A program made the translations under genes and the position numbers. Below are positions 1 through 64,000 of a DNA stretch of 64,000 bases, piece after piece. Numbering within the stretch: position 1 is the stretch's first letter; the number at the start of each line of letters is the position of its first letter. Origin of the DNA: Candidatus Yonathbacteria bacterium RIFCSPHIGHO2_02_FULL_44_14 (GTDB lineage Bacteria; Patescibacteriota; Minisyncoccia; Phycocordibacterales; UBA1550); NCBI GenBank assembly GCA_001823535.1, contig MHUT01000018.1, positions 55,628 to 119,627 on the forward strand, in the 5' to 3' direction. The notes below the pieces were generated by a model. That model was not told where the DNA came from. It saw nothing but the letters and a program-made list of their open reading frames with translations, and did no database searches.

Positions 1-482
<482 letters not shown>

Positions 483-935
483 CTAGTAGTCAACACGGAG
501 TCCGCGTTCAACAATACGCGGATTTGTCCCCGATGTAACAGCAGAACAGGAAACATTATATCCGCGCGCATTGATTGTCGTAAATGGGTAAGCTGCGTTC
601 TTGGCAATTTCAACTCGCACACACCCGCCATACACATCCATCGAGATTGTTTGTGGTGTGCCAACAACAACTATTGGCCATGATGCTGCAATATTTCCAA
701 AGCAAGTATAGTTTGCCGCAGGATGCAAGTCCCAATACATTGCGCACTCAAGACCCGTATCTGCCGCCGAAAATGCCACCTGTGCCTGTCTCCAAAATGA
801 GGCAAAAAGAAGCTCTTTATATGTGCGGTTATATACCCCCATTCCTACGGCAAGAGCGACAGACGCCACAAGGACAGAGATGAGGAGGGCCACGCCACGA
901 TTTGCTGTGTTTGTTTTTGTGATCATAATGCCCAA
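483..935 (-). CDS. membrane-anchored hypothetical protein at distal end of pilus locus
   Basis: 150-aa ORF with N-terminal hydrophobic anchor, co-oriented and contiguous with the pseudopilin genes. No recognisable motif. Confidence 0.35.
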   Translation of the reverse strand: MGIMITKTNTANRGVALLISVLVASVALAVGMGVYNRTYKELLFASFWRQAQVAFSAADTGLECAMYWDLHPAANYTCFGNIAASWPIVVVGTPQTISMDVYGGCVRVEIAKNAAYPFTTINARGYNVSCSAVTSGTNPRIVERGLRVDY

Positions 936-1537
936 TTAAAAATATTTTCCGTGACGGTAATAGAACCTTGCTGTCCTCCAGTATTCCATGTCACCTTTGA
1001 TTCAATCTTGACCTCTTTACCGGCGACAACTTCAGTATTTGTGACAAGCCGCTTGAATTGCGTTTTTGTCCATCCAGCAGAAGGGCTGTTTTTGTCTTGC
1101 CGATACAAACCAATAGCAGAGTCGAGATAAACATCCTGCTTAGTCGCTATGCAGGCCGAATCACAGGAAAGGAGAGACTTTTCTGCCAACCCTGATTGAA
1201 AGACAGCGTATGGATCAATAACAAAATTTGATACCCCGCCAGTAGCATTTTCCATTACCTTATCTGTCACGTCTTTATTATTGAGCATCGAGGTTTCTGC
1301 TGTTGTTCGGACACTCTCAATTCCTTCTTGCGCAAGGTTAACAGCAACCATTTGATCTCTTGCATAGTAAAGCTTATGGAGTGAGTCACCAATTATAGAT
1401 ATGGGACCTGTCACCGCAACGAGAAGTATCGCGATTGCTACCATCGTCTCAAGAAGAGTAAACCCGCCTAAGTTTTTCCTTGAAAAATTTTGGTAGGTAT
1501 ATCCATGTTTAATTTTTACAGGCTGTTTAATGATCAT
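923..1537 (-). CDS. pseudopilin / minor pilin with prepilin-type N-terminal cleavage-methylation domain
   Basis: N-terminus ...KNLGGFTLLETMVAIAILLVAV: the G|FTL(L/I)E class III signal plus hydrophobic helix. Confidence 0.6.
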   Translation of the reverse strand: MIIKQPVKIKHGYTYQNFSRKNLGGFTLLETMVAIAILLVAVTGPISIIGDSLHKLYYARDQMVAVNLAQEGIESVRTTAETSMLNNKDVTDKVMENATGGVSNFVIDPYAVFQSGLAEKSLLSCDSACIATKQDVYLDSAIGLYRQDKNSPSAGWTKTQFKRLVTNTEVVAGKEVKIESKVTWNTGGQQGSITVTENIFNWAL

Positions 1538-2126
1538 ATAATCTCTGTGCTACTGTCGTTTGAATCTTGAACTTTGTTTGAGACGAGCTTCCTGATGCAA
1601 GCTCCCCATCAACCACAATAGTGACAACTGGCTGGAGTTTGTCATTGCCTGCACCAGTCCCGTATGGCAGGCTTCCGTTGACGAAAAACTTAAGATTAGT
1701 GATATTAATCTCGGGTGCAGTAGTGAGTGTATCAGCCACCTCTGGCGCTATTCTTCGCAAAATAGCGCCCCCACTTGAAGTATATTTTATCCGCAAACCA
1801 TCTTGCCCTGTAAAATACAACGTACCGTCGCCGTTTTGGCAGTCGGCGGGAGTCGCAGTGTCAACAGCGCCACAATGATAATCCAACCCTGTCTTGATCC
1901 TGCGCGACATATCCTCAAGCGCAAGATTTAGATTATCGGTGGCAATACGCACCGCGCGCGACTTACGGTCGGCGTTTACAATACTAAGAAATGCGCTTGT
2001 TGCAATAAAGAGAACAATGGTAAATAGCCCAATTGATACAGTCATTTCAACAAGAGTAAACCCGCCTAAGTTTTTCTTTGAAAAATTTTGGCGAGTAAAT
2101 CCTTTTTTTGTTTGCAATATACTCAT
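1527..2126 (-). CDS. pseudopilin / minor pilin (prepilin-type N-terminus)
   Basis: KKGFTRQNFSKKNLGGFTLVEMTVSIGLF... prepilin signal. Overlaps neighbours by a few nt, consistent with an operon. Confidence 0.6.
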   Translation of the reverse strand: MSILQTKKGFTRQNFSKKNLGGFTLVEMTVSIGLFTIVLFIATSAFLSIVNADRKSRAVRIATDNLNLALEDMSRRIKTGLDYHCGAVDTATPADCQNGDGTLYFTGQDGLRIKYTSSGGAILRRIAPEVADTLTTAPEINITNLKFFVNGSLPYGTGAGNDKLQPVVTIVVDGELASGSSSQTKFKIQTTVAQRLYDH

Positions 2127-2127
2127 A

Positions 2128-2679
2128 CTATTGAATAGATACTTGCCCAGCGCGGCTTATTGTAACGATGCTGGTCTTTGTACCTTTTGTAATTGTTACC
2201 GTAGCAATACTATACACAGTGCCAGCTCCATCCTTAATGACTGCATCAACATTGGGCCGCCTAAACGTTACACTGAGCTCATTGCCTCCGCAAGGACCTC
2301 CGTCACAGCTTATAGATAAAGAGGTAATCACATTTTGCCAGTTTATCGTTTCAACAATAGGGTTGTCAGCTGTTGTATATTTCCCGTCAGGCGCTGCATC
2401 CCTGTCTGCAAAAAGTAGAATTTGATTTGGCGTTGACTGCTTCAAGTATACTCCGTATGGAATTGTAAACGAAGCACCCTCGCCTTTCACCCCTACACCG
2501 TACACCTGAGCTTGCCGGATCGCAAGAACGATATCTTCGGAGGCGTTCGCGAATTTCGCATTTGTATCAAAACCGCGGTAATTTGCCAAAACAACACTGG
2601 TCAGCACCACAAAAACGCCGACAGTAACTAGAAGCTCGACAAGTGTGAACCCTAATGATTGTTGTGGGTGTTTGTTCAT
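2128..2679 (-). CDS. pseudopilin (GspH/FimT-like minor pilin)
   Basis: LGFTLVELLVTVGVFVVL N-terminus, 183 aa. Confidence 0.6.
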   Translation of the reverse strand: MNKHPQQSLGFTLVELLVTVGVFVVLTSVVLANYRGFDTNAKFANASEDIVLAIRQAQVYGVGVKGEGASFTIPYGVYLKQSTPNQILLFADRDAAPDGKYTTADNPIVETINWQNVITSLSISCDGGPCGGNELSVTFRRPNVDAVIKDGAGTVYSIATVTITKGTKTSIVTISRAGQVSIQ

Positions 2680-3494
2680 ATAAAAGTAAAGAAATTAACC
2701 GAGCCGTCAAAAAAGTTAACTTTTGTAAAGTATACAATAATTGTAGCCAAAATAAGAAATGGTCCAAATGGAATTTCACTTTGCATCGAGAGTTTTCCAT
2801 TTGTGCAGTAACGGAACAAAAAGGGAATTTTTTGTATCCCCATAATCATTATTGCCCACGTCGCACCTATCCAAAACGCAAGCATTATTGCCGAACCGCC
2901 GAGCGTTGCACCGAGGAACCACCCAATACCGAGCGCGAGCTTACCATCGCCAAGCCCAAGCCATCGCCCGCTCGAAACGAACCATAGTGCCCAAAATGGG
3001 AGGAAGAGCATCGGCCCTGCGATGAGTGTCCACACATAAGGGAAGTGAAATGCACTAGAGATATCGACTGTGAGGAAAAAATTTGCGAGCGCAAATATGG
3101 AAAAAAGTGCAACCAAACCATCAGGGATGATTTGATGACGCAAATCATACACCGCAATCACGATGAGCGTCGAAAAAATAGAGAGCAGGAGCGTTGTTTC
3201 AGAAACTGACTTACTAAGAAGAAACACTGCAACAAACACAAGCCCGGTGAGGGTTTCAACGATAGGATACTGCCACGACAATCGTACACCGCATTCTGCG
3301 CAGCGCCCTTTTGAAACAAGGAAACTTACAATAGGAATGAGCTCGCGCCACGACAATGTTTTACCACACGAAAAACAATGCGAACGGCCAGTGAGTGGCG
3401 AGTTTCCACTATTGTAACGATAAATAACGACGTTCAAAAAACTTCCAATAATAGAACCGAAGATAAAAACGGTAATGAGAATTAAAACGTCCAT
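2676..3494 (-). CDS. pilD: prepilin peptidase (A24 family)
   Basis: Polytopic membrane protein with N-terminal CxxC...CxxC zinc module (HCFSCGKT...CAECG) typical of PilD/A24 peptidases. Confidence 0.8.
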   Translation of the reverse strand: MDVLILITVFIFGSIIGSFLNVVIYRYNSGNSPLTGRSHCFSCGKTLSWRELIPIVSFLVSKGRCAECGVRLSWQYPIVETLTGLVFVAVFLLSKSVSETTLLLSIFSTLIVIAVYDLRHQIIPDGLVALFSIFALANFFLTVDISSAFHFPYVWTLIAGPMLFLPFWALWFVSSGRWLGLGDGKLALGIGWFLGATLGGSAIMLAFWIGATWAIMIMGIQKIPFLFRYCTNGKLSMQSEIPFGPFLILATIIVYFTKVNFFDGSVNFFTFI

Positions 3495-3572
3495 GATGCC
3501 ATTCTACCACATGCTTCGCACAAAATGCTCACCTATCAATGTTAAACCTTGATAATTCTTGGTGAAACGAGC

Positions 3573-4070
3573 CTACGGACAAAAAGTTGTGTTTGCTGGA
3601 ATGGGTCCCGTAATCTGCTTTCCTATATTTAGACTGTCAACACACCAAGATAGCGCAGCGTTGGTGTTTAGCGGAACTGAGACCGCCCACGCATCACGCG
3701 TGGCAGACATAGCGCAAGTAGCGACCCATGTTGCATTACTATCTGAAAGTTTCTCTGCTGCAACGATAGCAGGGTTGATGCTTAATGTTGCCGCCGGATC
3801 AAACACAGTATTCGCAGTTGAACAGGCAGCAACGGTAGTGGCATAAACAAGAGCTCCGGCAGTGCCATAATTATTATTTGTATTATAGTAATTCTGAGCT
3901 TGTGTACGAAAATCTCCCAATATTGTCTTGATTGACGCATCTGCGGCCTTTGCGCGAGCGGCCTGGAGCGATACAATAACAACCGATGCAAGAATACCAA
4001 TGATGGCAATCACAACGAGAAGTTCGATAAGTGTAAAACCTTTTGATTTCATAAAATAATGTCTCGTCAA
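3573..4070 (-). CDS. type IV major pilin-like protein
   Basis: MKSKGFTLIELLVVIAIIGILASV... canonical type IVa pilin N-terminus, 165 aa. Confidence 0.75.
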   Translation of the reverse strand: MTRHYFMKSKGFTLIELLVVIAIIGILASVVIVSLQAARAKAADASIKTILGDFRTQAQNYYNTNNNYGTAGALVYATTVAACSTANTVFDPAATLSINPAIVAAEKLSDSNATWVATCAMSATRDAWAVSVPLNTNAALSWCVDSLNIGKQITGPIPANTTFCP

Positions 4071-4237
4071 TTGTTAATAAATGTGTTAGCACCGATATCA
4101 GCCTCATGGCTCAGAAACGCAGGTGGTCTGCAGGATGCTATTAGGTACTTAAGAGCAATGGACGATTACCCCTTCATCCACTTCATATTGCTAATAACAC
4201 TTTTATTCTACCAATAAATACGAATCCTTGCAAAACA

Positions 4238-4275
4238 AAACACCTGCCGTATAGCAGGTGCTTTGTTTAGAAAAG
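4238..4275 (-). terminator. intrinsic terminator downstream of pilA (CACCTGC hairpin + T-run on minus strand)
   Basis: The minus strand reads AAAGCACCTGC-tatacg-GCAGGTG-TTTTGTTTTG. Confidence 0.45.
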
Positions 4276-4313
4276 CGTACATAATGCTTTTCCTGCGAGA
4301 TTCAAAAAACTGA

Positions 4314-4796
4314 CTATGAAGCTGAGCAAACAGTTACGCCTGATGCAATGAGTGCGGCATTTGCGCGAGAGGCACCCATGCTATCAATACACCAATAACC
4401 TGCTCCCTTCAATTTTACTGAAGCTGCATAGGCGTCACCAGTAGCAGTGATATTACATGTTGCGTCTGTACCACCGTTCGTTGATACAGCATGATCAATT
4501 GCAGCTTGAACATTAGTATCCTGGAAAATATGGTTTGCTGTCGTAATAGGGCTTACTACTGCAATGGCTCCGCAAGCCGCAGAGTTTAGAACGGCTGCTG
4601 TCCCACTGTATTTATTGCCAATCGTATCAAACAGAACCTCAGCAGACGCGCGAATACCTGCGAGATCTGCTTTAATAGCCGCGTCTGAACCCTTCGCACG
4701 TGCACTGTTGAGTGACGCGAGAACAACCGATGCGAGAATACCGATGATTGCAATAACAACCAAGAGTTCGATAAGTGTAAAACCTTTTGATTTCAT
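4314..4796 (-). CDS. pilA: type IV major pilin (PilA-like)
   Basis: MKSKGFTLIELLVVIAIIGILASVVLASLNSARAKG... Near-identical N-terminus to the neighbouring pilin, i.e. paralogous pilins. Confidence 0.8.
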   Translation of the reverse strand: MKSKGFTLIELLVVIAIIGILASVVLASLNSARAKGSDAAIKADLAGIRASAEVLFDTIGNKYSGTAAVLNSAACGAIAVVSPITTANHIFQDTNVQAAIDHAVSTNGGTDATCNITATGDAYAASVKLKGAGYWCIDSMGASRANAALIASGVTVCSAS

Positions 4797-4884
4797 ATTT
4801 TTAAAAACGAGTAATTAACCTGATAAATTCTCTTTTGTGAGAGAGAGTGGCATGGCCATCGGCCACCCTCTCTATCACTCCTAT

Positions 4885-4914
4885 ATTATACCACCTATCT
4901 TATTTTATGTGCAA
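4885..4914 (-). promoter_or_regulatory. candidate sigma70-type promoter for pilA (TTGCAC-18 nt-TATAAT), followed by a 5'UTR hairpin (4840-4872)
   Basis: On the minus strand, TTGCAC ...18 nt... TATAAT lies about 90 nt upstream of the pilA start. The imperfect hairpin GAGAGAGTGGC/GCCACCCTCTC sits in the leader. Confidence 0.35.
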
Positions 4915-5037
4915 GGGAGTTGGGGATAAGTGTCGTAGAATAATTGACATCTGACAGGTACTCTTGACGGGAATACACAAGAAGGGTTTGCAAGGCGGTG
5001 TCAAATGTCAAATGTTATCAAGAAGCCTTGCTTCTGG

Positions 5038-6234
5038 CTACACATTCCCCGCAATCTGGTAAATAGGAATGAGCACTGAGGCAAGCACTCCGCCGACACC
5101 GATACCGAGCGCCACAATCATGACTGGCTCAATCATAGAAATCACTGTATTGATGGCATTTGTTACCTCGCGCTGATAAAGAAGCGAGAGTTTCTGAAGA
5201 ATATTACCGAGCTCTCCTGTTTCTTCGCCAACCTTGACCATCTGAATCATTACGTTTGGTATTTCAGGGTGCCCCATAAGCGTAGCTGAAAGCGGTGCAC
5301 CACCCTTCACGGCGATAACTGCTTTCGATAGAATGTCTTGATAAATTTGATTATCAACTACTTTCGCGGTGATCTCGATGGACCGCACCATAGAGATACC
5401 ATTGCTTAGCATCACATGCATGTTGTCTGTAATGCGAGATAAATAGAGCATGCGATAGAGATTGCCGACGACAGGGAGCCAGAGTTTCAGATGCGCTAGA
5501 AAGGCTGTACCGCGTGTGTACCGCCATACAAAAAAGATTCCTGCGACAAGGACCATGAGAACAAATACACCGTAATTTACGAGGATAAAACTGGCTTTAA
5601 TCACGACTGTCGTATAAAACGGCACTTCTTGCCCGCCCTGAGTAATAACATCTGAAAGTTTTGGGATTACCAACGTGAGCATAAGCACCATCACGACAAT
5701 AAAGGTAAAAATAACAAAAGACGGATAAATGAGAGCACCGCGCGCTTTCGACATAAGCTCATACGATCGCTCGAGGTAGTCCGCGAGAGCCTCAAAAGTC
5801 TCCGAGAGTTTACCTGACTCTTCTCCTCCAATAACCATATTTACATAAAAATCTGAAAATAGACTTGGGTGCTTCAAAAAAGCGCCGGAAATAGGAACAC
5901 CGTTTTGAATGTCATCGGATATCTCAGTAAACTTCTTTGTGATTAATGGGTTCTCTGCCTCGGCAGCAATCAGGCGAAATGTTTTTAGCGCAGGAACATG
6001 CGCGTCAAGAAGCGTTGCAATTTGACGCGAAATAATCGAGATTTCTTTTACAGAAACACGATTAAAAATATTAATATCTATCTCAAAGAGGCCTTTTTTG
6101 TCGATGTCTCGCACTGAAATAACCACGAGGCCACTTCTTTGAAGCGCATTGATTGCAGAATCCTGGTTTTGTGCTTCGATATTGCCAGAGGTTTCTCCGC
6201 CTTCTTTTGTAACTGCTTTGTATGCAAAAAGCAT
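5038..6234 (-). CDS. pilC: type IV pilus assembly platform protein PilC (GspF family)
   Basis: 398 aa with the two-repeat GspF architecture and three TM segments; adjacent to pilT and pilB. Confidence 0.85.
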   Translation of the reverse strand: MLFAYKAVTKEGGETSGNIEAQNQDSAINALQRSGLVVISVRDIDKKGLFEIDINIFNRVSVKEISIISRQIATLLDAHVPALKTFRLIAAEAENPLITKKFTEISDDIQNGVPISGAFLKHPSLFSDFYVNMVIGGEESGKLSETFEALADYLERSYELMSKARGALIYPSFVIFTFIVVMVLMLTLVIPKLSDVITQGGQEVPFYTTVVIKASFILVNYGVFVLMVLVAGIFFVWRYTRGTAFLAHLKLWLPVVGNLYRMLYLSRITDNMHVMLSNGISMVRSIEITAKVVDNQIYQDILSKAVIAVKGGAPLSATLMGHPEIPNVMIQMVKVGEETGELGNILQKLSLLYQREVTNAINTVISMIEPVMIVALGIGVGGVLASVLIPIYQIAGNV

Positions 6235-6248
6235 TGTGATTGTGTAAA

Positions 6249-7325
6249 TTACGACTGAAGCATTCGCTCAAGTCCCTTTGGGTTAAAGGAGTAGAGAAGC
6301 GCGTTTTCCGGAGTAACCTCGCCTTTGAGCACAAGTGCTGAAAGGCTTCGGTTCATATCAATCATACCCTCTCTCATCCCTGTCTCGATGACAATATCGA
6401 CCTCGTGGGTGCGTGAGTCACGAATAAGACTTGAAACAGCGGTATTGTTTATCAAAAGCTCGTATGCAGGAATGAGTCCGCCGGAAATACGCGGAACGAG
6501 GCGCTGTGAAAAGATACCGATTAAGCTCCCTGCAAGCTGAACACGAATCTGCGGCTGTTGATCACCGGGGAACGAGTCGATGATACGATCTATCGTCTGT
6601 GATGCATTGTTAGTATGAAGAGTAGAAAGAACGAGATGCCCAGTCTCTGCGGCTGTTACTGCGGTAGAAATAGTTTCGGGGTCACGCATTTCACCAATCA
6701 TAATAACATCAACGTCTTGACGAAACGCCGCTTGAAGACCTGACCTAAAATCCTTGGTATCGATACCGACCTCACGCTGATCTATTGTCGCTTTTTGTGA
6801 GTTGAACAAGTACTCTATTGGGTCCTCAATCGTCACAATATGTTCTGAGCGCTCACGATTGATAAGCTCGACCATAGATGCAAGAGTTGTAGACTTACCC
6901 TGCCCTACTGGCCCCACAACAAGAAAAAATCCTTGTTTCTTTCTTGTGAACACCTCGAGTATAGGAGGAAGGTTGAGCTCGCTAATCGTCTTTACGTGAG
7001 TAGGAATCGCACGAAGAGCGATTCCTACTGCTCCTTTCTGATAAAAAGCGTTCCCACGAAAACGACCCTTGTTAAAAAATTCGTACGAAAAATCGACCTC
7101 TTTGTTTGCCAGAAATCGCTCCTTGAAATCGGGTGCAATGATCTGGGTCAACATTCCCATCGTGTCCTCGGGGGTGAGTACAGATAGATTCATCAATGGT
7201 ACCAAACTACCAGAGATTCGAAAAGTAGGGTAACGCCCTGCTGCGAGATGGACATCCGATGCGCCGTCAGAAATGGCGCGCATGATTAGAACCTCAATCT
7301 CCTCTTTATAGTTACGATTTGGCAT
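6249..7325 (-). CDS. pilT: twitching motility retraction ATPase PilT
   Basis: 358 aa. Walker A GPVGQGKSTT, Asp box, and His box (LVLSTLHTNNA). Length typical of PilT. Confidence 0.85.
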   Translation of the reverse strand: MPNRNYKEEIEVLIMRAISDGASDVHLAAGRYPTFRISGSLVPLMNLSVLTPEDTMGMLTQIIAPDFKERFLANKEVDFSYEFFNKGRFRGNAFYQKGAVGIALRAIPTHVKTISELNLPPILEVFTRKKQGFFLVVGPVGQGKSTTLASMVELINRERSEHIVTIEDPIEYLFNSQKATIDQREVGIDTKDFRSGLQAAFRQDVDVIMIGEMRDPETISTAVTAAETGHLVLSTLHTNNASQTIDRIIDSFPGDQQPQIRVQLAGSLIGIFSQRLVPRISGGLIPAYELLINNTAVSSLIRDSRTHEVDIVIETGMREGMIDMNRSLSALVLKGEVTPENALLYSFNPKGLERMLQS

Positions 7326-7345
7326 TTTTAGAAATGGTATAGATA

Positions 7346-7759
7346 TTAGTCTACTTGAGCGAACGATTCTTCGCCGCCCAAAACAATTACAACTTTTTCG
7401 ACAACCTCAGATGGGGTCGCTGATGCCTTTATTACATACCCATTTGCTCCAAGGTTGCGACCTTTTTCAACATCAGCAGGTTGACCTAAATTTGAAAGCA
7501 CGATAATCTTCGCGTTTGGCGCAAGTTTTTCAGATTTTATAAGCTCAAGAAGTTCAAAGCCGTCCATTGCGGGCATAACGATATCGAGAAGAATTACATC
7601 GGGAACAATTCCACCCTTTAACTTGTTTAATGCATCGATGCTTCCAAACGCCTGAATAACTTCAAATCCTTTCTCTTTAAACTTAAAAGTGTACATATCG
7701 AGAAGAAACTTGTCATCGTCAACAATAAATATTTTTTTGGATATCTGATTTGGTTCCAT
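7346..7759 (-). CDS. single-domain response regulator (CheY-like receiver)
   Basis: KIFIVDDD...PDVILLDIVMPAMDGFELL...K: phospho-acceptor Asp and conserved Lys pattern. 137 aa, no output domain. Confidence 0.7.
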   Translation of the reverse strand: MEPNQISKKIFIVDDDKFLLDMYTFKFKEKGFEVIQAFGSIDALNKLKGGIVPDVILLDIVMPAMDGFELLELIKSEKLAPNAKIIVLSNLGQPADVEKGRNLGANGYVIKASATPSEVVEKVVIVLGGEESFAQVD

Positions 7760-7804
7760 AATAGTGTCAGTATATCACGACACCGTTTAAAATGTCCACA
7801 AAAC

Positions 7805-9529
7805 TTACAATGTATTTATCTCCTGAAACGGAACAATTTTATCAATGCTCTTCAAGAGGGCATCTTCTTTCATGGTAAGCATTCCTTTTTTGCGTGATGC
7901 TTCAGAGAGACGAACATCTGTTGGTTCAGCCAAAATAATCTTTTCAATATCCTTATCCACCGGAAAGACCTCAAAAACTGGAAGTCGCCCGCGAGTCCCT
8001 GATGAACATTCAGAAGTTGACACAGCTTCGTGAAGTGGACCCGTGAGGTTAAGTTTATTTTTAAATTCTGGAGGAAGATCCTGAAACTGTTTTTCGATCA
8101 TCATTTTGATTGCCCCCTCGTTGGGAATTTCTTTTGCTCCGCCTGGGCAAATCTTTTTTACGAGGCGCTGTGCGACCGAAAGGATTAATGTTGGCGCAAT
8201 AAGGTATGGGTCAATACCCATGTCCACGAGACGCGGAATGGCACCAATAGCGGTATTGGTGTGAAGTGTCGAGAGAACAAGGTGTCCCGTAAGTGCTGCT
8301 TGAATAGCAAGCTGTGCTGTTTCCGCATCGCGAATCTCACCAACCATAATAATATCGGGATCTTGACGAAGCGTAGTGCGGAGCCCTGTCGCAAAAGTGT
8401 AGCCAATCTCTGGGCGTACTTGCGACTGACTGATTCCTACCATATTATATTCAACCGGATCTTCGAGTGAAACAATATTTTTTGTCTCTTTGTCGAGTTC
8501 GTTCAACATAGAATACAGTGTGGTTGATTTACCGGACCCCGTAGGTCCGGTAATCAAAATAATTCCGTACGGACGCGCGAGAGCACTGCGTACCATAGCA
8601 AGGTGTTCCGGTCGGAACCCAATATTATCGAGCAGTTGAACGCCTTTCTGCGAGTCCAAAATACGCATTACTACTTTTTCTCCATAATATGCAGGGAATG
8701 TAGAAACACGAAAATCAATCTTGCGCCCGTCAATACGCGCCGAGAAACGCCCGTCTTGAGGCTTCCTCTTTTCGTCAAGCTTGAGCGAAGCGAGAATTTT
8801 AATGCGCGCCACAACCGAGTTGTGTACGTCGATTGGCAAAACGAGGCTCGTAAAAAGCTCGCCGTCAACGCGAAAACGCACACGCACGGCTTCACCTGTG
8901 TGTTCAATGTGTACATCAGACGCACCACCTTCTGTCGCATGACGCAAGATCACTGCGGTAATCTTTGCGACCGGAGCATCCTCTACAACATGCGCTTCTT
9001 TTTTTGCGGATGCGCGTTCCTTTTCACCACCTTCTTTAATAAGCGCCGCTTTATCAACTTCATTGATATCAACCTCAAGTTCGGAGAGTGCTTTTGTTAC
9101 TTCCCCTGTAAGCCCGCGGTAACTCTCGAGAATTACTTTCAAATCATCGTTTGATATCAAAAATATCTTGAACGGCATTCCAAGCTTAGTCGCGATAAAT
9201 TGAAGCGCATCGCGCGCCTCAATGTTTTCTGGGTCGGTAATGCCAATCTCTAGAACTTCGTTTACGACCCCAATAGGAGCAAAATGGTAATATGAAGCCG
9301 AGTCTTCGGGAATATATTTCAAAATTTCAAAATCTACGCCTTTACCTTTTAAATCGCGCGTAGGAAGGTTGTAATATAGCCCACGCCCTTTGAGAATATT
9401 TTCTTTTGATACTCCCGCCTTTGCAAGCACATCATCAATAAGAGCTCCTTCATTTATGCGCTTTGAAAGATCTGGAATGGACTCTTTTTTTATGATACCG
9501 TGAATTGCAAATGTATCGAGGATGGCCAT
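7805..9529 (-). CDS. pilB: type IV pilus assembly ATPase PilB (GspE family)
   Basis: 574 aa. N-terminal GspII-like domain, Walker A GPTGSGKSTT, and His box VLSTLHTN. Confidence 0.85.
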   Translation of the reverse strand: MAILDTFAIHGIIKKESIPDLSKRINEGALIDDVLAKAGVSKENILKGRGLYYNLPTRDLKGKGVDFEILKYIPEDSASYYHFAPIGVVNEVLEIGITDPENIEARDALQFIATKLGMPFKIFLISNDDLKVILESYRGLTGEVTKALSELEVDINEVDKAALIKEGGEKERASAKKEAHVVEDAPVAKITAVILRHATEGGASDVHIEHTGEAVRVRFRVDGELFTSLVLPIDVHNSVVARIKILASLKLDEKRKPQDGRFSARIDGRKIDFRVSTFPAYYGEKVVMRILDSQKGVQLLDNIGFRPEHLAMVRSALARPYGIILITGPTGSGKSTTLYSMLNELDKETKNIVSLEDPVEYNMVGISQSQVRPEIGYTFATGLRTTLRQDPDIIMVGEIRDAETAQLAIQAALTGHLVLSTLHTNTAIGAIPRLVDMGIDPYLIAPTLILSVAQRLVKKICPGGAKEIPNEGAIKMMIEKQFQDLPPEFKNKLNLTGPLHEAVSTSECSSGTRGRLPVFEVFPVDKDIEKIILAEPTDVRLSEASRKKGMLTMKEDALLKSIDKIVPFQEINTL

Positions 9530-9571
9530 ATGTGGTTATTTTAGTTTTTAGGAACAGGATTACCTAGGGGA

Positions 9572-9931
9572 TTACTCAAGGGTTTTCATTTTTAGTTTCC
9601 ACGCAGTTGGAACAAACGGGTTTGGCCTTCCTGTGGCCTCAACCGGTATTTCGACTGAAAAATTCTGTAAATTTTTAAAAGCGGGCATGTCAAAAATTAT
9701 TGTCGCACCCGCTACTGCGCGCTCGAGGTCTCCAAGCCCCCTCACAGTTTCATCAATCTCGGCACCGATAGATGCTGTTTCTTCTACTATTGCAGCAATC
9801 GATGGAACTGAATCCACAACAGGAGTCTCTTTTTTCAGAAAAACAAAGTAACCTACAACAAGGACTCCTATTGCGATTGCTGCAGTAGTGATATTTACAA
9901 GAAGTGTTTTTATTTGTTCGCGTGACATATG
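9572..9931 (-). CDS. membrane-anchored pilus-locus protein (PilP-like position)
   Basis: The ORF-track protein likely starts at the internal Met (MSREQIKTLLVNITTAAIAIGVLVV). Start chosen right after the pilO stop; the upstream part of the ORF overlaps pilO. Confidence 0.3.
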   Translation of the reverse strand, partial: HMSREQIKTLLVNITTAAIAIGVLVVGYFVFLKKETPVVDSVPSIAAIVEETASIGAEIDETVRGLGDLERAVAGATIIFDMPAFKNLQNFSVEIPVEATGRPNPFVPTAWKLKMKTLE

Positions 9932-9932
9932 T

Positions 9933-10655
9933 TTATTTAAGCAAGTAAGTCTCCATTTCCAGTGTAAATTGATAAATTGGAGACACGGGGCCTTTCGGCT
10001 TTGAGTCAGCTGAAGTGCGGCCCGTTCGTGGGACAGATTTGTCTTCTGGTAAAGGGACAAAAGAGAGAGATGTTATATCCATTAGTCCTAAGCTTTTTTC
10101 AAGATCATTTAAAAAGAGTTGGAATGTCTCGAAGGTGGCAGTAAATGTAAATTTTGCTTTTGTGGTTGCGTATTTTTTTGCTAAAACTGCCGCACCTGCG
10201 GAACTCTTTGTCACCGCGAATTCTGTATTATTTATTTTTGCGGCTGTAGATTTATCACTTATAGATAGGGTGCCTACTAATCCTTGCGCAGCATTGGTGC
10301 CACTCACGGTAGTTGTTTTTTGTGTGCCATTTGCAGGCCCTTCGACTTTTATATTCGATAAACTAATCCTATTCTTTGTTCCGATGGATTGTATGTTATT
10401 TGCAAAACGAATCTCATCGATTTTTTCAGGGAGGAACACTTCTAAACGAGACATCTCTGCGGGCCCGATACTGCTCAGATTTTTCTTAGTTTTATCAACC
10501 AGCATACTAATTTCGCTAAAAGCGCTAAGTGTCTTTGTAAGAGACCCGACGCTGTCACGGCGCTCCCGATTAATATTGTATGCTGGTACAACATAAAAAA
10601 ATATAAAACCAGTAGAGAGTATCAAGACAACGAATGAGGTGATTGGTTTAGTCAT
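9933..10655 (-). CDS. PilO-like inner-membrane pilus alignment protein
   Basis: Single N-terminal TM followed by a coiled-coil-prone region, in the canonical pilM-pilN-pilO order. Confidence 0.45.
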   Translation of the reverse strand: MTKPITSFVVLILSTGFIFFYVVPAYNINRERRDSVGSLTKTLSAFSEISMLVDKTKKNLSSIGPAEMSRLEVFLPEKIDEIRFANNIQSIGTKNRISLSNIKVEGPANGTQKTTTVSGTNAAQGLVGTLSISDKSTAAKINNTEFAVTKSSAGAAVLAKKYATTKAKFTFTATFETFQLFLNDLEKSLGLMDITSLSFVPLPEDKSVPRTGRTSADSKPKGPVSPIYQFTLEMETYLLK

Positions 10656-10664
10656 AATAGTATC

Positions 10665-11552
10665 TTACCAAAATTTAAACTTCGACCAGAGTAACATTAA
10701 AACAGGCTGTTCTCCTGTGGTTTTTACAGCCTCGCTTGTTGTTGCTGTGTCACGTGGAGCAACAGTCCAATCATTTACCAAACTATTCGCTCCGGAGTCT
10801 GGAACGAAACTAGCCTCCGCATTAGACGATGGCGGTTCTACTGGATAATCCTCAACTGCTTTTAATGTGGGAGTGCTTGTAGTCGATGCGGGAGGTATAG
10901 GTGCATTAATTAGAGAAGCCGGCGGATTAATAACAGGAGTAGATGTAGCCACAACCAAACTGCTTAAGTTGTTTGTATACAATAAGTACTCCGGGTTGAA
11001 CACCATTTCAATGGCAAATGTTATGGTATCAAATTTCGTAAGAACAACATCTCGCACGGAAAATTTTGAAATCTCCGCAGTTTGACTGCGGAGAACATCC
11101 GCCTGATACGCGAGCGCCGAATAAGTTGGCGCCTCGCCTAAAAGCTCCAGCACTAAACCGTCAGGACTATTCTTGAAAGAAAATTTATTATACAAGATAC
11201 TTTCTGTTGTGTTTTTTGACAAAAAAGCAAAGACTGGAGACGTGACCTTGTGCGCATTAAGAAGCTCGCGCGCAAGGTCGGCTCGCGCGCGAAACACCCT
11301 TGCTTCCTCCACCTCTGGGGTACTGCTGAACTCTTTCTGTGCTATTTTTATCTCATTTGTTTTTGCTGCAATCACCTGACTTAGTGAGTTGTTGTTGTAG
11401 TACAATCCGGCATAGGTGCCAATACTCAAAATAAAAAAAGAGATAGCAATGACACCAATCGCACTTCGCGGACGGCGTCGCTCCAAAAAAGATTCCTCGC
11501 GGACAAGCGAGCCTTTTGGGATGAATGAAACTTTTGGGTTAGTGCCGTCCAT
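10665..11552 (-). CDS. PilN-like inner-membrane pilus alignment protein
   Basis: Short cytoplasmic N-terminus, one TM (IGVIAISFFILSIGTYAGLYY), periplasmic remainder. Immediately downstream of pilM. Confidence 0.45.
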   Translation of the reverse strand: MDGTNPKVSFIPKGSLVREESFLERRRPRSAIGVIAISFFILSIGTYAGLYYNNNSLSQVIAAKTNEIKIAQKEFSSTPEVEEARVFRARADLARELLNAHKVTSPVFAFLSKNTTESILYNKFSFKNSPDGLVLELLGEAPTYSALAYQADVLRSQTAEISKFSVRDVVLTKFDTITFAIEMVFNPEYLLYTNNLSSLVVATSTPVINPPASLINAPIPPASTTSTPTLKAVEDYPVEPPSSNAEASFVPDSGANSLVNDWTVAPRDTATTSEAVKTTGEQPVLMLLWSKFKFW

Positions 11553-11582
11553 AATGTAAGTACAGTATACTATACTTTGTAT

Positions 11583-12713
11583 TTATTCTTCTAGTCCTTT
11601 TAATGCTACGCCGACTGCGACGGCGAAGTTTGGGCTTAGCTCTCTTAAGGTTGTGTCTAAAAATGCTGGCGTATCGACCCGTACAAATGGATTACCGATA
11701 GCGATGGATGCGGTCGAGAAACTTTGAGCAACGAGTTTCTCTATCCCCTTTAGACGCGCACCGCCACCAACCAAAATTACCTTCGTGATCTTTGTACTGT
11801 ACTTCCGCTCATAATTCTCTACAAAGCGCACTGTTTCATTCATTATGTTTGCGAGAAGAAGCTCTGCAACCGCCAGGACGTCTCGACCTTCTTCCTCCCC
11901 AATCATGCCCGCACGGCATTTAATCTCCTCCGCCTTGTCAAAAGAAATTCCCTGCGAATGAGCAAGCGCGAGCGTGATATCCTGTCCACCCATCGATATG
12001 ACGTGCGAGCCGCGCACAACTCCTTCATCAACAAGTGCGAGTTTTGTGCTCCCCGCACCTATATCAACAACCAAAACAGGAGCCATGTCACGACCAACAA
12101 TAGCCCGAAGCGTGCTAAATATCTCAATCTCAAAATGCGATGCTTCTCCGGGAATCTGAGCATCGCGTTTTATTGATTCATATTTTTTGATGATTTCATT
12201 GTGAATTGCGGCAACGATGACTTCTATCTTGCCGATTTGTTTCACAGGCGCGACTCCGGTAGCTAACACCGGCCTCTCTTCAGACTTACGCCTGGGTAAA
12301 ATCCACCAATCAAGTGATACTTCGGTAATGGGCACGGGAACATACCGACGGGCCTCAATGGGAATCATCGAGTCAAGCTCCTTCCTTCCGACATCAGGAA
12401 GCTCGACCACCGTAAGGAGGCTCGCACTAAACGGGATTGCGATAAGCGTATGACGCGCGGTTATGCCCGTCTCCTTCAACAGGTCGCGGAGGGCCTCTGA
12501 GATCTTTTCTGTCGAAAGATTTGTTGCCTGCCCTACTGCGGCGCCACCTCTTGGACCAAGAGCCAGTTCTCCATAATTTCGCAACACCACCTTTTCGTCT
12601 GCTTTTTCAAGCAACACTACTTTAATCGAGGATGATCCAATGTCGATACCGAGGACAGGCCCCTTGTGCCCCGCACCCAAAACTCCTTTGATTGATTCTA
12701 ATAATGAAGTCAT
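11583..12713 (-). CDS. pilM: type IV pilus assembly protein PilM (actin-like ATPase fold)
   Basis: GIDIGSSSIKVVLLEK... phosphate-1 motif and DIGAGSTKLALV second actin-fold motif. Confidence 0.75.
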   Translation of the reverse strand: MTSLLESIKGVLGAGHKGPVLGIDIGSSSIKVVLLEKADEKVVLRNYGELALGPRGGAAVGQATNLSTEKISEALRDLLKETGITARHTLIAIPFSASLLTVVELPDVGRKELDSMIPIEARRYVPVPITEVSLDWWILPRRKSEERPVLATGVAPVKQIGKIEVIVAAIHNEIIKKYESIKRDAQIPGEASHFEIEIFSTLRAIVGRDMAPVLVVDIGAGSTKLALVDEGVVRGSHVISMGGQDITLALAHSQGISFDKAEEIKCRAGMIGEEEGRDVLAVAELLLANIMNETVRFVENYERKYSTKITKVILVGGGARLKGIEKLVAQSFSTASIAIGNPFVRVDTPAFLDTTLRELSPNFAVAVGVALKGLEE

Positions 12714-12788
12714 GCTGCTGTATACTGTACATATAGTATAGCATGTTCATCGCATTTGTCGGTGTACTAAAATCAAAAAGTTATCCAC

Positions 12789-13448
12789 ATGCAGACGCTC
12801 CTATCAATATTTACATACCTCATCGATACTGTATTCCCTCGAGAATGTGTGGGGTGCGGGGAACGTAGCACTATTTTGTGCGAAAACTGCATGTCACGTA
12901 TCCCAAAAGCAGAGCAACCGGCGCATTCATTTATTACTGCGATATTTGATTATCGAAATCCGACCATACGTGAAGTAATTTGGAAATTCAAATACAAAAA
13001 CGCGCAAGTGCTTGCCAAATATTTTGGGGAGAAACTCTATGAAGAGATACTTGGCGAGCTTGGTGACGATTTAAACGTCTTAGGAAACGAAGCTTTTTTG
13101 CTTGTGCCAGTTCCCCTTCACAAAAAACGCTTGCGAGAACGCGGATACAACCAGAGCGAGCTACTCGCACGTGAAATTATCAAATATGACACAGCAAAAA
13201 TATTTCAACTCGCATCAGAGGTGCTTACCCGAACACGAGCGACAAAACCTCAAGCAAAGTCTGAAAAACGCGCGGCACGATTTGAAACCCTCCGCGGCGC
13301 ATTCGTGACAAACTCTGCACTCGTGCGTGGCAAACATATCATACTCATCGATGATGTCACCACAACAGGCGCGACACTATCGGAAGCGCACAAAACGCTT
13401 CTGCGCGCCGGCGCGCTCACAGTGCGCGCGTATGCGGTGGCGCATTAA
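12789..13448 (+). CDS. comFC: competence protein ComFC (phosphoribosyltransferase domain with N-terminal zinc finger)
   Basis: CVGCGERSTILCENC zinc ribbon plus C-terminal PRTase motif ILIDDVTTTGATL. Confidence 0.75.
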   Translation: MQTLLSIFTYLIDTVFPRECVGCGERSTILCENCMSRIPKAEQPAHSFITAIFDYRNPTIREVIWKFKYKNAQVLAKYFGEKLYEEILGELGDDLNVLGNEAFLLVPVPLHKKRLRERGYNQSELLAREIIKYDTAKIFQLASEVLTRTRATKPQAKSEKRAARFETLRGAFVTNSALVRGKHIILIDDVTTTGATLSEAHKTLLRAGALTVRAYAVAH

Positions 13449-13521
13449 CGCCAAAGTAAATTATACCCTTGACTTCAGGTCGGCGAAGAATACACTTACA
13501 ATATATTTTTTAATAAAAACT

Positions 13522-13893
13522 ATGACATTCCCTTACCCTGATTTTGATCATGTGAACCTAGATAGTCAGCTTAAAAAAGTTATAGACAGTCACGGTCAGC
13601 CCCTAGAAGGGCTGGACGAAGAGATGCGCGATCTCAGGACAAAAGAAGGTGGAATAATGATTAAACCGCACGAGATTCCGTGGATGCAGAAAATGCTAAT
13701 CTTTACGGTAGGTGCCATGGATAGAGAAGCTAGGGATCTTGAAAATTCTATTAACACCTATGGCTCTGGTTCTCCCATAAATTTAACTAATATGCGAGCT
13801 CGATTGGACGAAATAAAACAAAACAAAAAATACTTAAAAGAAAACTTTGCAATAAAGTTTTTTGAAGATTCAAATAATATTGATAAAGCTTAG
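13522..13893 (+). CDS. hypothetical protein (123 aa)
   Basis: The ORF-track ORF 13327..13893 overlaps the comFC 3' end in another frame. The internal Met at 13522 (MTFPYPDF...) is the plausible start. Confidence 0.35.
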   Translation: MTFPYPDFDHVNLDSQLKKVIDSHGQPLEGLDEEMRDLRTKEGGIMIKPHEIPWMQKMLIFTVGAMDREARDLENSINTYGSGSPINLTNMRARLDEIKQNKKYLKENFAIKFFEDSNNIDKA

Positions 13894-13951
13894 TTTTGAT
13901 CCCACATATGTCTTCCGACAGATACAAAAAATGACCGAGGCCCGCTCGGTT

Positions 13952-14101
13952 ATTTTTTATTGCGGAGACGGTGGGTCGGTCACGAGTTTCTAATTCGCTC
14001 CGCTCATAAGAACTCTCGACCCCGGCTCACTGTCGCTTTGCGACATGTTCCGCCTTTCGAATCCCAACACGAGCCAAGCAGTTGGCTCGTTCCGTCTCCG
14101 C
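13952..14101. other. about 150-nt structured element closed by a 10-bp terminal stem that reuses the acceptor-end sequence of the adjacent tRNA-Ser (degenerate tRNA-derived or att remnant)
   Basis: GCGGAGACGG...CCGTCTCCGC terminal stem. 13952-13965 is a 14-bp direct repeat of the tRNA-Ser 3' end (14132-14145). There are internal hairpins and a degenerate T-arm-like piece. Confidence 0.3.
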
Positions 14102-14129
14102 AAAATTAAAACCCCTTTCGGGGTTAATT

Positions 14130-14219
14130 TGGCGGAGACGGTGGGATTCGAACCCACGGGAGTATTACTACCCCGCCTCGTTAGCAGTGAGGTGCCTTCG
14201 GCCGCTCAGCCACGTCTCC
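14130..14219 (-). tRNA. tRNA-Ser (anticodon GCT), long variable arm, CCA encoded
   Basis: Minus strand reads GGAGACGTGGCTGAGCGGCCGAAGGCACCTCACTGCTAACGAGG...GGGTTCGAATCCCACCGTCTCCGCCA: 7-bp acceptor stem, D-arm, anticodon loop CT-GCT-AA, long extra arm, T-loop TTCGAAT. Confidence 0.85.
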
Positions 14220-14299
14220 ATTATTATACTGTTCTCACATTCTAATTCTCCGTTCACGCACATACGAGACGGGGGCACTGAGGTGACTTATTTCTTTAG

Positions 14300-14320
14300 G
14301 GCCGCTCAGCCACGTCTCCA
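14300..14320. repeat. 21-bp direct repeat of the tRNA-Ser 5' end
   Basis: ggccgctcagccacgtctcca at 14200-14220 recurs exactly at 14300-14320, without the rest of a tRNA. Confidence 0.5.
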
Positions 14321-14382
14321 GAATATTTCAAATATTTGTATCTGAAACAAAGCCACCTTATCATATTTTCTCTTCTTTTGCT

Positions 14383-14967
14383 ATGATAATAGGTATGCAA
14401 CACAACCTCACTATCACCGACAAAATTCTTGCAAAAACGCTTCTTTGCATAATTCCTCACTGGATGACCCCAAACCTTGTTTCGTGGCTTCGATTTTGGA
14501 GCGTGCCGTTCATTGGGTATTTCCTATGGAACGAAAGCTATGCGATTGCACTTCCTATTTTCTTTATATCTGCATTTTCCGACGCAGTTGATGGATCACT
14601 TGCGCGCACGAGAAATCTTGTTTCCGATTTTGGGAAAATGTTCGACCCGCTCGCTGACAAACTCCTTGTGGCTACCGCTGCAATTATTCTCATTCCGCGC
14701 TATTTAGACTGGGGCATTATGCTCGCTATAGTTTCAATAGAGCTTATTCTTATCACGAGCGCTTATGTTCAGCAACGTTTTTATGGAAAAACTATTCAAG
14801 CAGAAAACACAGGCAAGCTCAAAATGATTCTGCAATCACTCGGCATCGGCGCAGTTCTTATTTATGCCATCTGGAACATCGCCCTCTTTCTCGTATTTGC
14901 GCAATACTTCTTCTACGCGGCGATATTCTTTGCACTTCTATCTCTGGTAGTGTATCGTGCGATATAA
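14383..14967 (+). CDS. CDP-alcohol phosphatidyltransferase family protein (PgsA-like)
   Basis: DAVDGSLARTRNLVSDFGKMFDPLADK matches the D-G-x2-A-R-x8-G-x3-D-x3-D signature. Multi-TM. Confidence 0.7.
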   Translation: MIIGMQHNLTITDKILAKTLLCIIPHWMTPNLVSWLRFWSVPFIGYFLWNESYAIALPIFFISAFSDAVDGSLARTRNLVSDFGKMFDPLADKLLVATAAIILIPRYLDWGIMLAIVSIELILITSAYVQQRFYGKTIQAENTGKLKMILQSLGIGAVLIYAIWNIALFLVFAQYFFYAAIFFALLSLVVYRAI

Positions 14968-14978
14968 AGTAAAACAAA

Positions 14979-16976
14979 ATGAAACGCCCGCAATACACAC
15001 CTGCAGATTTCGCATGGACAAAATGGTCCGCGTCAGACATCAAAGCCCTTGCGCCTAATATTCTCGCCGAGAAAAAAGCGCGTCTTTCAATAATTAAAAA
15101 AGTCCCCGCAGAAGTGCGCAATTTCGAAAATACGGTATACGCCATTGAAGCGTCTGATTACGGCATTTCAGAGACGATTCTCAAAATCGACCTTCTACAA
15201 AATGTTTCGCTCGAAAAAGCGATTCGCGACGCCGCTAAACGCGCAATAGAAACAATCGAGAAACAAATGATTCGCATTGAACGCGACCCAAAGATCTGGG
15301 CTGCACTCAAAGAATACGAGCGGGGTGCATGGCAAAAAGAGGGGTCTGCCCTCGCTCCGGAAGCCAAAAAACTTTTTCATGATATGTTTCTCAACTACAA
15401 GCGCATGGGCTTTGATCTTGCTCCTAAAGAACAAGAACGTTTAAAGGAGATAATGGAGCGTCTCGCAAAAATATCAAATGAATTTAGACATAATATCAAT
15501 AGTTATAAAGATCACATCATTGTTAGGAAGGAAGAAGCTGCGGGGTTGCCTCCGCGCTACACGCAAGGGCTCAAGCGTGACAAAAAGGAAAACTATATTA
15601 TAACTCTCGCCTACCCCGATTATGTTCCCTTTATGGAGCTCGCACAAAACGAAAGCAAACGAGAAGAGCTCAATAATAAATACCTGCAAAAAGGTGGAAT
15701 AAAGAATATGAAAGTTCTCAGTGAAATGCTTGCACTTCGCGCAGAGCACGCACGCATTCTTGGGTACAAAACGCACGCCGACTATAAAACAGAACTTCGT
15801 ATGGCGAAATCCGGCAAGACTGCTCTTGATTTTGAAATGTCGCTTCTCAAAAAAGTCGCAACCGGCGGAAAAAATGACCTCGACGAACTCCGCGATTTCA
15901 AGCGTACGGTTACAAAAAATAAGCATGCGGAACTTTTTTCCCACGACATCGCCTACTATGGACACGAACTCCAAAAGGAACGTTTCAAATTTAACAGCGA
16001 GGAAGTACGCGGATACTTCCCCCTTGCGCGAGTACTCGAAGGAACATTCAAAATTTACTCGACATTATTCGGTGTAAAATTTGAAAAACTTTCCGGCTTC
16101 CCGCTCTGGCACCGTGACGCAGAGTTGTACGCAGTCAAAAAACCAAATGGCGAAATATTGTCATACTTTGCACTCGACCTGCATCCGCGCGACGGAAAAT
16201 ACGGACACGCTGCAGCGTTTGGCATTGTTGGTGGGCGCAAGGCTTTGTTTACGAATGACACGTATATCGCACCATTTGCAACGATGGTCACCAATTTCAC
16301 GAAACCATCTGCAAAAAATCCGTCCCTCCTTTCGCACAACGAAGTTGAAACATTTCTCCATGAGTTCGGGCATATCATACATTGCATTCTCACGACCGGG
16401 GAATACGCCTCACAATCGGGTTATCATACCGCATGGGACTTCGTCGAAGCGCCATCGCAAATGCTTGAGCACTGGGCGTGGAACAAAAGATCTTTGGCAC
16501 TTTTGTCCGCACATCACGAAACAGGAAAACCTATTCCTCCGTCACTTTTGAAAAACCTCATTGCGAGCGAGGACCATCTCCTTCGCTATACAACTCTGCG
16601 CCAACTTATTCTTGGAATTTTTGACCTCACCTTACACACCACAAACAAGACTCTTGATTCGGCAAAACTTTATCGCGATATGGTGAAAAAATATACAGGT
16701 ATCACAATCTCGAAAGACGCAATCTTCCCTGCAGGCTTTGGTCATCTCGACGGCTACGATGCCGGATACTATGGCTACCTCTGGTCAAAAGTATACGCCG
16801 CAGATATGTTCACCCGTTTTGCAAAAGAAGGAATTCTGAACAAAAAAACCGGCTCCGACTACAAAAAGTGGATTCTTGAAAAGGGCGGGAGTATGAATGA
16901 AATGGATTTAGTAAAGGGATTCCTTGGTCGCACGCCATCAAACAAGGCATTCTTAAAAGAAATCGGAGTTAAGTAA
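14979..16976 (+). CDS. M3-family zinc oligoendopeptidase (thimet / oligopeptidase A / Dcp-like)
   Basis: 665 aa, HEFGHIIH zinc motif (HExxH) in an M3-type context. Confidence 0.75.
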   Translation: MKRPQYTPADFAWTKWSASDIKALAPNILAEKKARLSIIKKVPAEVRNFENTVYAIEASDYGISETILKIDLLQNVSLEKAIRDAAKRAIETIEKQMIRIERDPKIWAALKEYERGAWQKEGSALAPEAKKLFHDMFLNYKRMGFDLAPKEQERLKEIMERLAKISNEFRHNINSYKDHIIVRKEEAAGLPPRYTQGLKRDKKENYIITLAYPDYVPFMELAQNESKREELNNKYLQKGGIKNMKVLSEMLALRAEHARILGYKTHADYKTELRMAKSGKTALDFEMSLLKKVATGGKNDLDELRDFKRTVTKNKHAELFSHDIAYYGHELQKERFKFNSEEVRGYFPLARVLEGTFKIYSTLFGVKFEKLSGFPLWHRDAELYAVKKPNGEILSYFALDLHPRDGKYGHAAAFGIVGGRKALFTNDTYIAPFATMVTNFTKPSAKNPSLLSHNEVETFLHEFGHIIHCILTTGEYASQSGYHTAWDFVEAPSQMLEHWAWNKRSLALLSAHHETGKPIPPSLLKNLIASEDHLLRYTTLRQLILGIFDLTLHTTNKTLDSAKLYRDMVKKYTGITISKDAIFPAGFGHLDGYDAGYYGYLWSKVYAADMFTRFAKEGILNKKTGSDYKKWILEKGGSMNEMDLVKGFLGRTPSNKAFLKEIGVK

Positions 16977-17006
16977 GAAAAAGAGCAGGCGTGATACAAT
17001 GTCGCC

Positions 17007-19178
17007 ATGAAGCAAGGAGATATTGTATCACCAAAAACCCCGCTTGAGACGATTTTTCGCCTCACACCTATTCAGAAAACTGGACTTGCAAAACTTAGCA
17101 TCACAACTGTCGAAGATCTGCTTCGTTATTTTCCTGTACGTTACACGAGTATTGCAGACATAAAGCACATTGCCGACCTTTCAAAAGGTGAGGATGTGAC
17201 AATCTACGGTCGTGTTGTATCATCAAAAACTTCAAAAGGTTTTCGCACGAAAATTCCAATGACGGAAGCGATTATAGAGGATGCGACAGGGCGCGTTAAA
17301 TGCGTATGGTTTCATCAGGCGTACATTGTAAAGATGCTCGTGCCTGAAATGATGGTGAAACTTTCGGGACACGTTGAAGAACGTGGCGAGGTCCCCTATC
17401 TTGCAAACCCAGAGCTCGTGCGCACAAATGAACTCCCCCTTGATGCAAGCGGTTCACTTTTTGAAGATAATCACGAGATGCTCGTTTATCCAGTCTACCC
17501 AGAAACAAAAGGCATCACCTCGCGTTTCATTTATCATCATATTCAAAAACTATTTAGCAAAGGCGCGCTCGGCAATATCGTTGACCCAATACCAGAAGAC
17601 ATCCTCACTAAGTACCACCTGCCAACTCTTAAAACAGCACTCGTGTGGATTCATACTCCTCAAAAAGAAAGTGATGCCGTGGCTGCACGAAAGCGTTTCG
17701 CATTTGAAGAAGTGTTTATGATCCAACTCGCGAGGCAACGCGAACGCGCACAAACCAAAGAGCACCGTGGTTTCATCATTGACCCCGAGCCAAAGGCACT
17801 TGCTCAATTTACCGCACGTTTCCCTTTTAAACCCACCGCATCGCAAACTCATGCACTCGAAGATATTTTTTCTGACATAAAAAAAGGTGTGCCAATGGCA
17901 CGACTCCTTGAAGGCGACGTAGGATCCGGTAAAACATTCGTTGCAGCAACGGCGGCCTATGCCGTTGCTGCAAGCGCACCTGCTGACAATAAATTTGGTA
18001 ATCTTCAGGTTGCCTATATGGCACCGACAGAGATTCTTGCGGAACAGCATTTTAAAAGTTTCATCGAGTATTTCAAAGGATTACCTGTCGAAATTGGGCT
18101 CCTCACGGGAAGTGGTGCGAAAAAATTTCCATCAAAAACCAATGCGAGCGAGGCAACCAAGGTTTCAAGGGTTCAGCTTTTAAAATGGATCGCCGAGGGG
18201 AAACTCCTCATCCTCATCGGCACCCATTCGCTCATTCAAAAAAGTGTGCAGTTCAAAAATCTTGGACTTGCAATCGTTGACGAACAACACCGGTTTGGAA
18301 CACTTCAACGCGGCAAGCTCACAAAAAAGGACATGATCATCCCGCACTTTCTTTCAATGACCGCTACGCCAATCCCCCGCACGCTCGCACTAACCATATA
18401 CGGCAACCTCGATCTCACCCTTCTCGACGAAATGCCCATGGGGCGCTTGCCGATAAAAACGGAATTAGTCGCTAAAAGTAATCGCAAAAAAATGGAGGAG
18501 CATATTCGTGCGGAGATAAACAACGGGCGACAGGCGTACATCATCTGTCCACGCATTGATGAGCCTGATCCAGAAAAAGAACTTGCGCTCCAAGCAAAAT
18601 CAGTTATTGCAGAAGCAAAGCGCATCGCGGAAGACATATTCCCAGAATTTGAAGTAGGAATTCTTCATAGCAAAATGAAACCTGATGAAAAAGAATGGGT
18701 GATGGAAGAATTCAAAAAGGGTGCAATACATATTCTCGTTGCAACATCCGTCATTGAAGTCGGTGTGAATGTGCCAAATGCAACAATGATTGCCATTGAG
18801 GGTGCAGAACGATTTGGTCTTGCGCAACTCCATCAGCTTCGTGGGCGTGTTATTCGTAGTAATCATCAAGCCTATTGCTATATACTCACAGAGAGCACGA
18901 GTGAGATATCTCAAAAGCGACTCAAAGCGCTCGCTACTGCAAAAAATGGATTCGAGCTCGCCGAACTAGACCTCACTCTCCGAGGTTCTGGCGAGCTTTC
19001 TGGTGGAAAGCAGTGGGGCATCTCCGACATCGGAATGGAAGCGATAAAAAATATAAAAATGGTAGAAGCCGCCCGCACTGAAGCTTCGCGAATTATCGCA
19101 GAAGACCTCGAACTCACGAACTATCCCCTCCTCTGTGCTAAAATCAAAACAAATCATCGCGACACCCATTGGGAGTAA
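17007..19178 (+). CDS. recG: ATP-dependent DNA helicase RecG
   Basis: 723 aa. N-terminal wedge region, Walker A GDVGSGKT, DEQHRFG (DEAH box), conserved C-terminal helicase motifs. Confidence 0.85.
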   Translation: MKQGDIVSPKTPLETIFRLTPIQKTGLAKLSITTVEDLLRYFPVRYTSIADIKHIADLSKGEDVTIYGRVVSSKTSKGFRTKIPMTEAIIEDATGRVKCVWFHQAYIVKMLVPEMMVKLSGHVEERGEVPYLANPELVRTNELPLDASGSLFEDNHEMLVYPVYPETKGITSRFIYHHIQKLFSKGALGNIVDPIPEDILTKYHLPTLKTALVWIHTPQKESDAVAARKRFAFEEVFMIQLARQRERAQTKEHRGFIIDPEPKALAQFTARFPFKPTASQTHALEDIFSDIKKGVPMARLLEGDVGSGKTFVAATAAYAVAASAPADNKFGNLQVAYMAPTEILAEQHFKSFIEYFKGLPVEIGLLTGSGAKKFPSKTNASEATKVSRVQLLKWIAEGKLLILIGTHSLIQKSVQFKNLGLAIVDEQHRFGTLQRGKLTKKDMIIPHFLSMTATPIPRTLALTIYGNLDLTLLDEMPMGRLPIKTELVAKSNRKKMEEHIRAEINNGRQAYIICPRIDEPDPEKELALQAKSVIAEAKRIAEDIFPEFEVGILHSKMKPDEKEWVMEEFKKGAIHILVATSVIEVGVNVPNATMIAIEGAERFGLAQLHQLRGRVIRSNHQAYCYILTESTSEISQKRLKALATAKNGFELAELDLTLRGSGELSGGKQWGISDIGMEAIKNIKMVEAARTEASRIIAEDLELTNYPLLCAKIKTNHRDTHWE

Positions 19179-19400
19179 ATAAACTTGCCCGAGTACCGAG
19201 TTTGCTATACTATTGAAAAATCTATCGCACGTAGCCGAATCAGCTGATTCGTGGCTAGGCCATAGAGTCGGTGCTTTGCCCTTAGGTGAATTTGCTGATT
19301 CGAGCACGGAGCCAATAATGACGAACGAGGAGCGTGTGGACGAGTACTCTCGTACACAACGTCAGAGTGCTGTCATTATATGGTACTTTAAATTTTTTGT

Positions 19401-19474
19401 CCGTCCATAGCTCAGTTGGTTAGAGCACAGAGCTTATATCTCTGCGGTCCCAGGTTCAAGTCCTGGTGGACGGA
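19401..19474 (+). tRNA. tRNA-Ile with anticodon TAT (reads AUA), CCA not encoded
   Basis: CCGTCCA acceptor, TA, GCTC-AGTTGGTTA-GAGC D-arm, CAGAG-CTTATAT-CTCTG anticodon arm (anticodon TAT at 19435-19437), CCAGG-TTCAAGT-CCTGG T-arm, TGGACGG acceptor 3' strand, discriminator A. Confidence 0.7.
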
Positions 19475-19490
19475 CAAAGAATTTAAATAC

Positions 19491-19538
19491 CATATATCTC
19501 CGCGGTCGAGGGTATCGAGTCCAAGTGGGTTGACCAAA
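19491..19538 (+). repeat. degenerate duplicate of the 3' half of tRNA-Ile (anticodon loop to 3' end)
   Basis: atatctccgcggtcgagggtatcgagtccaagtgggttgacca aligns to atatctctgcggtcccaggttcaagtcctggtggacgga of the tRNA, 17 nt downstream of it. Confidence 0.45.
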
Positions 19539-19539
19539 A

Positions 19540-20442
19540 ATGGAAAATAAAACACCACGCAAAGTAAATATTTTTTTGATATTATTCACTATTGTCTTTA
19601 TGTGTGCAACGGTATATTTGGGCTACCAAAACTACCAACTCAACCAAGCAAAGCTTTTGCTTGAAACAGAGCTTGTGAACACAAAACAGGATTTTGCATC
19701 AACAACAGAAAAACTTATGGGCGACATCGCAGCATTTAGAGACCTTCTCCTCGCAACACAAGCCGAAAGAGTAAACGCGGAACAAGACGTTCGCAAACAA
19801 CAAGAAGTACTCGATGCAATGTCAAACACACTGGGATCCTACGAGCGACTCGCAAACACCGACCGAGAACTTCTAGCAAAATATTCACGAGTGTATTTCT
19901 TGAACGAAAATTATAGCCCAAAACATTCTGTCACAATACCTCCCTCATACACATATAATGGGGACGGAGAGAAAATGATCTTGTCCGAAGTGTGGCCATT
20001 TCTTCAAAAAATGATCGACGATGCAAGTACCACAAACATTGATTTGAAAGTTGCTTCCGCATTTCGCTCATTCGATACGCAGAGCAAACTAAAATCTGCC
20101 TACACCGTTTCCTACGGCTCTGGTTCAAACAGATTTTCTGCCGACCAAGGATATTCCGAACACCAGCTAGGCACCACAGTAGATTTTACTACCTTAAAAA
20201 TAGGCTCTAATTTTTCCACATTTGAAAAAACAGCAAGTTACACATGGCTCACAGAAAACGCCTACAAATACGGGTTCATCCTTTCATATCCAAAAAAGAA
20301 TGCTTATTACATTTTTGAACCCTGGCACTGGAGATTTGTCGGAAAAGCCTTGGCGCTAAAACTGCATACTGAAAACAAAAACTTCTACGATGTTCCACAA
20401 CGTGACATTAATGAATATCTCATTAACATTTTTAACCAATAG
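19540..20442 (+). CDS. D-Ala-D-Ala carboxypeptidase VanY / peptidase M15B family (LAS metallopeptidase)
   Basis: N-terminal TM anchor. SEHQLGTTVD and EPWHWRFVG motifs match the H-x6-D ... E-x-W-H zinc ligand pattern of VanY-like enzymes. Confidence 0.65.
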   Translation: MENKTPRKVNIFLILFTIVFMCATVYLGYQNYQLNQAKLLLETELVNTKQDFASTTEKLMGDIAAFRDLLLATQAERVNAEQDVRKQQEVLDAMSNTLGSYERLANTDRELLAKYSRVYFLNENYSPKHSVTIPPSYTYNGDGEKMILSEVWPFLQKMIDDASTTNIDLKVASAFRSFDTQSKLKSAYTVSYGSGSNRFSADQGYSEHQLGTTVDFTTLKIGSNFSTFEKTASYTWLTENAYKYGFILSYPKKNAYYIFEPWHWRFVGKALALKLHTENKNFYDVPQRDINEYLINIFNQ

Positions 20443-20468
20443 CGACATTTAAGCCAAAACAGGTCTGC

Positions 20469-20867
20469 CTACAAAATAATCCACACCCACACCATCCCCC
20501 ACACCAAATACACCGACAATGTGCACCAAAAGCACCACGAGCGAATCAGGCGCCATTGAACATATAAAAAATAACACGACATTATCAACCCGCCAGAAAG
20601 AAGCACTGTCTCTCCAAGCACAAGCAAAGGATCATATGGTCCCCAAATGATGGAGTACTCGAGCACTGCTACCGTTGCATAAAAAATAATGCCGAGAACC
20701 TCATTCCCAACGCCAAAGGTTCTGCTGTATGGACTCTCCCACACAAGAGCGCAATCACCGCCAATCACACAAACAGGCGGGCGTTTCTTTTTTCTTTGAT
20801 AAAAAAGGTAGAGCGATTCTGCGACCCCTGCAAGCGCTAAAGTAAAAATAATAATGTGTGCGTTCAT
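20469..20867 (-). CDS. vitamin K epoxide reductase (VKOR) family membrane protein
   Basis: 4-5 TM, loop Cys pair (CVIGGDC) plus membrane CFWC redox motif. Confidence 0.55.
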   Translation of the reverse strand: MNAHIIIFTLALAGVAESLYLFYQRKKKRPPVCVIGGDCALVWESPYSRTFGVGNEVLGIIFYATVAVLEYSIIWGPYDPLLVLGETVLLSGGLIMSCYFLYVQWRLIRSWCFWCTLSVYLVWGMVWVWIIL

Positions 20868-20869
20868 GT

Positions 20870-22849
20870 TTATGCAATTTGTTCTTTATTAAGTTTCTTC
20901 GGCGTGATACCGTTTGCGATGAGAATCTTTTCAAAATCCTCGCGCTCGATGGACTCTTGCACTACAAGCTCATTCGCAATGGCATCAAGCGTTTTGCGAT
21001 GCGTTGTACAAGCCTCACGCGCACGCGCAAACGCATCATTCATGATTTTAGATACCTCCGCGTCAATTTTTGCAGAAACATCCTCCGAATAATCGCGACT
21101 GTCTACTCCGCGACCGCCAAAAAGCGCTCGTCCACCCGATCCCTCCAGCGCCACCGGCCCTAATTTTTCTGACATTCCGTACTTCGTGACCATATCGCGT
21201 GCAAGCGCGGTTGCCACCTGCAGGTCATTTGATGGCCCAGTCGTGATGTCGCCAAAAACCATCTCCTCAGCAACATACCCGCCAAGAGACATCGCGATGT
21301 CGTCCAAAAACTCTTTCCTAGACTGAAGGCGTGTTTCTTCGAGGGGAAGTTTGAGAGTGTACCCGCCCGCATTCCCGCGCGCAATGATTGATACCTTATG
21401 CACCGGATCTGCATGAGGAAGCACTGACGCAACGAGTGCATGCCCTGCTTCGTGGTATGCAGTAATCTTCTTTTCTTCTTTCGAGAGAATATGACTTTTG
21501 CGTTCGGGTCCGAGCATTACTTTTTCAATAGAACGAATAAGATCATATTGCGCAACCGTCTTTCGGTCTTCACGCGCCGCAAGAATAGCGCCTTCGTTCA
21601 TAAGTGACGACAGGTCAGCACCAGAAAATCCAGGTGTGCGCTCGGCAACAACTTTCAAATTAACATCCTCGGCGAGCGGCTTCTTGCGTGCATGAATATT
21701 CAAAATTTCCTCGCGTCCCTCGCGGTCTGGCAACTCAAGTGTGACACGTCGGTCGAAACGACCTGGACGAAGCAGGGCGGGATCGAGTACGTCAGGTCTG
21801 TTTGTCGCCGCCATCACGATAACTTTTTCTGATGGCTCAAAGCCATCCATCTCAACGAGAATTTGATTAAGTGTTTGCTCACGCTCGTCATTTCCTCCAC
21901 CCACGCCACCGCCTCGCACACGTCCGACTGCATCGATTTCATCAACGAAAATAATTGCAGGTGCAGCTTTTTTTGCCATCTTGAAAAGGTCGCGCACACG
22001 CGATGCGCCGACTCCGACAAACATTTCCACAAACTCAGAACCAGAGAGGTGAAAGAATGGCACGGCTGCCTCCCCTGCTACCGCACGCGCGAGGAGAGTC
22101 TTGCCAGTACCCGGTGCTCCCATAAGGAGCACACCCTTTGGAATACGCGCGCCAATGTCCAAAAACTTTTTAGGATTGCGGAGGAAGTCTACAATTTCAA
22201 CGAGCTCCTCTTTCGCCTCTTTTGCTCCAGCGACATCTTTGAATGTTACTTTTTGTCCTTGATCGTTCGGATCAATAATGCGCGCCTTGGATTGCCCAAA
22301 AGAAAACGCTTGCATTCCTGCCCCTTTTACTTGTCGCGAAAGCATCCAGAACACAAAACCGATGAGAAGGATCGGCAAGAGAAACGGCAACATATTGAGC
22401 GCATAGTAACCGAAACCACTTTCGTTTTTCACCTCAACCTCAATCTTTGCTAAATTTTCAGCTGACACGCCATAGTTCACCAGTGTTTGCAATAGAGAGG
22501 ATTCGACTTCCTTTTTGGATTTCTTTTTTGATCCATCAACATATTCGGCATTGATCATTCCGCCCTCAACAATGATCTTTTTTACGGTACCGCTTGAAAT
22601 ATCCTGTGCGATTTTTGAAACAGGCACTTCCTCAACCTTGCCCTTATTGCCCACTACGGCTCCGTAGAGCGTCGAAATAATTAGAAATATAAGGACAGCA
22701 GTGAGAAGGTTTGAGAAAAACTGCCCGCCAGTTGGCATTCCTCCAAACATCCCTGGAACGGGTGGCTTGGTTTTGTTCCCCCCTGTTTTACCCTTGTTTT
22801 TCTCTTTTTTGTTATTCTTCAAAATTTCCATAATATTGTCAGTATACAC
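20870..22849 (-). CDS. ftsH: ATP-dependent zinc metalloprotease FtsH
   Basis: 659 aa. AAA module [21 protein letters not shown], and HEAGHALV zinc site. N-terminal Gly-rich low-complexity extension. Confidence 0.9.
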
Positions 22850-22879
22850 AAATCCCCGTCAGACTGCTAGAATGACCTC

Positions 22880-23326
22880 ATGTCCCTCATAGAGAACAAA
22901 AAAATACACTTTAACTACGAAATACTGGAACGTTATGAAGCAGGTATCGAGCTTTTTGGTATTGAAGTTAAAGCTGTGCGGGCTGGTCGTGGCTCGCTCG
23001 AAGGTTCACATGTGACCGTGCGCGGAGGCGAAGCGTACCTTATTGGTGCGACAATTCAACCATATCAGGCAGGCAATACGCTGAAAGACTATGACGCGAC
23101 AAGAAACCGTAAGCTACTTTTGACAAAAACAGAGATTGCGGAGCTTTCGGCACAGGAGTCCAAAAAGGGCTTGACAATCGTGCCTATTGCGGTGTATAAT
23201 AAAAACCGTAAGCTCAAGGTTGAAATCGCGATTGTACGTGGCAAAAAAACGCACGACAAGCGCGAAACAATCAAAAAACGTGAGGCCGAGAGAGATGTGA
23301 TGCGCGACATTAAATCCGCAAGATAG
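22880..23326 (+). CDS. smpB: SsrA-binding protein SmpB
   Basis: 148 aa with the conserved SmpB core (GIELFGIEVKAVRAG...) and basic C-terminal tail. Confidence 0.85.
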   Translation: MSLIENKKIHFNYEILERYEAGIELFGIEVKAVRAGRGSLEGSHVTVRGGEAYLIGATIQPYQAGNTLKDYDATRNRKLLLTKTEIAELSAQESKKGLTIVPIAVYNKNRKLKVEIAIVRGKKTHDKRETIKKREAERDVMRDIKSAR

Positions 23327-23403
23327 ATGATTCTGCGGAGTCATGTCGCGCACCGTCGATTGAAGCGCGACGCACGTTGATAATTTAGTTAAGCATTTTA
23401 ATA

Positions 23404-23809
23404 CGGGGATGATCGGCCTAGACAGGCGATTCCCTCTTGTAGGTGCTATGCCGAGAATACTCGAGATCTCGTTAAACCTCGAGTACCAACCTAGTTGCAA
23501 AAAACAACCTCGTTGCAAAAGCAAAGTCAATTGTTTCACCTTTCTTTAAGGCGAACGACTTTGCTCCTACTTACGCTTTAGCCTAAGTAGCATTCGCGCT
23601 CAATACGCCCTCTAGGGAGTTGCGGGTGATATAAAAAGAGGGCTCATCGCTTTGAATGACTCTACGAAGTGAAAAAACATAGAGCATCGATAGTGTATAA
23701 TTTAGAATACTTTATATATACATTATTTAAACCCAAAAGAAGTATTCTACGCATAGTAGATTCCCACAAGAGCATCGTCTGCACGGGGGTTCGATTCCCC
23801 CCATCTCCA
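23404..23809 (+). ncRNA. ssrA: tmRNA (ssrA), about 406 nt, immediately downstream of smpB
   Basis: 5' GGGGATG pairs with 3' CATCTCC, including a G3:U70 wobble (the AlaRS identity element). T-arm GGGGG-TTCGATT-CCCCC. Internal tag ORF from resume codon GCG at 23550 encodes ANDFAPTYALA, stop TAA 23583-23585. 3' end followed by discriminator A. Confidence 0.8.
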
Positions 23810-25367
23810 CATCGTGGGAGTTTACACACGCAAACTCCTCAAAAAGCCTTACAGCACAAGGCAGGTTATCGGTTCGATAGCCTGTCTTTTTGCTATACGC
23901 CAGTTTCTCTTCAAAAATGAAGAAATAGAGCCTGTGTTTTTCAAGCACATCGACAGAGCTCCATATCTTGTATGGGCTTTTAAGCAATCCTGTAGCCTTA
24001 TTGAGGGCGGTTTGATAAGGAACCGATGTATCAGACAAATCGATATCAACAGCCCCTATTCCCTCGAACTCAATTACTACTTCCTCAAGCTTGCCCTCGT
24101 ATGCTCTTTTAACCGCATCTGATTTTGCGGCTATAATCAAATCAGTAAGTTCACTAATTTTTACCTCAAGCTCTTGCCTCTTTCTTTGCTTAAGATCCTC
24201 TAACTTACGAATATCTCCAGCCTCTTCTTGCCAGACCCCACTAAAAACTTTTTGCACTAAGACATCTACACCTCCACCCAATATTTGTTTTTTCAAAAGA
24301 GAGGTGAAGGCATCTTCCATATCTTTTTTCCTTATCATCTTGCCATTTTGTTCGCAATTCTTGTTTTGACAATAATAATACGGGTATTTTTTAGACCTTC
24401 CTTTGACCCACGCGCCAGTAAGAGGTTTGTTGCACTCGCCACACACATGCAAACCACGCAACGGAAAGTCATCTGAGACATCCACTCGTATTCTCTTGCT
24501 CAATCCTTGAGATTTAGTCCTTCTTTGATTTATCTCGTATGTATCTAAAGAAATAATTGCCTTATGGTGCCCCTTGCGTCGTTCAACCTCCCACTCGGGA
24601 TATTCGATAGACCCTGAGTAAAACGGATCTCTGAGTATTATCGAAAACTTATCAATGTACTTCTCTGGCGACTGCTTTCCCCAAAACCCATTCTCTACCA
24701 GATACTTGCAGGCATCAATTTTTCTTACAAAGACTCCCGTTGAAAAGCTTTCAAGGGCGTATTTGAGCAATGGTGCCTCTGTTTTATGCGGCACCGCAAG
24801 TTTGCCATGCAAGGGGTCTTTAATCATCGTGTAGCCCTTTTTACTGCCAAACGTCCAGTATCCTGACTCAAGGCGAGCCTTCATTTTCTGAATTACCTGT
24901 CGTGTATTCTGTTTCCTTTCGAGCTGTCCCTGTGCGGCAAATATTGTTTCAACGAACTCACCTTCCGCAGTATCCTCAAAGTTAAAGTTTAAACATTCTG
25001 GCTTTGCATCACGCACCTTTAGTGCCATGCGCAACTTAATGTGAAATTGTGTATCTCGTGCAAACCTTTTTAAGTCATCAAAAATGACAGCAAATCGGAT
25101 AGACGGGTTCTTATCAAGATACTCAATCAACTGAGACATTGCAGGGCGGTTCATAAAATCTCCACCACCACTAAAACTGTCACGAAATACTTTTTCAACA
25201 ACATAACCCTGGCGTGAAGCATATTCACGGCAACGCTGTTCTTGTCCATCTAACCCATGCCCCTCTGTTGCCTGACGATCAGAAGACACGCGACAATAAA
25301 TGAGTGCTCGGTCATATTTAATAACACTTTTATCAAACAAACTCTTTTTCTTTTTAGTTTTACTCAT
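23727..25367 (-). CDS. large serine recombinase (resolvase/invertase catalytic domain + recombinase domain + zinc ribbon)
   Basis: N-terminus ALIYCRVSSDRQ... (catalytic Ser motif of serine recombinases), 546 aa with C-terminal Cys cluster (CGEC...C..C). The last ~27 codons overlap the 3' end of ssrA (GGIEPP = reverse complement of the T-arm). Confidence 0.8.
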   Translation of the reverse strand: MSKTKKKKSLFDKSVIKYDRALIYCRVSSDRQATEGHGLDGQEQRCREYASRQGYVVEKVFRDSFSGGGDFMNRPAMSQLIEYLDKNPSIRFAVIFDDLKRFARDTQFHIKLRMALKVRDAKPECLNFNFEDTAEGEFVETIFAAQGQLERKQNTRQVIQKMKARLESGYWTFGSKKGYTMIKDPLHGKLAVPHKTEAPLLKYALESFSTGVFVRKIDACKYLVENGFWGKQSPEKYIDKFSIILRDPFYSGSIEYPEWEVERRKGHHKAIISLDTYEINQRRTKSQGLSKRIRVDVSDDFPLRGLHVCGECNKPLTGAWVKGRSKKYPYYYCQNKNCEQNGKMIRKKDMEDAFTSLLKKQILGGGVDVLVQKVFSGVWQEEAGDIRKLEDLKQRKRQELEVKISELTDLIIAAKSDAVKRAYEGKLEEVVIEFEGIGAVDIDLSDTSVPYQTALNKATGLLKSPYKIWSSVDVLEKHRLYFFIFEEKLAYSKKTGYRTDNLPCAVRLFEEFACVNSHDVEMGGIEPPCRRCSCGNLLCVEYFFWV

Positions 25368-25530
25368 GTGTTTTGTTTACTTCCTTCTCATCTACACTGA
25401 GGTGTGTTTGTAGTTCGGTTTTTATAACATTTCGACAAAATGCTTCGAGATACTTTAAGCGTTTAGTAATACTTTCATCCGATGTCTTTTGATCATTCAG
25501 TATCTTGCGATACTCCTCAACTGTAACCAT
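25360..25530 (-). CDS. small ORF (56 aa) translationally coupled to the serine recombinase, possible accessory / directionality factor
   Basis: MVTVEEYRKILNDQKTSDESITKRLKYLEAFCRNVIKTELQTHL... Its stop overlaps the recombinase ATG (CATGAGTAA arrangement). Too short for the ORF track. Confidence 0.2.
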   Translation of the reverse strand: MVTVEEYRKILNDQKTSDESITKRLKYLEAFCRNVIKTELQTHLSVDEKEVNKTHE

Positions 25531-25620
25531 GTATTTTCATGATTGCGATACTGATTCAGTTTTTCCTGATAGCACATATCTTTTTTATAATGCTTTGGTT
25601 TTTCCCAATAGCAGAATGTT

Positions 25621-26430
25621 TTATTTAAATCTTTTTTTCTTGGTTACCTCAAGAGACTTAGTTTCTCCGTCCTCCGCCTGAAAAACAACTTTGCCATACA
25701 TTCGATTATTTTTTATCTCTTTTTGTACATCCAAATAAGACTGGGGATTTTGAAACACTTTAGTGCTTTCTATTTCAAATATTTTTCCTTTGTTTAAACG
25801 AACCGAGACTTTTTTATTCTCCTCAGAGCGCAATTCTGAAAGAGTTTCTTGCTCCTCTGCGTTTAGATAGTCAAGAAAATGCATACCAACCACTTTGTGC
25901 CCCAAGTCCTCAAGAATCGCCGCCAGAGAGATTAGGGTAACATCGTAATGGCTCTTAAGTATTTTAAGAAACTGCACCTCAGACGGAGCCGCCAAATGGA
26001 CCTCCCCGTTCGAAATTATAATAATGTAAGGATCATCTGATGTACTTAGAGCCTTGGCGATATAAAACTCAAACAAAAGATAACTGCCGCTTTTTTTATC
26101 TAATTTAAGTAGACTTTCTTTAGCCGACTTAATTTTATCTAAAGATAATCCCGCTTCTCTCATTCTGACAATTGCCTTTATCCAAACAAGTTCAACAAGT
26201 GTAAATTTTCTCCAACCACCTCCCTCAATAACCCCATCTGGCAACAAATTATTTGTAGCCCAATGGTGTATCATTCTGTAGTTAACCTCAGTGTCGCTTA
26301 CTGTAAATTTTTTTGACCTCATATTCTCCCAAAATACTTCGTATTCTGGCGAAGAACAATACTCTTTAAAATCATTGATACGATTCTCGTTTTTCTCAAC
26401 AAAGGCACCTGATATCTCTTTTTTCTTCAT
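25621..26430 (-). CDS. hypothetical protein (269 aa), possible HTH-like segment
   Basis: The segment WRKFTLVELVWIKAIVRMREAGLSLDKIK loosely resembles a MerR/excisionase-type HTH. Otherwise no motif. AT-rich. Confidence 0.35.
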   Translation of the reverse strand: MKKKEISGAFVEKNENRINDFKEYCSSPEYEVFWENMRSKKFTVSDTEVNYRMIHHWATNNLLPDGVIEGGGWRKFTLVELVWIKAIVRMREAGLSLDKIKSAKESLLKLDKKSGSYLLFEFYIAKALSTSDDPYIIIISNGEVHLAAPSEVQFLKILKSHYDVTLISLAAILEDLGHKVVGMHFLDYLNAEEQETLSELRSEENKKVSVRLNKGKIFEIESTKVFQNPQSYLDVQKEIKNNRMYGKVVFQAEDGETKSLEVTKKKRFK

Positions 26431-26626
26431 ATACTAAATTATACATAGATGTAAGCTTTAATCAAACAACTTGTCCACAAAGCCAAATAGTTCCATGTTC
26501 ATCTCCCTTATCAGCCCCCCCAATATACCCAAAGTCTTTATCCTTTATTTTTTTCACCAAAAACCAAACGGACCTTTAAATTAGCCGTAATTCAGCGATT
26601 TTTACTTTTTTAGAAAAGGACAATGT

Positions 26627-26985
26627 TCCCTTTTCCTTCACCCTTTCTTAACCTTGCTCTTCTTTACAAAAAAACAGATCTGTCCTTATAATTAGGACGT
26701 TATTTTAAATTTACGCTCCCGCATTCAAGGTGAAATTAACCATGAAATTCACCTTTTCTTTTCCTTGCTTTTCTTTGCAAAAAACCAACTAACCCTTTTA
26801 ACTAAGGCATTATTGGGGAATTTACGCTTCGCAGTCAAGGACAAATTATCCATGCAATTTACCTTTTCTTTTCATTGACTGCCTATACATAAAATTCATT
26901 AAACCCTTACAGTGAGGGTATTATTTAAAAATTAACACCCTAATTATCAATGATAATCTTTCTTTGCTTTTAACCTTTTTCGAAT
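26627..26985. repeat. three degenerate tandem repeats of about 120 bp in an 800-bp intergenic region, each ending in an AAGGTGAAATT-type inverted repeat (iteron-like)
   Basis: Unit consensus ttcaccttttcttttccttgc...caaaaaac...ttacgct(c/t)cgca(t/g)tcaagg(t/a)(g/c)aaatta(a/t)ccatg(a/c)aat. Perfect 11-bp inverted repeat aaggtgaaatt/aatttcacctt at 26727-26755. Confidence 0.5.
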
Positions 26986-27227
26986 CCGTAGACATACACC
27001 TAATGCCCCATCGGAGTTCGTGTGTACACCTATGCCGTTTGATGATAAAATAACCCTACAACCAAATAAGGAAGTATCCTAAACCATTGAGCAATCGGTG
27101 GCATGGTGAATAAGTCGAGTTAAGCATAAAGAACCCATCATGGGGTCGCTTAACTCGCCATATCGGGAAACCGGTATGAGTGGCTTAGGCCACTACCCGT
27201 GGTGGGCTTTTTGTATATCCAATAAAA

Positions 27228-28229
27228 ATGAAATCTAACAAAATATTAATACTCACCACCGCTTTTGCGAGCATTCTAACTTTGAGTGGTGTTGGTTATG
27301 TCAGTGTAAGGCAATATCAAAATTATCAGGAAGCGAGGGTTGGCGAAGCAAAGCAAGCACAAGAGCAAAGCATTGCCTTAAGAGATGCAGCCGTAGAAAT
27401 TAAAAAACTTAAACAAGAAAGCGAGCTGGCTAAACAAAAGCAAACAAGCCTTGAAGAGAGGGTTGGCGATGCCGCCAAATCGAGTGTACAAAACTTGTCG
27501 ATATCATCAACAGAACTTGCCCCCTACTTAACTGGTGTAGTCGAAATTGACTGTGTAGACACTAAAGGTAGCGGCTCTTTGTGGAATCTACCCGGCGTGG
27601 GTTACGTCGTTTTGACCAATAAGCATGTTGTAACCAAACCTTACCCAGCGACTGGGACATGCTGGGTAATGATTAGCGACTCAGAGAGAAGCAAAATCTC
27701 TGGTGACTTTAACACTATTGGTGTATATGACCTTAATCCAATTAAAAGATTTGCTTATAAATATCAACAGGCAGTGAACAGCAAGGTGGACATTGCCGTC
27801 TATCCAATTGAAAACAAAAATTTTGCAGAAATTAGCAATCCGATTGAAGGCTTAAACTATAAAATTTCTTCGCTAAAAAAGTGTCCTGAAGAGATGCCCG
27901 CCGGCTCCCCTATTGTTTTATTAGGATTCCCAGCATTTACAGAAAAAACAATAGAGGTCTTTGGATCTTCTCAAAACAAATCTTTCAGAACGATTACCAA
28001 TGGCATAATTAGCGCTCATGACACTTCAGTTACTGGCATATTTGGCGATTTGCCGTACGTCAATTATTTCGTCTCAGCAAAAATCGACAGTGGTAATTCT
28101 GGTGGAATTGCGTTTTCAAAGGATTCAAGGGGGTTGTGCGTCTTAGGAATCCCCACGTGGCTTACTGTTGGTAATTACGAAACACAAGGACTAATTCAAA
28201 ACATACATAATGCCTTTTACTCAAAATAA
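27228..28229 (+). CDS. membrane-anchored / secreted trypsin-like serine peptidase (S1 family)
   Basis: N-terminal TM/signal, coiled-coil linker, then catalytic-triad contexts TNKHVV (His), DIAVYP (Asp), DSGNSGG (Ser). Confidence 0.6.
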   Translation: MKSNKILILTTAFASILTLSGVGYVSVRQYQNYQEARVGEAKQAQEQSIALRDAAVEIKKLKQESELAKQKQTSLEERVGDAAKSSVQNLSISSTELAPYLTGVVEIDCVDTKGSGSLWNLPGVGYVVLTNKHVVTKPYPATGTCWVMISDSERSKISGDFNTIGVYDLNPIKRFAYKYQQAVNSKVDIAVYPIENKNFAEISNPIEGLNYKISSLKKCPEEMPAGSPIVLLGFPAFTEKTIEVFGSSQNKSFRTITNGIISAHDTSVTGIFGDLPYVNYFVSAKIDSGNSGGIAFSKDSRGLCVLGIPTWLTVGNYETQGLIQNIHNAFYSK

Positions 28230-28255
28230 CGAAATAATTTGAACATCAAAAAAAC

Positions 28256-28465
28256 ATGAACAAACCTTTTGTCGCTTGGAATTTAATATGGGTAGTGATA
28301 GCTCTTACTGTCATACTATTTTCTGACAGTTCAACTAACTGGGGCCAAGCTATGCCAGTCGTAGTTGCATCAATAGTCCTCTATTTTTCTATAGGAAAAA
28401 GAATTGACCACCTTGAAAGTAAGATTGACGCAAAAAAATCAAAAACTAATAAACTACATCAATAA
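28256..28465 (+). CDS. small membrane protein (69 aa, 2 TM)
   Basis: Hydrophobic ORF immediately downstream of the protease gene. Confidence 0.3.
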   Translation: MNKPFVAWNLIWVVIALTVILFSDSSTNWGQAMPVVVASIVLYFSIGKRIDHLESKIDAKKSKTNKLHQ

Positions 28466-28470
28466 TAAAA

Positions 28471-30222
28471 CTACTCTTTCGACTCTTCATAGTCGATAGC
28501 CTGTTTAAACTGTTTATAGAACAAAGGATCACTAACACTGAGTTTTACAACCTGTCTATCTCGAACATCAAACTTGAGCTCTTTGTCAGCTAAAGCATCA
28601 GGCATCACATCAGAATTATAGGTCGCAATATACTGAAAAGAATTCTCGTCCAAAGAATGTATATAGTTAACGATGTTGAAAGTAGCATCGTTGTCTATGT
28701 CACCAAAAAGTAGCCTATCGTGGACTAATAATTTTTGCATTTTTTCAGATGTGTGCTCGTTAACCAGTAAGCTCAGATCGTAAATTATCTGCCTAACTCG
28801 ATTTACTCCTTCACTCCCTTGCCGATGTGCTTCTGCTTTTATCTTAAAGAACTCTTTATCTTTTATATTTCTTTTTAGGCTTAAGTCAAAAGCAAATACT
28901 CCATCTTTGTTGCCATAGATTTTCTCGTGAATATCAAGAAAAGTTTTACGAAAAGATACTTCTTTTCCATTGACAACAAAGAAGGCGGCTTCCAGCGTTG
29001 AATACAGTGTTTGAAACTCAGAATTTACCTCTCTTGCATTCTGGTCATATTCATCGTAGGTTTCTATAAGTTTCCCATTATCATTAAAATCATTTATTAA
29101 TTCATGAGAAATCTTCAGCCCTCTTTGAAGATGGTTTCTCCCTTCAGTAATAATTGCTTGATACTTCAACGTATTAACCCTCTGGGTAGTGATGTCGTTT
29201 TCCAAGCGTGCAAGGCTACCCCTGAGAGCGTCTTCTTGCCCTGAGAGCATCTCCGCCTCAAAAACATGGATTTCGTCCCTAAACTTTTTCAACTGTTCTA
29301 AATCTCTTTGCACAAAATCTCCGAGTCCTGCAATATACTTATTAAAAAAACGTTGTAATTGCTTGTCTGTGATAATCGTATCTTCATCTTGATGCCCGAG
29401 AAATTCCTCGATTTCACTAAGTTGGTACTCAATCCTACCCTTCTGTCTAAGGGTGTCAGTCAATGCGTCCTCTGCCTCTTGCAACTTTGATGAATTACTT
29501 GAAACCTCTTTTGAGATTTCGTCGTAGGACAACCCTTGCTCTATTTTTACTATTCTCTCCTCTAAATCCGATTGTAGAGAACGCAGTTTATTAATATCAA
29601 GCCCCTTGTCTTCTATTTTCTTTATTGTCACCCTTGAAACAGTGCTTAGGCTGTCATACTCATCTTGCTTTGATCGAAGTTGTTCAAATAATTTTACAGG
29701 TAGTCCAAAGAAATATAAACTGGTGCGCAACCTATCTATTACATTAGACGGAAAAAAGTAAAGAAAAGTAGAATAAGAGTAATTAGATTCTTTAATTACA
29801 AAATTACATAGTTCCCTAAAAGAAATATCATTACCTAACCCTGAGATGTTAGCAAGTTCATCTTTAGCAGTTTTTTCTGACATCTCCTGGAACTCACCAT
29901 TATCAACCTTCATCAATACTTCATTTTTCTTATTTCGCGCTACCGTAACATCCTTCCCGTTAATGGTAAGGTTCATGTACACGAAGGAATTCTGAGGGAG
30001 AATGCTATCTGGCACCCCGTGTATGCGACCCTCGCTCTCTCTTTTCATCAAAACAAAATTAATTAATTCAATTGAGAGGCTTTTCCCAGACCCATTTCGC
30101 TGCTCATTTACATTGCCATTTTTGTCCTTTGAATTTTCTCCAACAATAAAATTTATCCCCGGTTTAAAAACGAGTTCTTTAAACCTATTTTCCTCAGACC
30201 AGACTCTATTGATTCTTATCAT
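28471..30222 (-). CDS. coiled-coil ABC-type (SMC/RecF-like) ATPase, candidate ABC-3C-system ATPase (DUF2326-like)
   Basis: N-terminal P-loop FKPGINFIVGENSKDKNGNVNEQRNGSGKSLSIELINFVL; about 300 aa predicted coiled coil; C-terminal Walker B / D-loop KLLVHDRLLFGDID. 583 aa. Confidence 0.55.
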   Translation of the reverse strand: MIRINRVWSEENRFKELVFKPGINFIVGENSKDKNGNVNEQRNGSGKSLSIELINFVLMKRESEGRIHGVPDSILPQNSFVYMNLTINGKDVTVARNKKNEVLMKVDNGEFQEMSEKTAKDELANISGLGNDISFRELCNFVIKESNYSYSTFLYFFPSNVIDRLRTSLYFFGLPVKLFEQLRSKQDEYDSLSTVSRVTIKKIEDKGLDINKLRSLQSDLEERIVKIEQGLSYDEISKEVSSNSSKLQEAEDALTDTLRQKGRIEYQLSEIEEFLGHQDEDTIITDKQLQRFFNKYIAGLGDFVQRDLEQLKKFRDEIHVFEAEMLSGQEDALRGSLARLENDITTQRVNTLKYQAIITEGRNHLQRGLKISHELINDFNDNGKLIETYDEYDQNAREVNSEFQTLYSTLEAAFFVVNGKEVSFRKTFLDIHEKIYGNKDGVFAFDLSLKRNIKDKEFFKIKAEAHRQGSEGVNRVRQIIYDLSLLVNEHTSEKMQKLLVHDRLLFGDIDNDATFNIVNYIHSLDENSFQYIATYNSDVMPDALADKELKFDVRDRQVVKLSVSDPLFYKQFKQAIDYEESKE

Positions 30223-30508
30223 GTTTCTTAATAGTTATATACGGTCTTTCAAATTCGATTAACTTTAGTGCATACATTAAAAATATTGCGAAATATATTT
30301 GCCTTCCAGGAACACGCGGGCTGATTTTTCTTATCTGATTGAATAAAGTATAAATTGGGATATTTTTGTCCTCCCGCAACATACCTGGGGCACGAACGTT
30401 ATCTCGCAAAAGTAAATAACAAAGATATATTGGGCTTGAAGTAATCCGGGCATGCTTGTTAAAAAGCGAAAGCTGTACATTTTCCTTTTCTACTAAAACT
30501 TGTTTCAT
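30206..30508 (-). CDS. small (100 aa) protein, candidate middle component of the three-gene system
   Basis: Overlaps the ATPase start by 17 nt. Its start abuts the stop of the upstream gene (30510), indicating translational coupling. Confidence 0.4.
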   Translation of the reverse strand: MKQVLVEKENVQLSLFNKHARITSSPIYLCYLLLRDNVRAPGMLREDKNIPIYTLFNQIRKISPRVPGRQIYFAIFLMYALKLIEFERPYITIKKHDKNQ

Positions 30509-30509
30509 A

Positions 30510-31517
30510 TTATATCTTAATTAAAGGAAAAACGTCGCATTTAAAAAACATATTCAGCAAGAAACTTAAGACATGTGAACTTGGGACAAATCCCAAACCT
30601 AACTCATTTCTCATTTGTAAGGCCATCTGGTTAATAGCATTCACTGGGTCGTTGTTATTCGCGTGAAGCAAAATTGTACTTTTGGTTCTTAGATATCCCT
30701 GTATAACACTCTTGTCGACCTCGTTTAGATCCTGAGAAAATGCTTCTTCTACATATTTGTGGTAGGAAATAAACCTCTCAATCTCAGACCCATCGTCTTT
30801 TAAACCAATGGAGGCTTTATAGATCTGGACCAACGCAGTCCATTCATCATTATATTTTTTCATTTTTTCCGCAGGGCTTGTTATGTACACCAGCTCCTCG
30901 TTCTCAATATTACTTTCCGATGAATTATTTCTCAACGAGAGGTTGAGAGAATTGAATAACATTTTGAACACTTCGGCATCCACATTTCTGTTAGAAATAA
31001 CATCTTCTGGCATAACAATAGATCCTTCGACATACGCACATATTTTCTTCATTTGTTCATCATCTGCATTATCAATCTCACGGAATATTTCGGCTGCAGA
31101 CAAAATCTTCAAAGAATAGCCTTCGTAAGACGGAGCAAATTTTTTAAGGTTATTTGGTAAATCAGTATCCTGAATTACAAAAAGAACCTCTGAAAAATCT
31201 TTATTCTCAGAAAAGGGTGGGATACTTGTGAAGGTATTTTTGATCTTTGATAAATCCTTTTGAACAGTTACTTGAATGCCTTGCTTCTTTTTAGTACTCA
31301 GAACATCAATACCCGGATAATTTACTTTTAATTTTTTTGTTGGTATATATTCTGGGTTATCCTTTTCGTATAGAATATTATATAATCCTGTTATAAAATC
31401 TTCAGCAGAAATTGCCCCGTTATTTCTGTTTGTTTTTGAATCTGTCCTGTTCTTTTGAAAATACAAAAGGGTCTTTGATGTTATTGAGTCCCACATCTTC
31501 TCCCTTAAAGTAATCAT
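30510..31517 (-). CDS. 335-aa protein, candidate effector component (first gene of the operon)
   Basis: First gene of the co-directional trio. Weak PD-(D/E)xK-like spacing around PGIDVL...KQGIQVTVQK. Otherwise unassigned. Confidence 0.35.
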   Translation of the reverse strand: MITLREKMWDSITSKTLLYFQKNRTDSKTNRNNGAISAEDFITGLYNILYEKDNPEYIPTKKLKVNYPGIDVLSTKKKQGIQVTVQKDLSKIKNTFTSIPPFSENKDFSEVLFVIQDTDLPNNLKKFAPSYEGYSLKILSAAEIFREIDNADDEQMKKICAYVEGSIVMPEDVISNRNVDAEVFKMLFNSLNLSLRNNSSESNIENEELVYITSPAEKMKKYNDEWTALVQIYKASIGLKDDGSEIERFISYHKYVEEAFSQDLNEVDKSVIQGYLRTKSTILLHANNNDPVNAINQMALQMRNELGLGFVPSSHVLSFLLNMFFKCDVFPLIKI

Positions 31518-31890
31518 GATTTAAATATTATAGCACCCAATCACACAAGACCGCTACTCAATCGCCAGCTGACTTATTATCAAATTCTTATATTCTCACG
31601 TGGTCAACATCGTGTGACTTCAAAACATCTCATATGGCCTGTTTTATGACCCTACAAGCACCTTTTAAACCTCTTGGTTCTCAAAATATAGAGCTCTGAA
31701 TGACCATTAACTGTGTAGCCTGACTTTCCCACCCATTCTAACTAATACTTAATTCAATACTCTACCTGTGCCCCTCTGATGACTGCTTAATCAAACATTT
31801 GCAAGGGCTAATTGTAGCGCAGGACTGCTTTGATAATATGTCCAAAAGCGAGAAAGATAGGTTTTTACACGGTTTAATGTTTTTTGGCGT

Positions 31891-31954
31891 ATCTCCACAA
31901 ATATGCAAAAAACCCAGAACAAGCGTTCTGGGTTTTTTGCATATTTGTGGAGAT
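31891..31954. repeat. perfect 64-bp palindrome (30-bp arms, 4-nt centre) containing a bidirectional intrinsic-terminator core
   Basis: atctccacaaatatgcaaaaaacccagaac-aagc-gttctgggttttttgcatatttgtggagat. The left arm starts with atctccaca, identical to the last 9 nt of ssrA (23803-23811). Confidence 0.6.
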
Positions 31955-31956
31955 GA

Positions 31957-32455
31957 GCAGTGTGCCTGCGCACACTGCGTGGGGGAATCGAAGCCTCGGA
32001 GCATATTTTTGTTTGCCACCTGCAAACAAAAATGCGAGAGGCAGCCAAAGAACGCGAGATGTTTTATGAATCCGATAGGATGAAATAAAACTCCGCGATT
32101 CTGAGGCGATGAACCTGGGGAATCGAGAAGCAGAAGCGGGCACCTAGTGTACTCACTGGGTCGCTGAGATGGGGCTGAAAGTACTTGGTGCTCGCAGTGA
32201 GTACTCTCACGAGAACACCTAGTAACTTGTAGCCGATGAACCCCAAAGACGCCTGTGCGTCTTGCGTGGGGGAATCGAAAGACGGAGGCATCCCGAGGCT
32301 TCTGCGAAGGAGCCGAGTCGGGGTAGCGGATACTTAATGCTCGCAGGGCGTACTCGCCCGAGAACATTTAGTAATCCGTGACCGATGAACCCTGAATCAA
32401 AAAGCTCAGGCGGATACCCTGTGTACTCACATGGTATCCGAGTTAGGCTGAAAGT
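31957..32455. repeat. tandem array (3-4 copies) of about 140-nt structured repeat units, candidate ncRNA(s)
   Basis: Units end in cgatgaacc (32107-32115, 32234-32242, 32383-32391) and begin with (t)ggggaatcga(g/a)aag. Conserved hairpins with loop TACT whose stems differ by compensatory changes (gcagTGAGtactCTCAcgag 32194-32213 vs gcagGGCGtactCGCCcgag 32343-32362). Confidence 0.5.
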
Positions 32456-32480
32456 AAAAAGCGCTTCCGAAGAAGCGCGT
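32456..32480 (-). terminator. intrinsic terminator downstream of the 32512..32934 gene (minus strand)
   Basis: GCGCTTC-ttcg-GAAGCGC followed by TTTTTAC on the minus strand. Confidence 0.45.
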
Positions 32481-32511
32481 TGTCAAAAATCTCAAAAAAA
32501 GAACAAGTGTA

Positions 32512-32934
32512 TCAACAAACCAAATCTTCTTCGGCCTCGCCTTCATTGGGGCAAGTGCCGGTGAACGCATTGAGACACCAGATATTGTTACAAGATACAC
32601 AACTGGCATCCCGAACTTCTTGGTGGCGTGGCAACTCCCACAATAACACTGCTGCACGGCCGCCTTGTGCCTCGGGTTCCTGCTGATCAACAACATCCGC
32701 TAACTCATGCGGATCCAACACTTCGTCGAAATCGGGCGAATAACCTTGGGGTGTCGTGACACCCTCTTTGATTGGTGGTTTCCAAAAATGAACGAGGTGC
32801 AGCATTGCAATATATCTTGCGTTTTCAGCCATCCCTAAAGATGGAGTGATTTTCCGTGCATAGGGCAAGGAAGCCCTTCTTTCTACATTCATTTTTGTTC
32901 CCCTTTCAAAAAACTGTTCGAAAATATGACCCAT
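32512..32934 (-). CDS. hypothetical protein (140 aa)
   Basis: ORF with Cys-rich C-terminus (CVSCNNIWCLNAFTGTCPNEG). No assignable family. Confidence 0.3.
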   Translation of the reverse strand: MGHIFEQFFERGTKMNVERRASLPYARKITPSLGMAENARYIAMLHLVHFWKPPIKEGVTTPQGYSPDFDEVLDPHELADVVDQQEPEAQGGRAAVLLWELPRHQEVRDASCVSCNNIWCLNAFTGTCPNEGEAEEDLVC

Positions 32935-33055
32935 TTATTGCATAAATATAACTGAAATATTGTATCATATATTGAATGTTTTGTATAGGGCTTCGTGTAT
33001 TATGATATAAGAAAGTTTGTTGTGCCACTTTACAAAACAAAAAAAAGTAGTATAA

Positions 33056-33685
33056 ATGCAAAAGGGTTTGCCCTTTCATTCACACAAGGAGGTTATCATG
33101 TATGAGGAACGAATTTCCTACAACAAGGAAACGTTATTGGATTTAGCTCATTCGCAATTCGGGGGATTCTATAACAGACGAATGGACAAAGAAAATTTCT
33201 TGCAAGACTTGTGGAGTATGCTTGCATCATTTACACGCTATAACAAATGCAACTCACTCATTCAAAGTGCGGTGCTCAACCTTGAGCACAGCGATCTTAT
33301 ACCCCGCACTTTTCTTATCCTCTCGATACAGTACGGATCATTTCACCTCACTCCAAGCAGGATAAGCATTCTCAAGGACTTCATCGGTCTGCTTGATAAA
33401 GATTTTGAGGATGAAGAGTTGCGTGTTTGCGCGTATGCTCACGAAAAAACTTTCACCTTCTTCCCGGAGCTTTATCAGGTTTGGCAGAACATTCGGGAGG
33501 TATATGGAGCAGAAGAATTTAATTTGAGCGTACTCCCTCCAACGCCATACTATGCGTACCACTTTCTCGCACTCAACCGCAGGGGAAAAATGGAAAAGAA
33601 TCCACGGGGTGCGGAATTGTTCGGGGAACTCTGCGCTATTGAACATCAAATGGAAAAGCTTTTTTTGCTCACAACTCCCCTGTAA
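33056..33685 (+). CDS. hypothetical protein (209 aa)
   Basis: Clean ORF with a plausible RBS context. No recognisable motif. Confidence 0.35.
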   Translation: MQKGLPFHSHKEVIMYEERISYNKETLLDLAHSQFGGFYNRRMDKENFLQDLWSMLASFTRYNKCNSLIQSAVLNLEHSDLIPRTFLILSIQYGSFHLTPSRISILKDFIGLLDKDFEDEELRVCAYAHEKTFTFFPELYQVWQNIREVYGAEEFNLSVLPPTPYYAYHFLALNRRGKMEKNPRGAELFGELCAIEHQMEKLFLLTTPL

Positions 33686-33736
33686 AATCGTTCATAACAA
33701 CAATCGATCAAATCAAAAGCCATCCGTAATTCCAGG

Positions 33737-34498
33737 ATGGCTTTTTCTTTACCCTATCCCCCATGCTATACTACACCCATGCCATCCCCTCATCGCATCC
33801 TCCTCAAACTATCAGGCGAGCAATTCGCTGGTAAAAATGCCTTTGGTATTGATACTGATTTCCTTCTCGACCTCGCGCGCGAGCTTCACGAAGTGGTCAC
33901 GGAAACCAAAGTGCAAATCGTTATTGTTGTCGGTGGTGGAAACTTTCTTCGCGGAGCTGCTCTTTCAAAAAATGAAGCGACTATCGAGCGCGCAACTGCC
34001 GACTATATGGGAATGCTCGCAACCGTCATGAACGGCATGGCGCTTGTGGATATCCTCGAGCATTTTGGTCAGCCCGCTCGTCTCCAGACGCGTATTCGCA
34101 TTGATTCGGTCGCTGAACCATTTATTCGCAGGCGCGCAATTCGTCACCTTGAAAAAGGGCGTATCGTAGTCATTGGCGGAGGAACCGGCAACCCCTATGT
34201 GACCACCGACACCGCAGCGGTGTCCACCGCTCTTGAGCTCGGATGCGACATTGTCCTCAAGGCAACAAAAGTAGACGGTGTATATTCACAAGATCCAAAC
34301 AAACACAGCGACGCGGTAAAAATAACACAGATGTCACATCTCGACGTTATTAAAGATGAAAACATTTCAGTAATGGATAATGCGGCAATCTCTCTTGCTA
34401 TGGACAACAAGCTTCCACTTCGAATTTTTGAGCTTCTCACAAAAGGCAATATCAAGCGCATCGCAAACGGTGAAGAAGTGGGTACTCTGGTGAAATAG
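33737..34498 (+). CDS. pyrH: UMP kinase PyrH
   Basis: RILLKLSGE...VIVVGGGNFLRG...GTGNPYVTTDTAA amino-acid kinase family signatures. Confidence 0.85.
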   Translation: MAFSLPYPPCYTTPMPSPHRILLKLSGEQFAGKNAFGIDTDFLLDLARELHEVVTETKVQIVIVVGGGNFLRGAALSKNEATIERATADYMGMLATVMNGMALVDILEHFGQPARLQTRIRIDSVAEPFIRRRAIRHLEKGRIVVIGGGTGNPYVTTDTAAVSTALELGCDIVLKATKVDGVYSQDPNKHSDAVKITQMSHLDVIKDENISVMDNAAISLAMDNKLPLRIFELLTKGNIKRIANGEEVGTLVK

Positions 34499-34506
34499 AT
34501 AAATAA

Positions 34507-34550
34507 AAAATCCCGCATTTGTTCGGTCGAACAAATGCGGGATTTTTTAT
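34507..34550. terminator. bidirectional intrinsic terminator between convergent pyrH and 34551..34985
   Basis: AAAAAATCCCGCATTTGTTCG-gt-CGAACAAATGCGGGATTTTTTAT: 16-bp perfect stem flanked by A-run and T-run. Confidence 0.65.
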
Positions 34551-34985
34551 TTATCTGCTCCAAAACTCACTTGTAAAATAATTGTAGTTAATCATTCCCT
34601 GGTACGCGGCAAAAATATACCAAACAGAAAGAATGAGTCCGATGATTGAAAATATAAGCCCGGTACGTGCCCATTTTTGACGTAATGACCGAAGACCGAT
34701 AATAGAGAGCGTAATACCTGCCAACGAATACACAACACCAAAAAGAATCACAATCCATGAAATCATTGCAACCGCACCAAGAATCATTCCGATGAATGCG
34801 CATCTCTCTCGAGGCCCATCTGTTTTTTTAAGAAGCTCCGGCGGGATAAACGAGAACTTGGGCAATGATGTTAATTTATGTGGTGGTGCAGCGAGAATAA
34901 CTTCCTGCTGTTCTTGAATTGGATTAAAATGTTCTAGTTCCATTGCATATAGTGTACCAGATTTTTTACGCACACAAGATGACAC
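34551..34985 (-). CDS. small integral membrane protein (DUF4190-like, 2 TM at C-terminus)
   Basis: C-terminal pair of TM helices with Gly/Ile-rich pattern. Confidence 0.4.
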   Translation of the reverse strand: MSSCVRKKSGTLYAMELEHFNPIQEQQEVILAAPPHKLTSLPKFSFIPPELLKKTDGPRERCAFIGMILGAVAMISWIVILFGVVYSLAGITLSIIGLRSLRQKWARTGLIFSIIGLILSVWYIFAAYQGMINYNYFTSEFWSR

Positions 34986-35069
34986 CCTGTTGAAAACTTC
35001 ACTAGCTAGTGCATGGATGCAGGTGTATGATTAAATAAAGGTCTTAGTAATTCATTAAACAGAAATATT

Positions 35070-35294
35070 ATGAAAACAATCACATATACGGTTCTTGGTT
35101 TAGTAGCTTTGGTACCAACTCTTGCAAGCGCATGCTTTTCCGATTGGGGTCTTGATGGTGGCTACGGAATGATGGGTTATGGCGGAGGGATGATGGGAAG
35201 TTTTGGGCTACTTGCAATAATGATGTGGAGTGTTTGGCTCGTTGTGGGAATTCTCGCAATTGTTTGGCTTTGGCAACACGTTAATAAAAAGTAA
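35070..35294 (+). CDS. small Gly/Met-rich membrane protein (74 aa)
   Basis: Signal/TM, GYGGGMMG low-complexity segment, C-terminal TM. Confidence 0.3.
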   Translation: MKTITYTVLGLVALVPTLASACFSDWGLDGGYGMMGYGGGMMGSFGLLAIMMWSVWLVVGILAIVWLWQHVNKK

Positions 35295-35477
35295 TCGCTA
35301 AAATACTCGTTTCGGGTGCCAAAAAAGTCACTTTATAGTGACTTTTTTGGCACCCCCCCATAATACCCCAAATTGATTGACTTTTATTTCAAAATAACCT
35401 ACAATCTTCCTGACTCCGCAATGTGTTTGCGGTGTTGTTAGTTTACCCAAGAGCTTTGAAATAGGCTCTCAAATCCA

Positions 35478-35996
35478 TTGACTCCAAAGACGAAAATTAA
35501 CCATCAAATCCGCGCAAAAGAACTCCGTGTTATTACGGATACTGGCGAAATTCTTGGAGTCCTTTCCCTTTCGGAGGCGCTCGCAAAAGCAGAATCACTC
35601 GGGCTTGATCTCATTGAGATCTCCCCAAATGCTGAACCGCCAGTTGCGAAAATAATGGATTATGGTAAATATCAGTACCAACAGAGCAAAAAACAAAAGG
35701 AAGCAAAAGCTCGCGCGCACGTTACGGAAACCAAAACACTGCAGGTAAAGATCGGCACCTCGGAACACGACCTCGAGCTAAAGGCAAAAAACGCATCGAA
35801 ATGGCTCAAGGAAGGTCACCGCGTAAAAATCGATCTTTTCCTTGTAGGACGATCAAAATACGCAGATATGGGGTTCAAAAAGGAGCGACTCGACAGAATT
35901 TTAACCCTCATTTCGGAGGAATACCGATTGCAAGGCGAGCCACTCAAAAGTCCAAAGGGACTCTCAGTCACACTTGAACGCGCATCAAAGAAGTAG
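35478..35996 (+). CDS. infC: translation initiation factor IF-3
   Basis: ELRVITDTGEILGVLSLSEAL...LDLIEISPNAEPPVAKIMDYGKYQY. Non-ATG start (TTG here), as is usual for infC. Confidence 0.85.
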   Translation: MTPKTKINHQIRAKELRVITDTGEILGVLSLSEALAKAESLGLDLIEISPNAEPPVAKIMDYGKYQYQQSKKQKEAKARAHVTETKTLQVKIGTSEHDLELKAKNASKWLKEGHRVKIDLFLVGRSKYADMGFKKERLDRILTLISEEYRLQGEPLKSPKGLSVTLERASKK

Positions 35997-36031
35997 TGAA
36001 AATCAATGAGCGGAGCGATTATGATTTTCCT

Positions 36032-36129
36032 ACCCAGCCCCACTTTTATCGGTTTCCGTCTTTAAATAAACGACTTGTAAATAACACTAAATTATAGTAA
36101 GGTATGACAATATAAAAGTGGGGCTGGGT
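36032..36129 (+). promoter_or_regulatory. long-range hairpin in the infC-rpmI intergenic leader (candidate L20 autoregulatory leader)
   Basis: 18-bp inverted repeat ACCCAGCCCCACTTTTAT (36032-36049) / ATAAAAGTGGGGCTGGGT (36112-36129) enclosing about 60 nt, just upstream of rpmI-rplT. Confidence 0.4.
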
Positions 36130-36170
36130 GGTGATTTTTATGGTCGCCGTGCTCCCTAAAAATCAACCAC

Positions 36171-36362
36171 ATGAAAACAAACAAATCATTTACCAAACGA
36201 CTCAAGGTGACAAAGACTGGAAAGATTCTTGGTCGCAAGCCGGGTCAGAACCACTTTAACGCAAAGGCAAGCCGTTCGAAACAGCTCGCAGGCAAGCGCA
36301 TGAGCGAATTTCCTATGACCAACAAGGACAAAGCGCGATTTTTACCAGGACTTCTAAAATAA
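36171..36362 (+). CDS. rpmI: 50S ribosomal protein L35
   Basis: 63 aa, basic, MKTNKSFTKRLKVTKTGKIL... Confidence 0.85.
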   Translation: MKTNKSFTKRLKVTKTGKILGRKPGQNHFNAKASRSKQLAGKRMSEFPMTNKDKARFLPGLLK

Positions 36363-36368
36363 TCTACT

Positions 36369-36713
36369 ATGACAAGAGTAAAACGAGGAACAACTTCAGC
36401 AAAACATCGCCGAAACGTCCTAGCTCAGGTAAAGGGCTACCGTTTTGGACGTAGCACAAAAGAAATCCAAGCGAACGACGCTATTGCACACGCAGGAGCT
36501 TACGCTTTTGCTCACCGTCGCGACAAGAAGAATGTATTCCGCCGCCTTTGGACTGTAAAAATGAACGCGGCCCTCCGACCTCTTGGCTTTTCATACAGCA
36601 AGTTTATTGATGCGCTCAAGAAAAAGAACATCATCATCGATAGAAAGATTATGGCTGACCTTGCAGAGAATAATCCAGAAACATTTGTAAACGTAGTGAA
36701 TGAAGTAAAGTAA
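36369..36713 (+). CDS. rplT: 50S ribosomal protein L20
   Basis: MTRVKRGTTSAKHRRNVLAQVKGYRFGRS... conserved L20 N-terminus. Confidence 0.9.
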   Translation: MTRVKRGTTSAKHRRNVLAQVKGYRFGRSTKEIQANDAIAHAGAYAFAHRRDKKNVFRRLWTVKMNAALRPLGFSYSKFIDALKKKNIIIDRKIMADLAENNPETFVNVVNEVK

Positions 36714-36725
36714 TAACTCAGAACA

Positions 36726-36790
36726 CCAAGCAAAAAGCTCCAGCTTCTTTTAAAAAAAGCTGGAGCTTTTTGCTTGGTGTTCTACATGAC
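36726..36790. terminator. bidirectional terminator between convergent rplT and 36782..37432 (about 25-bp perfect stem)
   Basis: AACACCAAGCAAAAAGCTCCAGCTT-cttttaaaaa-AAGCTGGAGCTTTTTGCTTGGTGTT. Confidence 0.6.
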
Positions 36791-37432
36791 TCTCTCCCCT
36801 TCCTTTCCTCCAACTCCGTCAAAATTTTCATAAACATATTGAGGGCATTTTTCGCCGAGGTCGCAAACTTTTCGTCCTTGTATAGCATCAATAAGTCTTG
36901 CAACAAGCTGTTTTGGACTCTCGTCAAAAACAACAATGCCCTCTTCTTTACGGTGGCTTTTTTCAAGCATATCTTCCAAAACTTCGTCCATCTCCCATGG
37001 GCCACGAAGAACTCCCAGCGGCTTATGGTCTTCAAAAGCAATGGTGAATTCGTTTACCGTACCAATACGACCGCACCCAACAATTACCCCGTCTGATGCT
37101 CGAGTCAGCAAAAGATTGCGACCAGAGTATCCAAAGCCAGTGTAAATAATAACATCCAAATAATCGAGCGGGAGTCCGTACGTTTCGACGTGTTCTCTTT
37201 CACTCGACGCGGGAGACATCCCAATGGAGACACCGCCCATTTCTTTTGCTCCCATTGCCGCCCACAAAGGAAATCCGGTTGTTGCACCGGTCACCAAAAT
37301 ACCACCCTGGCGAATAATCTCACGTCCGAGCTCTTTTGCATTCTCTATTGCATCATCGCCGCAGTACGTCGTATCTGCCGCACCGGATACACAGATTTTT
37401 ATTTTAAAATGTTGATGTTTTTCGGTTCCCAT
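36782..37432 (-). CDS. LOG / TIGR00725-family Rossmann-fold protein
   Basis: KICVSGAAD...GGILVTGATTGFPLWAAMGAKEMGG pattern of LOG-like nucleotide-binding proteins. Confidence 0.5.
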   Translation of the reverse strand: MGTEKHQHFKIKICVSGAADTTYCGDDAIENAKELGREIIRQGGILVTGATTGFPLWAAMGAKEMGGVSIGMSPASSEREHVETYGLPLDYLDVIIYTGFGYSGRNLLLTRASDGVIVGCGRIGTVNEFTIAFEDHKPLGVLRGPWEMDEVLEDMLEKSHRKEEGIVVFDESPKQLVARLIDAIQGRKVCDLGEKCPQYVYENFDGVGGKEGERVM

Positions 37433-37500
37433 ATTTGCTCATTCTATCAGTAATCACACCTCAGTCAAAACCTCAGCCATGACCTCAGTCAAATTGTTTG

Positions 37501-38859
37501 CTAAAAGTCGATTTCAACGACGTCGCCTGTTTTTGGGACACGGGCATCTATCCCGAGATAGTCACGCACACGCTGTGCAAAGAAAAGTCCAGCTCCCAAT
37601 TCCGCATGCACTACAAAAACTTTTTTTACTGAATCCTGCATCTCAGTCACGAATTCAAGGAGCGCGTTCATATCCTTATGCGCTGAATATCCTTGGAGAG
37701 TAACAACCTTTGCGCGCACCGGCACGTCTTCATCAAAGATCCTAACACTTTTTATTCCTTCTTGAAGTGCGCGTCCCATCGTGCCGACGGCCTGATATCC
37801 TACAAGAAGCAGGGTGCTCTTTGGATCAGGGAGGTAATTGCGCTCGTGATGCATAATACGACCGCCATTCGACATGCCCGATCCTGCAATAATAATTTTG
37901 GGGTTAGGGACATCTTTTATTGCAATTGAGTCTTGCGAGCGCTCCGTAAAGCGGAGTTTTGGAAATTTAAAAATATCATCACCACCACTCATCGTATCTT
38001 GAATATCTTTGTTAAAATACGACTTGCTGTCACTAAACACCTTTGTAACTTTTATTGCAAGAGGAGAGTCCACAAAGACAGGGATTTCAGGAATTGTCTT
38101 TCCTTCTACCATCGCGTTTAATTCGAAAAGTAAGTCTTGCGTTCGCTCGATAGAAAATGCAGGGATCATCAATGTTCCTCCGCGCGCGACTGTTTCCTCG
38201 ATTACTTCCTTGAGGCGATTTGAGCGTTCTAGAAGATTTTCGTGAACACGGTCGCCGTATACTGCTTCCATCACAAGAAAATCAACATTTGAAAGAAGCG
38301 CGGTGTCTGGCATCAATGGTGATGGTGAGTTGCCGAGGTCGCCTGAAAATATGAGTTTCTTGCTATTATGCGTCATTTCAATCATCGCAGAACCGAGAAT
38401 ATGCCCCGCATCGCGAAAACACACGCGGAGATCATTCTTGAAAACGACTTCCTTGTCGTATGGAATCGCTTCCCAGTGCGCAAATGCTTTTCCCACCGCG
38501 TCCTCGTGGTACAAGGGCTCATGTCCATCGGCTTTTGCTTCGCGCGCAATCACTCGAAGCGTGTCTTCGAGCATCAGTTTTGCAATTTCACGAGTAGGCG
38601 GTGTGGAATAAATCTTTCCCTTGAACCCTTCGTTCATGAGTTTTGGAATACGACCCACATGATCAAGATGCGCATGAGTTACAAAGAGCGCATCAATGAT
38701 GGCTGGGTCATATGGAAATGGGTCGTTATTTTTATCATCACAAACCTTCACACCTTGGAAAAACCCGCAGTCAATCATGATATTTACCCCATCTCCTTCA
38801 AGGATATGATTTGAGCCCGTCACCTCCCCTGCCGCACCGTAAAATTTAAGTTTCATCAT
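37501..38859 (-). CDS. MBL-fold beta-CASP family hydrolase (RNase J / CPSF-like ribonuclease)
   Basis: HAHLDHVGRIPKL (HxHxDH motif), downstream beta-CASP motifs. 452 aa. Confidence 0.65.
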   Translation of the reverse strand: MMKLKFYGAAGEVTGSNHILEGDGVNIMIDCGFFQGVKVCDDKNNDPFPYDPAIIDALFVTHAHLDHVGRIPKLMNEGFKGKIYSTPPTREIAKLMLEDTLRVIAREAKADGHEPLYHEDAVGKAFAHWEAIPYDKEVVFKNDLRVCFRDAGHILGSAMIEMTHNSKKLIFSGDLGNSPSPLMPDTALLSNVDFLVMEAVYGDRVHENLLERSNRLKEVIEETVARGGTLMIPAFSIERTQDLLFELNAMVEGKTIPEIPVFVDSPLAIKVTKVFSDSKSYFNKDIQDTMSGGDDIFKFPKLRFTERSQDSIAIKDVPNPKIIIAGSGMSNGGRIMHHERNYLPDPKSTLLLVGYQAVGTMGRALQEGIKSVRIFDEDVPVRAKVVTLQGYSAHKDMNALLEFVTEMQDSVKKVFVVHAELGAGLFFAQRVRDYLGIDARVPKTGDVVEIDF

Positions 38860-38866
38860 GATTAAT

Positions 38867-39271
38867 TTATGGTTTTAATTTCGATCGTACAAATACTAAA
38901 ATCGCAACTGTAGTCCCCCCTAGTATATCAAATAGTAGGTCTCCTAGGGTATCAGGTACTGCATTCATGTGTCCGACAGTAAGAAAACTTACCACCGCCT
39001 CGTATGCTTCCCAGAGTAATCCTATGCTTAAAGCGTAGACAAGACACACTCCAAGGAGGGAGAAAAATCCTTGCGGTGTGACCCCCCGCCGACTGTATTG
39101 CCACCAAACACCAAAGCCTGCGAGCCACATACCCCCCGCAAAGTGCATTGGCATATCAAACCACCGCATCGTCCAATACCAGTGATATAATCCCGCTAAT
39201 CCATTCACTACAGCAATCGCAACAAGAAATATTACGAGAATGATTGGAATCTGGAGCTGTCGTGCTGGCAT
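38867..39271 (-). CDS. hypothetical integral membrane protein
   Basis: 4 TM. The annotated ORF start (39328) lies inside a 14-bp perfect hairpin, so the internal Met (MPARQLQ...) was taken as the start. Uncertain. Confidence 0.3.
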   Translation of the reverse strand: MPARQLQIPIILVIFLVAIAVVNGLAGLYHWYWTMRWFDMPMHFAGGMWLAGFGVWWQYSRRGVTPQGFFSLLGVCLVYALSIGLLWEAYEAVVSFLTVGHMNAVPDTLGDLLFDILGGTTVAILVFVRSKLKP

Positions 39272-39534
39272 TCGGTAAGTATACCCTGGTTTACACACGC
39301 AGCCAAACAACAAATTGAAAAAGCTCATGAGCAGAGGCTCATGAGCTTTTACTGAGGGCTACTGAAGGTATTGACTCTGGATAAATCCAGGTGGGTGCCC
39401 GCAATCATACACCAAGGTGCATGAAGATATGAGGCTCCCTTGTCAATAATTTAGGAGACAATACCTCGAATAACCCTACATTCAATATACGCTTACTAAA
39501 ATATTTTGCAACATTGCAAATTCATTACAAAACA

Positions 39535-39562
39535 AAAACCTTGCGTGATGCAAGGTCTCTGT
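39535..39562 (-). terminator. intrinsic terminator downstream of ndk (minus strand)
   Basis: The minus strand reads CCTTGC-atcac-GCAAGG followed by TTTTTGTTTTG. Confidence 0.45.
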
Positions 39563-39690
39563 GGCCGGGAGCTGTTCACGCGCTACAGATACGAGGCGCG
39601 GGTACATAATTTTTTGGAGCCATACTTTTGATATGGTGACAAAAAATTGTGTACCCGCAACAAAGTATATGTGGATGTGTGAACGGCTAC

Positions 39691-40167
39691 CTAAAATGCT
39701 TCGTCCGCGTACACGTAATCAAAGTTCGATTTCTTATAATCAAAAATTTCTTCTGGTTTAAAGAAACGAGCAACCTCTGCTTTCCCATTTTCTACCGAGT
39801 CTGATGAATGTACGACGTTTGATTGAATAGAGAGAGATAAGTCACCGCGAATACTCCCCGCATCTGCATCAAATCCCTTGGTTGGACCAACAAGAATACG
39901 TGTTGCAGAAACAGCGTTGATACCTGAGAGCACCATTACCACGACTGGCGATGCTTTCATAAACGCCTTGATTCCCACAAAGAACGGTTTGTCCGCAATG
40001 TGCGCGTAATGCGCCTCAAGGAGCGCATCTTCAAGGGCAATCATCTTCATCCCCACAATATTGAGACCTTTGCGCTCAAAACGTGTGGTAATCTCCCCCA
40101 AAAGAGAGCGCTGGATTGCGTCCGGCTTCACGATAATAAGTACCTGCTCCTCTTTTGGATGTGCCAT
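39691..40167 (-). CDS. ndk: nucleoside diphosphate kinase
   Basis: LIIVKPDAIQRSLLGEI...NAVHSSDS (catalytic His context). 158 aa. Confidence 0.85.
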   Translation of the reverse strand: MAHPKEEQVLIIVKPDAIQRSLLGEITTRFERKGLNIVGMKMIALEDALLEAHYAHIADKPFFVGIKAFMKASPVVVMVLSGINAVSATRILVGPTKGFDADAGSIRGDLSLSIQSNVVHSSDSVENGKAEVARFFKPEEIFDYKKSNFDYVYADEAF

Positions 40168-40364
40168 GGTGTTAAAAAATTATTTAATAAGATTTGAACA
40201 TACTAGCAAAAAAGCATCACACGAGCAATGCTCGCAGGGTTTTTTATTTGGTTTATTTCTTGTCCGTTGTTGCAGAAAAATATTCTTCAACCGCCGTATT
40301 TCAAATAGGGAAGCCTTTGTTTTTCGAACATCGCATATCCGAAAACATGCGTATGGCCTATGAT

Positions 40365-41645
40365 TTATAGTACTTCAGGATAAATTCTTTCGACTCCAAA
40401 ATGCCGAACAAACCGCGTGAATGCATTATTATTCCCTTTTATCTGTTCTGCGATGTTCCTAAGTCCTTGATTGCTTATTTTTGCTCCTTCGACAACCCTA
40501 TCAAGGGCACTTGTAACATGAGGCCAGTCAGCTGAACTCTGAGATGAAACAAACCTTCCTACGCTATTTTGAACATTTTTCTGAACTTCCAGGTCATTAA
40601 ACATATCTTCTGTTCCAGGAAGACCTACTACCCTATCCACAGTATACAGGTGAATGTTTTTAGACGATAACAGACCTTCCTTCAGTCTATTCACAATTTC
40701 TGGTTGCGAAGCTATCTTTGGATTATTTTGGAAGCTACCCGACAACCTGTCCACGACATCTGAAATATCGTCCGACTTTGCAATGAGTCTGGCAAGGGCG
40801 GATATTTCTTCTGCGGAAAGATTATTGATAGCCTCTGCCCTCTTTTCCTCAGATCTTATATCAAGAATTCTATTGTTCACTTCAACCGCATCAATCGGCT
40901 TAGATTCCAACGCCTCCGCAACTACTCCTGTGGATCCTGCAGCTTCAACCTTTCCACCCTTAATCTCTTGTGCTTCTTCCTTCTGCTTTTCTTGCACAAG
41001 CGCCTGCTTCTCTTTGTCCTCCCTCATGGCACCAGATACTTTATCACTAAACCCTGGGGCTTCTTTTATTGCATCGGGAATATTCTTCCATGTAGTATCA
41101 TATTGCGTCCTGTCCACACTCCCCCCATCTCTATATGCTCGAGCTGCTTCCACCATCGCATTTATAGCAACAGCTTCATTGGTGTTTTCTTTTTTCTCAA
41201 CATTCACCCCTTTTATCTCCGCTAGTAATGCGTCCGCCTGAGCGAGTTCTGCTTGGCGTCTTGTGGCGCTTTGTTCTGCTTGCTCAGCTTGTGCGACAGC
41301 TTCGGCAGTTGCCTTCTCCGCCTCTGCAACCTTTTTCTCTGCCTCGATTATTTCCTGATTCTCCTGATGAGCATCATCGTAGACTTCCCGAACTTGCCCC
41401 TCTGTCGTCGCCTCTTCTTGCGCACTACTCATCATTTCAGCTTGTTGCGATCGCAGTGCCTTTCGCTCGGCCATAACATTTTCCAAATCATCATCTGTCA
41501 TCTCACTGATATTCGTGCTTTTGATCTCATCCAGTCGCGCCTCCACCTTTGCAAAATCATCCCGCTCAGTACTTGCCGCCCCCGCTCCTGTTGATTCCAT
41601 ATTCATAGTACCCTCATTATGCCCCCACCCCGACCATATAGTCAA
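40365..41645 (-). CDS. coiled-coil-rich hypothetical protein (426 aa, Ala/Glu/Gln-rich)
   Basis: Long low-complexity helical segment (AEAEKATAEAVAQAEQAEQ...). No enzymatic motif. Confidence 0.35.
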   Translation of the reverse strand: MTIWSGWGHNEGTMNMESTGAGAASTERDDFAKVEARLDEIKSTNISEMTDDDLENVMAERKALRSQQAEMMSSAQEEATTEGQVREVYDDAHQENQEIIEAEKKVAEAEKATAEAVAQAEQAEQSATRRQAELAQADALLAEIKGVNVEKKENTNEAVAINAMVEAARAYRDGGSVDRTQYDTTWKNIPDAIKEAPGFSDKVSGAMREDKEKQALVQEKQKEEAQEIKGGKVEAAGSTGVVAEALESKPIDAVEVNNRILDIRSEEKRAEAINNLSAEEISALARLIAKSDDISDVVDRLSGSFQNNPKIASQPEIVNRLKEGLLSSKNIHLYTVDRVVGLPGTEDMFNDLEVQKNVQNSVGRFVSSQSSADWPHVTSALDRVVEGAKISNQGLRNIAEQIKGNNNAFTRFVRHFGVERIYPEVL

Positions 41646-41672
41646 GCAAAAATTCCCACAAGCTAGCAGGTG

Positions 41673-41957
41673 TTATTTATATAGTTGCGCGTGTGTACTA
41701 ATAGCAACAAATGTGACTACATCACCATTCTCAAAAAATATGGCGCGGTAGTCGCCGGTTATATCAATACTGCAACAGCCAGGATATGCCTTATCGACTG
41801 AATGATTATTAAGAATCGGGTCATACATATTCTTAAGGAAAATATTCCTTCGCTCTCTAAAAGCATCTTTGATTTTCTGAGGAAGTTTTGCGTACCTCTT
41901 CTCGAAATGTTTCTGAAGGAAAACACTTTTCATGCTAGAGCGCATTGAGGTACGCAT
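41673..41957 (-). CDS. type II toxin, RelE/YafQ/ParE-superfamily mRNA interferase-like
   Basis: 94 aa. FEKRYAKLPQKIKDAF...GDYRAIFF...VTFVAISTHAQLYK pattern typical of YafQ/RelE toxins. Confidence 0.55.
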   Translation of the reverse strand: MRTSMRSSMKSVFLQKHFEKRYAKLPQKIKDAFRERRNIFLKNMYDPILNNHSVDKAYPGCCSIDITGDYRAIFFENGDVVTFVAISTHAQLYK

Positions 41958-42213
41958 CCATCTCCTTCATGTTCGTAAATGCCGGCGAAAGATTCTTCCC
42001 CGCTTTTATATCCTTAAGCGCGCGGTCAAGCATCTTGCGCGTTTTATCGTTCAACACGGGGCGTTGCACTACCTCGATAGCAAGGCCCCCTTCCACAAAG
42101 GACTTGGTGGCGAGCGTAAGCACTGCTGAAAAAGGGATGCCCTCGGCGCGCGCTTTTTTCATCGCCTTTTCCTTGAGCTTTTTATCCATCTTGAAAATTA
42201 CTTGTGTATTCAT
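41935..42213 (-). CDS. antitoxin (RelB/DinJ/ParD-like) partner of the adjacent toxin
   Basis: 92 aa, upstream of and overlapping the toxin gene by 23 nt, the classic TA arrangement. Confidence 0.45.
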   Translation of the reverse strand: MNTQVIFKMDKKLKEKAMKKARAEGIPFSAVLTLATKSFVEGGLAIEVVQRPVLNDKTRKMLDRALKDIKAGKNLSPAFTNMKEMDAYLNAL

Positions 42214-42255
42214 ATATATATATTCTACATATATCTAATATATATGTCAAGTCGC

Positions 42256-45051
42256 CTAATTCCCCCCTCGAAACCGCGCCATAATCTCTGCCTCCACTTC
42301 ATCGCGCGGTGCGCCGTATTTCAAATACGAAAGCTGTTTGAGTTTTTCTGCCATTCTAGGGTCACCCTCTTCTGGTTTCATCGCTGTGATATTGAATGGT
42401 TTTGTTGGCTGACCATTTACGAGCATACTCATGTATGCATTATAGTTGTCGAGACGAGTTAGGTCTTGGGCTGTAAAAGTTGGCTTAAGCTTAGCCTCCA
42501 AATATTCAGCATCTTCAGGGCTCACACGAAAGAACGCCATGTTCCCAACATTACCAAACACTGCATCCTTGATTTCATCAGAAAGTTGCGCAATGAACTG
42601 ATGAGCAGCGATTAACCCTAGGCGATATTTGCGCGCCTCGGATAGAATGGTCGCAATGGACGGCGTTGTTACATTGTAAAATTCATCAATATAGAGGTAA
42701 AAGTCATTCGGTTTTTTACCTGTTCCAAACATATCCACACGAGAAAGCGCTGCCATTGTGATTTTCCCAACAAGAACAAGACCTATGAGTTTCGCATTTA
42801 TATCACCGAGTCGCCCCTTGGACAAATTGACAAGGAGAATCTTTTTTTCGTCCATAATCTTTCTGAAATTAAACGAGGACTCTTTTTGGAGCACCACAGG
42901 GCGCATGATGTCGTTGGAAATGAACGGGTCGAACTTGCTCGAAATATACGGCACAAAGTTTGCGAGTCCTTGGTCGCCGGTTGTCTTTTCCGCGCTCGCC
43001 CAAAATTGTGCAATGATCGGATTCTTGCACCGCGAAAGCTTCAAATCGCGAAACGCCTTGTCGGAAAGCACACGAGTAATATCAAGGAGTGTTGCCTGCT
43101 CGCTCGTGTCTTCCATGACAAGGAAGGCGGCATTTTTGAAATACTGCTCGAACATTGCGCCTCCGCCTGCCTTCATATCAAAAAGCTGATTAAATATGTT
43201 CATCATCTCATTTACCACGAATGTTTTCTGCTCGGGACGGCTGTGGTCATACTCGAGCATATTGAGTCCCATTGGGCGCTCTATATACGACGGATCAAAA
43301 TAAATCACATCATCAGCGCGCTCGGGTGGAATGAGCGCAAGGATATCCTGCACGTCATTCCCGTGCGGGTCGATGAAGCACACGCCGTCGCCATTCCGAA
43401 TATCCTGAATAATCATATTTTTCAGGATGCTCGTCTTGCCGGTCCCTGTCTGACCAATAACATACATATGTCGCACGCGATCCTCGCGTCCCATGCGCAC
43501 AATTGTTTCTTTGTTGTGATAAATATTTTTCCCAAGAATAATTCCCTCGTTCCCCATTTCGATAGGCGCCGGTGCACCTCCTGCCTTTGCCTCCTTGAGT
43601 TCTGATGCAGAAGTTGCGATAACAGGAAAATGAAACATTGTTGCAAGTTCTTTTAAATTAAGCGGAAAACTTTCTTTGTCGCTCCACATACGAAACGAGT
43701 AACGATAAATTGCCTCCGAGAGAGCGCTTCCTTTTGTATCGCGCTCCCACTTAATAGTATTTGATTGTGGTTTCCCAAATTGATTGAATGCGCTTTCGAG
43801 TTCATTCAATATCGTCTCTGCGCGCGCCGAAGTATCCGCCGATGCAATAATGCGAATATTGGTGTCAACAATTGGCGATGCTATTTTCTCCTCAATATTT
43901 TTTATTGCTTCTTCTTCAATTGGCTCATCCTCCTTGCGCAGCTTTACCCCGAAAACAAGACTCTTTGCGACATTTGCAAATTCTGCGGCAAATTGCGCGC
44001 CCGCATTCTTGAGCGCATCCTTTGCCTTTGTGCCCTTTTTGATCTGCTCCACTATCCCATGGTAACGAGTGTTGAACGCCTTACCCGAAGGGCGAATGAC
44101 GAACTGCACAGCCACCCCCTCGCCGTCTCGGTTTATTTTTGAAAATGTGGAGAGGAGCACGTTGAGCGGATCCTGTGTAAATGTTTCAAACGTGCGAAGC
44201 GGGTATGCAACCTCTCCCCCTGTGGTGGCAAAAGAAGCAACGCTTACACCTTTTTCATTAAACGGATTATAGTCTTCGCGATGTTCTTTGAGTCTCGCGT
44301 CCGGGTATACTGCAAGAATTTGTTTTTCAAAAAGGTTTGCGTGCTCAAGTGGAACCGCAGAATAAAATACGATATGCTCGCTGAAATTCGACAGTGCGAG
44401 TTCGAGCGTAAAATAATTTTTTGTGTCGCCAAAGCCCGATTTCGTATTCTCGATTGAAAGCATGCCGGCATAAAAGTGCTCCATGCCGGAAACCAGCTGT
44501 GCAAACTCGCGTTTCTCGCCAGTGGGATCTATGGGCGGTAATGTCACCTCATAAAGACGCATCTTGAGCGCACGCGCAAGCTCCTTATCGCGAGAAATGC
44601 CAGCAAAGTCCCCCGTCTCCAAAATGAGCTGGACGAGCATGCGATGAAAATCATCCTCGATATGCGGATTGTTTAATTTCTCGAGGAGCGCGAGCGCATT
44701 TTTAATGCCTTTTGTCTCCACAATGCGCATCAGCTGGTCAATAGCTTCCTTGTGCTCAACACCAAGCTTCACCACATTGGTTTCAAGCTCATCGATCTTC
44801 ATACGATAGCTTTCTTCAAGAAGTGCCTCGGGAGGTGCGGCGCGATATTCAGCAACCTTTTCACGCACGATCTCTTCACGCTTCTCGAGCGTGCGCTCGG
44901 GTGACCCCGGAGCAATCCCCATCACGCGCTCCTTGTCCGCAATCTGGGCGCGCAAGTATGCTACCTCTTCCTCTGGAGATTGGAATTGTTTCCCCACGCT
45001 TCCGTATTCTGGATTCATATCATGAAAGTATACCATAAAATGTTCTCTCAA
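42256..45051 (-). CDS. large P-loop ATPase of the FtsK/HerA/VirD4 (AAA-like, DUF87 / T4SS coupling-protein-like) class
   Basis: 931 aa. Walker A VIGQTGTGKTS, and downstream YLYIDEF (Walker B-like). About 430-aa N-terminal region of unknown function. Confidence 0.45.
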   Translation of the reverse strand: MREHFMVYFHDMNPEYGSVGKQFQSPEEEVAYLRAQIADKERVMGIAPGSPERTLEKREEIVREKVAEYRAAPPEALLEESYRMKIDELETNVVKLGVEHKEAIDQLMRIVETKGIKNALALLEKLNNPHIEDDFHRMLVQLILETGDFAGISRDKELARALKMRLYEVTLPPIDPTGEKREFAQLVSGMEHFYAGMLSIENTKSGFGDTKNYFTLELALSNFSEHIVFYSAVPLEHANLFEKQILAVYPDARLKEHREDYNPFNEKGVSVASFATTGGEVAYPLRTFETFTQDPLNVLLSTFSKINRDGEGVAVQFVIRPSGKAFNTRYHGIVEQIKKGTKAKDALKNAGAQFAAEFANVAKSLVFGVKLRKEDEPIEEEAIKNIEEKIASPIVDTNIRIIASADTSARAETILNELESAFNQFGKPQSNTIKWERDTKGSALSEAIYRYSFRMWSDKESFPLNLKELATMFHFPVIATSASELKEAKAGGAPAPIEMGNEGIILGKNIYHNKETIVRMGREDRVRHMYVIGQTGTGKTSILKNMIIQDIRNGDGVCFIDPHGNDVQDILALIPPERADDVIYFDPSYIERPMGLNMLEYDHSRPEQKTFVVNEMMNIFNQLFDMKAGGGAMFEQYFKNAAFLVMEDTSEQATLLDITRVLSDKAFRDLKLSRCKNPIIAQFWASAEKTTGDQGLANFVPYISSKFDPFISNDIMRPVVLQKESSFNFRKIMDEKKILLVNLSKGRLGDINAKLIGLVLVGKITMAALSRVDMFGTGKKPNDFYLYIDEFYNVTTPSIATILSEARKYRLGLIAAHQFIAQLSDEIKDAVFGNVGNMAFFRVSPEDAEYLEAKLKPTFTAQDLTRLDNYNAYMSMLVNGQPTKPFNITAMKPEEGDPRMAEKLKQLSYLKYGAPRDEVEAEIMARFRGGN

Positions 45052-45124
45052 AACCGAAAAGTAGCGGTGTTGTCGAGCAACACCGCTACTTTTCGGTTTT
45101 TGTTTCTGTATAACCTACTCCTGC

Positions 45125-46294
45125 CTACTTAAGCCTTGACTCAATTTTTTCTATACGAAGAAGAAGTTCCACATTGTCTGCTTTGAGTTTGTCGTTCTCA
45201 GCCTTTAGCTCTTTGACAGAATTTACCAAAGGGACAACGAACTCAGCGTACGAAAGCGAGTAATAGCCGTCCTTTGTTGCAGGTTTATTGATGCCATAAA
45301 AAGGAATGTCAGTCGCCTCTACTTCTTGAGCGATAAAACCATTGTGAGTTTGATTTGTAGCGTCTGTTGTGAATTTGAAGGATACTGGTCGAAGGCGTGT
45401 AATGAAATCAAGCCCATGTGTGTAATCAACAACATCTTTTTTCAGTCGCGCATCGGAAAGATTTGACCAAGCTACCTGCCCACCGATAACAGTAACTGCT
45501 GTATTGCCAATACGAACTTTGTTTGAGGCGTCGACGAAAGTATACGCACCAATAGCAGTAGCGTTAGTAAGATTAGAAGAAAAAGGCATGGAGGTGAAGG
45601 CCCCAATCGCAGTGTTGTATGTGCCTGTACCGTTAAAACGAAGTGAATCAATCCCAACCCCAGTATTATAGGACCCTGAAGTATTGTAGAAAAGAGATTG
45701 AGTACCCACTGCGGTATTACCGCCTCCATAGGTCGAATAAAGAGCATCGTATCCGTTCGCGGTGTTGTTGCTACCGTCCTCGTTATCATAGAGAGCATAC
45801 CCACCAGTCGCAGTGTTTCGACTACCAGTGCTGTTCATTAGTAAGGATGCAAAACCGCTTGAGGTGTTGTCGGTGCCGGTGATGTTCGAACACAGAGCAC
45901 AATATCCCATCGCGGTATTGTCACCTGATCCAGAACCCCCTACTCCTACCGTAATTCCATTTACGAGAATATCTCCGGGGTCAGATATTCTCCAAGTAAG
46001 AGAAGCTCCGTCCCATCGGACAGTTTGCCCGTCGTCAGTTCCTGTAGGTAGTGCGCCGATTATTGCACTCAAACATTTTCCTGTGATGCACACATCTCCA
46101 GTACTAATGATATCGCCAACCGTCAACGTTCCGGTTTTTGTTTGAGGAGCACTGCCTGTGTTAATTGGTGCATCCACATTCCCCAGAGGGGGTACTGATG
46201 CCGGTGCTGTCCACGCAAGAGCATGGCTCACTCCAAAAGAAACAACGACTGCAAGAGTGATGACTTTAATAGTGGAAAAAATTTGTTTGGTCAT
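45125..46294 (-). CDS. secreted fibre-like repeat protein with C-terminal intramolecular-chaperone (peptidase S74-like) domain
   Basis: Signal peptide then AWTAPASVPPLGNVDAPIN motif. Many NTA(V/I)G repeats. C-terminus SDARLKKDV...GFIAQEVE...LKAENDKLK resembles the self-cleaving chaperone domain of tail-fibre / endosialidase proteins. Confidence 0.5.
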   Translation of the reverse strand: MTKQIFSTIKVITLAVVVSFGVSHALAWTAPASVPPLGNVDAPINTGSAPQTKTGTLTVGDIISTGDVCITGKCLSAIIGALPTGTDDGQTVRWDGASLTWRISDPGDILVNGITVGVGGSGSGDNTAMGYCALCSNITGTDNTSSGFASLLMNSTGSRNTATGGYALYDNEDGSNNTANGYDALYSTYGGGNTAVGTQSLFYNTSGSYNTGVGIDSLRFNGTGTYNTAIGAFTSMPFSSNLTNATAIGAYTFVDASNKVRIGNTAVTVIGGQVAWSNLSDARLKKDVVDYTHGLDFITRLRPVSFKFTTDATNQTHNGFIAQEVEATDIPFYGINKPATKDGYYSLSYAEFVVPLVNSVKELKAENDKLKADNVELLLRIEKIESRLK

Positions 46295-46311
46295 AATATA
46301 GTTAATTACTT

Positions 46312-46881
46312 TTAATGGATCTGAATTTCACTTGCAGAGAATTCTTTCAGTGTCTTTATGTTCTCTGTGGCAGTGGCGACGAGCGCGATGCCAACAGTGA
46401 TACTTGAAGCATCAATAGTGGTAAGAATTGGCTCTGGTGGGCGTGGTAGTGTTGCGCCAGAGCTTTTCCCTGCTTTCATATTTTTGATATATGCATCCCT
46501 TTCAGCCTTATAGGTGTTCATATCTCCTTGAGAAATTTTTATTATTTTGGTGTCCTTTGTAATGACTATGGTTCGATCGAGCATAGCAGGGTCCTCAAAC
46601 GGATTCGTTGACTGCGTGTGGACAGTGATTCGGTCTCCATTGACGGCGGTGACAGCACCGGAAATAGTGCGAATATCATCGGGTGCGCGAAATGCGCGAC
46701 CAATATTACTTTCTTGTGCCAACTTTTTTGCGTTATCGAAACCTGCCTGATAAGTATTCGCTGATACTTGCTTGAAATATATAAACGATGCGCATGTTCC
46801 AACTATAATTCCAACAACAAGCACTCCAATATACTGAGCAGTGTGGGACGGACAAACTAGCGGTGGTGACTGTGTTTCCAT
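46312..46881 (-). CDS. membrane-anchored hypothetical protein (189 aa)
   Basis: Single N-terminal TM. No motif. Confidence 0.3.
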   Translation of the reverse strand: METQSPPLVCPSHTAQYIGVLVVGIIVGTCASFIYFKQVSANTYQAGFDNAKKLAQESNIGRAFRAPDDIRTISGAVTAVNGDRITVHTQSTNPFEDPAMLDRTIVITKDTKIIKISQGDMNTYKAERDAYIKNMKAGKSSGATLPRPPEPILTTIDASSITVGIALVATATENIKTLKEFSASEIQIH

Positions 46882-47007
46882 TTTTTTAATTAACTTATTA
46901 CCAAAAGTATACCACTTTGCGCAGAGAAATACGCAAATATCCTATGTGGATAACTTAAAAATGCCTAAAATACAGGCAAGTGGAAGCTAGTCTTCGTATT
47001 TTTGAAT

Positions 47008-47505
47008 CTACTTTGTTTCAGGAGACCGAGGCTCAGATTCTCTTTTGAGAATTATAAGCGCTATGAGTAGAGCAACAAAAAATATGGCAGAACCATAAAA
47101 ACACGGTGTGGTAAATGGACTTGCGGTCGGTACCCCTGAGCATCCTACCCCCTGCCCCGGCAATGCGGTATAAAAATCGTACACCAAACGCAGAAAATTT
47201 GTCCACGCAAAAACATTACCTGCTGACAACAGGACCAACAAATACTTTTCACTTTTACGTCGCATCTCGCCTTCTTTTTTTAGAAGCGCAACCGACCACG
47301 CAAAAGCAACAGCAAAGGCGATGGCCCCATAAAAACATGGCGTGGTAACAGGGTTCGGATAGATACAATCTTTAATTTTCAAAAGTGTCCCCTCTGCGTT
47401 GTAAAAACGCATAAAATCAACCAATGCGGTCGTCCACGCAAAAACGGTTCCCCCTAGAAGGGTAGCAGTTTGTATCCAATACATCTTCGTTTTCATATTA
47501 AGCAT
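47008..47505 (-). CDS. 4-TM membrane protein with internal tandem duplication (TTPCFYG motif twice)
   Basis: Two homologous halves, each FAWT...P(V/F)TTPCFYG(A/S)(I/A)(A/I)F. Confidence 0.35.
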   Translation of the reverse strand: MLNMKTKMYWIQTATLLGGTVFAWTTALVDFMRFYNAEGTLLKIKDCIYPNPVTTPCFYGAIAFAVAFAWSVALLKKEGEMRRKSEKYLLVLLSAGNVFAWTNFLRLVYDFYTALPGQGVGCSGVPTASPFTTPCFYGSAIFFVALLIALIILKRESEPRSPETK

Positions 47506-47526
47506 TGTATCACTTAACGATTTCTA

Positions 47527-48306
47527 TCAAAACTCTCGCTTCGTCAAAATCTCCGCATCGCCTTCAGTGATTAAAATAGTATGTTCAAAGTGTGCACTGC
47601 GCTTGTGGTCTCGCGTTACGTAAGTGTAGCCGTCAGGCATAAGCTTAATATATCGCGTTCCTTCGTTTACAATAGGCTCAAGAGCGAGCACCATTCCAGC
47701 TTTCAGCTTCATCCCCTGTCCGCGTTCACCGTAATTTGTGATATGCGGATCTTCGTGTTGCTTATACCCTACCCCATGCCCTCCGAGTTCCTCCACAACT
47801 ACAAAACCATGATCCTTTACATATTTTTCGATAGCATAACCAATATCACCGATAGTATTTCCAGCGCACGCTGCATCAATACCTGCAACAAGAGCACCTT
47901 CTGTTGCCAATATAAGCTTTTTTGCGGTGTCATCTATTTTCCCCACTGGCACTGTAAGCGCAGAATCTGTAAAAAAACCCTTATGTTTGACGCCAGTGTC
48001 AATACCGATAATATCGCCCTCTTTAAGGATGCGGTCACTACCGATCCCATGCACAATTTCATTGTTCACCGAAACACAAAGCGTTCCCGGGTATGCAGTA
48101 CGGGCGCCTTCTGGTTGATAATTCAAAAAAGCTGGCTCATCTCCTCCGTCGCGCATTAGCTTCTCTGCAAGCTGGTCAAGTTCGCGTGTGGTCACACCCG
48201 GCTTGACAGCATCACGCACCACACTCAAAACACGTGCGAGGCGCTTGCCACCTTCGCGAATAATTGCAATTTCTTCCTCAGTTTTTATCATTTCTTGTTT
48301 TGACAT
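47527..48306 (-). CDS. map: methionine aminopeptidase type I
   Basis: 259 aa with the conserved metal-ligand contexts of MetAP-I (D..D..H..E..E). Confidence 0.9.
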   Translation of the reverse strand: MSKQEMIKTEEEIAIIREGGKRLARVLSVVRDAVKPGVTTRELDQLAEKLMRDGGDEPAFLNYQPEGARTAYPGTLCVSVNNEIVHGIGSDRILKEGDIIGIDTGVKHKGFFTDSALTVPVGKIDDTAKKLILATEGALVAGIDAACAGNTIGDIGYAIEKYVKDHGFVVVEELGGHGVGYKQHEDPHITNYGERGQGMKLKAGMVLALEPIVNEGTRYIKLMPDGYTYVTRDHKRSAHFEHTILITEGDAEILTKREF

Positions 48307-48344
48307 TTAAATTAACTTTTTATACAGGATGGAGCTTTGCGAAA

Positions 48345-48938
48345 CTAAAAACCAAGTCCTTTTTTGATATCATTAAACACTTCTTCGGGAGTTTGCTCGC
48401 CGTTAATTTCAAGAAAACGATATGTTGGATTGTTTCGATAGTAATCAATCACAGGAACCACGTCTTTTGTAAAGAATGCAAATCTTCGCGCTATCACTTC
48501 AGGCTTGATGTCGTCCGCTCTCCCGCGCCCGCGCAAACGCTCTTCTGCCCACTCCTGCGATACATTCAAAAAAACAACTACGGGGTTTATGCGGTCATAA
48601 AAAGGAAGCGCGGTATCAAGAATTTTCGCCTCCGCGAGCGCGCGCGGTGCGCCATCGAACACTAGGTGTTGGTTGCCATGAAAATTTTCTACAAGTGCGG
48701 TTGTCCACATCCATACCGCAAGAAAGTCTGGCTGGCGAGTACCAAGCTCGATAATCTTTCTGGCGCGTACCCATGTGTCACCAGTCTCCTTGATGTATTT
48801 TCTGAAATAATCGCCAGTTTCAATATAAAGAACAGGTAGGTCAGGGGAATGTTCGCCAAGATACCTCTGAAAGTGCTCTGATTGCATTCCTTTCCCAGCA
48901 CCCGAGCGCCCGATAAATATGACCGTCTGCAAATTCAT
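48345..48938 (-). CDS. adk: adenylate kinase
   Basis: IFIGRSGAGKGMQ P-loop. Short form without zinc lid. Confidence 0.9.
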   Translation of the reverse strand: MNLQTVIFIGRSGAGKGMQSEHFQRYLGEHSPDLPVLYIETGDYFRKYIKETGDTWVRARKIIELGTRQPDFLAVWMWTTALVENFHGNQHLVFDGAPRALAEAKILDTALPFYDRINPVVVFLNVSQEWAEERLRGRGRADDIKPEVIARRFAFFTKDVVPVIDYYRNNPTYRFLEINGEQTPEEVFNDIKKGLGF

Positions 48939-49038
48939 ACAGGAAGCATAGCAGGGAAAGACTAAAAAAACAAAAAATGCGTATAAACAAGGACCGCCCT
49001 TAAGAATTCAAGAAGGGCGGTCATTGTTTATATTTGTT

Positions 49039-50310
49039 TTAGTACTCCCTCATCGTTATTTGTGCATCAATCTTTTTTACCAGATCAAGAACGACCGAAA
49101 CAATAATGAGGAGTGCAGTACCACCAATAGAAAGGCTGGCAATCTTGGTTAAATTTTGCATTATAAGCGGCAACACGGCGATTGCACCAAGAAATACTGC
49201 GCCAACGAGTGTAATGCGCGTTATTATCTTTGAGAGATATTCTGCGGTCGATGCGCCAGGTCTGATGCCGGGAATAAAGGCTCCGTTCTTTTGAAGATTA
49301 TTTGAAATTGCCTCCGGATCAAACGTAACTGCAGTGTAGAAAAAAGTAAACACAAACACGAGAATAAAGTAGAGTGCGCCATTTATCCAGCCATTTGCAA
49401 GCACTTTTTGAACAAAAAGCGCTATTGTCTGAATTGGCCCGCTACCCATCGTTGCAAGCGCGTTTGCAACAACAGTAGGAAAAACCAAAATAGAAAGCGC
49501 AAAAATAATCGGGATTACCCCAGCTTGATTCAAACGAAGTGGCAGATATGTCATTGTGCCGCCAACTGAGCGACCGGCACGAACCTGCTTTGCATATGTA
49601 ATAGGAACTGGTCGCTCTGCTTCTGTCATAAACACGACAGCCATAATAAGAAATATTGTTGCAACTATTGCAGCAATAAAAACTGGAATTTGTGACGCAT
49701 CAAAGGAAAATAGGAGTTGTCCTACCGTTGCGGGAATACTTGAAACGATTCCAGCAAAAATAATCAGCGAGACACCATTACCAATGCCAAACTCTGAAAT
49801 AAGCTCGCCAATCCACATAAGGAGCATGGAACCCGCCGCCACGATAATCGTGTTGGTAAAAATCTCGAACGGGGTGAGTCCAACAAGAATCCCTTGTTGT
49901 GTCAAATACGCAATCAGCCCATAACCTTGCGCCAATGCAAGTGGTACCGTAAGAAGGCGTGAATACTGCGTCATCTTGCGGCGACCAATTTCACCCTCCT
50001 CGCTCTGCATCGCCTTAATCTTTGGCGACATCATCGTCAAAAGCTGCATAATAATCGACGCCGTAATGTACGGTCCGACGCCAAGCATCACAATGGAAAC
50101 AGCAGAGAGACCACCGCCCGTAAGGAGATTCAAAAATCCAAGAGCTTGGTCATTTGCGAGGAGTGAGGTTAAATTTTGTCCTGCAGCTGCTGGAATTGGA
50201 ATATTAGCGAGAAGGCGAAATATTACCAGTGCAACAAGCATAAAGAGGACACGCCGACGCAAGGTTGCGTCTTGCACAATCATCTTTAGTTTGCGAACGA
50301 GTGTGTCCAT
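49039..50310 (-). CDS. secY: preprotein translocase subunit SecY
   Basis: 423 aa, 10 TM. Conserved position between rplO and adk. Confidence 0.9.
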   Translation of the reverse strand: MDTLVRKLKMIVQDATLRRRVLFMLVALVIFRLLANIPIPAAAGQNLTSLLANDQALGFLNLLTGGGLSAVSIVMLGVGPYITASIIMQLLTMMSPKIKAMQSEEGEIGRRKMTQYSRLLTVPLALAQGYGLIAYLTQQGILVGLTPFEIFTNTIIVAAGSMLLMWIGELISEFGIGNGVSLIIFAGIVSSIPATVGQLLFSFDASQIPVFIAAIVATIFLIMAVVFMTEAERPVPITYAKQVRAGRSVGGTMTYLPLRLNQAGVIPIIFALSILVFPTVVANALATMGSGPIQTIALFVQKVLANGWINGALYFILVFVFTFFYTAVTFDPEAISNNLQKNGAFIPGIRPGASTAEYLSKIITRITLVGAVFLGAIAVLPLIMQNLTKIASLSIGGTALLIIVSVVLDLVKKIDAQITMREY

Positions 50311-50316
50311 GAGTAT

Positions 50317-50763
50317 TTATTTTACCGTACCTCCAAGCTTTTCTACTGCCGCTTTTGCTGACTCTGAAATCAAACATCCGCGGATATCAAGTTTTTTGTC
50401 GAACTCGCCTGAAGCAAGAATCTTTACCATAGGGACCTTATTCCCTTTTTTTTCTACAAGTGCGCGCTCAAGGAGAACTTTTGGCGTAACACGATCACCT
50501 GACTTGAACTCAATACTCAAAACACCAAGGTTCAAAACGACATAGTGAACGGCTTCAGTCTTGAACTGATTGCGTGACACACCTTCCCCGCGAAGCTTTG
50601 GGAGCTTCTTGATGGTATCGCGCATCTGAGGGCGCTTGCGATGTCCGGCGCGAGCGTCTTGACCCTTGGTTCCGCGGCCAGATGTCTTTCCACGCTTTCC
50701 TCCACGTCCAACAACCTTCTTTACAGCGCGCGGCTTTCTTGTTTTTACTTCGTGTGCTTGCAT
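50317..50763 (-). CDS. rplO: 50S ribosomal protein L15
   Basis: Gly/Arg/Lys-rich N-terminus (GRGGKRGKTSGRG) characteristic of L15. Confidence 0.9.
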   Translation of the reverse strand: MQAHEVKTRKPRAVKKVVGRGGKRGKTSGRGTKGQDARAGHRKRPQMRDTIKKLPKLRGEGVSRNQFKTEAVHYVVLNLGVLSIEFKSGDRVTPKVLLERALVEKKGNKVPMVKILASGEFDKKLDIRGCLISESAKAAVEKLGGTVK

Positions 50764-50777
50764 AATAGTATTTTAAA

Positions 50778-51479
50778 TTACTTTGTTGCTGGCTCTTCAA
50801 CAACCTTCGTTCCTTTAGCGCGAAGCTGTTCAAGTGCCTTTATTGTAGCGCGCGCGTTGTTGAGTTTATTCTTTGAACCAGAAAGGATCTTTGCGCGAAC
50901 ATTCTTGATACCCGCAAGTTCAAGTACATTACGCACCGAGCTTCCAGCAACCATACCACGACCTGCTGCGGGCATAATCATTACTGTTGCTGAAGATTCC
51001 TTTGCCTCTACTTCATGAGGAATCATCATCCCACTTGTGAGGAGAACCTTGATCATATTTTTCTTGGCATTTTTTGTTGCCTTTTCAATAGCGGCTGCAG
51101 TGTCAGCAGCCTTACCAATACCTACACCCACAGAACCCTTGCGGTTCCCCGCTACGAGTGCGACAGAAAATGCAAAACGACGACCTCCAGCAACCACGCG
51201 AGTTACACGACGAATCTGGATGAGTTTGTTGTCAAACTCCGGCTTCACACGCTCGAAACCTGCGCCTCCGCGACCGCCGCGAGGTGAGCCCTTACCAGAA
51301 CCGCCACGGCTGGCGCCTGCGCCTCCCCTCGCTCCACTGCGGCCAGTTGACGAGCCTCCACGTGCTCCACCAAAAGATGGACGTGATGGAGGAGTATGTG
51401 CAGGAGCAGCAGCTGCTGGCGCTGCTACTGTCGTCTGAGCAGTCTCACTGGTATTCTTTTGTGTGGTTGTTTCTGTCAT
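50778..51479 (-). CDS. rpsE: 30S ribosomal protein S5 (with Gly/Arg-rich N-terminal extension)
   Basis: RVTRVVAGGRRFAFSVALVAGNRKGSVGVGIGKA core. rplO follows directly, so no L30 gene. Confidence 0.9.
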   Translation of the reverse strand: MTETTTQKNTSETAQTTVAAPAAAAPAHTPPSRPSFGGARGGSSTGRSGARGGAGASRGGSGKGSPRGGRGGAGFERVKPEFDNKLIQIRRVTRVVAGGRRFAFSVALVAGNRKGSVGVGIGKAADTAAAIEKATKNAKKNMIKVLLTSGMMIPHEVEAKESSATVMIMPAAGRGMVAGSSVRNVLELAGIKNVRAKILSGSKNKLNNARATIKALEQLRAKGTKVVEEPATK

Positions 51480-51492
51480 ATAATTATAAAAT

Positions 51493-51843
51493 TTAGAATA
51501 CTAGACCGCCTTCACGAGCACCGTCAGCAAATGCGCGAACACGTCCAGTAAAGATGAACCCCCCGCGATCAAAGACTACAGCTGAAAGACCCTTTGCCTT
51601 TGCGCTCTTTGCGAGAGCCTCGCCTGCCTCTTTTGCGCGCGCTGTCTTTGTCTTACCTTTGAGGCCCATGTCTGACACAGCAGAAAGTGTCACACCTTTT
51701 GTGTCGTCAATAATCTGAGCATAAATATAACTGTTTGACTTGAAAATAGCGAGGCGCGGGCGCTCTGAAGTACCTGAAACCTTCGCTCGGATGCGGTTGT
51801 GACGACGTGTACGCTGTCCTTTTTTTGTTAATTTTATAGTCAT
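51493..51843 (-). CDS. rplR: 50S ribosomal protein L18
   Basis: 116 aa, [18 protein letters not shown] motif. Confidence 0.9.
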
Positions 51844-51856
51844 ATTAGTTTAAAGA

Positions 51857-52390
51857 TTATGCAGACTTCTTACCCTGCTTGCGACGGATAACTTCCGTCG
51901 AGTAGCGAATACCCTTTCCCTTGTAAGGTTCTGGTTTTTTGTTTGCTCGGATCTGCGCCGCAAACTGCCCTACCGACTCCTTGTTGATTGATGAAATAGT
52001 GAGAACGTTTTTCTCAACGAGAACTTTCACATCTGCGGGGATATTCATAGGAACCTTATGTGAGAAACCAAGTGAGAAGACGAGAACATTCCCCTGTGGC
52101 TCAACCTTGTAACCAACACCTTCAATGATAAGCTTTTTGATGAACGCGGTATTCACGCCGGCAACCATGTTCACAAGGTGTGATGCGTATGTTCCCCAGA
52201 GAGCCTTTGCTTCTTTTGAGCTGTTCTTTGGAGTGAATACTATTGTCGCACCTTCGACCTTAATATCGACAGGACCTGAGAAATCACGAGTAAGATCACC
52301 CAAAGGACCCTTCACTGTAACTACAGTGTCGTTTTGTGCGACGGTTGTGCCCGTCGGAATCGTTACGCCTTTTTTTCCAATTCGTGACAT
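51857..52390 (-). CDS. rplF: 50S ribosomal protein L6
   Basis: MSRIGKKGVTIP... two-domain L6. Confidence 0.9.
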   Translation of the reverse strand: MSRIGKKGVTIPTGTTVAQNDTVVTVKGPLGDLTRDFSGPVDIKVEGATIVFTPKNSSKEAKALWGTYASHLVNMVAGVNTAFIKKLIIEGVGYKVEPQGNVLVFSLGFSHKVPMNIPADVKVLVEKNVLTISSINKESVGQFAAQIRANKKPEPYKGKGIRYSTEVIRRKQGKKSA

Positions 52391-52406
52391 ATATAAATGA
52401 TATTAA

Positions 52407-52796
52407 TTACCAGATCTTAAAGAGAGCTTCGCCACCGACCTGTCCTTTCCTTGCTTCATCGCCAGTCATAATACCCTTTGGAGTCGAGATAACCATCAAG
52501 CCATAACCATTCTTAACCTGCTTAATCTCGTCCGCCTTTAGATAAAAACGGCGTGAAGGCTTTGACATGCGCAGAACATCTGCCACACGCGGCTTCTTGC
52601 CCTCATACGCAATACCGACCTCGAGAGTCTTTTGGACCTTCTTGCCTTTTTTTGCATATGAAGCGATGTAGCCTTCCACAAAGAGAACCTTAGCGATAGA
52701 CTCTTTCATGTTAGAAAAAGGCATCTCGGCTAAATCCTTGCCGGCGTTTCCTGCATTCTTGATGCGAATAAGCATATCTGCGATTGGGTCGTGCAT
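52407..52796 (-). CDS. rpsH: 30S ribosomal protein S8
   Basis: Internal Met MHDPIADMLIRIKNAG taken as the start. The ORF-track start 52880 overlaps rpsN. Confidence 0.85.
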   Translation of the reverse strand: MHDPIADMLIRIKNAGNAGKDLAEMPFSNMKESIAKVLFVEGYIASYAKKGKKVQKTLEVGIAYEGKKPRVADVLRMSKPSRRFYLKADEIKQVKNGYGLMVISTPKGIMTGDEARKGQVGGEALFKIW

Positions 52797-52810
52797 ATAA
52801 AAGTAGTGAA

Positions 52811-52996
52811 TTACCAAGAAGACTTCTTTACTCCGGGAATTTTGCCATCGTTTGCAAGCTCGCGGAAGCAAATACGGCAAAGATCAAAATCACGCATGTA
52901 GCCACGACGACGGCTGCAGTTGAAACAACGGCGCACAATGCGTGAGCTAAATTTTGGCGTCTTTGCGGCGCGTGCGGTTACTGATGTTTTTGCCAT
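52811..52996 (-). CDS. rpsZ: 30S ribosomal protein S14, type Z (zinc-binding, 61 aa)
   Basis: CxxC...CxxC (CFNCSRRRG...CRIC). Confidence 0.85.
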   Translation of the reverse strand: MAKTSVTARAAKTPKFSSRIVRRCFNCSRRRGYMRDFDLCRICFRELANDGKIPGVKKSSW

Positions 52997-53588
52997 AAAT
53001 TAAAATACGATGCTTTTGCCAATATCTCGCGCAAATTCTTTTGAAGACCTTCGCTTGCGCAAAAGTCTTCAAAAGGAGGTGCGCGGATTGCTCAAAAACC
53101 CGTAGAAGCATCCTAGCATATAGGGAAATAATGTCAACAAAAAAAGGCGGCCTTGCGGTCGCCTTTGTCAATTCTGGAGAAAATCGAGTTATGTTATGCG
53201 TAAATTACCGCAAAACGTCTGGTGTTTGCGGTTTGTAGCAGTGAGTCGCTCGAACCCGCGATGGCACGCGACAGAAAGAACATCGGAACGAGTGTGACTG
53301 CTGTGCCCTGACAAAATATCTTTTGAATCTTCGGGGAACATTCCCTGATTACTTGCTGGCGCGCTGGAGCGAGGCTTTCTCTCATTACGGCTGAAATTCT
53401 TCAAAAAACCCCAAATATTCCATGGTGAAGGGCCGCGATTGCGCCCGGTTTGTTCATGACCAACTTGTCCAATTTGACGAGATTTCCGAGATGCCATGAC
53501 TTTTCTCCCCTGTAAAGATCATATCAACGCACACGCGGTGATAGCGAACATCATCCCATATATGAGTACTAAGCACAAGTCCTCTTGT

Positions 53589-53624
53589 AAAAACAGACGG
53601 CCGATGGTTGGGCCGTCTGTTTTG
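53589..53624. terminator. strong bidirectional hairpin terminator inside the rplE-rpsZ spacer
   Basis: AAAACAGACGGCC-gatggttg-GGCCGTCTGTTTT. On the minus strand it is followed by TTTTTAC. Confidence 0.5.
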
Positions 53625-53976
53625 AACCGCTGATTGTTATGAGTGAATCAACCCCACCCTACCCCATGTTGCAAAAAATGCATCTCCGCCGATGTGGCGG
53701 TTGTCGCTATTTTCATTGTCTTGATGAACGCCGTAAGCACATACAGGCTTACCTCCAATGACAATGCTGTCTTGTCCATGGTTTTCCAGATGGTCGGTAT
53801 CAAGGACCCCATCATATCCCAAATGCTTTGGACTCATTACACCACCTTGCATGATTTTCCCCTTTAGGTAAAGAACTCTTGGATACACCCCATGTCTACC
53901 CAATTACGTTGTATTATCCCACCAATGTTTAAAAAACGCAAGGAAAAAGCTGAGAACCTATCACTATCTCGTGGTA

Positions 53977-54091
53977 CCCAGCCTAGAAACCCTTATTTTT
54001 AGGCGAAAACAAGTCGGAGCGCGAGACATAATGAATTATGTCTCGCGTGAGACGAAGTTTTGCAGCCAAAAATAAGGGTTTCTAGGTTGGG
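53977..54091. repeat. 115-nt nested hairpin (25-bp outer stem, 13-bp inner stem) 60 nt downstream of rplE
   Basis: Outer CCCAGCCTAGAAACCCTTATTTTTAGG / CCAAAAATAAGGGTTTCTAGGTTGGG. Inner CGCGAGACATAAT-ga-ATTATGTCTCGCG (54020-54047). Confidence 0.5.
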
Positions 54092-54150
54092 GGAAGATAG
54101 TGGATAGGTTCTCGGTTCAGGATTTACCTGAACTGAGCTTTTTGCATAGT

Positions 54151-54696
54151 CTATTTCTTCGTTGGAACGCCGATGATGTCGAAAAATCGAGATGCCTCAG
54201 CCTTATTCTTTGCAGTGGTTACAATAGTAACCGCCAAACCAAACAGGTCCTTTATGTCTTCGTCTGCAACCTCAGGGAAAATTGTCTGCTCTTTTACACC
54301 GAGAGTTAGGTTCCCCATCTCGTCGATACTCTTTTTGTCGTAGCCACGGAAGTCGCGAGTTCGAGGGATAGCGACGTTGAAAAATTTATCAAGAAAGCCC
54401 ATCATGCGCGCACCGCGGAGTGTTACTGCGACACCGATCTTGTCTCCTTCGCGAAGCTTAAATGCAGCAATAGACTTTTTTGCAGCACGAAGTGAGGGCT
54501 TTTGACCAGTAATCTTTGCAATTCGTCCCATCACCATCTCATTGCGATTCTTGTCTTTTGAGCGACCAGTTGTTGCAGAAACAACAACCTTCACAAGGCG
54601 AGGGGCGGCAAGCTTCGCCTTGTAGCCAAACTCCGCTTTCATTGCATCAAAAGCGTCTGCTTGTCTTTCCTTAACTGTTTTAAATGCTGATTTCAT
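54151..54696 (-). CDS. rplE: 50S ribosomal protein L5
   Basis: 181 aa, conserved L5 core. Confidence 0.9.
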   Translation of the reverse strand: MKSAFKTVKERQADAFDAMKAEFGYKAKLAAPRLVKVVVSATTGRSKDKNRNEMVMGRIAKITGQKPSLRAAKKSIAAFKLREGDKIGVAVTLRGARMMGFLDKFFNVAIPRTRDFRGYDKKSIDEMGNLTLGVKEQTIFPEVADEDIKDLFGLAVTIVTTAKNKAEASRFFDIIGVPTKK

Positions 54697-54714
54697 AATA
54701 TTAAAATTAAAAGA

Positions 54715-55023
54715 CTACTTGAGTTCCGATCCGCTTTTTTTGGTAACGCGAACATTCTTGCCATCGATCAACTTCTTGCCAACGCGCGTACGCTTGCCGG
54801 TTTTTGGGTCAACAACCATCACATTTGAAGCGTTGATTGGCATTGCTCGTTCGATGATTTGACCGCTCTTCCCTTTTGTGCGGGACTTCTCGTGCAGTTT
54901 TGAAATATTTGCACCATCTACGACTACGCGATTAACAAGCGGAAGAACCTGAAGGATTGTTCCTTTCTTTCCTTTGTCCATTCCAGTGATCACGATCACG
55001 TTGTCTCCTTTTTTGAGTTTCAT
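54715..55023 (-). CDS. rplX: 50S ribosomal protein L24
   Basis: MKLKKGDNVIVITGMDKGKKG KOW motif. Confidence 0.9.
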   Translation of the reverse strand: MKLKKGDNVIVITGMDKGKKGTILQVLPLVNRVVVDGANISKLHEKSRTKGKSGQIIERAMPINASNVMVVDPKTGKRTRVGKKLIDGKNVRVTKKSGSELK

Positions 55024-55049
55024 AGTGGTGGTAGAGTAAATAATATTTG

Positions 55050-55421
55050 TTAAAGCACTTCTGGCGCAAGTGAACCAATTTTATTGTATCCGATTTCAGT
55101 AATCTCGCGAGGAATTGGTCCAAAAATACGACCCGCCTTGGCCTCCTTCTTCACTTTGTCGACAATAATAACCGCATTGTCATCAAAACGAATATAAGAT
55201 CCGTCCTTGCGACGATACGCATTGCGCGTACGAACAACGAGTGCCGTAAGAACATCCTTTTTCTTTACTGACTTGCGTGGCTCTGCAACCTGTACCGAGA
55301 GGACAACCAAATCACCAATCATCGCATAGCGCTTCTTCGAGCTCCCGAGCACCTTGAACACACGACCGATCTTTCCGCCAGTGTTATCAGTTATCTTTAC
55401 GATTGTTTGTGGTTGTATCAT
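55050..55421 (-). CDS. rplN: 50S ribosomal protein L14
   Basis: Internal Met MIQPQTIVKITDNTGGK is the conserved L14 start. The longer ORF-track version overlaps rpsQ. Confidence 0.85.
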   Translation of the reverse strand: MIQPQTIVKITDNTGGKIGRVFKVLGSSKKRYAMIGDLVVLSVQVAEPRKSVKKKDVLTALVVRTRNAYRRKDGSYIRFDDNAVIIVDKVKKEAKAGRIFGPIPREITEIGYNKIGSLAPEVL

Positions 55422-55452
55422 GGTAAATTTGTTATCTATTCTACACTTTTGA

Positions 55453-55731
55453 TTATGCGATTTTCTTTCCGATGACCTTGAAAGATTTATCTTTCGAGAT
55501 GGGGCGACATTCTTCAATAGTAACTTGGTCTCCTGTTTTAAATGCACCTTCTTCGTCGTGCGCTTTGTACTTTTTAGAAATTTTCATAAACTTTCCGTAC
55601 TTTGGATGCTTTTTAAAACGATTTACAAGGACCGTTACCGTCTTCATCATCTTGTCTGACACGACAGTTCCTTGAAGTTGCTTACGGGTTACGTTGCTTT
55701 CTGTGCTAGTTTTTTTGTTGGTTTTTTCCAT
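55453..55731 (-). CDS. rpsQ: 30S ribosomal protein S17
   Basis: [29 protein letters not shown]-fold signature. Confidence 0.85.
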
Positions 55732-55741
55732 AATAGTAGTG

Positions 55742-55936
55742 TTATGCGATTACGTTGCGATTGCGCATGTTCTGCTCAGTAAGAATGCGTGCGATTTCTT
55801 TACGCGCGAGCATCGACGCTTTCACGTTCTTTTTTGCAGAACCTGCAATGTCGAAACGGAACGCACGAACTGCCTCCCTTTTTTCACTAAGGAGTTTTAC
55901 CAAATCATCCACGCTTTTTTTCTTGATTTCTTTCAT
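55742..55936 (-). CDS. rpmC: 50S ribosomal protein L29
   Basis: 64 aa helical, position between rplP and rpsQ. Confidence 0.8.
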
Positions 55937-55949
55937 AAGAGTAGCTTAA

Positions 55950-56381
55950 TTATGCAGTTTCCACACGTCGCACGATACGAGTTTTAAGAGGAAGCTTCGC
56001 TCCCGCCTTCTTGAGCGCCTTTACTGCGGTCGCTTCGTCAACACCATCAACTTCAAAAAGCATACGACCTGGACGAACTTCAAACACATATCCTTGAAGC
56101 TCACCTTTACCCTTACCCATACCCACCTGTGCCCCCTTCTGCGTCCATGGTCGGTCTGGGAAAATACGGATCCACATCTTGCCAACTTTAGTAATAGTGC
56201 GAACAATAGCTTTACGTGATGCTTCGATTTGATTTGACTTCACACGCGCCTGTGTCTCAGCCTTTAGTCCAAATGAGCCAAACGCAAGCGTAATACCACG
56301 CGTTTCAGGTGCGGCAAGCTTCGCCTCGCTTTTGCGAGCGTTCTGCCATTTTCTGTACTTTACTTTCTTTGGGAATAACAT
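55950..56381 (-). CDS. rplP: 50S ribosomal protein L16
   Basis: MLFPKKVKYRKWQ... conserved start. Confidence 0.9.
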   Translation of the reverse strand: MLFPKKVKYRKWQNARKSEAKLAAPETRGITLAFGSFGLKAETQARVKSNQIEASRKAIVRTITKVGKMWIRIFPDRPWTQKGAQVGMGKGKGELQGYVFEVRPGRMLFEVDGVDEATAVKALKKAGAKLPLKTRIVRRVETA

Positions 56382-56402
56382 GTTGGTATATTAAAAATTT
56401 GA

Positions 56403-57101
56403 CTATTGGAATGTCTGGGTCTCGGTTGCAACAAGCTTCTTTTTGCTGTCCGCAAAAATCTGACCTTTGTAAACCCAAACTTTGATACCAATAGCACCAT
56501 AAGGAAGGCGAGCAGTGTTCTTTGCAAAATCAATGTCTGCGCGAAAAGTCTGAAGTGGGATACCCCCGCGACGAATCTGCTCGTAGCGCGCCATTTCTGC
56601 ACCACCCAAACGACCAGATATTGCGATACGTGCACCCTTTACTTCGCGATTTGCCATAACCTTTTCAATAGTCTGTTTCAAGATCATGCGGAAAGGTAGG
56701 CGCTTCTCGAGACCCTCGGCAACCATTTCTGCAACAACAGCGGCATTACCTTCTGGCGAACGAACTTCCTCAATATCGAGCTTGAAGTCTTTTGGGATAT
56801 CAAGCTTGAGACGAGTTGCTTCTTTCAAGATATCATTTTTCAGCTTTACTGAACCTTCACCGGCACGACCGATAACCATACCCGGGCGAGCAGTCTTGAT
56901 GAGAATACGAAAAGTCTTTGCATTGCGCTCGATTTCAACACCTGCAATATAGCTGCCACGAAGACGTTTATCGAGAAATTTGCGAATGAGCACGTCACCC
57001 TTGAGAAACTTCTTGAAATCATCTTTTGCGCCAAACCAACGTGATTTCCAATCACGGATGATTCCCAAACGGTGCGCATATGGATGTACGATGTGTGTCA
57101 T
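56403..57101 (-). CDS. rpsC: 30S ribosomal protein S3
   Basis: KH domain + S3 C-terminal domain, 232 aa. Confidence 0.9.
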   Translation of the reverse strand: MTHIVHPYAHRLGIIRDWKSRWFGAKDDFKKFLKGDVLIRKFLDKRLRGSYIAGVEIERNAKTFRILIKTARPGMVIGRAGEGSVKLKNDILKEATRLKLDIPKDFKLDIEEVRSPEGNAAVVAEMVAEGLEKRLPFRMILKQTIEKVMANREVKGARIAISGRLGGAEMARYEQIRRGGIPLQTFRADIDFAKNTARLPYGAIGIKVWVYKGQIFADSKKKLVATETQTFQ

Positions 57102-57102
57102 G

Positions 57103-57561
57103 TTATTTTGTCTTTTTAGCTGCCTTAACCTTTGCTACAGCCTTTACTTTTGCAAGAGCAGTCTTCTTTGACACCTTAGGTGCCTCTACTTCTAATTCAG
57201 TCTTCTTTGCCATCTTCTTTGAAGGCGCAATATCTGCACTTGCAATGAGCTCAATCATGATGTGGCTTGTGTGCTTGTGAATAGGGTGTGCAGTGCCATG
57301 CGACTTTGGCATAGAGCGTTTGAGGATTGTACCCTGGTCCACACGCACTTCTTTTACAAAAAGATCTACTAGTGCAATGCCATCGTTTTCCTTTGCGTTT
57401 GCAACGGCTGACATCAAAAGCTTTTTCATTGGACCTGATGCACGCTTTGGAAGCACGTCGAGTTCAACCAAAGCACGGGGAACAGTCTTCCCTTTAATAA
57501 GATTTGCCACAAGGCGGACCTTGCGTGGCGCTTGACGATAACTTCTAAGAATTGCTTTCAT
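57103..57561 (-). CDS. rplV: 50S ribosomal protein L22 (Lys/Ala-rich C-terminal extension)
   Basis: Conserved L22 core followed by AKKTELEVEAPKVSKKTALAKVKAVAKVKAAKK tail. Confidence 0.85.
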   Translation of the reverse strand: MKAILRSYRQAPRKVRLVANLIKGKTVPRALVELDVLPKRASGPMKKLLMSAVANAKENDGIALVDLFVKEVRVDQGTILKRSMPKSHGTAHPIHKHTSHIMIELIASADIAPSKKMAKKTELEVEAPKVSKKTALAKVKAVAKVKAAKKTK

Positions 57562-57567
57562 GGTTAA

Positions 57568-57915
57568 TTATTTCTTCTTAGCAGCAGGTGTTTCGGATTT
57601 AGCGGCTTTTGCAGCAGTGATTTCTGCTTCTTTCTTCTTTTGCTCAAGCTCCTTCTGCATTTTGCCTCCGTGTCGTACAAATTTCTTTGTAGGAGAAAAC
57701 TCTCCGAGTCTGTGCCCTACCATATCTTCAGTCACGCGAACTTCAAGATGTGTCTTACCATTGTACACACCAAAAAGGAATCCTACCATTTCTGGGGAGA
57801 TTTGGCTCGAACGCGCCCATGTCTTTATCATTGCGGCGGTTGATGCGCTTTTGCCAACAAGTTTCTCCAAGAGTCTTGGGTCAATATATGGTCCTTTTTT
57901 TAGTGATCGTGTCAT
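57568..57915 (-). CDS. rpsS: 30S ribosomal protein S19 (C-terminal Lys-rich extension)
   Basis: Internal Met MTRSLKKGPYIDPRLLEK is the conserved start. Confidence 0.85.
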   Translation of the reverse strand: MTRSLKKGPYIDPRLLEKLVGKSASTAAMIKTWARSSQISPEMVGFLFGVYNGKTHLEVRVTEDMVGHRLGEFSPTKKFVRHGGKMQKELEQKKKEAEITAAKAAKSETPAAKKK

Positions 57916-57945
57916 TTGATAATAGGGTGTCTTTAAACAAAACAA

Positions 57946-58047
57946 CCCAGCCCTTACTTTGTTGCGTAAATTAACCTTTACGCACACAACGCAGAAACTG
58001 CATAATATCCTAACTCCCTAAATTATGCAACAAAGCAGGGGCTGGGT
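57946..58047. promoter_or_regulatory. long imperfect hairpin in the rpsS leader (CCCAGCCC... / ...GGGGCTGGG family)
   Basis: cccagcccttactttgttgcgtaa (57946-57969) vs ttatgcaacaaagcaggggctggg (58024-58047). Same GGGGCTGGG core as the infC-rpmI leader hairpin. Confidence 0.4.
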
Positions 58048-58149
58048 CGTAATGTATCTTACCAAATTGAAGAATAATGTCAAATCGGACGGCGGGCGCT
58101 ATCCGTCTCGATTACAAAAAAGATGTAACAATTGACAAAAGGAGGGTCT

Positions 58150-58185
58150 GCGCTTCGCGCAGACCCTCCTTTTACAGTGTATTTT
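58150..58185. terminator. bidirectional intrinsic terminator separating the inserted secreted-protein genes from rpsS
   Basis: AAAAGGAGGGTCTGCGC-ttcg-GCGCAGACCCTCCTTTT. Confidence 0.55.
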
Positions 58186-58207
58186 TGGCAAACGTCAATT
58201 ATTTTCC

Positions 58208-59146
58208 CTAAAACTGCTTCACTTTGGCCCTGCAATCGGTGGGACAATTGAGGACTGTCTCCCCTGCATCACAGACGCTATTAATGACACAAACTGGAGC
58301 AGGATCCTCTACAACAACATTTTTGGAATCAAAACCCACACCGCAATCCAAACGATAAGAATACGTACCCGCTAGAGAAAGATTCCCTGTGGGAACATTA
58401 GTTCCCGATGATGCTTTTGCTCCCGACCAGCTTCCTGATGCAATACATGCGGTTGGAGGAGTTGTGGTCCATGAAAGAGTCGTCCCGGTGCCCGTTTGGA
58501 TAGTAGTGGCAGCAGGAACAATTAGAACGGTAACGGTAGGAATAGGAAGATGCACACCATTTGCGCCGGCAGAGATCGGAGCAAAGTCAATCCAACCTAC
58601 AACGTCTGAACCCCACGCGTAGCTTGAGAAGACTCCAGTTGCGGGAGCGACTGTCACGCCGTACGATGCGCCACTATCGCTGGTATCTTTTGAAAGCTTA
58701 ATCCAGCCATTCCATCCATCAGTTCTGCTTGCTCCCGTACAATCACCGTTGACCGTTCCCGCACACGCACGCGCCCAACCGGTAACCGTATCATCTGCCT
58801 CAAGGCGAGCTCCGTGATTTGGCACACTCGGATAACCGCTTAAAGGTGCCAAATTAATCCAACCGATATTCTCACTCCATGCGTATCCAGAAAAATCTCC
58901 CGTAGCTGCGCTGACACTTACACCATAGTTGCTCGTTCCGCACGAGCTGTCGTTTGTGCAACTAAAACTGACCCAGCCTATTGTCTCGCTCCATGCCCAC
59001 CCAGACACTGGGCCAGATACAGAAACGGCTTCAGCCTTCGGTGTTTCAAAAAAATTCGGATCTGTAATATAACCTGCGAAAACAACCGCTCCCACCACTG
59101 CGACGGTGAGAATATTTCGTAATTGGTAAATAAAAAATATTTTCAT
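58208..59146 (-). CDS. secreted repeat protein (three AWSENIGW-type repeats, Cys-rich C-terminus)
   Basis: Signal/TM, repeats SGWAWSETIGWVSF / SGYAWSENIGWINL / SSYAWGSDVVGWIDF. Confidence 0.4.
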   Translation of the reverse strand: MKIFFIYQLRNILTVAVVGAVVFAGYITDPNFFETPKAEAVSVSGPVSGWAWSETIGWVSFSCTNDSSCGTSNYGVSVSAATGDFSGYAWSENIGWINLAPLSGYPSVPNHGARLEADDTVTGWARACAGTVNGDCTGASRTDGWNGWIKLSKDTSDSGASYGVTVAPATGVFSSYAWGSDVVGWIDFAPISAGANGVHLPIPTVTVLIVPAATTIQTGTGTTLSWTTTPPTACIASGSWSGAKASSGTNVPTGNLSLAGTYSYRLDCGVGFDSKNVVVEDPAPVCVINSVCDAGETVLNCPTDCRAKVKQF

Positions 59147-59187
59147 ACTAAACAGTATATCACTTTATTTTATACTACCATAAATTA

Positions 59188-60006
59188 TCAATCAATACAT
59201 GTTACAACACAGGACCCTTTGTAATAGCTTATAGTCCATGTGCCATTATATGTGCCAGATACACCGCAAGCATCGCCACCGTTTGCAGCCCCGAAATAAC
59301 CCATAAAACAGGCTTTGTGCACGCCAGGATTTGCACCAGCACTGTACGTGGTCACATTTGAGAAACCGCCGCCACTACCGCTTGCAGATGTCCATGCTGT
59401 TCCGTTGCAAAACTCAGGGGCGTGCGTCGTGTAATTGTAGCGCTGAGTGCCTTCGGTCGAAGCGCTACAAACGGTAACCTGTGTCTCACTTCCCGTTCGC
59501 ACGCCACCCGCGACATCAAGTTTTACATTAGGGTTACCCTTTCCAATGCCGACATTTCCTGAATTCATAAGTGTCATAATTTCAGTAGTGGTGTCATTAA
59601 AAAAAGAAGTACGCCCGCCCACTGAAATATTTCTAATCGTGAACCATTTATCGATACCGCCATCAGACCAAATATTCCCATAAAGATCTCCAAACCCTAT
59701 ATTCCCGAGGATTGGGTCAGGGCTTTTAATTTGAAGTTGGCTTGAAGGGTTCGTCGTCCCTATGCCGACCTTGCCGTCAAATATCGCATTACTGTACCCT
59801 CGAATCAATCCTTCAATTCCAAGCCCTCCTGTGTGTGCAGTAGGATCACCTTTGTACTGGGATGTTCCGCTCACATTAATAGGCGCCGCGACATTCCCCA
59901 CAGGAGGTGTGGCTGTGGGTACTGTCCATGCAAAAGCGTAACCTACCCCAATAGAAAGGGTCAGCGCAACGAGAACGATTTTTAAGAATTGGTTGATATT
60001 TTTCAT
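59188..60006 (-). CDS. secreted fibre-like protein, paralogue of 45125..46294 N-terminal region
   Basis: Signal peptide then AWTVPTATPPVGNVAAPIN, plus GKVGIGTTNPSSQLQIK / GNVGIGKGNPNVKLDVAG tail-fibre-like repeats. Confidence 0.45.
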   Translation of the reverse strand: MKNINQFLKIVLVALTLSIGVGYAFAWTVPTATPPVGNVAAPINVSGTSQYKGDPTAHTGGLGIEGLIRGYSNAIFDGKVGIGTTNPSSQLQIKSPDPILGNIGFGDLYGNIWSDGGIDKWFTIRNISVGGRTSFFNDTTTEIMTLMNSGNVGIGKGNPNVKLDVAGGVRTGSETQVTVCSASTEGTQRYNYTTHAPEFCNGTAWTSASGSGGGFSNVTTYSAGANPGVHKACFMGYFGAANGGDACGVSGTYNGTWTISYYKGSCVVTCID

Positions 60007-60015
60007 GATTATTTG

Positions 60016-60405
60016 TTACTTGTTTGCTGCCGAGCGCATTGCATCTAATTCTAGGACTTGCTGTTCCGCTGTTTCTCCAGTATTTACTGATGTTGTTTTT
60101 TGTTTTACTCGCACAGAATCGAGATTTCTCACTTGATCTTTCATTGTGATTGTTGGTTGTGATATGTTGAGTCCTTGATATTGCGCTCGTAGTTTGTCTA
60201 ATTCTTCGTTCTGATATTTTAACAACTGCTCTGTTTCCGTTGGTTCTGTTGACAACACACTATCTGATCCTCCAGCGGTTCTCCTATCGATAGTTTGATG
60301 ATACCGGTAGTACGCCACAATAACAGCAATAAAAATCACACTAACGAGGATAATTGTTAAAAGTTTTTTCTTGCCTTCACCTGCTATTATGTTTTCGTTG
60401 TCCAC
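60016..60405 (-). CDS. membrane-anchored hypothetical protein (129 aa, GTG start)
   Basis: Single TM then coiled-coil-prone region. A G10 homopolymer lies 24 nt upstream on the coding strand. Confidence 0.35.
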   Translation of the reverse strand: MDNENIIAGEGKKKLLTIILVSVIFIAVIVAYYRYHQTIDRRTAGGSDSVLSTEPTETEQLLKYQNEELDKLRAQYQGLNISQPTITMKDQVRNLDSVRVKQKTTSVNTGETAEQQVLELDAMRSAANK

Positions 60406-60583
60406 GCGTTAAGTATACATTTATGTTGCCCCCCCCCCGCAATAAAATTTACAAAATTGGTGTGTATAACTTTTTGGGCTACTTTCGTAGGAAATCTGAA
60501 TATTCAGAAGATAGAACCCTGGCTTACGCCACATGGTATTGATGTGGAATGAATTTCAGCACTCCAATAACACCCAACAAACT

Positions 60584-60625
60584 ACTATCCCCAATTCCTA
60601 GCTATAGCCAGGAATTGGGGATAGT
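60584..60625. repeat. 42-bp palindrome A downstream of the PaaX-like gene
   Basis: ACTATCCCCAATTCCTAGCTA|TAGCCAGGAATTGGGGATAGT (one mismatch). Confidence 0.6.
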
Positions 60626-60657
60626 AGTAATAGTGGAAAATTGACAAAAAGGAGAAC

Positions 60658-61209
60658 CTAGAAAACACCAAAGTGTTCCTTAAGTTTTCGCACTCCTTCG
60701 ATCTCTTTTGCTTTGATATAGATAATATAGTCACGAACATCGAAAAATTCTCCGATGAAATCAACTTCATCTTTACAGAGATATGGCGACACAAAAACAG
60801 ATTTCTGAATTGGATACAGACCAAGCTCTTTAATCTTTCGACTCACCGCACTGCGTGCTCTCCTTTTTTGCTCCGGAATATCGAACATCACGATACGCCA
60901 CCAGCCGTCCCATTTTGGTGGTACTTTGAGTTTCATGTCGTCAAGATTGTATTCAAGAACTTTTTTCTGGCCTGCTCTAGTGATTTCTACAACTTCGTTG
61001 CCATTTTTTGTGTAGATATTTATAAGTTTCTTCTCTTGAAGACTTCTAATTGTGCGCTTAATTCGATATCGATCTCGTGCTCCTTTAGGCTTAAACAGTG
61101 GCACTATTTTAGTAAGCCCTGGCATTGCAAGACATGCAATAATAAAACCTCCGAGCGCAAGCCCCTTTAATATTTCCTTTGCGAGTTCGCCATTTTGATA
61201 ATCCCTCAT
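60658..61209 (-). CDS. wHTH + Cas2-fold protein (PaaX-like regulator architecture)
   Basis: C-terminal WWRIVMFDIPEQKRRARSAVSRKIKELGLYPIQKSVFVSPYLC matches the Cas2 beta1-alpha1-beta2 signature. The N-terminal 100 aa contains a winged-helix-like segment. 183 aa. Confidence 0.45.
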   Translation of the reverse strand: MRDYQNGELAKEILKGLALGGFIIACLAMPGLTKIVPLFKPKGARDRYRIKRTIRSLQEKKLINIYTKNGNEVVEITRAGQKKVLEYNLDDMKLKVPPKWDGWWRIVMFDIPEQKRRARSAVSRKIKELGLYPIQKSVFVSPYLCKDEVDFIGEFFDVRDYIIYIKAKEIEGVRKLKEHFGVF

Positions 61210-61225
61210 TACCTTTTCAGCATAC

Positions 61226-61273
61226 CATACTATCCCAAAATTCTAGCTATAGCTAGAATTTTGGGATAGTATG
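61226..61273. repeat. 48-bp perfect palindrome B immediately upstream of the PaaX-like gene
   Basis: CATACTATCCCAAAATTCTAGCTA|TAGCTAGAATTTTGGGATAGTATG. Related to palindrome A with symmetric (compensatory) differences. Confidence 0.6.
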
Positions 61274-61366
61274 TTGTCGGTACTATTACTGCTAAACATA
61301 TCGACATACCTGAGAAATAATAAAAGCCAATCTGCTGTACAGCAGATTGGCTTTTATTATTTGTTG

Positions 61367-62206
61367 CTACTTCGAGCGCTTGGTCTTGCGACGGGCGACA
61401 ATGAGATTGTTTGAGTACTTCTTTGGCGAGCGTGTCTTCCTACCTCCTGTTACCTTTCCGTGCTTTGTCTTTGGACGCTTTGTACCGCGACCCTGACGTC
61501 CTTCACCTCCACCGTATGGGTGGTCTACAGGGTTCATCGCTGAACCACGAACTGTTGGGCGAATACCGAGCCAACGGTTACGTCCAGCTTTTCCAATATT
61601 ACGGTGCTTATATTCTTCGTTGGAAACAGCGCCGATTGATGCCCATACGTTTTCTGAAACTTTTCGAATCTCGCCTGAAGGCATTTTCAAATGGCTCTGT
61701 CCTCTGTCGTTTGCAACCACTTCAGCGTAGTTTCCTGCTGAACGCGCGATGCGTGCACCACCGTTCGGCTGAAGTTCAACATTGTAAACAAACGTACCAA
61801 CAGGGACTTTGCGTAAAATCGTACGATTACCTGGCTTTAGAGGAGCATCTTCAGCAATAAGAATACTATCGCCAACCTTTATTCCCTGAGGAAGGAGGTT
61901 ATAGCGACGCTCGCCGTCCGCATAGCAAATCACGCCAATAAAACCAGAGCGATTTGGATCGTACTCAACGGTCTCAACTTTTGAGGGAATGCCGATCTTA
62001 TCAAAACGAAAATCAATTTCACGGAAGGAACGCTTGTGTCCGCCTCCCTTGTGTTGAGTAGTGATGCGACCAAACGCATTGCGTCCAGAACCACGACGGA
62101 AACCAGTCGTGAGTGCCTTCAAAGGCTCGTTGGTTGTGAGTACGCTACGGTATGACACGATGGCCGTGTGGCGATTTGAGGGGGTTGTTGGTTTAAATTT
62201 TTTCAT
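61367..62206 (-). CDS. rplB: 50S ribosomal protein L2
   Basis: 279 aa, conserved GGGHKR / HPVDHP-like motifs (NPVDHPYGGGEGR). Confidence 0.9.
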   Translation of the reverse strand: MKKFKPTTPSNRHTAIVSYRSVLTTNEPLKALTTGFRRGSGRNAFGRITTQHKGGGHKRSFREIDFRFDKIGIPSKVETVEYDPNRSGFIGVICYADGERRYNLLPQGIKVGDSILIAEDAPLKPGNRTILRKVPVGTFVYNVELQPNGGARIARSAGNYAEVVANDRGQSHLKMPSGEIRKVSENVWASIGAVSNEEYKHRNIGKAGRNRWLGIRPTVRGSAMNPVDHPYGGGEGRQGRGTKRPKTKHGKVTGGRKTRSPKKYSNNLIVARRKTKRSK

Positions 62207-62208
62207 AT

Positions 62209-62562
62209 TTATAGAATCTCAATCTTATCACCTTTTTTTAGCGTGACCAACGCCTTGCGAAGACCTGACTTCACACCCTTGCGATTGCGCACAAACACAC
62301 GTGTATCAGGAAGATTTATAATATTCACACGTGCTGGTGTCACATTGTAAAGCGCCTGAATTGCCTTTGCTATCTCAATCTTGTTTGTGTTCTGCGCAAC
62401 CTCGAATACATAGGTACCCTTTTCAGCAAGAATAGCCGCTTTCTCGGTAATATGTGGGCGAACAATAGCGTTCACGCGCTCCCCGAGAGGGCTTCCTTCT
62501 TTCTTAACTTTAGCAACCTTTGGTGCTTTAGCTTCTTTTGTTGTTTTCTTGAAAATAGCCAT
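62209..62562 (-). CDS. rplW: 50S ribosomal protein L23
   Basis: Conserved L23 core after a Lys-rich N-terminal extension. Confidence 0.85.
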   Translation of the reverse strand: MAIFKKTTKEAKAPKVAKVKKEGSPLGERVNAIVRPHITEKAAILAEKGTYVFEVAQNTNKIEIAKAIQALYNVTPARVNIINLPDTRVFVRNRKGVKSGLRKALVTLKKGDKIEIL

Positions 62563-62573
62563 GATGGTATGAG

Positions 62574-63260
62574 TTACTTGGTAGCGACGGCAGCTACTGA
62601 TGGTAGTTTGCCTTCGATAAAACTAATAGCTTTCTCTGGGCTCACAATAACGACGTATTTGTGGTTCAAGAGGTCGATAGGGTTCATATTCTCCACTGCA
62701 TCGAAATCAATGTTCCCAAAGTTTGAAAAACTCTTGCTTACAGCTTCAGACTTTTCTCCTGTAGCAAAGTATGCCGCATTTTTCCTTTTGGTGAGCATTT
62801 TTTCAAAGCCCTTCACGGAAGACAGGGCAGAGAGGATTCCCTTTGCCTCAGCAGTCTTTGGAGATTTCATAGAAATAGTATCAATGAAGAGAACTTCACC
62901 GTTACGGAACTTCTCTGAAAGAACAGTGTAGAGCGCCTTTGCGCGAACTTTCTTGTTGATCTTCTTTGAGTAATCCTTTTCGTTCATTGGGCCGTGTGTA
63001 ACTCCACCATGACGCCAAATTGGTGAACGGGATGAACCGTGACGAGCGCGACCAGTACCCTTCTGAGCCCATGGCTTCTTGCCACCGCCAGACACTGCAC
63101 TGCGGTCTTTCACCTGAGCTGTAGACATACGCGCATTTGAGCGCATAGACTCAACAACCTGGTGAACCAAGTCAGCATTCCACGAGAGGCCCCATACCTT
63201 TTCATTCAAAGCAAGTTTCCCTGCCTCCTTTCCTTTTGTATTGTAAATTGTTGCTTCCAT
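62574..63260 (-). CDS. rplD: 50S ribosomal protein L4
   Basis: 228 aa, KKPWAQKGTGRARHGS motif. Confidence 0.9.
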   Translation of the reverse strand: MEATIYNTKGKEAGKLALNEKVWGLSWNADLVHQVVESMRSNARMSTAQVKDRSAVSGGGKKPWAQKGTGRARHGSSRSPIWRHGGVTHGPMNEKDYSKKINKKVRAKALYTVLSEKFRNGEVLFIDTISMKSPKTAEAKGILSALSSVKGFEKMLTKRKNAAYFATGEKSEAVSKSFSNFGNIDFDAVENMNPIDLLNHKYVVIVSPEKAISFIEGKLPSVAAVATK

Positions 63261-63265
63261 GATAT

Positions 63266-63916
63266 TTATTTAGCTTTAGCGCTTAGCGTTACAGGATTGG
63301 ACTTTATCTCGAGGAGTGCTCCCTTAACACCTGGCACACAGCCAGATACTAGAATCTTCCCATTAGTAGTATCGACCCCGAGCACACGCAAACCTTTTAC
63401 GGTAATACGCTCACCGCCCATACGTCCGGCCATACGACGACCTTTTGAAATCTTCTGCTGTCCTGTTGAACCAATAGAACCTGGCTCACGCTCAGAGTGC
63501 TTCTGTCCGTGAGTACGTGAACCTCCATGAAAACCATGGCGTTTCACTACACCTTGGAAGCCCTTACCCTTTGATGTACCTGAGATTGTTACCTCATCGC
63601 CTATTTCAAAAAGTGATGCATCGATAGTATCGCCTTTCTTCCATGAACTAGAGTCTTCAACGCGAAACTCTCGTATTGTCATAAAGAGACCGAGGTCCTT
63701 TGTGTGTCCCTGAACTGCCTTTGAGATGTTTTTTAGAGCGCGAGTCCCGAAGCCCATTTGAATAGCTTCGTACCCATCGCTTGCTTTCGATTTAACCTGT
63801 GTGATAGACACGGGTCCGACCGAAAGAAGGGTTGCAGCAGTTGCACGCCCGTCGGAGCCGACGAACGAGAACATGCCTTCTTTTTTTCCTAGAATAAATT
63901 TCATATCGGTAACCAT
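63266..63916 (-). CDS. rplC: 50S ribosomal protein L3
   Basis: 216 aa, conserved L3 core (FQGVVKRHGFHGG). Confidence 0.9.
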   Translation of the reverse strand: MVTDMKFILGKKEGMFSFVGSDGRATAATLLSVGPVSITQVKSKASDGYEAIQMGFGTRALKNISKAVQGHTKDLGLFMTIREFRVEDSSSWKKGDTIDASLFEIGDEVTISGTSKGKGFQGVVKRHGFHGGSRTHGQKHSEREPGSIGSTGQQKISKGRRMAGRMGGERITVKGLRVLGVDTTNGKILVSGCVPGVKGALLEIKSNPVTLSAKAK

Positions 63917-64000
63917 TGCAACCTCAGCGGGTTGTTGGTGTTTTAATTAATAATTTTAACGAGTGAAGCGAGATTTAAATTTTACCCAGCCCCACTTCTA

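Follow-up and report, generated by a model that had tools for sequence, protein, structure and literature searches.

The low-GC segment that follows the tmRNA gene ssrA in the 64,000-nucleotide stretch of DNA analysed here (the window) is very probably an 8.1-kb integrative element that its own large serine integrase inserted at the very 3' end of the tmRNA gene of a Patescibacteria host. The attachment site attP lies inside the integrase open reading frame, and integration of the element cuts the integrase gene itself, 35 codons ahead of the stop codon. New here are this intragenic attP and the missing integrase tail, which was found and proved to be conserved. The features are collected in Table 1.

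Table 1. Features of the ssrA-integrated element and its junctions (window coordinates).
Feature	Position	Strand	Details
smpB, host gene upstream of ssrA	22880-23326	+	148-aa ORF; Pfam SmpB on identical gene in L001
ssrA (tmRNA), integration target	23405-23811	+	ARAGORN, Rfam, sequence
attL identity block	23803-23811	+	ATCTCCACA
Island, insertion at ssrA 3' end	23812-31890		8,079 bp; low GC
P' arm of island	23817-23888	+	two hairpins just past tmRNA end
Large serine integrase, integrated form	23727-25367	-	546 aa; Pfam, PHROG, structure model
56-aa ORF, conserved core gene	25360-25530	-	8-nt overlap with integrase start
269-aa protein, MerR-type HTH, core gene	25621-26430	-	Pfam MerR_1 6.9e-9
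Three diverged direct repeats	26609-26917	.	period 110-111 nt; between MerR-like gene and LOOT
LOOT RNA (RF03000) with conserved 3' extension	27076-27213	+	extension ACCCGUGGUGGGCUUUUUG
Exported trypsin-like serine protease	27228-28229	+	Pfam Trypsin_2 5.6e-8; N-terminal hydrophobic segment
69-aa small ORF	28256-28465	+	cargo; also after LOOT in L136
ABC-3C-like trio	28471-31517	-
DUF2326 protein of trio	28471-30222	-	Pfam DUF2326 7.8e-20; PADLOC PDC-M68B 2e-40
100-aa middle ORF of trio	30206-30508	-
SMEK_N protein of trio	30510-31517	-	Pfam SMEK_N 4.6e-14; NCBIfam SMEK_N
Displaced 3' end of integrase gene	31791-31898	-	35-aa tail VEIRQKTLNRVKTYLSRFWTYYQSSPALQLALANV and stop codon
attR identity block	31891-31899	+	ATCTCCACA
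Native ssrA terminator palindrome	31891-31954	+	host (B') side of attR
Reconstructed attP			contains ...TTTTTTGGCGTATCTCCACATCGTGGGAGTTT...
Reconstructed attB			contains ...GATTCCCCCCATCTCCACAAATATGCAAAAAACCC...

Comparison with related genomes establishes that the segment was inserted and where exactly it begins and ends. Collinearity between L110 and the window extends over positions 18915-23811 (76.6% over 4,932 nt), and past ssrA the matches of L110 resume at 31891-31992 and at 31965-32120; both junctions contain the 9 nt ATCTCCACA. In L069, FtsH, smpB and ssrA (up to 23811) are followed by the counterpart of 32116-32245 and then by the AA-kinase gene (33767-34510). L054, L038 and L030 also have an empty ssrA site, and in all these genomes ssrA leads into the palindrome and on into host DNA without interruption. 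Because of these empty sites, the segment can be recognised as inserted at the 3' end of ssrA, its edges lying at the two direct copies of ATCTCCACA, a 9-bp repeat that bounds the island on both sides. This sequence occurs three times in the window (23803, 31891 and, on the minus strand, 31946) against 0.33 expected, and none of 100 shuffles reached three copies. The GC content of the island is 0.376, compared with 0.449 elsewhere in the window, approximately 11 SD under that of same-size windows outside the island (n = 158, minimum 0.435, SD 0.0067), and GC3 is 0.32-0.40 in island genes versus 0.385-0.50 in flanking genes. The initial annotation had proposed an island at the 3' end of ssrA and judged it AT-rich by eye; windowed GC and the empty smpB-ssrA sites of the relatives bear this out, and the opposite of conserved synteny without a compositional shift was found.

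The tmRNA gene spans 23405-23810 (+) according to ARAGORN and 23405-23812 according to Rfam (RF00023, 121.8 bits) and is intact, with the 3' strand of the acceptor ending at 23808 and the discriminator A at 23809. The att core TCCAC (23806-23810), common to the integrase family, spans the final three bases of the acceptor stem, the discriminator and the base after it, and the crossover dinucleotide should lie within it. With the crossover at the final bases of mature tmRNA, this RNA itself is unaltered, and integration swaps only its 3' trailer and terminator. The 64-bp palindrome has 30-nt arms (31891-31920 and 31925-31954) that are 100% complementary, as first described, and a 4-nt loop. Its left arm, initially suggested as the distal boundary, is indeed that boundary, with the refinement that the palindrome belongs to the host: uninterrupted Patescibacteria ssrA genes have the same ATCTCCACA...TGTGGAGAT layout, which directly follows ssrA in the empty-site genomes L026, L028, L033, L059, L084, L106, L110, L115, L120 and L126. 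Since ssrA runs straight into the palindrome at empty sites, the latter is the terminator that ssrA natively uses, and the insertion has displaced it. In its place, the P' arm of the island brings a hairpin GGAGTTT-N8-AAACTCC (23817-23838) and, according to a terminator scan, a 14-pair stem with T-tract (23858-23888), the latter being the likely replacement at which ssrA transcription would now end. The P' arm is kept in L009, L011, L013, L041, L094 and L111, and its opposite strand codes for the conserved integrase motifs EEF..N and GYRTD.

The 546-aa protein, which was already noted to overlap the tmRNA end as a large serine recombinase, is a true large serine integrase. Pfam detected the Resolvase (E 6e-21) and Zn_ribbon_recom (E 3.5e-9) domains, with the Recombinase domain just under its cut-off (21.0 versus 21.1 bits). 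The protein matches the PHROG integrase family phrog_95 at 8e-58 and the TP901-1 catalytic domain, and its best NCBIfam match is CcrB. In an AF2 model (pLDDT 85), the architecture is complete, including zinc ribbon and coiled coil, and the top Foldseek matches are full-length serine integrases (9y66, 9dxh, Bxb1 9iu2, PhiC31 9rah and 4kis). Sequence identity to characterised integrases, a comparison that had been recommended, is less than 25%, which is also the limit for the best phage integrase among 50,697 records, and in IMG/VR only one relative was found, at 37%. The family has an extra conserved C-terminal region (approximately residues 440-554), present in only 138 clusters (50% identity) among 1.84 billion representatives.

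The integrase and tmRNA genes overlap by 84 nt. Residues 1 to ~520 are encoded by the island, while the final ~26 residues (23727 to ~23805) are read from the strand opposite the T-arm and acceptor of tmRNA; residues ~519-546 match the tmRNA of empty sites by tblastn. On the circular island, the tail VEIRQKTLNRVKTYLSRFWTYYQSSPALQLALANV continues in frame from integrase residue D519. With tblastn, a homologous tail was found on the integrase strand in about 20 islands, always at their distal end, where the motif V[ED]xxxKTLNxLKxYLSRFWxYYQSSPxLQKALxN is ungapped with an identical stop position, and differences by codon position 1/2/3 amount to 0.31, 0.31 and 0.49, the third being the most variable. 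In L159, a contig of 7,367 bp that has the same core genes and a nominal assembly coverage of 36x, the integrase and the tail are uninterrupted and fused in frame, and this contig is circular because it has a 55-nt terminal overlap. These observations place attP within the integrase ORF. A circular element encodes an integrase of ~554 residues with the conserved 35-aa C-terminal tail; after integration, the tail-coding segment stays at the far end of the island and the integrase gene reads into the antisense of the tmRNA T-arm instead. Such a swap may alter the activity or direction of the integrase after integration.

The integrase family is common in Patescibacteria and routinely found at tmRNA or tRNA genes. 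In relatives of 39-95% identity, the 3' end of a tmRNA, tRNA-Ala or other tRNA gene adjoins in at least 46 of the 53 informative metagenome loci, i.e. those with sufficient flank. In 41 of the 53, the 3' end of the integrase gene overlies a convergent gene identified by ARAGORN (16 tmRNA, 18 tRNA-Ala, 7 other tRNAs), five further loci contain the T-arm antisense peptide, and in L139 ssrA lies ~430 nt further along, beyond two scars. All five homologues that were looked up adjoin a tmRNA gene, four of them with adjacent smpB, and the C-terminal sequence ...RLFEEFAxxNxxDVEMGGIEPP is present in 26/26 aligned homologues. The identity block measures 5-9 bp, the att cores are direct, never inverted, around every element, and the elements are 4-9 kb in size. 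Targeting of tmRNA and tRNA 3' ends is a property of the entire family, and this family of integrase islands is apparently large and undescribed.

The conserved core consists of the MerR-like protein, a 45-56-aa ORF and the integrase, often joined by a LOOT RNA ahead of an exported-protein gene. Homologues of the 56-aa ORF directly precede the integrase in 40 loci, and no family match for it was found in Pfam, PHROG or NCBIfam; its translation is coupled to that of the integrase, and it is a candidate directionality factor or regulator. The MerR-like protein has homologues in 20 loci including the circular L159 and, together with the 56-aa ORF, might regulate recombination or set its direction. 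The tiny coupled ORF, the 269-aa protein, the secreted protease and the ABC-3C-like trio are all present as initially listed. Tandem repeats are present as well, in three copies that are 61-77% alike, each with promoter-like and hairpin-like elements, but their period is 110-111 nt and not the 120 bp given before; the array is partly kept in L136. The LOOT RNA had been overlooked. Rfam detected it at 27076-27194 with 85.9 bits (gathering score 46.4), the protease gene starts 33 nt downstream, and a purpose-built covariance model (R1) located LOOT inside 25 related loci, in which the product of the next ORF almost always has a signal or TM segment at its start. The cargo is variable across elements and looks defence-related. 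L013, from a distant host, has the same cargo layout including a SMEK/DUF2326 trio at 25% identity, which also speaks for mobility. The LOOT-led exported protease and the ABC-3C-like trio would provide the host with a conflict or defence function.

In free form, the element would presumably be an excised circle. No replication, conjugation or packaging genes were found in the island with Pfam and PHROG, and no recombination directionality factor was identified; lacking transfer genes, the element would move by mobilisation, transformation or another vehicle. It is unlikely, though the most serious of the alternatives, that the island is a fixed remnant that entered by serine-integrase recombination and is now immobile. 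The tail is conserved and so presumably required, and the integrated integrase without it could be inactive and the island stuck, a possibility also raised for DsiB by McMurdie et al. (PMC3146451). All contigs with the identical integrase (20/20) are integrated at ssrA, among them neither an excised circle nor an empty site of exactly the same element; the exact excised-form integrase had no match in a public collection of 15 billion sequences. However, neither stops nor frameshifts interrupt the integrase ORF or the tail ORF, which are intact, as are both att cores, and the circular relative L159 exists. Moreover, the phylogeny of the islands is decoupled from that of their hosts. L136 carries an integrase and a MerR-like protein 94% identical to those of the island in a host whose VanY (63%) and VKOR (56%) are far more diverged, and with different cargo (C5 methylase and a GHKL/Ymh protein), whereas equally close hosts harbour distant elements (L009, integrase 74%, MerR 37.5%; L160, integrase 46%).

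L159 could, however, represent a replicating plasmid and not an island that has excised. The element in the window might be self-replicating in its excised form, with the MerR-like protein serving as initiator and the three 110-nt repeats serving as iterons, and integration would then be a single phase of its life. This reading we consider slightly less probable still, even though L159 is a complete 7.4-kb circle, the repeats adjoin the MerR-like gene, and in L173 an integrase whose tail is intact neighbours a relaxase, ArdC and a coupling-protein-like gene: no island protein matches a Rep, primase or helicase family in Pfam, PHROG or NCBIfam, and comparable repeat arrays are absent from L009, L013 and L015. 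A phage satellite or degraded prophage, i.e. the remnant of a temperate phage or phage-inducible island attaching at ssrA, is very improbable. ssrA is a common prophage site according to PMC4383910, and the integrase belongs to a PHROG family, but it is the only strong PHROG match, the protease having two weak ones (2.3e-5 and 7.1e-3) to families of unknown function. Capsid, terminase, portal and lysis genes are missing, and the low identity to phage integrases, the single IMG/VR relative and the small size of the elements also argue against a phage. It is hardly credible that the recombinase, instead of being an integrase, works as an invertase or resolvase on the inverted repeats close to ssrA (the palindrome and inverted T-arm-like copies) and that the low-GC block is native. 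Inverted copies of the tmRNA 3' end do lie downstream (31946-31992), and the smpB-ssrA-island block of L013 is inverted with respect to its FtsH and IF3 flanks, but the inverted copies occur in empty-site genomes too, which have exact junctions, and neither the direct orientation of the att cores nor the complete integrase architecture, zinc ribbon and coiled coil included, fits this explanation.

As an element integrated by its own serine integrase, the island has its closest precedent in the Dehalococcoides DsiB ssrA islands described in 2011 (McMurdie et al., PMC3146451). The initial view that a serine recombinase at ssrA is unusual was therefore right only in part, the family being common in Patescibacteria as well. 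DsiB islands share a ~540-aa CcrB-like serine recombinase on the reverse strand adjoining attL at ssrA, low GC, variable cargo without transfer genes, and a recombinase ORF that always overlaps attL with its stop codon outside the island; the authors considered that the gene is perhaps complete only on the circular form (PMC3146451). Compared by their descriptions, the systems differ in that the missing tail was identified and found to be conserved here. The direct repeat of DsiB islands is 20 bp with crossover in the T-loop, whereas the identity block here measures 5-9 bp and lies at the acceptor end and the discriminator. In addition, the DsiB module contains a tRNA-Gly-like gene, a second, small serine recombinase (DsiA) and genes of the RecF-like, ParB and Mom types, all of them missing here; conversely, the MerR-like protein, the 45-56-aa ORF and the frequent LOOT RNA, as well as the use of tRNA-Ala and other tRNA genes as targets, set the present family apart.

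Tyrosine-integrase islands and prophages (Williams, 2003; Islander database, PMC4383910) likewise target the 3' ends of ssrA or tRNA genes, which are kept intact, and have a direct repeat at the far end and an integrase gene adjoining the att site. The element described here differs by its serine recombinase, the lack of arm-type sites and a very short identity block of 5-9 bp, with no need to carry a tRNA-gene fragment. In SSV1-type archaeal integrases, tyrosine recombinases of archaeal viruses, attP also lies within the integrase ORF and integration partitions the int gene, separating large parts of the enzyme. In contrast, only the last 35 of ~554 residues are displaced here. In mycobacteriophage BPs, as studied by Broussard and colleagues in 2013, the split gene is reportedly the repressor, the integrase a tyrosine integrase and the lost tail a degradation tag. 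The integration-dependent immunity of BPs and its relatives (PMC4557955) shares with the present element an attP in a coding gene, a change of the product's C-terminus by integration and, through this change, a way for the cell to tell the integrated from the free state. In the present element, it is the serine integrase gene itself that is split, and the tail endings have no consistent degron-like end. Characterised phage large serine integrases are known to use protein-coding or intergenic targets and to have attP outside the int ORF. With Bxb1, PhiC31, TP901-1 and A118/LI, the island integrase shares the domain order and the fold, composed of catalytic domain, recombinase domain and zinc ribbon with coiled coil, and it differs from them by its low sequence identity (<25%) and the extra conserved C-terminal region.

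The DNA between 23812 and 31890 (8,079 bp) is island-specific and lies between 9-bp direct repeats, whose sequence ATCTCCACA starts at 23803 and 31891 and recurs in inverted orientation at 31946 (three matches versus 0.33 expected). A scan with the last 25 nt of the window's tmRNA as query, limited to one genome per species, returned both occupied and empty sites among related loci (designated by L-numbers). The Patescibacteria MAG L110 runs collinear with positions 18915–23811 of the window (76.6% over 4,932 nt) and resumes beyond ssrA at 31891–31992 and 31965–32120, with ATCTCCACA aligning to both junctions. L069, annotated as a Yonathbacteria MAG, carries FtsH, smpB and ssrA up to 23811, followed by the equivalent of 32116–32245 and then the amino-acid kinase gene of 33767–34510; the site is empty in L054, L038 and L030 too. 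Empty sites with exact junctions thus delimit the island and its flanking repeat, and they bear out the proposal of the initial annotation that an island was inserted at the 3' end of ssrA. The AT-richness noticed there by eye was also recovered in the windowed GC content, which is 0.376 in the island and 0.449 in the rest of the window, about 11 SD below stretches of the same size; all island genes also have a reduced GC3. The perfect palindrome at the distal end (30-nt arms, 4-nt loop) had been suggested as a distal att site or boundary. The presence of ATCTCCACA at both junctions upholds the boundary, but the palindrome itself is no separate recombinase site: a long hairpin with the outer stem ATCTCCACA...TGTGGAGAT directly follows many uninterrupted ssrA genes of Patescibacteria (e.g. 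L026, L028, L033, L059, L084, L106, L110, L115, L120 and L126), which identifies the palindrome in the window as the native ssrA terminator, moved 8 kb off by the insertion. A hairpin of 14 pairs with a T-tract inside the integrase coding region, where the opposite strand codes for the conserved GYRTD motif, may plausibly serve as the replacement terminator.

The integrase contains a catalytic domain (PF00239, E = 6.4e-21, residues 21–170), with which the catalytic domain of TP901-1 aligns including the RVSS motif; residues R26, V27 and S28 do not vary among 26 homologues. A zinc ribbon was detected at 3.5e-9 (PF13408), and the Recombinase domain PF07508 was borderline with 21.0 versus 21.1 bits. 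In an AF2 model based on 66 homologues (mean pLDDT 85), residues 367–413 and 417–436 form long helices. The best PDB matches of this model were att-bound full-length serine integrases (9y66, 9dxh, 9dxf, Bxb1 9iu2, PhiC31 9rah and the LI integrase 4kis), and about 550 columns were aligned with the full-length enzymes 9y66, 9dxh, 9iu2 and 9rah at a probability of 1.0. Together with a match to the PHROG integrase family phrog_95 (8e-58), the Pfam domains, the TP901-1 alignment and the predicted structure identify the protein as a genuine large serine integrase of a distinct family, as the initial annotation had supposed; its finding and interpretation were confirmed and supported overall. The nearest NCBIfam models are CcrB and XisF, with scores far under their cut-offs. 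No phage integrase with more than 25% identity was present in 50,697 phage records, and IMG/VR contained a single relative with 37% identity and no close ones. Protein searches returned thousands of relatives, of which the best 120 were all at least 51% identical and, as far as named, nearly all derived from Patescibacteria MAGs. Cluster mates are annotated merely as 'Resolvase-like protein' or hypothetical, and the family-specific C-terminal region (residues 440–519) is represented by 138 clusters at 50% identity among 1.84 billion representatives.

The homologues that we looked up adjoin a tmRNA gene in five of five cases, with smpB alongside in four of the five; at its 3' end, each of these integrase genes overlaps the tmRNA gene. 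A metagenome scan added 80 loci with integrases of 39–95% identity, 53 of which had enough downstream sequence to be judged. ARAGORN detected a convergent RNA gene beneath the integrase 3' end in 41 of these 53 loci, comprising 16 genes for tmRNA, 18 for tRNA-Ala, two each for tRNA-Ile and tRNA-Leu, and one each for tRNA-Glu, tRNA-Arg and tRNA-Thr. Five more loci code for the peptide DVEM(G/A)GIEP, the antisense translation of acceptor and T-arm; all 26 aligned homologues end with ...RLFEEFAxxNxxDVEMGGIEPP, and at empty sites integrase residues ~519–546 match the tmRNA gene itself (tblastn). Across the junction pairs of 19 elements, the sole universal sequence was GTGGA on the integrase strand, corresponding to TCCAC on the RNA strand, within identity blocks of 5–9 bp in individual elements. 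These cores were identified by visual inspection of the junctions; an automatic search for the longest repeat gave chance repeats in many loci. TCCAC comprises the last three bases of the acceptor stem, the discriminator A and the next base, a position that fits the preference for tmRNA and tRNA-Ala genes because their acceptor ends are alike. Since the crossover lies at the extreme end of the mature RNA, the tmRNA remains unchanged and only its trailer is replaced. Large serine integrases recombine attP with attB through a 2-bp staggered crossover; of such a putative reaction, the exact junctions and the shared TCCAC core are the visible outcome here. In L139, the true tmRNA gene lies ~430 nt further on, beyond two short scars. 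The two ~200-nt segments between integrase end and tmRNA gene each open with the att core and a truncated T-arm (GTGGAGATGGGGGGAT...) and look like scars of earlier insertions, i.e. tandem accretion as in Dehalococcoides. L158 has two tail-coding segments (see below) upstream of one integrase.

In all family members, the integrase frame reaches the junction without a stop codon. When the island is circularised on paper, the open reading frame runs through ...SHDVE into IRQKTLNRVKTYLSRFWTYYQSSPALQLALANV and a stop, and the excised state is predicted to have the junctions GGTTTAATGTTTTTTGGCGTATCTCCACATCGTGGGAGTTTACACACGC (attP) and GGTTCGATTCCCCCCATCTCCACAAATATGCAAAAAACCCAGAAC (attB). In the relative L159, the same core genes lie on a contig of 7,422 bp whose ends overlap by 55 nt, indicating a circle of 7,367 bp. 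The L159 integrase is uninterrupted, 559 aa long, and has the C-terminal sequence NTLNRLKDYLFRFWEYHQTSIALQKALEFA, a homologue of the predicted tail. Searches with these two tails as tblastn queries detected ~20 further elements with the motif V[ED]xxxKTLNxLKxYLSRFWxYYQSSPxLQKALxN, which always lies on the integrase strand, 4–9 kb upstream, and sets in precisely at the GTGGA core. An alignment of the 21 tails needs no gaps, and most of them share the position of the stop; differences amount to 0.49 at third and 0.31 each at first and second codon positions, and this third-position excess is a signature of selection on a protein. These comparisons show that attP lies within the integrase coding gene and that the free and integrated forms encode different C-termini: integration strips off a conserved C-terminus of 35 residues and puts arbitrary residues in its place. 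When the final 93 residues of the reconstructed free form served as a protein query, only five candidates were returned, none of which covered the tail. Neither an excised form of the window's element nor, by exact-sequence look-up in a collection of 15 billion sequences, the 554-aa free-form protein was found.

This arrangement raises the question of what the tail may do. It could be a built-in sensor of the integration state, with the LOOT RNA discussed below as a cis-acting leader controlling the exported-protein gene of the elements, although we consider the two proposals jointly to be rather doubtful. In that case, a complete, integration-competent integrase would be encoded by the circular element only, and loss of the tail upon integration would alter the activity or the directionality of the enzyme. 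If true, a serine integrase would be controlled without sole reliance on a separate directionality factor, and the leader role would provide the first biological context for an orphan RNA motif. Alternatively, the tail might act as a degron, an idea that we rejected because the endings are too varied (...ANV, ...ANA, ...ENT, ...EFA) and share no common degradation tag. In the AF2 model, the tail forms two helices with moderate confidence (63–83) and without alignment support, so that this confidence reveals little about its docking position; a single-sequence AF2 prediction of the free form was unusable (pLDDT 37.5), in contrast to the alignment-based model.

Besides the integrase, the elements share a small set of core genes (see table). 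The small ORF was present in 40 loci, always immediately upstream of the integrase and also in the circular L159, with the consensus MVTxEEYRKILNDxxSSDEQIKKRLxYLEAFCRNIIKxEL; the MerR-like protein was found in 20 loci. Apart from the HTH, neither matched a family in Pfam, PHROG or NCBIfam, and we infer that they may act in the regulation or directionality of recombination. Upstream of the MerR-like gene lie three diverged repeats with a unit of 110–111 nt, not the 120-bp tandem repeats described initially. A near-consensus promoter-like site (11/12) lies in the first repeat; this repeat and the third also have a short hairpin with a T-rich run behind it. The repeats are partly conserved in L136 and absent from distant elements. 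They might be iterons of an origin, but L009, L013 and L015 have no comparable arrays, leaving this as a minor rival only.

A match to the LOOT RNA (RF03000), which the initial annotation had not seen, scored 85.9 bits against a gathering threshold of 46.4 and covered model positions 1–121. With our own covariance model built from three LOOT hits, the RNA was detected within 25 related loci including L159, and in about 12 of 20 complete elements. The ORF that follows at a distance of 3–180 nt nearly always opens with a signal or TM segment, often ...ASWWNPFSW, and behind LOOT lies a conserved terminator-like 3' extension, ACCCGUGGUGGGCUUUUUG, outside the Rfam model. LOOT therefore appears to be either the leader of a gene for an exported protein in the elements or a small RNA with its end just before this gene. 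The cargo varies between elements. In the window, SMEK_N (4.6e-14) and DUF2326 (7.8e-20) proteins are encoded in one operon with a 100-aa middle ORF that overlaps both neighbours, a layout that corresponds to the ABC-3C arrangement of SMEK protein, small middle gene and DUF2326-type ATPase. The DUF2326 protein matched PDC-M68B of the candidate system PDC-M68 in PADLOC (2e-40); the 100-aa ORF, the putative ABC-3C middle component, had no family match in Pfam, PADLOC, PHROG or NCBIfam.

Positions and gene content of the island, related elements and neighbouring host features
Feature	Locus	Position	Strand	Remark
tRNA-Ile, anticodon TAT	window	19401-19475		same place in L011, L013, L015, L110, L111
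smpB	window	22880-23326	+	directly before tmRNA gene
tmRNA gene (ARAGORN)	window	23405-23810	+	
tmRNA gene (Rfam)	window	23405-23812	+	
Integrase, 546 aa	window	23727-25367	-	overlaps last 84 nt of tmRNA gene
Hairpin with T-tract	window	23858-23888		
Small ORF, 56 aa	window			stop overlaps recombinase start
110-111-nt repeats	window	26609-26917		
MerR-like protein, 269 aa	window			MerR-type HTH
LOOT RNA, Rfam match	window	27076-27194		
LOOT RNA, example	window	27076-27213		
LOOT RNA, example	L013	8751-8876		
LOOT RNA, example	L015	8288-8409		
LOOT RNA, further examples	22 further loci			
Cargo	window			exported trypsin-like protease, 69-aa ORF, SMEK_N/100-aa/DUF2326 trio
Cargo	L136			C5 methylase, GHKL ATPase/Ymh protein
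Cargo	L159			Z1/SNF2 protein, C5 methylase
Cargo	L015			AAA_21 and EMARD proteins
Cargo	L013			distant version of window trio, protease
Tail-coding segment	window	31791-31898	-	
Palindrome	window	31891-31954		
Inverted copy of tmRNA 3' end	window	31946-31992		broken by 25-nt insert
Tandem array of ~130-nt units	window	31955-32480	+	~3.5 copies
~130-nt unit	L069	5317-5446		
~130-nt unit	L054	975-1103		
~130-nt unit	L038	1714-2044		
~130-nt unit	L110	4940-5259		
~130-nt unit	L160	3394-3705		
~130-nt unit	L009	1884-2015		
~130-nt unit	L136	4360-4492		
Host 931-aa protein	window	42256-45051	-	
Two ~200-nt segments	L139	11100-11560		
Relative with relaxase	L173	1-21485		44.7-kb contig

Comparison of elements and hosts provided evidence for movement of the elements between hosts. 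The host proteins VanY and VKOR of the window and L136 are 63% and 56% identical, and the elements share about 94–95% identity in the integrase, 94% in the MerR-like protein and 91% in the small ORF. In L009, an equally close host (FtsH 91%), the element is distant (integrase 74%, MerR-like protein 37.5%), and in L160 (FtsH 83.5%) an integrase with just 46% identity occupies the same ssrA site; empty sites also occur within the same clade. No transfer or replication genes were found in any element of the size of the window's island. On the contig L173, the integrase (46% identical) continues without interruption into a tail-like C-terminus, and next to it are encoded a MobA/VirD2 relaxase, ArdC, a coupling-protein-like product and an nSTAND NTPase; the contig probably represents a conjugative or mobilisable relative in the free state. 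The 931-aa host protein in the window has weak matches to the type IV coupling domains TrwB_AAD_bind and TraG-D_C, with a homologue at the same relative position in L013, and could conceivably provide an export or uptake route for the element. Considering the relaxase and coupling genes of L173 and this host protein, mobilisation would be possible.

On the host side, the ssrA terminator is followed by a tandem array of structured ~130-nt units, closed by pairing of GGGGAAUCG with CGAUGAACCCC and containing inner hairpins with UACU loops. The array is present in empty-site genomes as well and thus lies outside the island. Among 10 units from 8 genomes and 9 loci, 18 of 30 pairs showed compensatory changes, compared to 7.6 ± 1.7 in shuffles and 0–5 with slid partners, and no Rfam match was obtained at E ≤ 1. 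The unit is a candidate for a novel ssrA-associated RNA or repeat of Paceibacteria. In L009, L030, L054 and L160, the start of the first unit is formed by the tmRNA 3' end in inverted orientation. The T-arm-like copies of GGGGGAATCGAA downstream of the island might have been taken for minus-strand remnants of tRNA or tmRNA genes, but a T-stem partner is missing and neither ARAGORN nor Rfam gave a hit; they are closing helices of the repeat unit. Comparison of L013 (1–15000) with the window (17000–36000) showed the smpB-ssrA-island block inverted relative to its flanks: in L013, the far end of the island adjoins FtsH and tRNA-Ile, and smpB has IF3, L35 and L20 as neighbours, the opposite of the window. 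The TAT anticodon of the window's tRNA-Ile is uncommon among bacterial tRNA-Ile genes.

To our knowledge, few mobile elements have been described for Patescibacteria with their tiny genomes, and our literature search found no description of the present ones in this group. This family of 4–9 kb elements looks like a main route by which Patescibacteria swap conflict and defence cassettes at one fixed essential locus. For engineering, it offers integrases with less than 25% identity to characterised enzymes, a very short conserved core and a gene that itself spans attP. Through its association with the elements, the orphan motif LOOT acquires a genomic setting and a putative function.

Placement of attP within a coding gene is likewise known from SSV1-type archaeal integrases; these, like the enzyme of mycobacteriophage BPs, are tyrosine recombinases. 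In BPs, such a placement belongs to an integration-dependent immunity (PMC4557955). The closest precedent is provided by the ssrA-specific islands of Dehalococcoides, which carry low-GC variable cargo without transfer genes and, next to attL on the reverse strand, the CcrB-like serine recombinase DsiB of ~540 aa (PMC3146451). The authors noted that dsiB in all cases overlaps attL and ends at a stop codon beyond the island, and that it may reach full function on the circle only (PMC3146451). Like DsiB, the window's integrase is encoded next to attL on the opposite strand, its ORF crosses attL without a stop inside the island, and both are nearest to CcrB, as judged for DsiB from its published description. 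However, DsiB islands have a 20-bp ssrA repeat and insert in the T-loop, whereas the repeat in the window has 9 bp, with a family core of 5 bp, and lies at the acceptor 3' end and discriminator. The target range is also wider here, with tRNA-Ala and other tRNA genes being used. The companions of DsiB are the small serine recombinase DsiA, RecF-like, ParB and Mom proteins and a tRNA-Gly-like gene, in contrast to the MerR-like protein, small ORF and LOOT RNA of the present elements; the island proteins include no second Resolvase, ParB or Mom, and ARAGORN found no extra tRNA in the island. Unlike in DsiB islands, the displaced gene end was identified here, is conserved and was seen fused in a circular relative, which makes the idea of 2011 that the gene is complete on the circle only directly testable. 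The elements are thus not a new kind of system but a new, widespread variant of the serine-recombinase ssrA islands, to which they add a defined and conserved interruption of the integrase gene, a universal short core at tmRNA and tRNA ends and the link to LOOT RNA.

Follow-up and report, generated by a model that had tools for sequence, protein, structure and literature searches.

A probable type II 'short' Lamassu (ABC-3C) operon of the SMEK / MC6 / DUF2326 subtype as exchangeable island cargo in Candidatus Yonathbacteria

The ABC-3C systems that Krishnan et al. reportedly described in 2020 are said to be equivalent to short Lamassu with a SMEK effector. ABC-3C falls within the Lamassu superfamily, its three components being the same as Lamassu LmuA, LmuC and LmuB, and the Vibrio cholerae Lamassu system DdmABC restricts both plasmids and phages (PMC10586767). 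The Lamassu mechanism has been solved structurally and involves an LmuA1B2C1 stoichiometry, sensing of DNA ends and activation of LmuA as a tetramer (PMC12663957). The same work, a DefenseFinder-based survey, lists SMEK as an effector type of short Lamassu and reports Q, S, T or E after the Walker B aspartate (D[Q/S/T/E]), a residue other than Glu being normal at this position. SMEK is regarded as an Mrr-like nuclease, and nuclease activity has been reported in the KjAgo system. The definitions of SMEK, MC6 and CTD10 used here follow the Pfam names and the papers that cite them.

The window analysed here, a stretch of 64,000 nucleotides from a Candidatus Yonathbacteria genome, contains what is with high probability (about 0.82) a complete lmuA-lmuC-lmuB operon of type II 'short' Lamassu (ABC-3C), SMEK / MC6 / DUF2326 subtype, carried as the exchangeable cargo of an island. 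NCBI assigns the identical proteins to Candidatus Yonathbacteria, and the host is a member of the CPR, as the initial annotation had supposed. Three co-directional genes lie on the minus strand at 28471-31517: lmuA (30510-31517), encoding the 335-aa effector protein; lmuC (30206-30508), encoding a 100-aa middle component that belongs to ABC-3C Middle Component 6 (MC6) as a divergent member; and lmuB (28471-30222), encoding a 583-aa Rad50/SMC-like coiled-coil ABC ATPase of the DUF2326 family, of short-Lamassu size class and without a zinc hook. The ORF listing gives precisely the genes, strand and lengths that had been annotated. All three genes had also been described as overlapping, which is true of lmuC and lmuB, which share 17 nt, but not of lmuA and lmuC, which have 1 base between stop and start codon. 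Homologue alignment favours the lmuA start at M1 (335 aa) over the 328-aa start of public gene callers. The middle component and the ATPase carry the NCBI locus tags A2747_02845 and A2747_02850, respectively. Promoter and terminator scans gave counts not above those of shuffled sequence.

LmuA matches SMEK_N in Pfam (4.6e-14) and in NCBIfam (5.8e-11), and its AlphaFold2 model (pLDDT 82.4, pTM 0.80) comprises a SMEK / Mrr-like nuclease domain with a restriction-endonuclease fold (residues ~17-161; 31035-31469, minus strand) followed by a C-terminal helical domain that is presumed to serve in docking and oligomerisation (residues ~170-335; 30513-31010, minus strand). The LmuA family profile matches the solved Mrr domain of Kordia jejudonensis Mrr-APAZ at 1e-9. 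The weak PD-(D/E)xK-like spacing noticed earlier in the 335-aa protein was a sound guess, SMEK_N being an Mrr-like PD-(D/E)xK nuclease, whereas the accompanying suggestion that the first gene might be a new effector or sensor class has to be abandoned in view of these matches and of the prior listing of SMEK (PMC12663957). The putative active-site residues E39, D71, Q82-x-T84 and K91 are kept in homologues. They form a D...QxT...K motif in place of the canonical D...(D/E)xK, with the Lys displaced, and the solved K. jejudonensis domain has the same D/QxT/K pattern. The motif is intact as judged from sequence; because it is noncanonical, probable catalytic competence is read from family conservation. 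A PADLOC Aga_REase model also matches LmuA residues 33-114. The short pAgo SMEK/Mrr-APAZ system was rejected as an identity for the locus, the SMEK part alone matching, with no APAZ or PIWI domain in LmuA or its neighbours. The C-terminal domain of LmuA gives no direct match to Pfam CTD10 and has no detectable similarity or fold match to the solved LmuA C-terminal domains. HHalign nevertheless aligns the window LmuA at full length with the protein of a Rhizobium trio. The conserved motif FF-x-C-D-V-F-P lies at the C-terminal end of LmuA, and C-[DN]-V-F-P is common to the C-termini of the Rhizobium, L013 and window-clade proteins; the Vibrio relative, whose C-terminal domain is CTD10, has just a loosely aligned C-D at this position.

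LmuB matches DUF2326 at 7.8e-20, as the proposal of a DUF2326-type ATPase required, and PADLOC returned the candidate PDC-M68B alone (2.2e-40), with no match to its Lamassu models. At 583 aa, LmuB belongs to the ~600-aa short class, and it shares with that class a non-Glu residue after Walker B (LLVHD-R). The AlphaFold2 model shows the ABC head in two halves and a coiled coil ~260 residues long; the arm (residues ~176-436; 28915-29697, minus strand) is built from long helices at 176-205, 210-229, 231-276 and 300-436, and is the long central coiled coil that had been anticipated. The previously noted P-loop and LLVHD are likewise present and conserved, as the NGSGKS P-loop within Walker A (Q41-RNGSGKS-48; 30079-30102, minus strand; G44, G46, K47 and S48 invariant in 22 homologues) and as Walker B (L498-LVHD-R503; 28714-28731, minus strand; H501 and D502 invariant). 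A family-specific insertion of ~14 residues (29-42) precedes the P-loop, and model pLDDT is low at residues 40-43. A signature-like GSEG at residues 469-472 is also present and conserved, and by these residues the ATP-binding motifs are intact. After the Walker B aspartate D502, Arg replaces the catalytic Glu; the close clade has R at position 503, distant homologues having N or S there, and Arg503 falls outside the reported short-Lamassu set. The replacement points to LmuB being a switch that binds ATP but hydrolyses it slowly or not at all. Searches of the PDB with the single LmuB sequence and with the family profile gave chance coiled-coil matches only and no solved LmuB, so that the link to Lamassu is drawn from fold, Pfam and neighbour evidence, Pfam and NCBI linking the DUF2326 branch with ABC-3C by way of the MC6 and CTD10 proteins beside it.

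Between lmuA and lmuB sits lmuC, whose product has no direct Pfam match in the window and, against the PDB, gave chance coiled-coil matches only, both as a single sequence and as a family profile. MC6 was matched by 3 of 9 close relatives, at 0.0017. An exhaustive profile search yielded 20 representative proteins; when these and the window LmuC were scanned, 17 of the 21 matched MC6, with a best value of 4.3e-10, and the small genes of the plasmid trios match it at 2.8e-11 and 7.9e-5. The MC6 link is transitive, since the window protein itself has no match, and through its family the 100-aa protein takes the place of ABC-3C middle component that had been proposed for it.

The three genes form a conserved unit. 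All 14 other loci compared have the order SMEK protein, 75-100-aa protein, DUF2326 ATPase, down to 22-28% ATPase identity; DNA was fetched for 12 of these (L001, L002, L004, L005, L008-L013 and the Rhizobium and Vibrio plasmids), and two, the P0011 contig and the second (JGI) P0010 contig, were read from gene tables only. The arrangement is not due to chance: it recurs in every related locus examined, which answers the co-occurrence check that the initial annotation had proposed. Its central claim of an ABC-3C-type conflict system on a mobile island is borne out by the DUF2326 match, the MC6 link and this co-occurrence. NCBI labels the Vibrio trio 'ABC-three component system protein / ABC-three component system middle component 6 / DUF2326'. 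The trio is the sole gene set common to the fetched loci: all-against-all BLAST of flanking ORFs found no conserved fourth gene, and the ~140-150-aa ORFs near several trios are unrelated to one another. The L013 trio adjoins phage lysis genes in a prophage-like region, and that of L011 adjoins an Mrr_cat protein.

The operon lies on an integrated low-GC island of ~8.1 kb (23812-31950), recognised from the GC profile, with values of 0.34-0.38 over 25-32 kb and of 0.42-0.47 on either side, as the low-GC segment of the initial annotation implied, and from two empty-site loci (L072 and L112). The island starts directly after the 3' end of the tmRNA gene ssrA (23405-23812, plus strand; ARAGORN; Rfam RF00023, 121.8 bits), its integration target; the right end of the island is approximate, 31621-31950. 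A large serine recombinase gene, the island integrase (23727-25367, minus strand; Pfam Resolvase 6.4e-21, Zn_ribbon_recom and Recombinase; PHROG integrase 8.2e-58), overlaps the tmRNA 3' end, and locus L002 has the same layout, with a serine recombinase abutting tmRNA. The recombinase said to adjoin the trio is therefore on the same island, but ~3 kb from the operon end and not an immediate neighbour. A search for long attL/attR direct repeats of the 3' end of tmRNA gave none, as is expected for a serine recombinase, and the borders were consequently set by comparison with the empty-site loci and with a sister island (L016). The latter is 91% identical, matches the window at 28253-28400 and 31621-32242, and so defines a variable cargo slot (28401-31620) that holds the Lamassu operon and ~100 nt upstream of it. 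In L016 the slot contains a restriction-modification-like pair, a C5 DNA methylase and a HATPase_c protein matching PADLOC REase_II models; the slot thus exchanges defence systems. A structured repeat unit, at 31975-32400 in the window, follows tmRNA within ~70 nt in the empty-site loci. In a metagenome pattern scan for this unit most matches were at chance level, and 6 of 119 loci were truly related.

How would such an operon act? By analogy with the V. cholerae and Salmonella Lamassu, an LmuB dimer with one LmuC at the heads would hold a single LmuA monomer sequestered and inactive. Foreign DNA structures, such as free ends or phage and plasmid replication intermediates, together with ATP at the LmuB heads, would release LmuA, which would then oligomerise through its C-terminal domain. 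The SMEK (Mrr-like PD-(D/E)xK) domain of the oligomer would degrade DNA indiscriminately and so abort infection, the cell being sacrificed. The sequestration and tetramerisation steps are extrapolated, since the LmuA C-terminal domain is unlike the solved ones.

Could the trio instead be a housekeeping or repair module, a Rad50/SbcC/RecN-like ATPase with an associated nuclease? This is extremely improbable, as there is no Mre11/SbcD partner and no housekeeping HMM match (NCBIfam gave a single chance match at 0.099), the segment is low in GC and lies on an island, the trio is missing from the empty-site relatives and from L016, and homologues are few (13-23 per protein among 5.8 billion sequences) with differing neighbourhoods. 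The housekeeping SMC, RecN, RecF and SbcCD families were rejected on the absence of NCBIfam or Pfam matches and of ScpAB or SbcD/Mre11 partners, and on the varying neighbourhoods; Septu, PARIS, Gabija, Wadjet and OLD were rejected because no profile match to PtuA, AriA, GajA or JetC with a partner nuclease was found. A decaying copy, in which an ATPase unable to hydrolyse ATP and a nuclease lacking canonical (D/E)xK would be relics, is suggested by the Walker B D-R and the SMEK QxT with its displaced Lys, and in a Saccharibacteria MAG (L005) lmuA is split into two ORFs. All three window ORFs are intact, however, and the deviant residues are invariant in homologues otherwise 38-75% identical, which marks them as family features under constraint; short Lamassu, moreover, normally has a residue other than Glu after Walker B (PMC12663957), the solved K. 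jejudonensis domain shares the D/QxT/K pattern, and decay is very unlikely. The S1/trypsin-like protease gene at 27228-28229 (Trypsin_2, E 5.6e-8), only 242 nt from the lmuB stop codon, had been put forward as a partner, and some Lamassu subtypes do have protease effectors (PMC12663957). The gene is nonetheless on the strand opposite to the operon, is preceded by a LOOT RNA element of its own, and encodes an N-terminal hydrophobic anchor that suggests export. In protease-type Lamassu the protease forms the N-terminal domain of LmuA, a place filled here by SMEK. With no homologue close to the trio in the 12 other loci with fetched DNA, none listed on the two gene-table-only contigs and none in L016, the protease was rejected as a partner, and there is next to no chance that it is a fourth component of a protease-type ABC-3C/Lamassu effector pair.

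Two further readings keep the same proteins. In one, the trio serves the island, by stabilising it (addiction), excluding competitors or eliminating plasmids as DdmABC does, and not host defence against phages. The trio is always in mobile contexts (tmRNA-site islands in the window and L002, plasmids, the prophage-like L013), and the V. cholerae system restricts plasmids as well as phages (PMC10586767), but the restriction-modification-like pair in the same slot of L016 fits generic defence cargo. We consider an island-serving role unlikely; it differs from host defence in target and not in mechanism, and sequence separates neither role from the other. The other reading, possible but rather doubtful, is that the CPR SMEK/MC6/DUF2326 clade is a mechanistically distinct Lamassu branch with a non-hydrolysing, single-use LmuB switch, and the island an undescribed CPR carrier of defence cassettes. 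The features of the branch would be the Arg after Walker B, the ~14-residue insertion before the P-loop, the longer LmuC and the unrelated LmuA C-terminal domain; the switch could be adapted to ultra-small episymbionts without most DNA-repair machinery, and the carrier could combine a tmRNA-adjacent serine-recombinase island, a swappable defence slot, the LOOT RNA and, on its flanks, tandem structured RNA-like units.

Taken as a short Lamassu operon, the locus provides a confident functional annotation for three "hypothetical proteins" of a Candidatus Yonathbacteria genome and brings Lamassu-type abortive-infection defence into the CPR, where suicide-type immunity is notable given tiny genomes and an episymbiotic lifestyle. 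It also documents a tmRNA-site island with a defence-exchanging cargo slot. No Lamassu in Patescibacteria was found among the top-ranked papers of a literature search, a scope that does not prove absence. No structure has been solved for the SMEK / MC6 / DUF2326 branch, and the literature search found no experimental test of such a system, which makes a representative a reasonable target for study. The trio belongs to the known Lamassu family, which defends against phages and plasmids, has a DNA-cutting effector of an already known type and is not a new kind of system; it opens no new category and no long-standing question.

The closest described system is the short Lamassu with SMEK effector of Haudiquet et al. 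(PMC12663957), which has the same gene order, a SMEK N-terminal effector, an LmuB of ~600 aa that has Walker A and, after Walker B, a residue other than Glu, and a mobile or defence-type location; the window differs in its CPR host and in having Arg where the survey reports Q/S/T/E. Pfam domains and architecture would place the operon in that exact SMEK short-Lamassu clade. The SMEK_N-CTD10 / MC6 / DUF2326 trio of the Vibrio alginolyticus plasmid NZ_CP135970.1 (WP_171346269 / WP_140075367 / WP_171346268) and the trio of the Rhizobium sp. ZX09 plasmid NZ_CP031365.1 share its domain architecture and order, but their ATPases are just 22-26% identical to that of the window and their LmuC proteins are 78-80 aa, not 100 aa. 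As neither the window LmuC nor its LmuA C-terminal domain reaches the Pfam threshold (of MC6 and CTD10, respectively), the CPR clade is divergent. The solved V. cholerae DdmABC / Lamassu Vc-Cap4 and Salmonella LmuACB (PDB 9NY5, 9NYG, 9NXX, 9uxl, 9hqu) have a DUF3732 LmuB, in contrast to DUF2326 here, with no detectable sequence similarity to the window LmuB, and a Cap4 effector in place of SMEK; their LmuC and LmuA C-terminal domain likewise have no detectable relation to the window proteins. The K. jejudonensis KjAgo SMEK/Mrr-APAZ system (PDB 26bh) has a homologous nuclease domain with the same E / D / QxT / K residues, but its sensor is a guide-loaded pAgo, whereas that of the window is an ABC ATPase, without APAZ or Argonaute.

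What is encoded by the three minus-strand genes that the initial annotation took for a candidate ABC-3C conflict system? The ORF listing gives positions and sizes precisely as in that annotation: lmuA at 30510-31517 (minus strand, 335 aa), lmuC at 30206-30508 (minus strand, 100 aa) and lmuB at 28471-30222 (minus strand, 583 aa). The genes had been described as overlapping, which is true of lmuC and lmuB (17 nt) but not of lmuA and lmuC, which are one base apart, and alignment of homologues favours M1 as the start of the 335-aa LmuA. The segment is low in GC, as was also claimed, the window profile being 0.34-0.38 at 25-32 kb versus 0.42-0.47 beyond.

The 335-aa protein had been thought a possible new effector class, a view ruled out by its matches to SMEK_N in both Pfam (4.6e-14) and NCBIfam (5.8e-11). 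All ten LmuA family members match SMEK_N (best 6.1e-22), and the family profile, over residues 17-161, matches the Mrr domain in the solved structure of the Mrr-APAZ partner of the Kordia jejudonensis short Argonaute (1e-9). Residues E39, D71, Q82-x-T/S84 and K91 are kept from the CPR clade to proteobacterial SMEK proteins and the Kordia domain. SMEK is treated in the literature as an Mrr-like PD-(D/E)xK nuclease, nuclease activity has been reported for the KjAgo system, and the SMEK effector class is listed as specific to short Lamassu (PMC12663957). The C-terminal half of LmuA (residues ~170-335) is helical, and over its full length, terminal C-[DN]-V-F-P motif included, the protein aligns with a Rhizobium plasmid SMEK protein at a probability of 97.9 (HHalign). 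The C-terminal domain of a Vibrio LmuA relative is Pfam CTD10 of ABC-3C systems; no direct link was found between this domain of the window's LmuA and either CTD10 or the C-terminal domains of solved LmuA proteins.

The 100-aa LmuC has no direct match in any library searched, and a profile search run exhaustively over 1.84 billion representative proteins yielded just 20. Pfam MC6 ("ABC-3C system Middle Component 6") is touched by three of nine close relatives, at 0.0017, and is matched by 17 of the 21 LmuC-family sequences scanned (best 4.3e-10); the small genes of the plasmid-borne trios are MC6 (2.8e-11 and 7.9e-5). Judged from these profile matches, LmuC probably belongs to MC6 by a link that is transitive but consistent.

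LmuB residues 431-570 correspond to Pfam DUF2326 (7.8e-20), a domain present in 23/23 LmuB homologues found, and the protein matches the PADLOC defence candidate PDC-M68B (2.2e-40). An NCBIfam search placed it in no housekeeping family. In comparisons with known ATPases, the top figure, that of the Vibrio cholerae type II Lamassu LmuB (9uxl_A; 22.1), is only slightly above SMC (20.9) and Rad50 (20.5), followed by Salmonella Lamassu LmuB (20.3), type I LmuB (18.6), Wadjet JetC (14.1), Septu PtuA (13.2) and PARIS AriA (12.9). The solved LmuB proteins belong to the DUF3732 family, whereas the window LmuB is a DUF2326 protein, and a sequence link between them was undetectable by single-sequence and family-profile searches. 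The ATPase motifs quoted in the initial annotation are genuine and conserved among homologues. Walker A (NGSGKS), a signature-like motif (GSEG) and the aspartate of Walker B do not vary, and a CxxC zinc hook is absent from LmuB. A family-specific insertion of ~14 residues (29-42; window 30097-30138; ENSKDKNGNVNEQR), modelled with low confidence, separates the first beta-strand (NFIVG) from the P-loop; it is found throughout the DUF2326 relatives examined, being 6 residues shorter in one. Within the close clade the Walker B aspartate is followed by Arg, and in distant relatives this position holds N or S; the Arg suggests an ATP-binding switch with little hydrolysis. It is a variation on a known theme, because a survey gives Q/S/T/E at this position in short Lamassu (PMC12663957).

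Do the three genes belong together? Their order, SMEK protein, 75-100-aa protein, DUF2326 ATPase, is retained in every related locus examined, and the trio is the only gene set common to the fetched loci in an all-against-all comparison of flanking ORFs. The loci examined include L001, L002 (whose P0010 protein is also present on L003, a shorter contig), L004, L005 and L008-L011; the contig of protein P0011 and a second (JGI) P0010 contig were seen as gene tables only, without DNA. ATPase identity is 28-33% in the trios of L012 and L013 and 22-26% in those on a conjugative plasmid of Rhizobium and on a plasmid of Vibrio alginolyticus. Neither outcome that the initial annotation had named as refuting it, a match to a housekeeping family or separate occurrence of the three genes, was obtained. 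NCBI names the Vibrio proteins "ABC-three component system protein", "ABC-three component system middle component 6" and "DUF2326 domain-containing protein". In L005, from a Candidatus Saccharibacteria MAG (CAZUAA010000010.1), lmuC and lmuB are intact and the lmuA homologue (L005:4593-5598) is broken into two ORFs (91 and 234 aa), which reflects either decay of the effector gene or faulty assembly.

The host, for which NCBI lists identical proteins under Candidatus Yonathbacteria bacterium RIFCSPHIGHO2_01_FULL, belongs to the Patescibacteria/Parcubacteria group, i.e. CPR. The tmRNA gene (23405-23812, plus strand), preceded by smpB, is abutted by a large serine recombinase gene (23727-25367, minus strand). 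The recombinase ORF enters the tmRNA 3' end by 86 nt on the opposite strand (23727-23812), and its C-terminal tail, ...GGIEPP..., is translated tmRNA T-arm; either the true stop is earlier or the integrase gene spans the attachment junction. The same layout occurs in L002 with a recombinase only 22% identical to the window's, so tmRNA serves repeatedly as an integration site. The relatives L072 and L112 have an empty site, with a structured repeat unit within ~70 nt after tmRNA; in the window this unit lies 8 kb away, at 31975-32400, which brackets the island at ~23812-31950.

A sister island, L016, is 91% identical over tmRNA, recombinase and MerR-like segment, and shares the LOOT RNA, a 69-aa gene and the right flank. 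Between the equivalents of window positions 28400 and 31621, it carries instead of the Lamassu operon a C5 cytosine methylase (DNA_methylase, 1.4e-54) and a 573-aa HATPase_c protein (HATPase_c_3 / Hypoth_Ymh) that matches PADLOC REase_II models (L016:791-3494, plus strand), together a restriction-modification-like pair. The Lamassu operon thus occupies a swappable defence-cargo slot, with cargo exchanged on one island backbone, and this context lends independent support to a role of the trio in defence.

The trypsin-like S1 protease gene (27228-28229, plus strand; Trypsin_2 domain), which encodes a hydrophobic N-terminal anchor and lies on the strand opposite to the trio, had been proposed as a partner. 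It has no counterpart beside the trio in any other locus examined and is missing from L016, which rules out the partnership; the protease is separate, independent cargo. A LOOT RNA (Rfam RF03000; 27076-27194, plus strand, 85.9 bits) sits 34 nt ahead of the protease gene; in L016 it (L016:3740-3858, minus strand, 62.3 bits) is followed by the homologue of the gene for the 69-aa membrane protein, so LOOT belongs to the island backbone and is not protease-linked.

Several other features were observed in the window. The interval that separates the MerR-like gene from the LOOT RNA holds three direct repeats of ~88 nt (26609-26917; ~110-nt spacing, 61-73% identity), partly conserved in L016, which could be island iterons or regulatory repeats. 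A 64-nt near-perfect palindrome (31891-31954; CCACAAATATGCAAAAAACCCAGAAC...GTTCTGGGTTTTTTGCATATTTGTGG), located where the island presumably ends on the right, looks like a bidirectional terminator and is the source of spurious Rfam miRNA-family matches. Beyond it, ~500 nt of non-coding sequence (31960-32470, plus strand) folds with z of -9.8 (plus) and -7.9 (minus) versus shuffled sequence and is made up of about three ~130-nt units in tandem, each delimited by GGGGAATCGA and CGATGAACC; no Rfam family matches it at E<=1. The beginning of each unit is reverse-complementary to the T-arm and 3' end of tmRNA, and 15 of 26 predicted pairs show compensatory changes (RNAalifold). Related units occur in six metagenome loci, L016:58-328 (-), L021:1055-1193 (-), L039:687-822 (-), L072:1744-1882 (+), L112:379-517 (-) and L107:3639-3704 (-), always on the 3' side of the tmRNA gene and in its orientation where the locus has one; in island-free L072 and L112 the distance is ~70 nt. 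Public gene callers place spurious ORFs over the units (201 aa) and just downstream (140 aa, 32512-32934). The units may represent either an RNA associated with tmRNA and not described before or an att-site-related array. Elsewhere, a tRNA-Ile with anticodon TAT (UAU) is found at 19401-19475 (plus strand), an uncommon bacterial way of reading AUA.

How might the system work? Component identities, intact motifs and context are established here; the mechanism beyond these is proposed by analogy with the solved V. cholerae and Salmonella Lamassu systems (PMC12663957, PMC10586767). An LmuB dimer, with LmuC at its heads, would sequester an LmuA monomer; ATP, combined with ends or replication structures of foreign DNA, would release LmuA. 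The freed LmuA would oligomerise via its C-terminal domain and degrade DNA with its SMEK nuclease, leading to abortive infection. We found no experimental work in the literature on the SMEK/MC6/DUF2326 branch, and none tying Lamassu to Patescibacteria, although absence is not proven. The trio architecture is already represented in Pfam (SMEK_N, CTD10, MC6, DUF2326), in NCBI product names and in the Lamassu survey of 2025 (PMC12663957). Compared with these known systems, the mildly new elements are three: a CPR host, the divergence of the CPR clade, in which LmuC and the LmuA C-terminal domain fall below Pfam thresholds, and a tmRNA-site island with exchangeable defence cargo.

What the first reader, a model, noticed from the sequence alone, without database searches (positions are those of the whole stretch)
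31957..32455. Tandem array of about 140-nt structured repeat units with compensatory stem mutations: candidate novel ncRNA family
The roughly 500-bp ORF-poor, GC-rich segment after the palindrome contains 3-4 head-to-tail units, each ending in cgatgaacc and starting with (t)ggggaatcga(g/a)aag. Within the units, a hairpin with conserved flanks (tgctcgcag / cgagaaca) and conserved loop TACT has stems TGAG/CTCA in one copy and GGCG/CGCC in the next. That is a double compensatory change preserving base pairing, the hallmark of selection on RNA structure. Further conserved hairpins recur: gtgtactcac..., and GCAGTGTGC-ctgc-GCACACTGC at 31957-31978. A GTACTC motif recurs in loops. Overlapping ORFs are low-complexity and repeat-derived. 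The location at the edge of a mobile island next to a defence-like operon is typical for structured ncRNAs of unknown function.
Basis: seen in the sequence. Interest (0 to 1): 0.7.

Follow-up and report, generated by a model that had tools for sequence, protein, structure and literature searches.

The report
tRNA-end-mimicking structured RNA array after tmRNA
The repeats are real: they are one array of an undescribed family of folded RNA modules that sit just after tmRNA and some tRNA genes in tiny groundwater (CPR) bacteria, framed by copies of that gene's own 3' end that pair into a tRNA-like stem.

Summary
Window 31944-32454 (+) carries three full units and one partial unit of 122-136 nt. 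They are diverged paralogues (60-73% identical), not clean repeats. No Rfam family matches.

I found 57 units in 33 loci, all from Patescibacteria/Parcubacteria. A 44-pair three-way-junction structure shows strong covariation and one near-invariant G.U pair.

[quoted passage not shown] A serine-recombinase island (23813-31890) has since split the two. In relatives the array directly follows ssrA (6 of 6 loci in a sample not chosen for the element), or follows tRNA-Ser, Gly, Lys, His or Ala. The window holds a second copy after tRNA-Ser (14065-13970, minus strand).

Each array starts with the reverse complement of its own host gene's T-loop, T-stem and acceptor 3' strand. A conserved 25-nt hairpin often sits exactly at the acceptor/T-stem boundary. 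Complete arrays end with a sense copy, so the ends pair into a tRNA-like acceptor/T helix.

Orthologous tRNA-Ser sites are filled or empty, and filled sites have direct repeats, so the unit behaves as an insertion.

Best reading: a read-through-transcribed, tRNA-end-mimicking RNA carried by a small insertion element. Its function is unknown, and RNA versus folded DNA is unresolved.

The parts
23405..23812 (+). tmRNA gene (ssrA), the host gene whose 3' end the array copies. It ends ...GGGGGTTCGATTCCCCCCATCTCCACAT.
   Evidence: Rfam RF00023 at 121.8 bits. ARAGORN finds a tmRNA with a tag peptide. Sequence.
23813..31890 (.). Island inserted into the tmRNA 3' end, separating ssrA from its array. 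It is context, not part of the element. It carries a large serine recombinase, MerR, LOOT RNA, Trypsin_2, DUF2326 and SMEK_N.
   Evidence: Pfam and Rfam LOOT. A 9-nt repeat ATCTCCACA lies at 23804-23812 and 31891-31899. Relatives without the island have the array directly after ssrA.
31891..31954 (+). Perfect palindrome with 30-bp arms. It comprises the displaced last 9 nt of tmRNA (ATCTCCACA), the trailer, an intrinsic terminator, and the antisense of all of these.
   Evidence: the repeat finder I1, 100% complementary. The same layout directly follows ssrA in L041, L093 and L108.
31944..31955 (+). TTTGTGGAGATG, the reverse complement of the tmRNA acceptor 3' strand plus the first trailer bases. 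It mimics the acceptor 5' strand.
   Evidence: Alignment to the reverse complement of the tmRNA 3' end.
31956..31980 (+). hp1: a conserved 25-nt hairpin (9-bp stem, CUGC loop) inserted exactly between the acceptor-antisense and the T-stem-antisense.
   Evidence: 13 examples from different loci all fold as 9 bp plus a 4-nt loop, with many compensatory changes. Position shown.
31981..31992 (+). GGGGGAATCGAA, the reverse complement of the tmRNA T-stem 3' strand plus T-loop (TTCGATTCCCCC). It forms the 5' strand of closing helix P1 of unit A.
   Evidence: This segment changes with the host gene (ATTCGAA for tRNA-Ser, GGCAGG for tRNA-Lys, CGAGAATCGAA for the L110 tmRNA).
31983..32115 (+). Unit A, a variant module with a different interior. 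It is about 91% identical (mean column identity of the three-way alignment) to copies in L041 and L052.
   Evidence: R1 40.5 bits, E 4e-8. Alignment A2.
32118..32242 (+). Unit B, a canonical three-way-junction module (P1; P2 with a GUGUACUCAC tip; long P3 with a GAGUACUC tip).
   Evidence: R1 123.2 bits. Covariation.
32246..32267 (+). hp2: a second copy of the hp hairpin (AAGACGC-ctgt-GCGTCTT-GCGT), lying between unit B and unit C.
   Evidence: the repeat finder D3. Fold.
32270..32391 (+). Unit C, a canonical module.
   Evidence: R1 111.1 bits.
32392..32454 (+). Unit D, a truncated module with a degenerate X (CTGAATCAAAAAG), P2 and the 5' strand of P3 only. The array lacks the terminal sense copy seen in complete arrays.
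   Evidence: R1 21.8 bits, E 0.009. The repeat finder D2 and D7. Compare the complete L109 array.
14130..14219 (-). tRNA-Ser(GCU), host gene of the second copy in this window.
   Evidence: ARAGORN and Rfam.
14056..14129 (-). Read on the minus strand: trailer and terminator, CGGAGACGG (antisense acceptor, 14100-14092), hp (14091-14067), and TGGGATTCGAA (antisense T-stem and T-loop, 14066-14056).
   Evidence: Sequence, alignment and fold.
13970..14065 (-). A single short-type unit 3' of tRNA-Ser.
   Evidence: R1 59.3 bits, E 9e-13.
13925..13979 (-). CCGA-CCCACCGTCTCCGCA, a sense copy of the tRNA-Ser T-stem 3' strand, acceptor 3' strand and discriminator. It is followed by its own terminator.
   Evidence: 14-nt direct repeat with the tRNA. 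It pairs with the antisense segment in the MFE fold.

Best explanation
The segment is one array of a previously undescribed family of 96-135-nt modules with a three-way junction (closing helix P1, hairpin P2, long hairpin P3). The modules are embedded in the 3' flank of tmRNA and some tRNA genes of Parcubacteria.

An array begins with the reverse complement of its host gene's T-loop, T-stem 3' strand and acceptor 3' strand. A conserved 25-nt hairpin is often placed exactly where the D and anticodon arms leave a real tRNA. A complete array ends with a sense copy of the same strands. The two ends pair into a 10-14-bp helix that resembles a tRNA acceptor/T stack and encloses the modules.

Shown here: the family, its structure and covariation, its strand, its linkage to tRNA/tmRNA 3' ends, the host-matched flanks, and filled versus empty orthologous sites with direct repeats.

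Inferred:
1. The element is transcribed on the host-gene strand by read-through from the strong tRNA/tmRNA promoter.
2. The tRNA-like ends let tRNA-end enzymes (RNase P, RNase Z, perhaps the CCA-adding enzyme) cut it out and stabilise it.
3. It arrived as a small protein-less insertion into the T-loop/3' end that rebuilt the host gene's 3' end. Arrays then grew by serial insertion or duplication.

What the mature RNA does is unknown. A decoy or scaffold for a factor that binds tRNA or tmRNA ends is one guess.

The window's tmRNA array is an old, partly decayed copy. An island cut it off from ssrA, and it is truncated at its 3' end.
For: Family: a genome scan and a metagenome scan gave true homologues only in Patescibacteria. 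Model R1 finds 57 units at E<=1e-5 in 33 sources. All lie on the host-gene strand. None of about 50 chance loci scores above 23 bits.

Structure, MAFFT alignment A4: 83.4% of cells paired against 71.0% in shuffles and about 33% when partners are slid. 34 of 44 pairs have double changes. Covariation score 0.311 against 0.140 (0 of 500 shuffles reach it).

Structure, model-fitted alignment A6: 87.8% paired, 38 of 44 pairs with double changes, score 0.421 against 0.143.

Strand: a G.U pair in P3 is present in 30 of 30 and 41 of 45 units. Unpaired columns are 75% purine.

Linkage: the unit lies 50-110 nt 3' of tmRNA or of tRNA-Ser, Gly, Lys, His or Ala. In a sample chosen only by SmpB homology, 6 of 6 assessable ssrA loci carry 1-3 units.

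Host-matched flanks: complementarity score to the cognate host averages 19.9 (minimum 15.5), against 10.7 (maximum 16.6) for non-cognate host types. X changes with the host T-loop and T-stem.

End-to-end closure: in unconstrained MFE folds of five single elements and of the 527-nt L109 array, 9-14 of the first 15 nt pair with the 3' end.

Insertion behaviour: the orthologous tRNA-Ser locus is empty in L101 and L102. It is filled in the window, in L100 (where tRNA and unit are inverted as a block) and in L103. Direct repeats are 14, 19 and about 78 nt, and L081 has a 17-nt direct repeat.

Co-transcription: L084 has no U-tract terminator between tRNA-Lys and the unit. No promoter-like site lies on the + strand in 31400-33100.
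Against: - There are no expression data of any kind.
- Most loci have a good intrinsic terminator between the host gene and the unit, so read-through may be rare.
- The inner P1 helix (AUCG/CGAU) hardly varies, so it cannot be tested by covariation.
- Without the invariant G.U pair, G.U (50) and A.C (45) cells are balanced. Strand assignment therefore rests on that pair, on purine-rich loops and on constant orientation.
- Sense and antisense copies of a target are also what a folded single-stranded DNA recombination site would look like.
- The antisense-acceptor part is present even at empty sites, as part of long palindromic terminators. Only hp, X, the core and Y are specific to the element.
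- No recombinase is consistently linked.
- The mimic has A3-U70, not the G3.U70 of tmRNA, so charging is unlikely.
- The window's own tmRNA array lacks the closing sense copy.
Confidence: 0.5

Rival explanations
1. A DNA-level element. The units would be remnants or miniature non-autonomous versions of elements that integrate in tRNA/tmRNA genes. Their hairpins would work as folded single-stranded (or cruciform) DNA recombination or replication sites. The sense and antisense copies of the target would pair to imitate the attachment site, as in CTX-phage attP(+) hairpins or integron attC sites. Any RNA made would be incidental.
For: - Location at the 3' ends of tmRNA and several tRNA genes.
- Direct repeats of 14-78 nt.
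- Filled and empty orthologous sites.
- An inverted tRNA-plus-unit block, and arrays of variable length.
- A perfect 30-bp-arm palindrome that extends past the U-tract, where terminated RNA would not reach.
- An asymmetric GA/GAA bubble in the sense:antisense duplex.
- Islands demonstrably use the same site.
Against: - No integrase, Xer-type or HUH gene is consistently nearby, and the tmRNA context is core genes.
- Unit-specific patterns found no true unit in 2.9 million viral contigs: one pattern gave nothing and the other gave only chance-level matches that R1 does not recognise.
- A near-invariant G.U (G.T in DNA), purine-rich junctions, and a hairpin placed exactly at the acceptor/T-stem boundary are typical of RNA mimicry. 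They have no obvious meaning for a DNA site.
- Presence at 6 of 6 ssrA loci argues for long-term retention.
Confidence: 0.2
2. A cis-acting part of the host transcript. It would be a structured 3' trailer that controls maturation, termination or stability of tmRNA/tRNA. For example, the antisense segment could pair with the host 3' end in read-through transcripts to make an RNase III-type processing stem, or to block faulty precursors. There would be no independent product.
For: - The unit is always on the same strand and within about 110 nt of the host 3' end.
- 22-24 nt are perfectly complementary to the host end.
- In the MFE fold of the tRNA-Ser co-transcript, the tRNA's own 3' half pairs with the antisense segment.
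- Presence after ssrA is near-universal in this clade.
Against: - Empty tRNA-Ser sites in close relatives show the host gene works without it.
- Most tRNA genes in the fetched loci lack it.
- In the window an 8-kb island separates ssrA from the array, yet the array is 100% conserved in six independent assemblies, though these are one population.
- A processing stem does not need a conserved three-way junction, multiple modules or a terminal sense copy.
Confidence: 0.15
3. Neutral debris. These would be decayed duplicates of tRNA/tmRNA 3' ends and terminators left by repeated island integration and excision, with no selected structure.
For: Pseudo-copies of the tmRNA 3' end lie between units (L041, L093, L110). 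The window array is truncated. Accretion of islands with repeated ssrA ends is known (PMC3146451, PMC5704250, titles and abstract only, not read in full).
Against: P2, P3 and hp are not derived from the host gene. Yet they keep pairing through hundreds of double substitutions, and they keep invariant junction bases across six host-gene types and many lineages.
Confidence: 0.04
4. The 201-aa ORF on the minus strand (31762-32367), called as a gene in several metagenome assemblies, encodes a protein.
For: Gene callers predict it. ORFs overlap the units in 5 loci.
Against: - No Pfam match.
- NCBI's annotation of the same contig omits it.
- The ORFs are 80-201 aa and break differently in each genome.
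- Unit lengths differ by non-multiples of three.
- The conservation follows base pairs, not codons.
Confidence: 0.01

Closest known systems
Remnants of genomic islands and cis-mobilisable elements stacked at tRNA/tmRNA genes (e.g. ssrA islands of Dehalococcoides, PMC3146451; CIMEs and accretion, PMC5704250)
   Same: They sit at the 3' end of tmRNA/tRNA genes. They are flanked by direct repeats of the gene's 3' end and have no integrase of their own. Arrays vary in length, and sites can be filled or empty.
   Different: Here the insert is only about 200-500 bp. It has a conserved, covarying three-way-junction core and an antisense copy of the target. It occurs at six host-gene types with near-identical cores, and it is fixed at ssrA in the sampled clade.
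tRNA-like non-coding RNAs and tRNA-linked transcripts (YrlA/Y RNA tRNA-like domain, PMC4201824; 3' external transcribed spacer sRNAs of E. coli tRNA operons, from my own knowledge)
   Same: The 5' and 3' ends form an acceptor-like helix, or the RNA derives from a tRNA 3' trailer. A dependence on tRNA-processing enzymes is plausible.
   Different: There is no D-loop/T-loop elbow; the T-loop position is occupied by the junction. The helix is copied from the neighbouring gene rather than being generic. The element lies after a terminator, and it comes in arrays.
Group I introns in tRNA and tmRNA genes (Patescibacteria anticodon-loop introns, PMC13011429; T-loop intron of clostridial tmRNA, cited there)
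   Same: A structured RNA insertion tied to tRNA/tmRNA genes in the same phylum. The T-loop is the junction point. A guide-like segment is complementary to the flanking exon. A GIY-YIG gene lies in one array and near two others.
   Different: The host gene is uninterrupted and carries its own complete 3' end. There is no RF00028 hit even at E<=10. The minimal element is about 100 nt, too small for a group I core.
Folded single-strand recombination sites (CTX-phage attP(+), integron attC; from my own knowledge)
   Same: Sense and antisense copies of a target can fold into a hairpin with a bubble. They are left next to the junction after integration, and tandem arrays form at one site.
   Different: No Xer or IntI link was found, there is no R'/R'' consensus, and the element has a branched conserved interior.
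Type III antitoxin RNA arrays (ToxI; from my own knowledge)
   Same: Head-to-tail structured RNA units near defence genes.
   Different: ToxI units are about 36 nt and near-identical, and they sit next to a ToxN-type nuclease. Here units are 96-135 nt and diverged, and no such gene is present.

Membership tests
Any Rfam 15 family | Score at or above the family's gathering threshold | tested here: not met
   No hit in 31957-32455 at gathering thresholds. At E<=10 the significant hits are microRNA-hairpin models on the 31891-31954 palindrome; the few hits overlapping the array (e.g. mir-637, CRISPR-DR25, PhotoRC-I) have E>1 and score far below their gathering thresholds. 20 homologous loci gave only tRNA, tmRNA and LOOT.
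tRNA / tmRNA gene or pseudogene | Cloverleaf or tRNA-like domain recognised by ARAGORN or Rfam | tested here: not met
   ARAGORN finds only tRNA-Ser, tRNA-Ile and tmRNA in the window. There are no tRNA or tmRNA hits in the array at E<=10. ARAGORN's 'permuted tmRNA*' in L091 and L107 has an atypical tag and overlaps the true tmRNA.
Group I intron | Interrupts the host gene; P1-P9 core detectable | tested here: not met
   tmRNA and the tRNAs are complete upstream of the element. No RF00028 hit.
Integrated element or CIME at a tRNA/tmRNA gene | Lies at the gene's 3' end and is flanked by direct repeats of that end | tested here: met
   Direct repeats of 14 nt (window tRNA-Ser), 17 nt (L081), 19 nt (L100) and about 78 nt (L103).
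Integrated element or CIME at a tRNA/tmRNA gene | Present or absent at orthologous sites | tested here: met
   The tRNA-Ser locus is empty in L101 and L102. It is filled in the window, L100 and L103.
Integrated element or CIME at a tRNA/tmRNA gene | A related autonomous element with an integrase using the same site and sharing the sequence | tested here: not met
   No recurrent recombinase near arrays. The serine-recombinase island at the same site shares no unit. No unit was found in viral contigs.
MITE / REP-type dispersed repeat | Many copies scattered through intergenic DNA | tested here: not met
   In 64 kb the model hits only the flanks of tmRNA and tRNA-Ser. Each hit genome gave one locus in the genome scan. 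Whole genomes were not scanned.
Type III toxin-antitoxin RNA array | Short near-identical repeats next to a ToxN-like endoribonuclease gene | tested here: not met
   Units are 122-136 nt and 60-73% identical. Neighbouring proteins have no such domain.
Self-cleaving ribozyme (hammerhead and others) | Conserved catalytic core; Rfam model hit | tested here: not met
   No Rfam hit. CCGAUGAA and CGAAA resemble hammerhead boxes, but CGAU pairs with AUCG and U4 is replaced. Cleavage itself is not testable here.
tRNA-like RNA processed by RNase P / RNase Z | 7-bp acceptor-like helix stacked on a 5-bp T-like helix, with a single-stranded 3' tail after a discriminator | tested here: inconclusive
   The helix forms in MFE folds of complete elements, and hp sits at the 7/49 boundary. 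The tail is partly paired in some copies. There is no T-loop or D-loop, and processing cannot be tested with these tools.

The most novel reading that the evidence does not exclude
The element would be a protein-less mobile RNA element that homes to tRNA and tmRNA genes by itself. Its antisense T-loop/acceptor segment would act as a guide, and the three-way junction would be either a catalytic or recruiting core or the body of a small circular, viroid-like replicon whose free form joins Y to the trailer. Integration would then rebuild the host gene's 3' end and borrow the displaced end as its own tRNA-like terminus. That would be a new mode of RNA-guided insertion, or a new ribozyme class, in the most reduced bacteria known.
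Probability: 0.1. Interest if true: 0.95.

Novelty: categorically new. Interest (0 to 1): 0.8.

Why it matters
If the reading is right, Parcubacteria carry a conserved RNA that copies the acceptor/T-stem of the gene it sits behind. They keep it behind every sampled tmRNA gene of one clade despite very small genomes.

It would add a new orphan structured RNA class with an unusually informative anatomy: host-matched mimicry, a precise tRNA-like topology, and insertion behaviour.

It would also give a concrete handle on three open questions. How do CPR bacteria process and control tRNA and tmRNA? How do non-coding elements spread without their own enzymes? Why are tRNA and tmRNA 3' ends such universal landing pads?

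Practically, gene callers turn the array into a false 201-aa protein, and ARAGORN can turn it into a false permuted tmRNA.

Tried and rejected
- **Rfam:** searched at gathering thresholds and at E<=10. Nothing credible.
- **blastn:** no match against 50,697 phage and 72,556 plasmid records.
- **Viral-contig pattern scans:** four of five returned only chance hits in coding DNA, and one returned none.
- **Synteny via the adjacent 140-aa gene:** failed. The gene is an orphan with no relative among 5.8 billion proteins.
- **Six contigs carrying that gene:** all are 100% identical over the array, so they are uninformative.
- **Hammerhead resemblance (CCGAUGAA, CGAAA, three helices):** rejected on topology.
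- **Similarity of the unit 5' part to the tmRNA 5' end (GGGGA..AUCG..CAGGCGG..GCCGAG):** rejected, because tRNA-linked units lack it.
- **tRNA-like reading of the minus strand:** rejected. There is no T-stem partner, and a conserved G.U would become C.A.
- **Pseudoknot between the hp loop CUGC and the GCAG internal loop:** rejected. Units with GGAG keep CUGC.
- **Aminoacylation of the mimic:** unlikely, because it has A3-U70.
- **Host tRNAs all served by class II synthetases:** noted, but n=5, so not pursued.
not found.
- **GIY-YIG nuclease as a mobility factor:** seen in only 3 loci, so left open.
Full report
**Observation**

The sequence at 31957-32455 is as described. GGGGAATCGA opens three units and CGATGAACC closes them. 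The motif GCTCGCAG-4-TACT-4-CGAGAAC occurs twice, with stems TGAG/CTCA and GGCG/CGCC, where 0.01 matches are expected by chance. The units are diverged paralogues rather than clean repeats. Tandem Repeats Finder finds nothing, and B and C are 73% identical over 81 nt.

The anatomy is:
- hp1, 31956-31980
- unit A, 31983-32115
- unit B, 32118-32242
- hp2, 32246-32267
- unit C, 32270-32391
- a truncated unit D, 32392-32454

Both strands fold far better than shuffles (z -9.3 and -10.4). No Rfam family matches at gathering thresholds. At E<=10 the significant hits are microRNA models on the neighbouring palindrome; the few that overlap the array have E>1 and fall far below their gathering scores.

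**Source and surroundings**

The window is from a Candidatus Yonathbacteria MAG (Parcubacteria, Patescibacteria). The genes run as follows:
- Left of the array: a perfect 30-bp-arm palindrome (31891-31954).
- Further left: an island carrying SMEK_N, DUF2326, Trypsin_2, LOOT RNA, MerR and a large serine recombinase.
- Then the tmRNA gene at 23405-23812.
- Right of the array: a convergent orphan gene with its own terminator, then pyrH.

**Homologues**

An exact-pattern scan of one genome per species returned 57 loci. The six from Patescibacteria are real, including L020, which only the model revealed. A second pattern in JGI metagenomes gave 29 loci, about 22 of them real.

A covariance model (R1: 124 positions, 44 pairs) finds 57 units at E<=1e-5 in 33 sources. 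All lie on the strand of the adjacent tRNA or tmRNA. The roughly 50 chance loci score no more than 23 bits. Scans of viral contigs and blastn against phage and plasmid collections found nothing real.

**Structure**

A unit has three helices:
- P1: AUCG/CGAU, an asymmetric GA/GAA loop, then G-rich/C-rich pairs.
- P2: a 3-bp base that takes at least seven pair combinations, a G(C/G)AG/CGA internal loop, and a hairpin often tipped by GUGUA(C/A)UCAC.
- P3: a long hairpin with a bulged A and a near-invariant G.U pair.

| Measure | MAFFT alignment A4 | Model-fitted alignment A6 |
|---|---|---|
| Cells paired | 83.4% | 87.8% |
| Cells paired after shuffling | 71.0% | 68.2% |
| Cells paired with partners slid | about 33% | about 35% |
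| Pairs with double changes | 34 of 44 | 38 of 44 |
| Covariation score (shuffled) | 0.311 (0.140) | 0.421 (0.143) |
| Shuffles reaching the observed score | 0 of 500 | 0 of 500 |

The G.U pair is present in 30 of 30 and 41 of 45 units. Unpaired columns are 75% purine. Together with the constant orientation, this points to the host-gene strand as the structured strand. Without the invariant pair, G.U and A.C cells are balanced (50 against 45), so the strand call is good but not proven. The inner P1 helix is almost invariant, so covariation cannot test it.

**The real context**

In relatives without the island, the array starts 50-110 nt after the tmRNA 3' end (L028, L041, L056, L073-75, L083, L086, L090-94, L097). 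In other loci it follows tRNA-Gly, Lys, His or Ala. The window itself has a second copy after tRNA-Ser(GCU), at 14065-13970 on the minus strand (59 bits).

In the window, the island was inserted between ssrA and its array. ATCTCCACA is repeated at 23804-23812 and 31891-31899. Related islands occupy the same site in L043, L052 and L104.

I sampled seven ssrA loci by SmpB homology alone (82-87% identity). Six carry 1-3 units. In the seventh, the island fills the locus to its end, so it cannot be assessed. Neighbours of the arrays are core genes (ftsH, smpB, pyrH, infC, rpmI, rplT). No recombinase recurs.

**Host-matched flanks**

The 22-24 nt before each first unit are the reverse complement of the host gene's T-loop, T-stem 3' strand, acceptor 3' strand and first trailer bases:

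| Host gene | Flank before the unit | Host 3' end it complements |
|---|---|---|
| tmRNA | GGAGATG-[hp]-GGGGGAATCGAA | TTCGATTCCCCCCATCTCC |
| tRNA-Ser | CGGAGACGG-[hp]-GGGATTCGAA | TTCGAATCCCACCGTCTCCG |
| tRNA-Lys | CGCCCG-[hp]-GCAGGAATCGAA | |
| tRNA-Gly | GCGGTTACCGGGAATCGAA | |
| L110 tmRNA (T-stem CTCGC) | CGAGAATCGAA | |

Complementarity scores average 19.9 for the cognate host and 10.7 for non-cognate host types.

The 25-nt hairpin hp (9 bp, CUGC loop; 13 examples with many compensatory changes) sits exactly between the acceptor and T-stem parts. That is where the D and anticodon arms leave a tRNA.

Complete elements end with a sense copy of the same strands:
- window tRNA-Ser: GTGACCGA-CCCACCGTCTCCGCA, followed by a terminator
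- L109: ...CCGA-CCCCCCATCTCCACA
- L079: ...CGCCCATCTCCACCA, followed by a terminator

Internal junctions carry the variant CCGATGAACC. Unconstrained folds of five single elements and of the 527-nt L109 array pair the two ends into a 9-14-bp helix around P2 and P3.

**Insertion behaviour**

The locus PilM - phosphoribosyltransferase - tRNA-Ser - pgsA - M3 peptidase - RecG is conserved. The tRNA-Ser 3' flank varies:
- Empty in L101 and L102 (54-60 nt to the next gene).
- Filled in the window.
- Filled in L100, where the tRNA and the unit are inverted together.
- Filled in L103.

Direct repeats are 14, 19 and about 78 nt. L081 has a clean 17-nt repeat of the tRNA-His end.

Empty sites already have long perfect palindromic terminators that begin inside the acceptor 3' strand. 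The antisense-acceptor segment is therefore a general trait of these terminators. The element proper is hp + X + core + Y.

**Interpretation**

Three things are established:
1. Selection maintains a branched fold in segments that owe nothing to the host gene.
2. The flanks track the host gene.
3. The unit behaves as an insertion that leaves the host gene intact.

The simplest model joining these is a small protein-less element whose product is an RNA. It would be transcribed by read-through from the tRNA/tmRNA promoter. L084 has no terminator between tRNA and unit, and no promoter-like site lies on the + strand around the window array. The RNA's tRNA-like ends would let tRNA-processing enzymes release and stabilise it.

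The main rival is that the fold acts in single-stranded DNA as a recombination site imitating the target. I rate the RNA model 0.5, the DNA model 0.2, a purely cis-acting processing role 0.15, and neutral debris or a protein-coding ORF 0.05 or less together.

Function is unknown. The window's tmRNA array is cut off from ssrA and lacks the closing sense copy, so it may be decaying. It is nevertheless identical in six assemblies of the same population.

**Comparison and novelty**

It shares location, direct repeats and accretion with island remnants at tRNA/tmRNA genes (PMC3146451, PMC5704250; cited from search results, not read in full). It shares end-pairing with tRNA-like RNAs (PMC4201824). 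It shares phylum and target class with group I introns of Patescibacteria tRNAs (PMC13011429). It fails defining features of each: there is no integrase relative, no tRNA elbow and no interrupted host gene.

Four full-text searches found no description of it. I therefore treat it as a new family of a kind not yet named, with the caveat that its function and even its active molecule (RNA or DNA) remain to be shown.

Noticed in passing
window 23727-31890: An island is integrated in the tmRNA 3' end. It carries a large serine recombinase, MerR, LOOT RNA (27076-27194, 85.9 bits), a trypsin-like protease and a DUF2326/SMEK_N (ABC-3C-like) operon. The same island type, or its conserved right end, occupies the same site in L104, L043 and L052. 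LOOT recurs in L052, so LOOT may be an island-borne RNA.
   Followed up: partly
window 31800-31890; L043 6470-6545; L052 6660-6745: The island's right end is conserved across three genomes. It includes a weak outward-facing promoter-like pair (TTGTAG-16-TAATAT) aimed at the tmRNA terminator. It could be an attP arm or a small island transcript.
   Followed up: no
L101 2640-2760 and L102 2690-2810 (minus strand); window 14092-14129: tRNA terminators in these Parcubacteria are long perfect palindromes whose left arm starts inside the acceptor 3' strand. The antisense arm lies beyond the U-tract, even where no unit is present. The reason is unexplained; they may be bidirectional terminators.
   Followed up: partly
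L079 775-1014; L106 3470-3739; L109 3466-3738: Small GIY-YIG nuclease genes (79-90 aa, 37-41% identical to one another; Pfam E 1.9e-16 for L079) lie between two units in L079, and between smpB and ssrA in L106 and L109. They may be homing-type nucleases linked to this locus.
   Followed up: partly
L091 4570-4996; L107 3845-4271: ARAGORN calls a 'permuted tmRNA*' spanning the true tmRNA 3' end and the first unit. This is an artefact of the sense/antisense acceptor copies, which formally resemble a two-piece tmRNA gene.
   Followed up: partly
window 31762-32367 (minus strand): A 201-aa ORF across the array is annotated as a gene in several metagenome assemblies, but not in NCBI's annotation of the same contig. 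It is a false protein created by the GC-rich RNA units.
   Followed up: yes
window 32512-32934 (minus strand) and 33056-33685 (+): Two genes sit between the array and pyrH. The 140-aa one has no relative at all among 5.8 billion proteins, and neither has a Pfam match. Relatives such as L028 have pyrH directly after the unit. These genes may be leftovers of another insertion that truncated unit D.
   Followed up: partly
window 19476-19545: Downstream of tRNA-Ile(UAU) lies a P3-like remnant (GGTCGAGGGTA...GTTGACC) that the model does not detect. It may be a decayed unit.
   Followed up: no
L041 5408-5500; L052 7120-7215; L108 4070-4150; L109 4555-4625: A further conserved two-hairpin spacer recurs inside arrays, just before an X-like AGAATCGAA. 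Its sequence is GGTCGTAAATTTCACACAAC...GTTGTGTGAAATCTTAC...GATTTTTGAAGTGCAAAAATC. I did not model it.
   Followed up: no
L100 2684-3005: In the MAG that also gave L028, the tRNA-Ser gene and its unit are inverted as a block relative to the conserved flanking genes. This may have happened through the element's inverted repeats.
   Followed up: no
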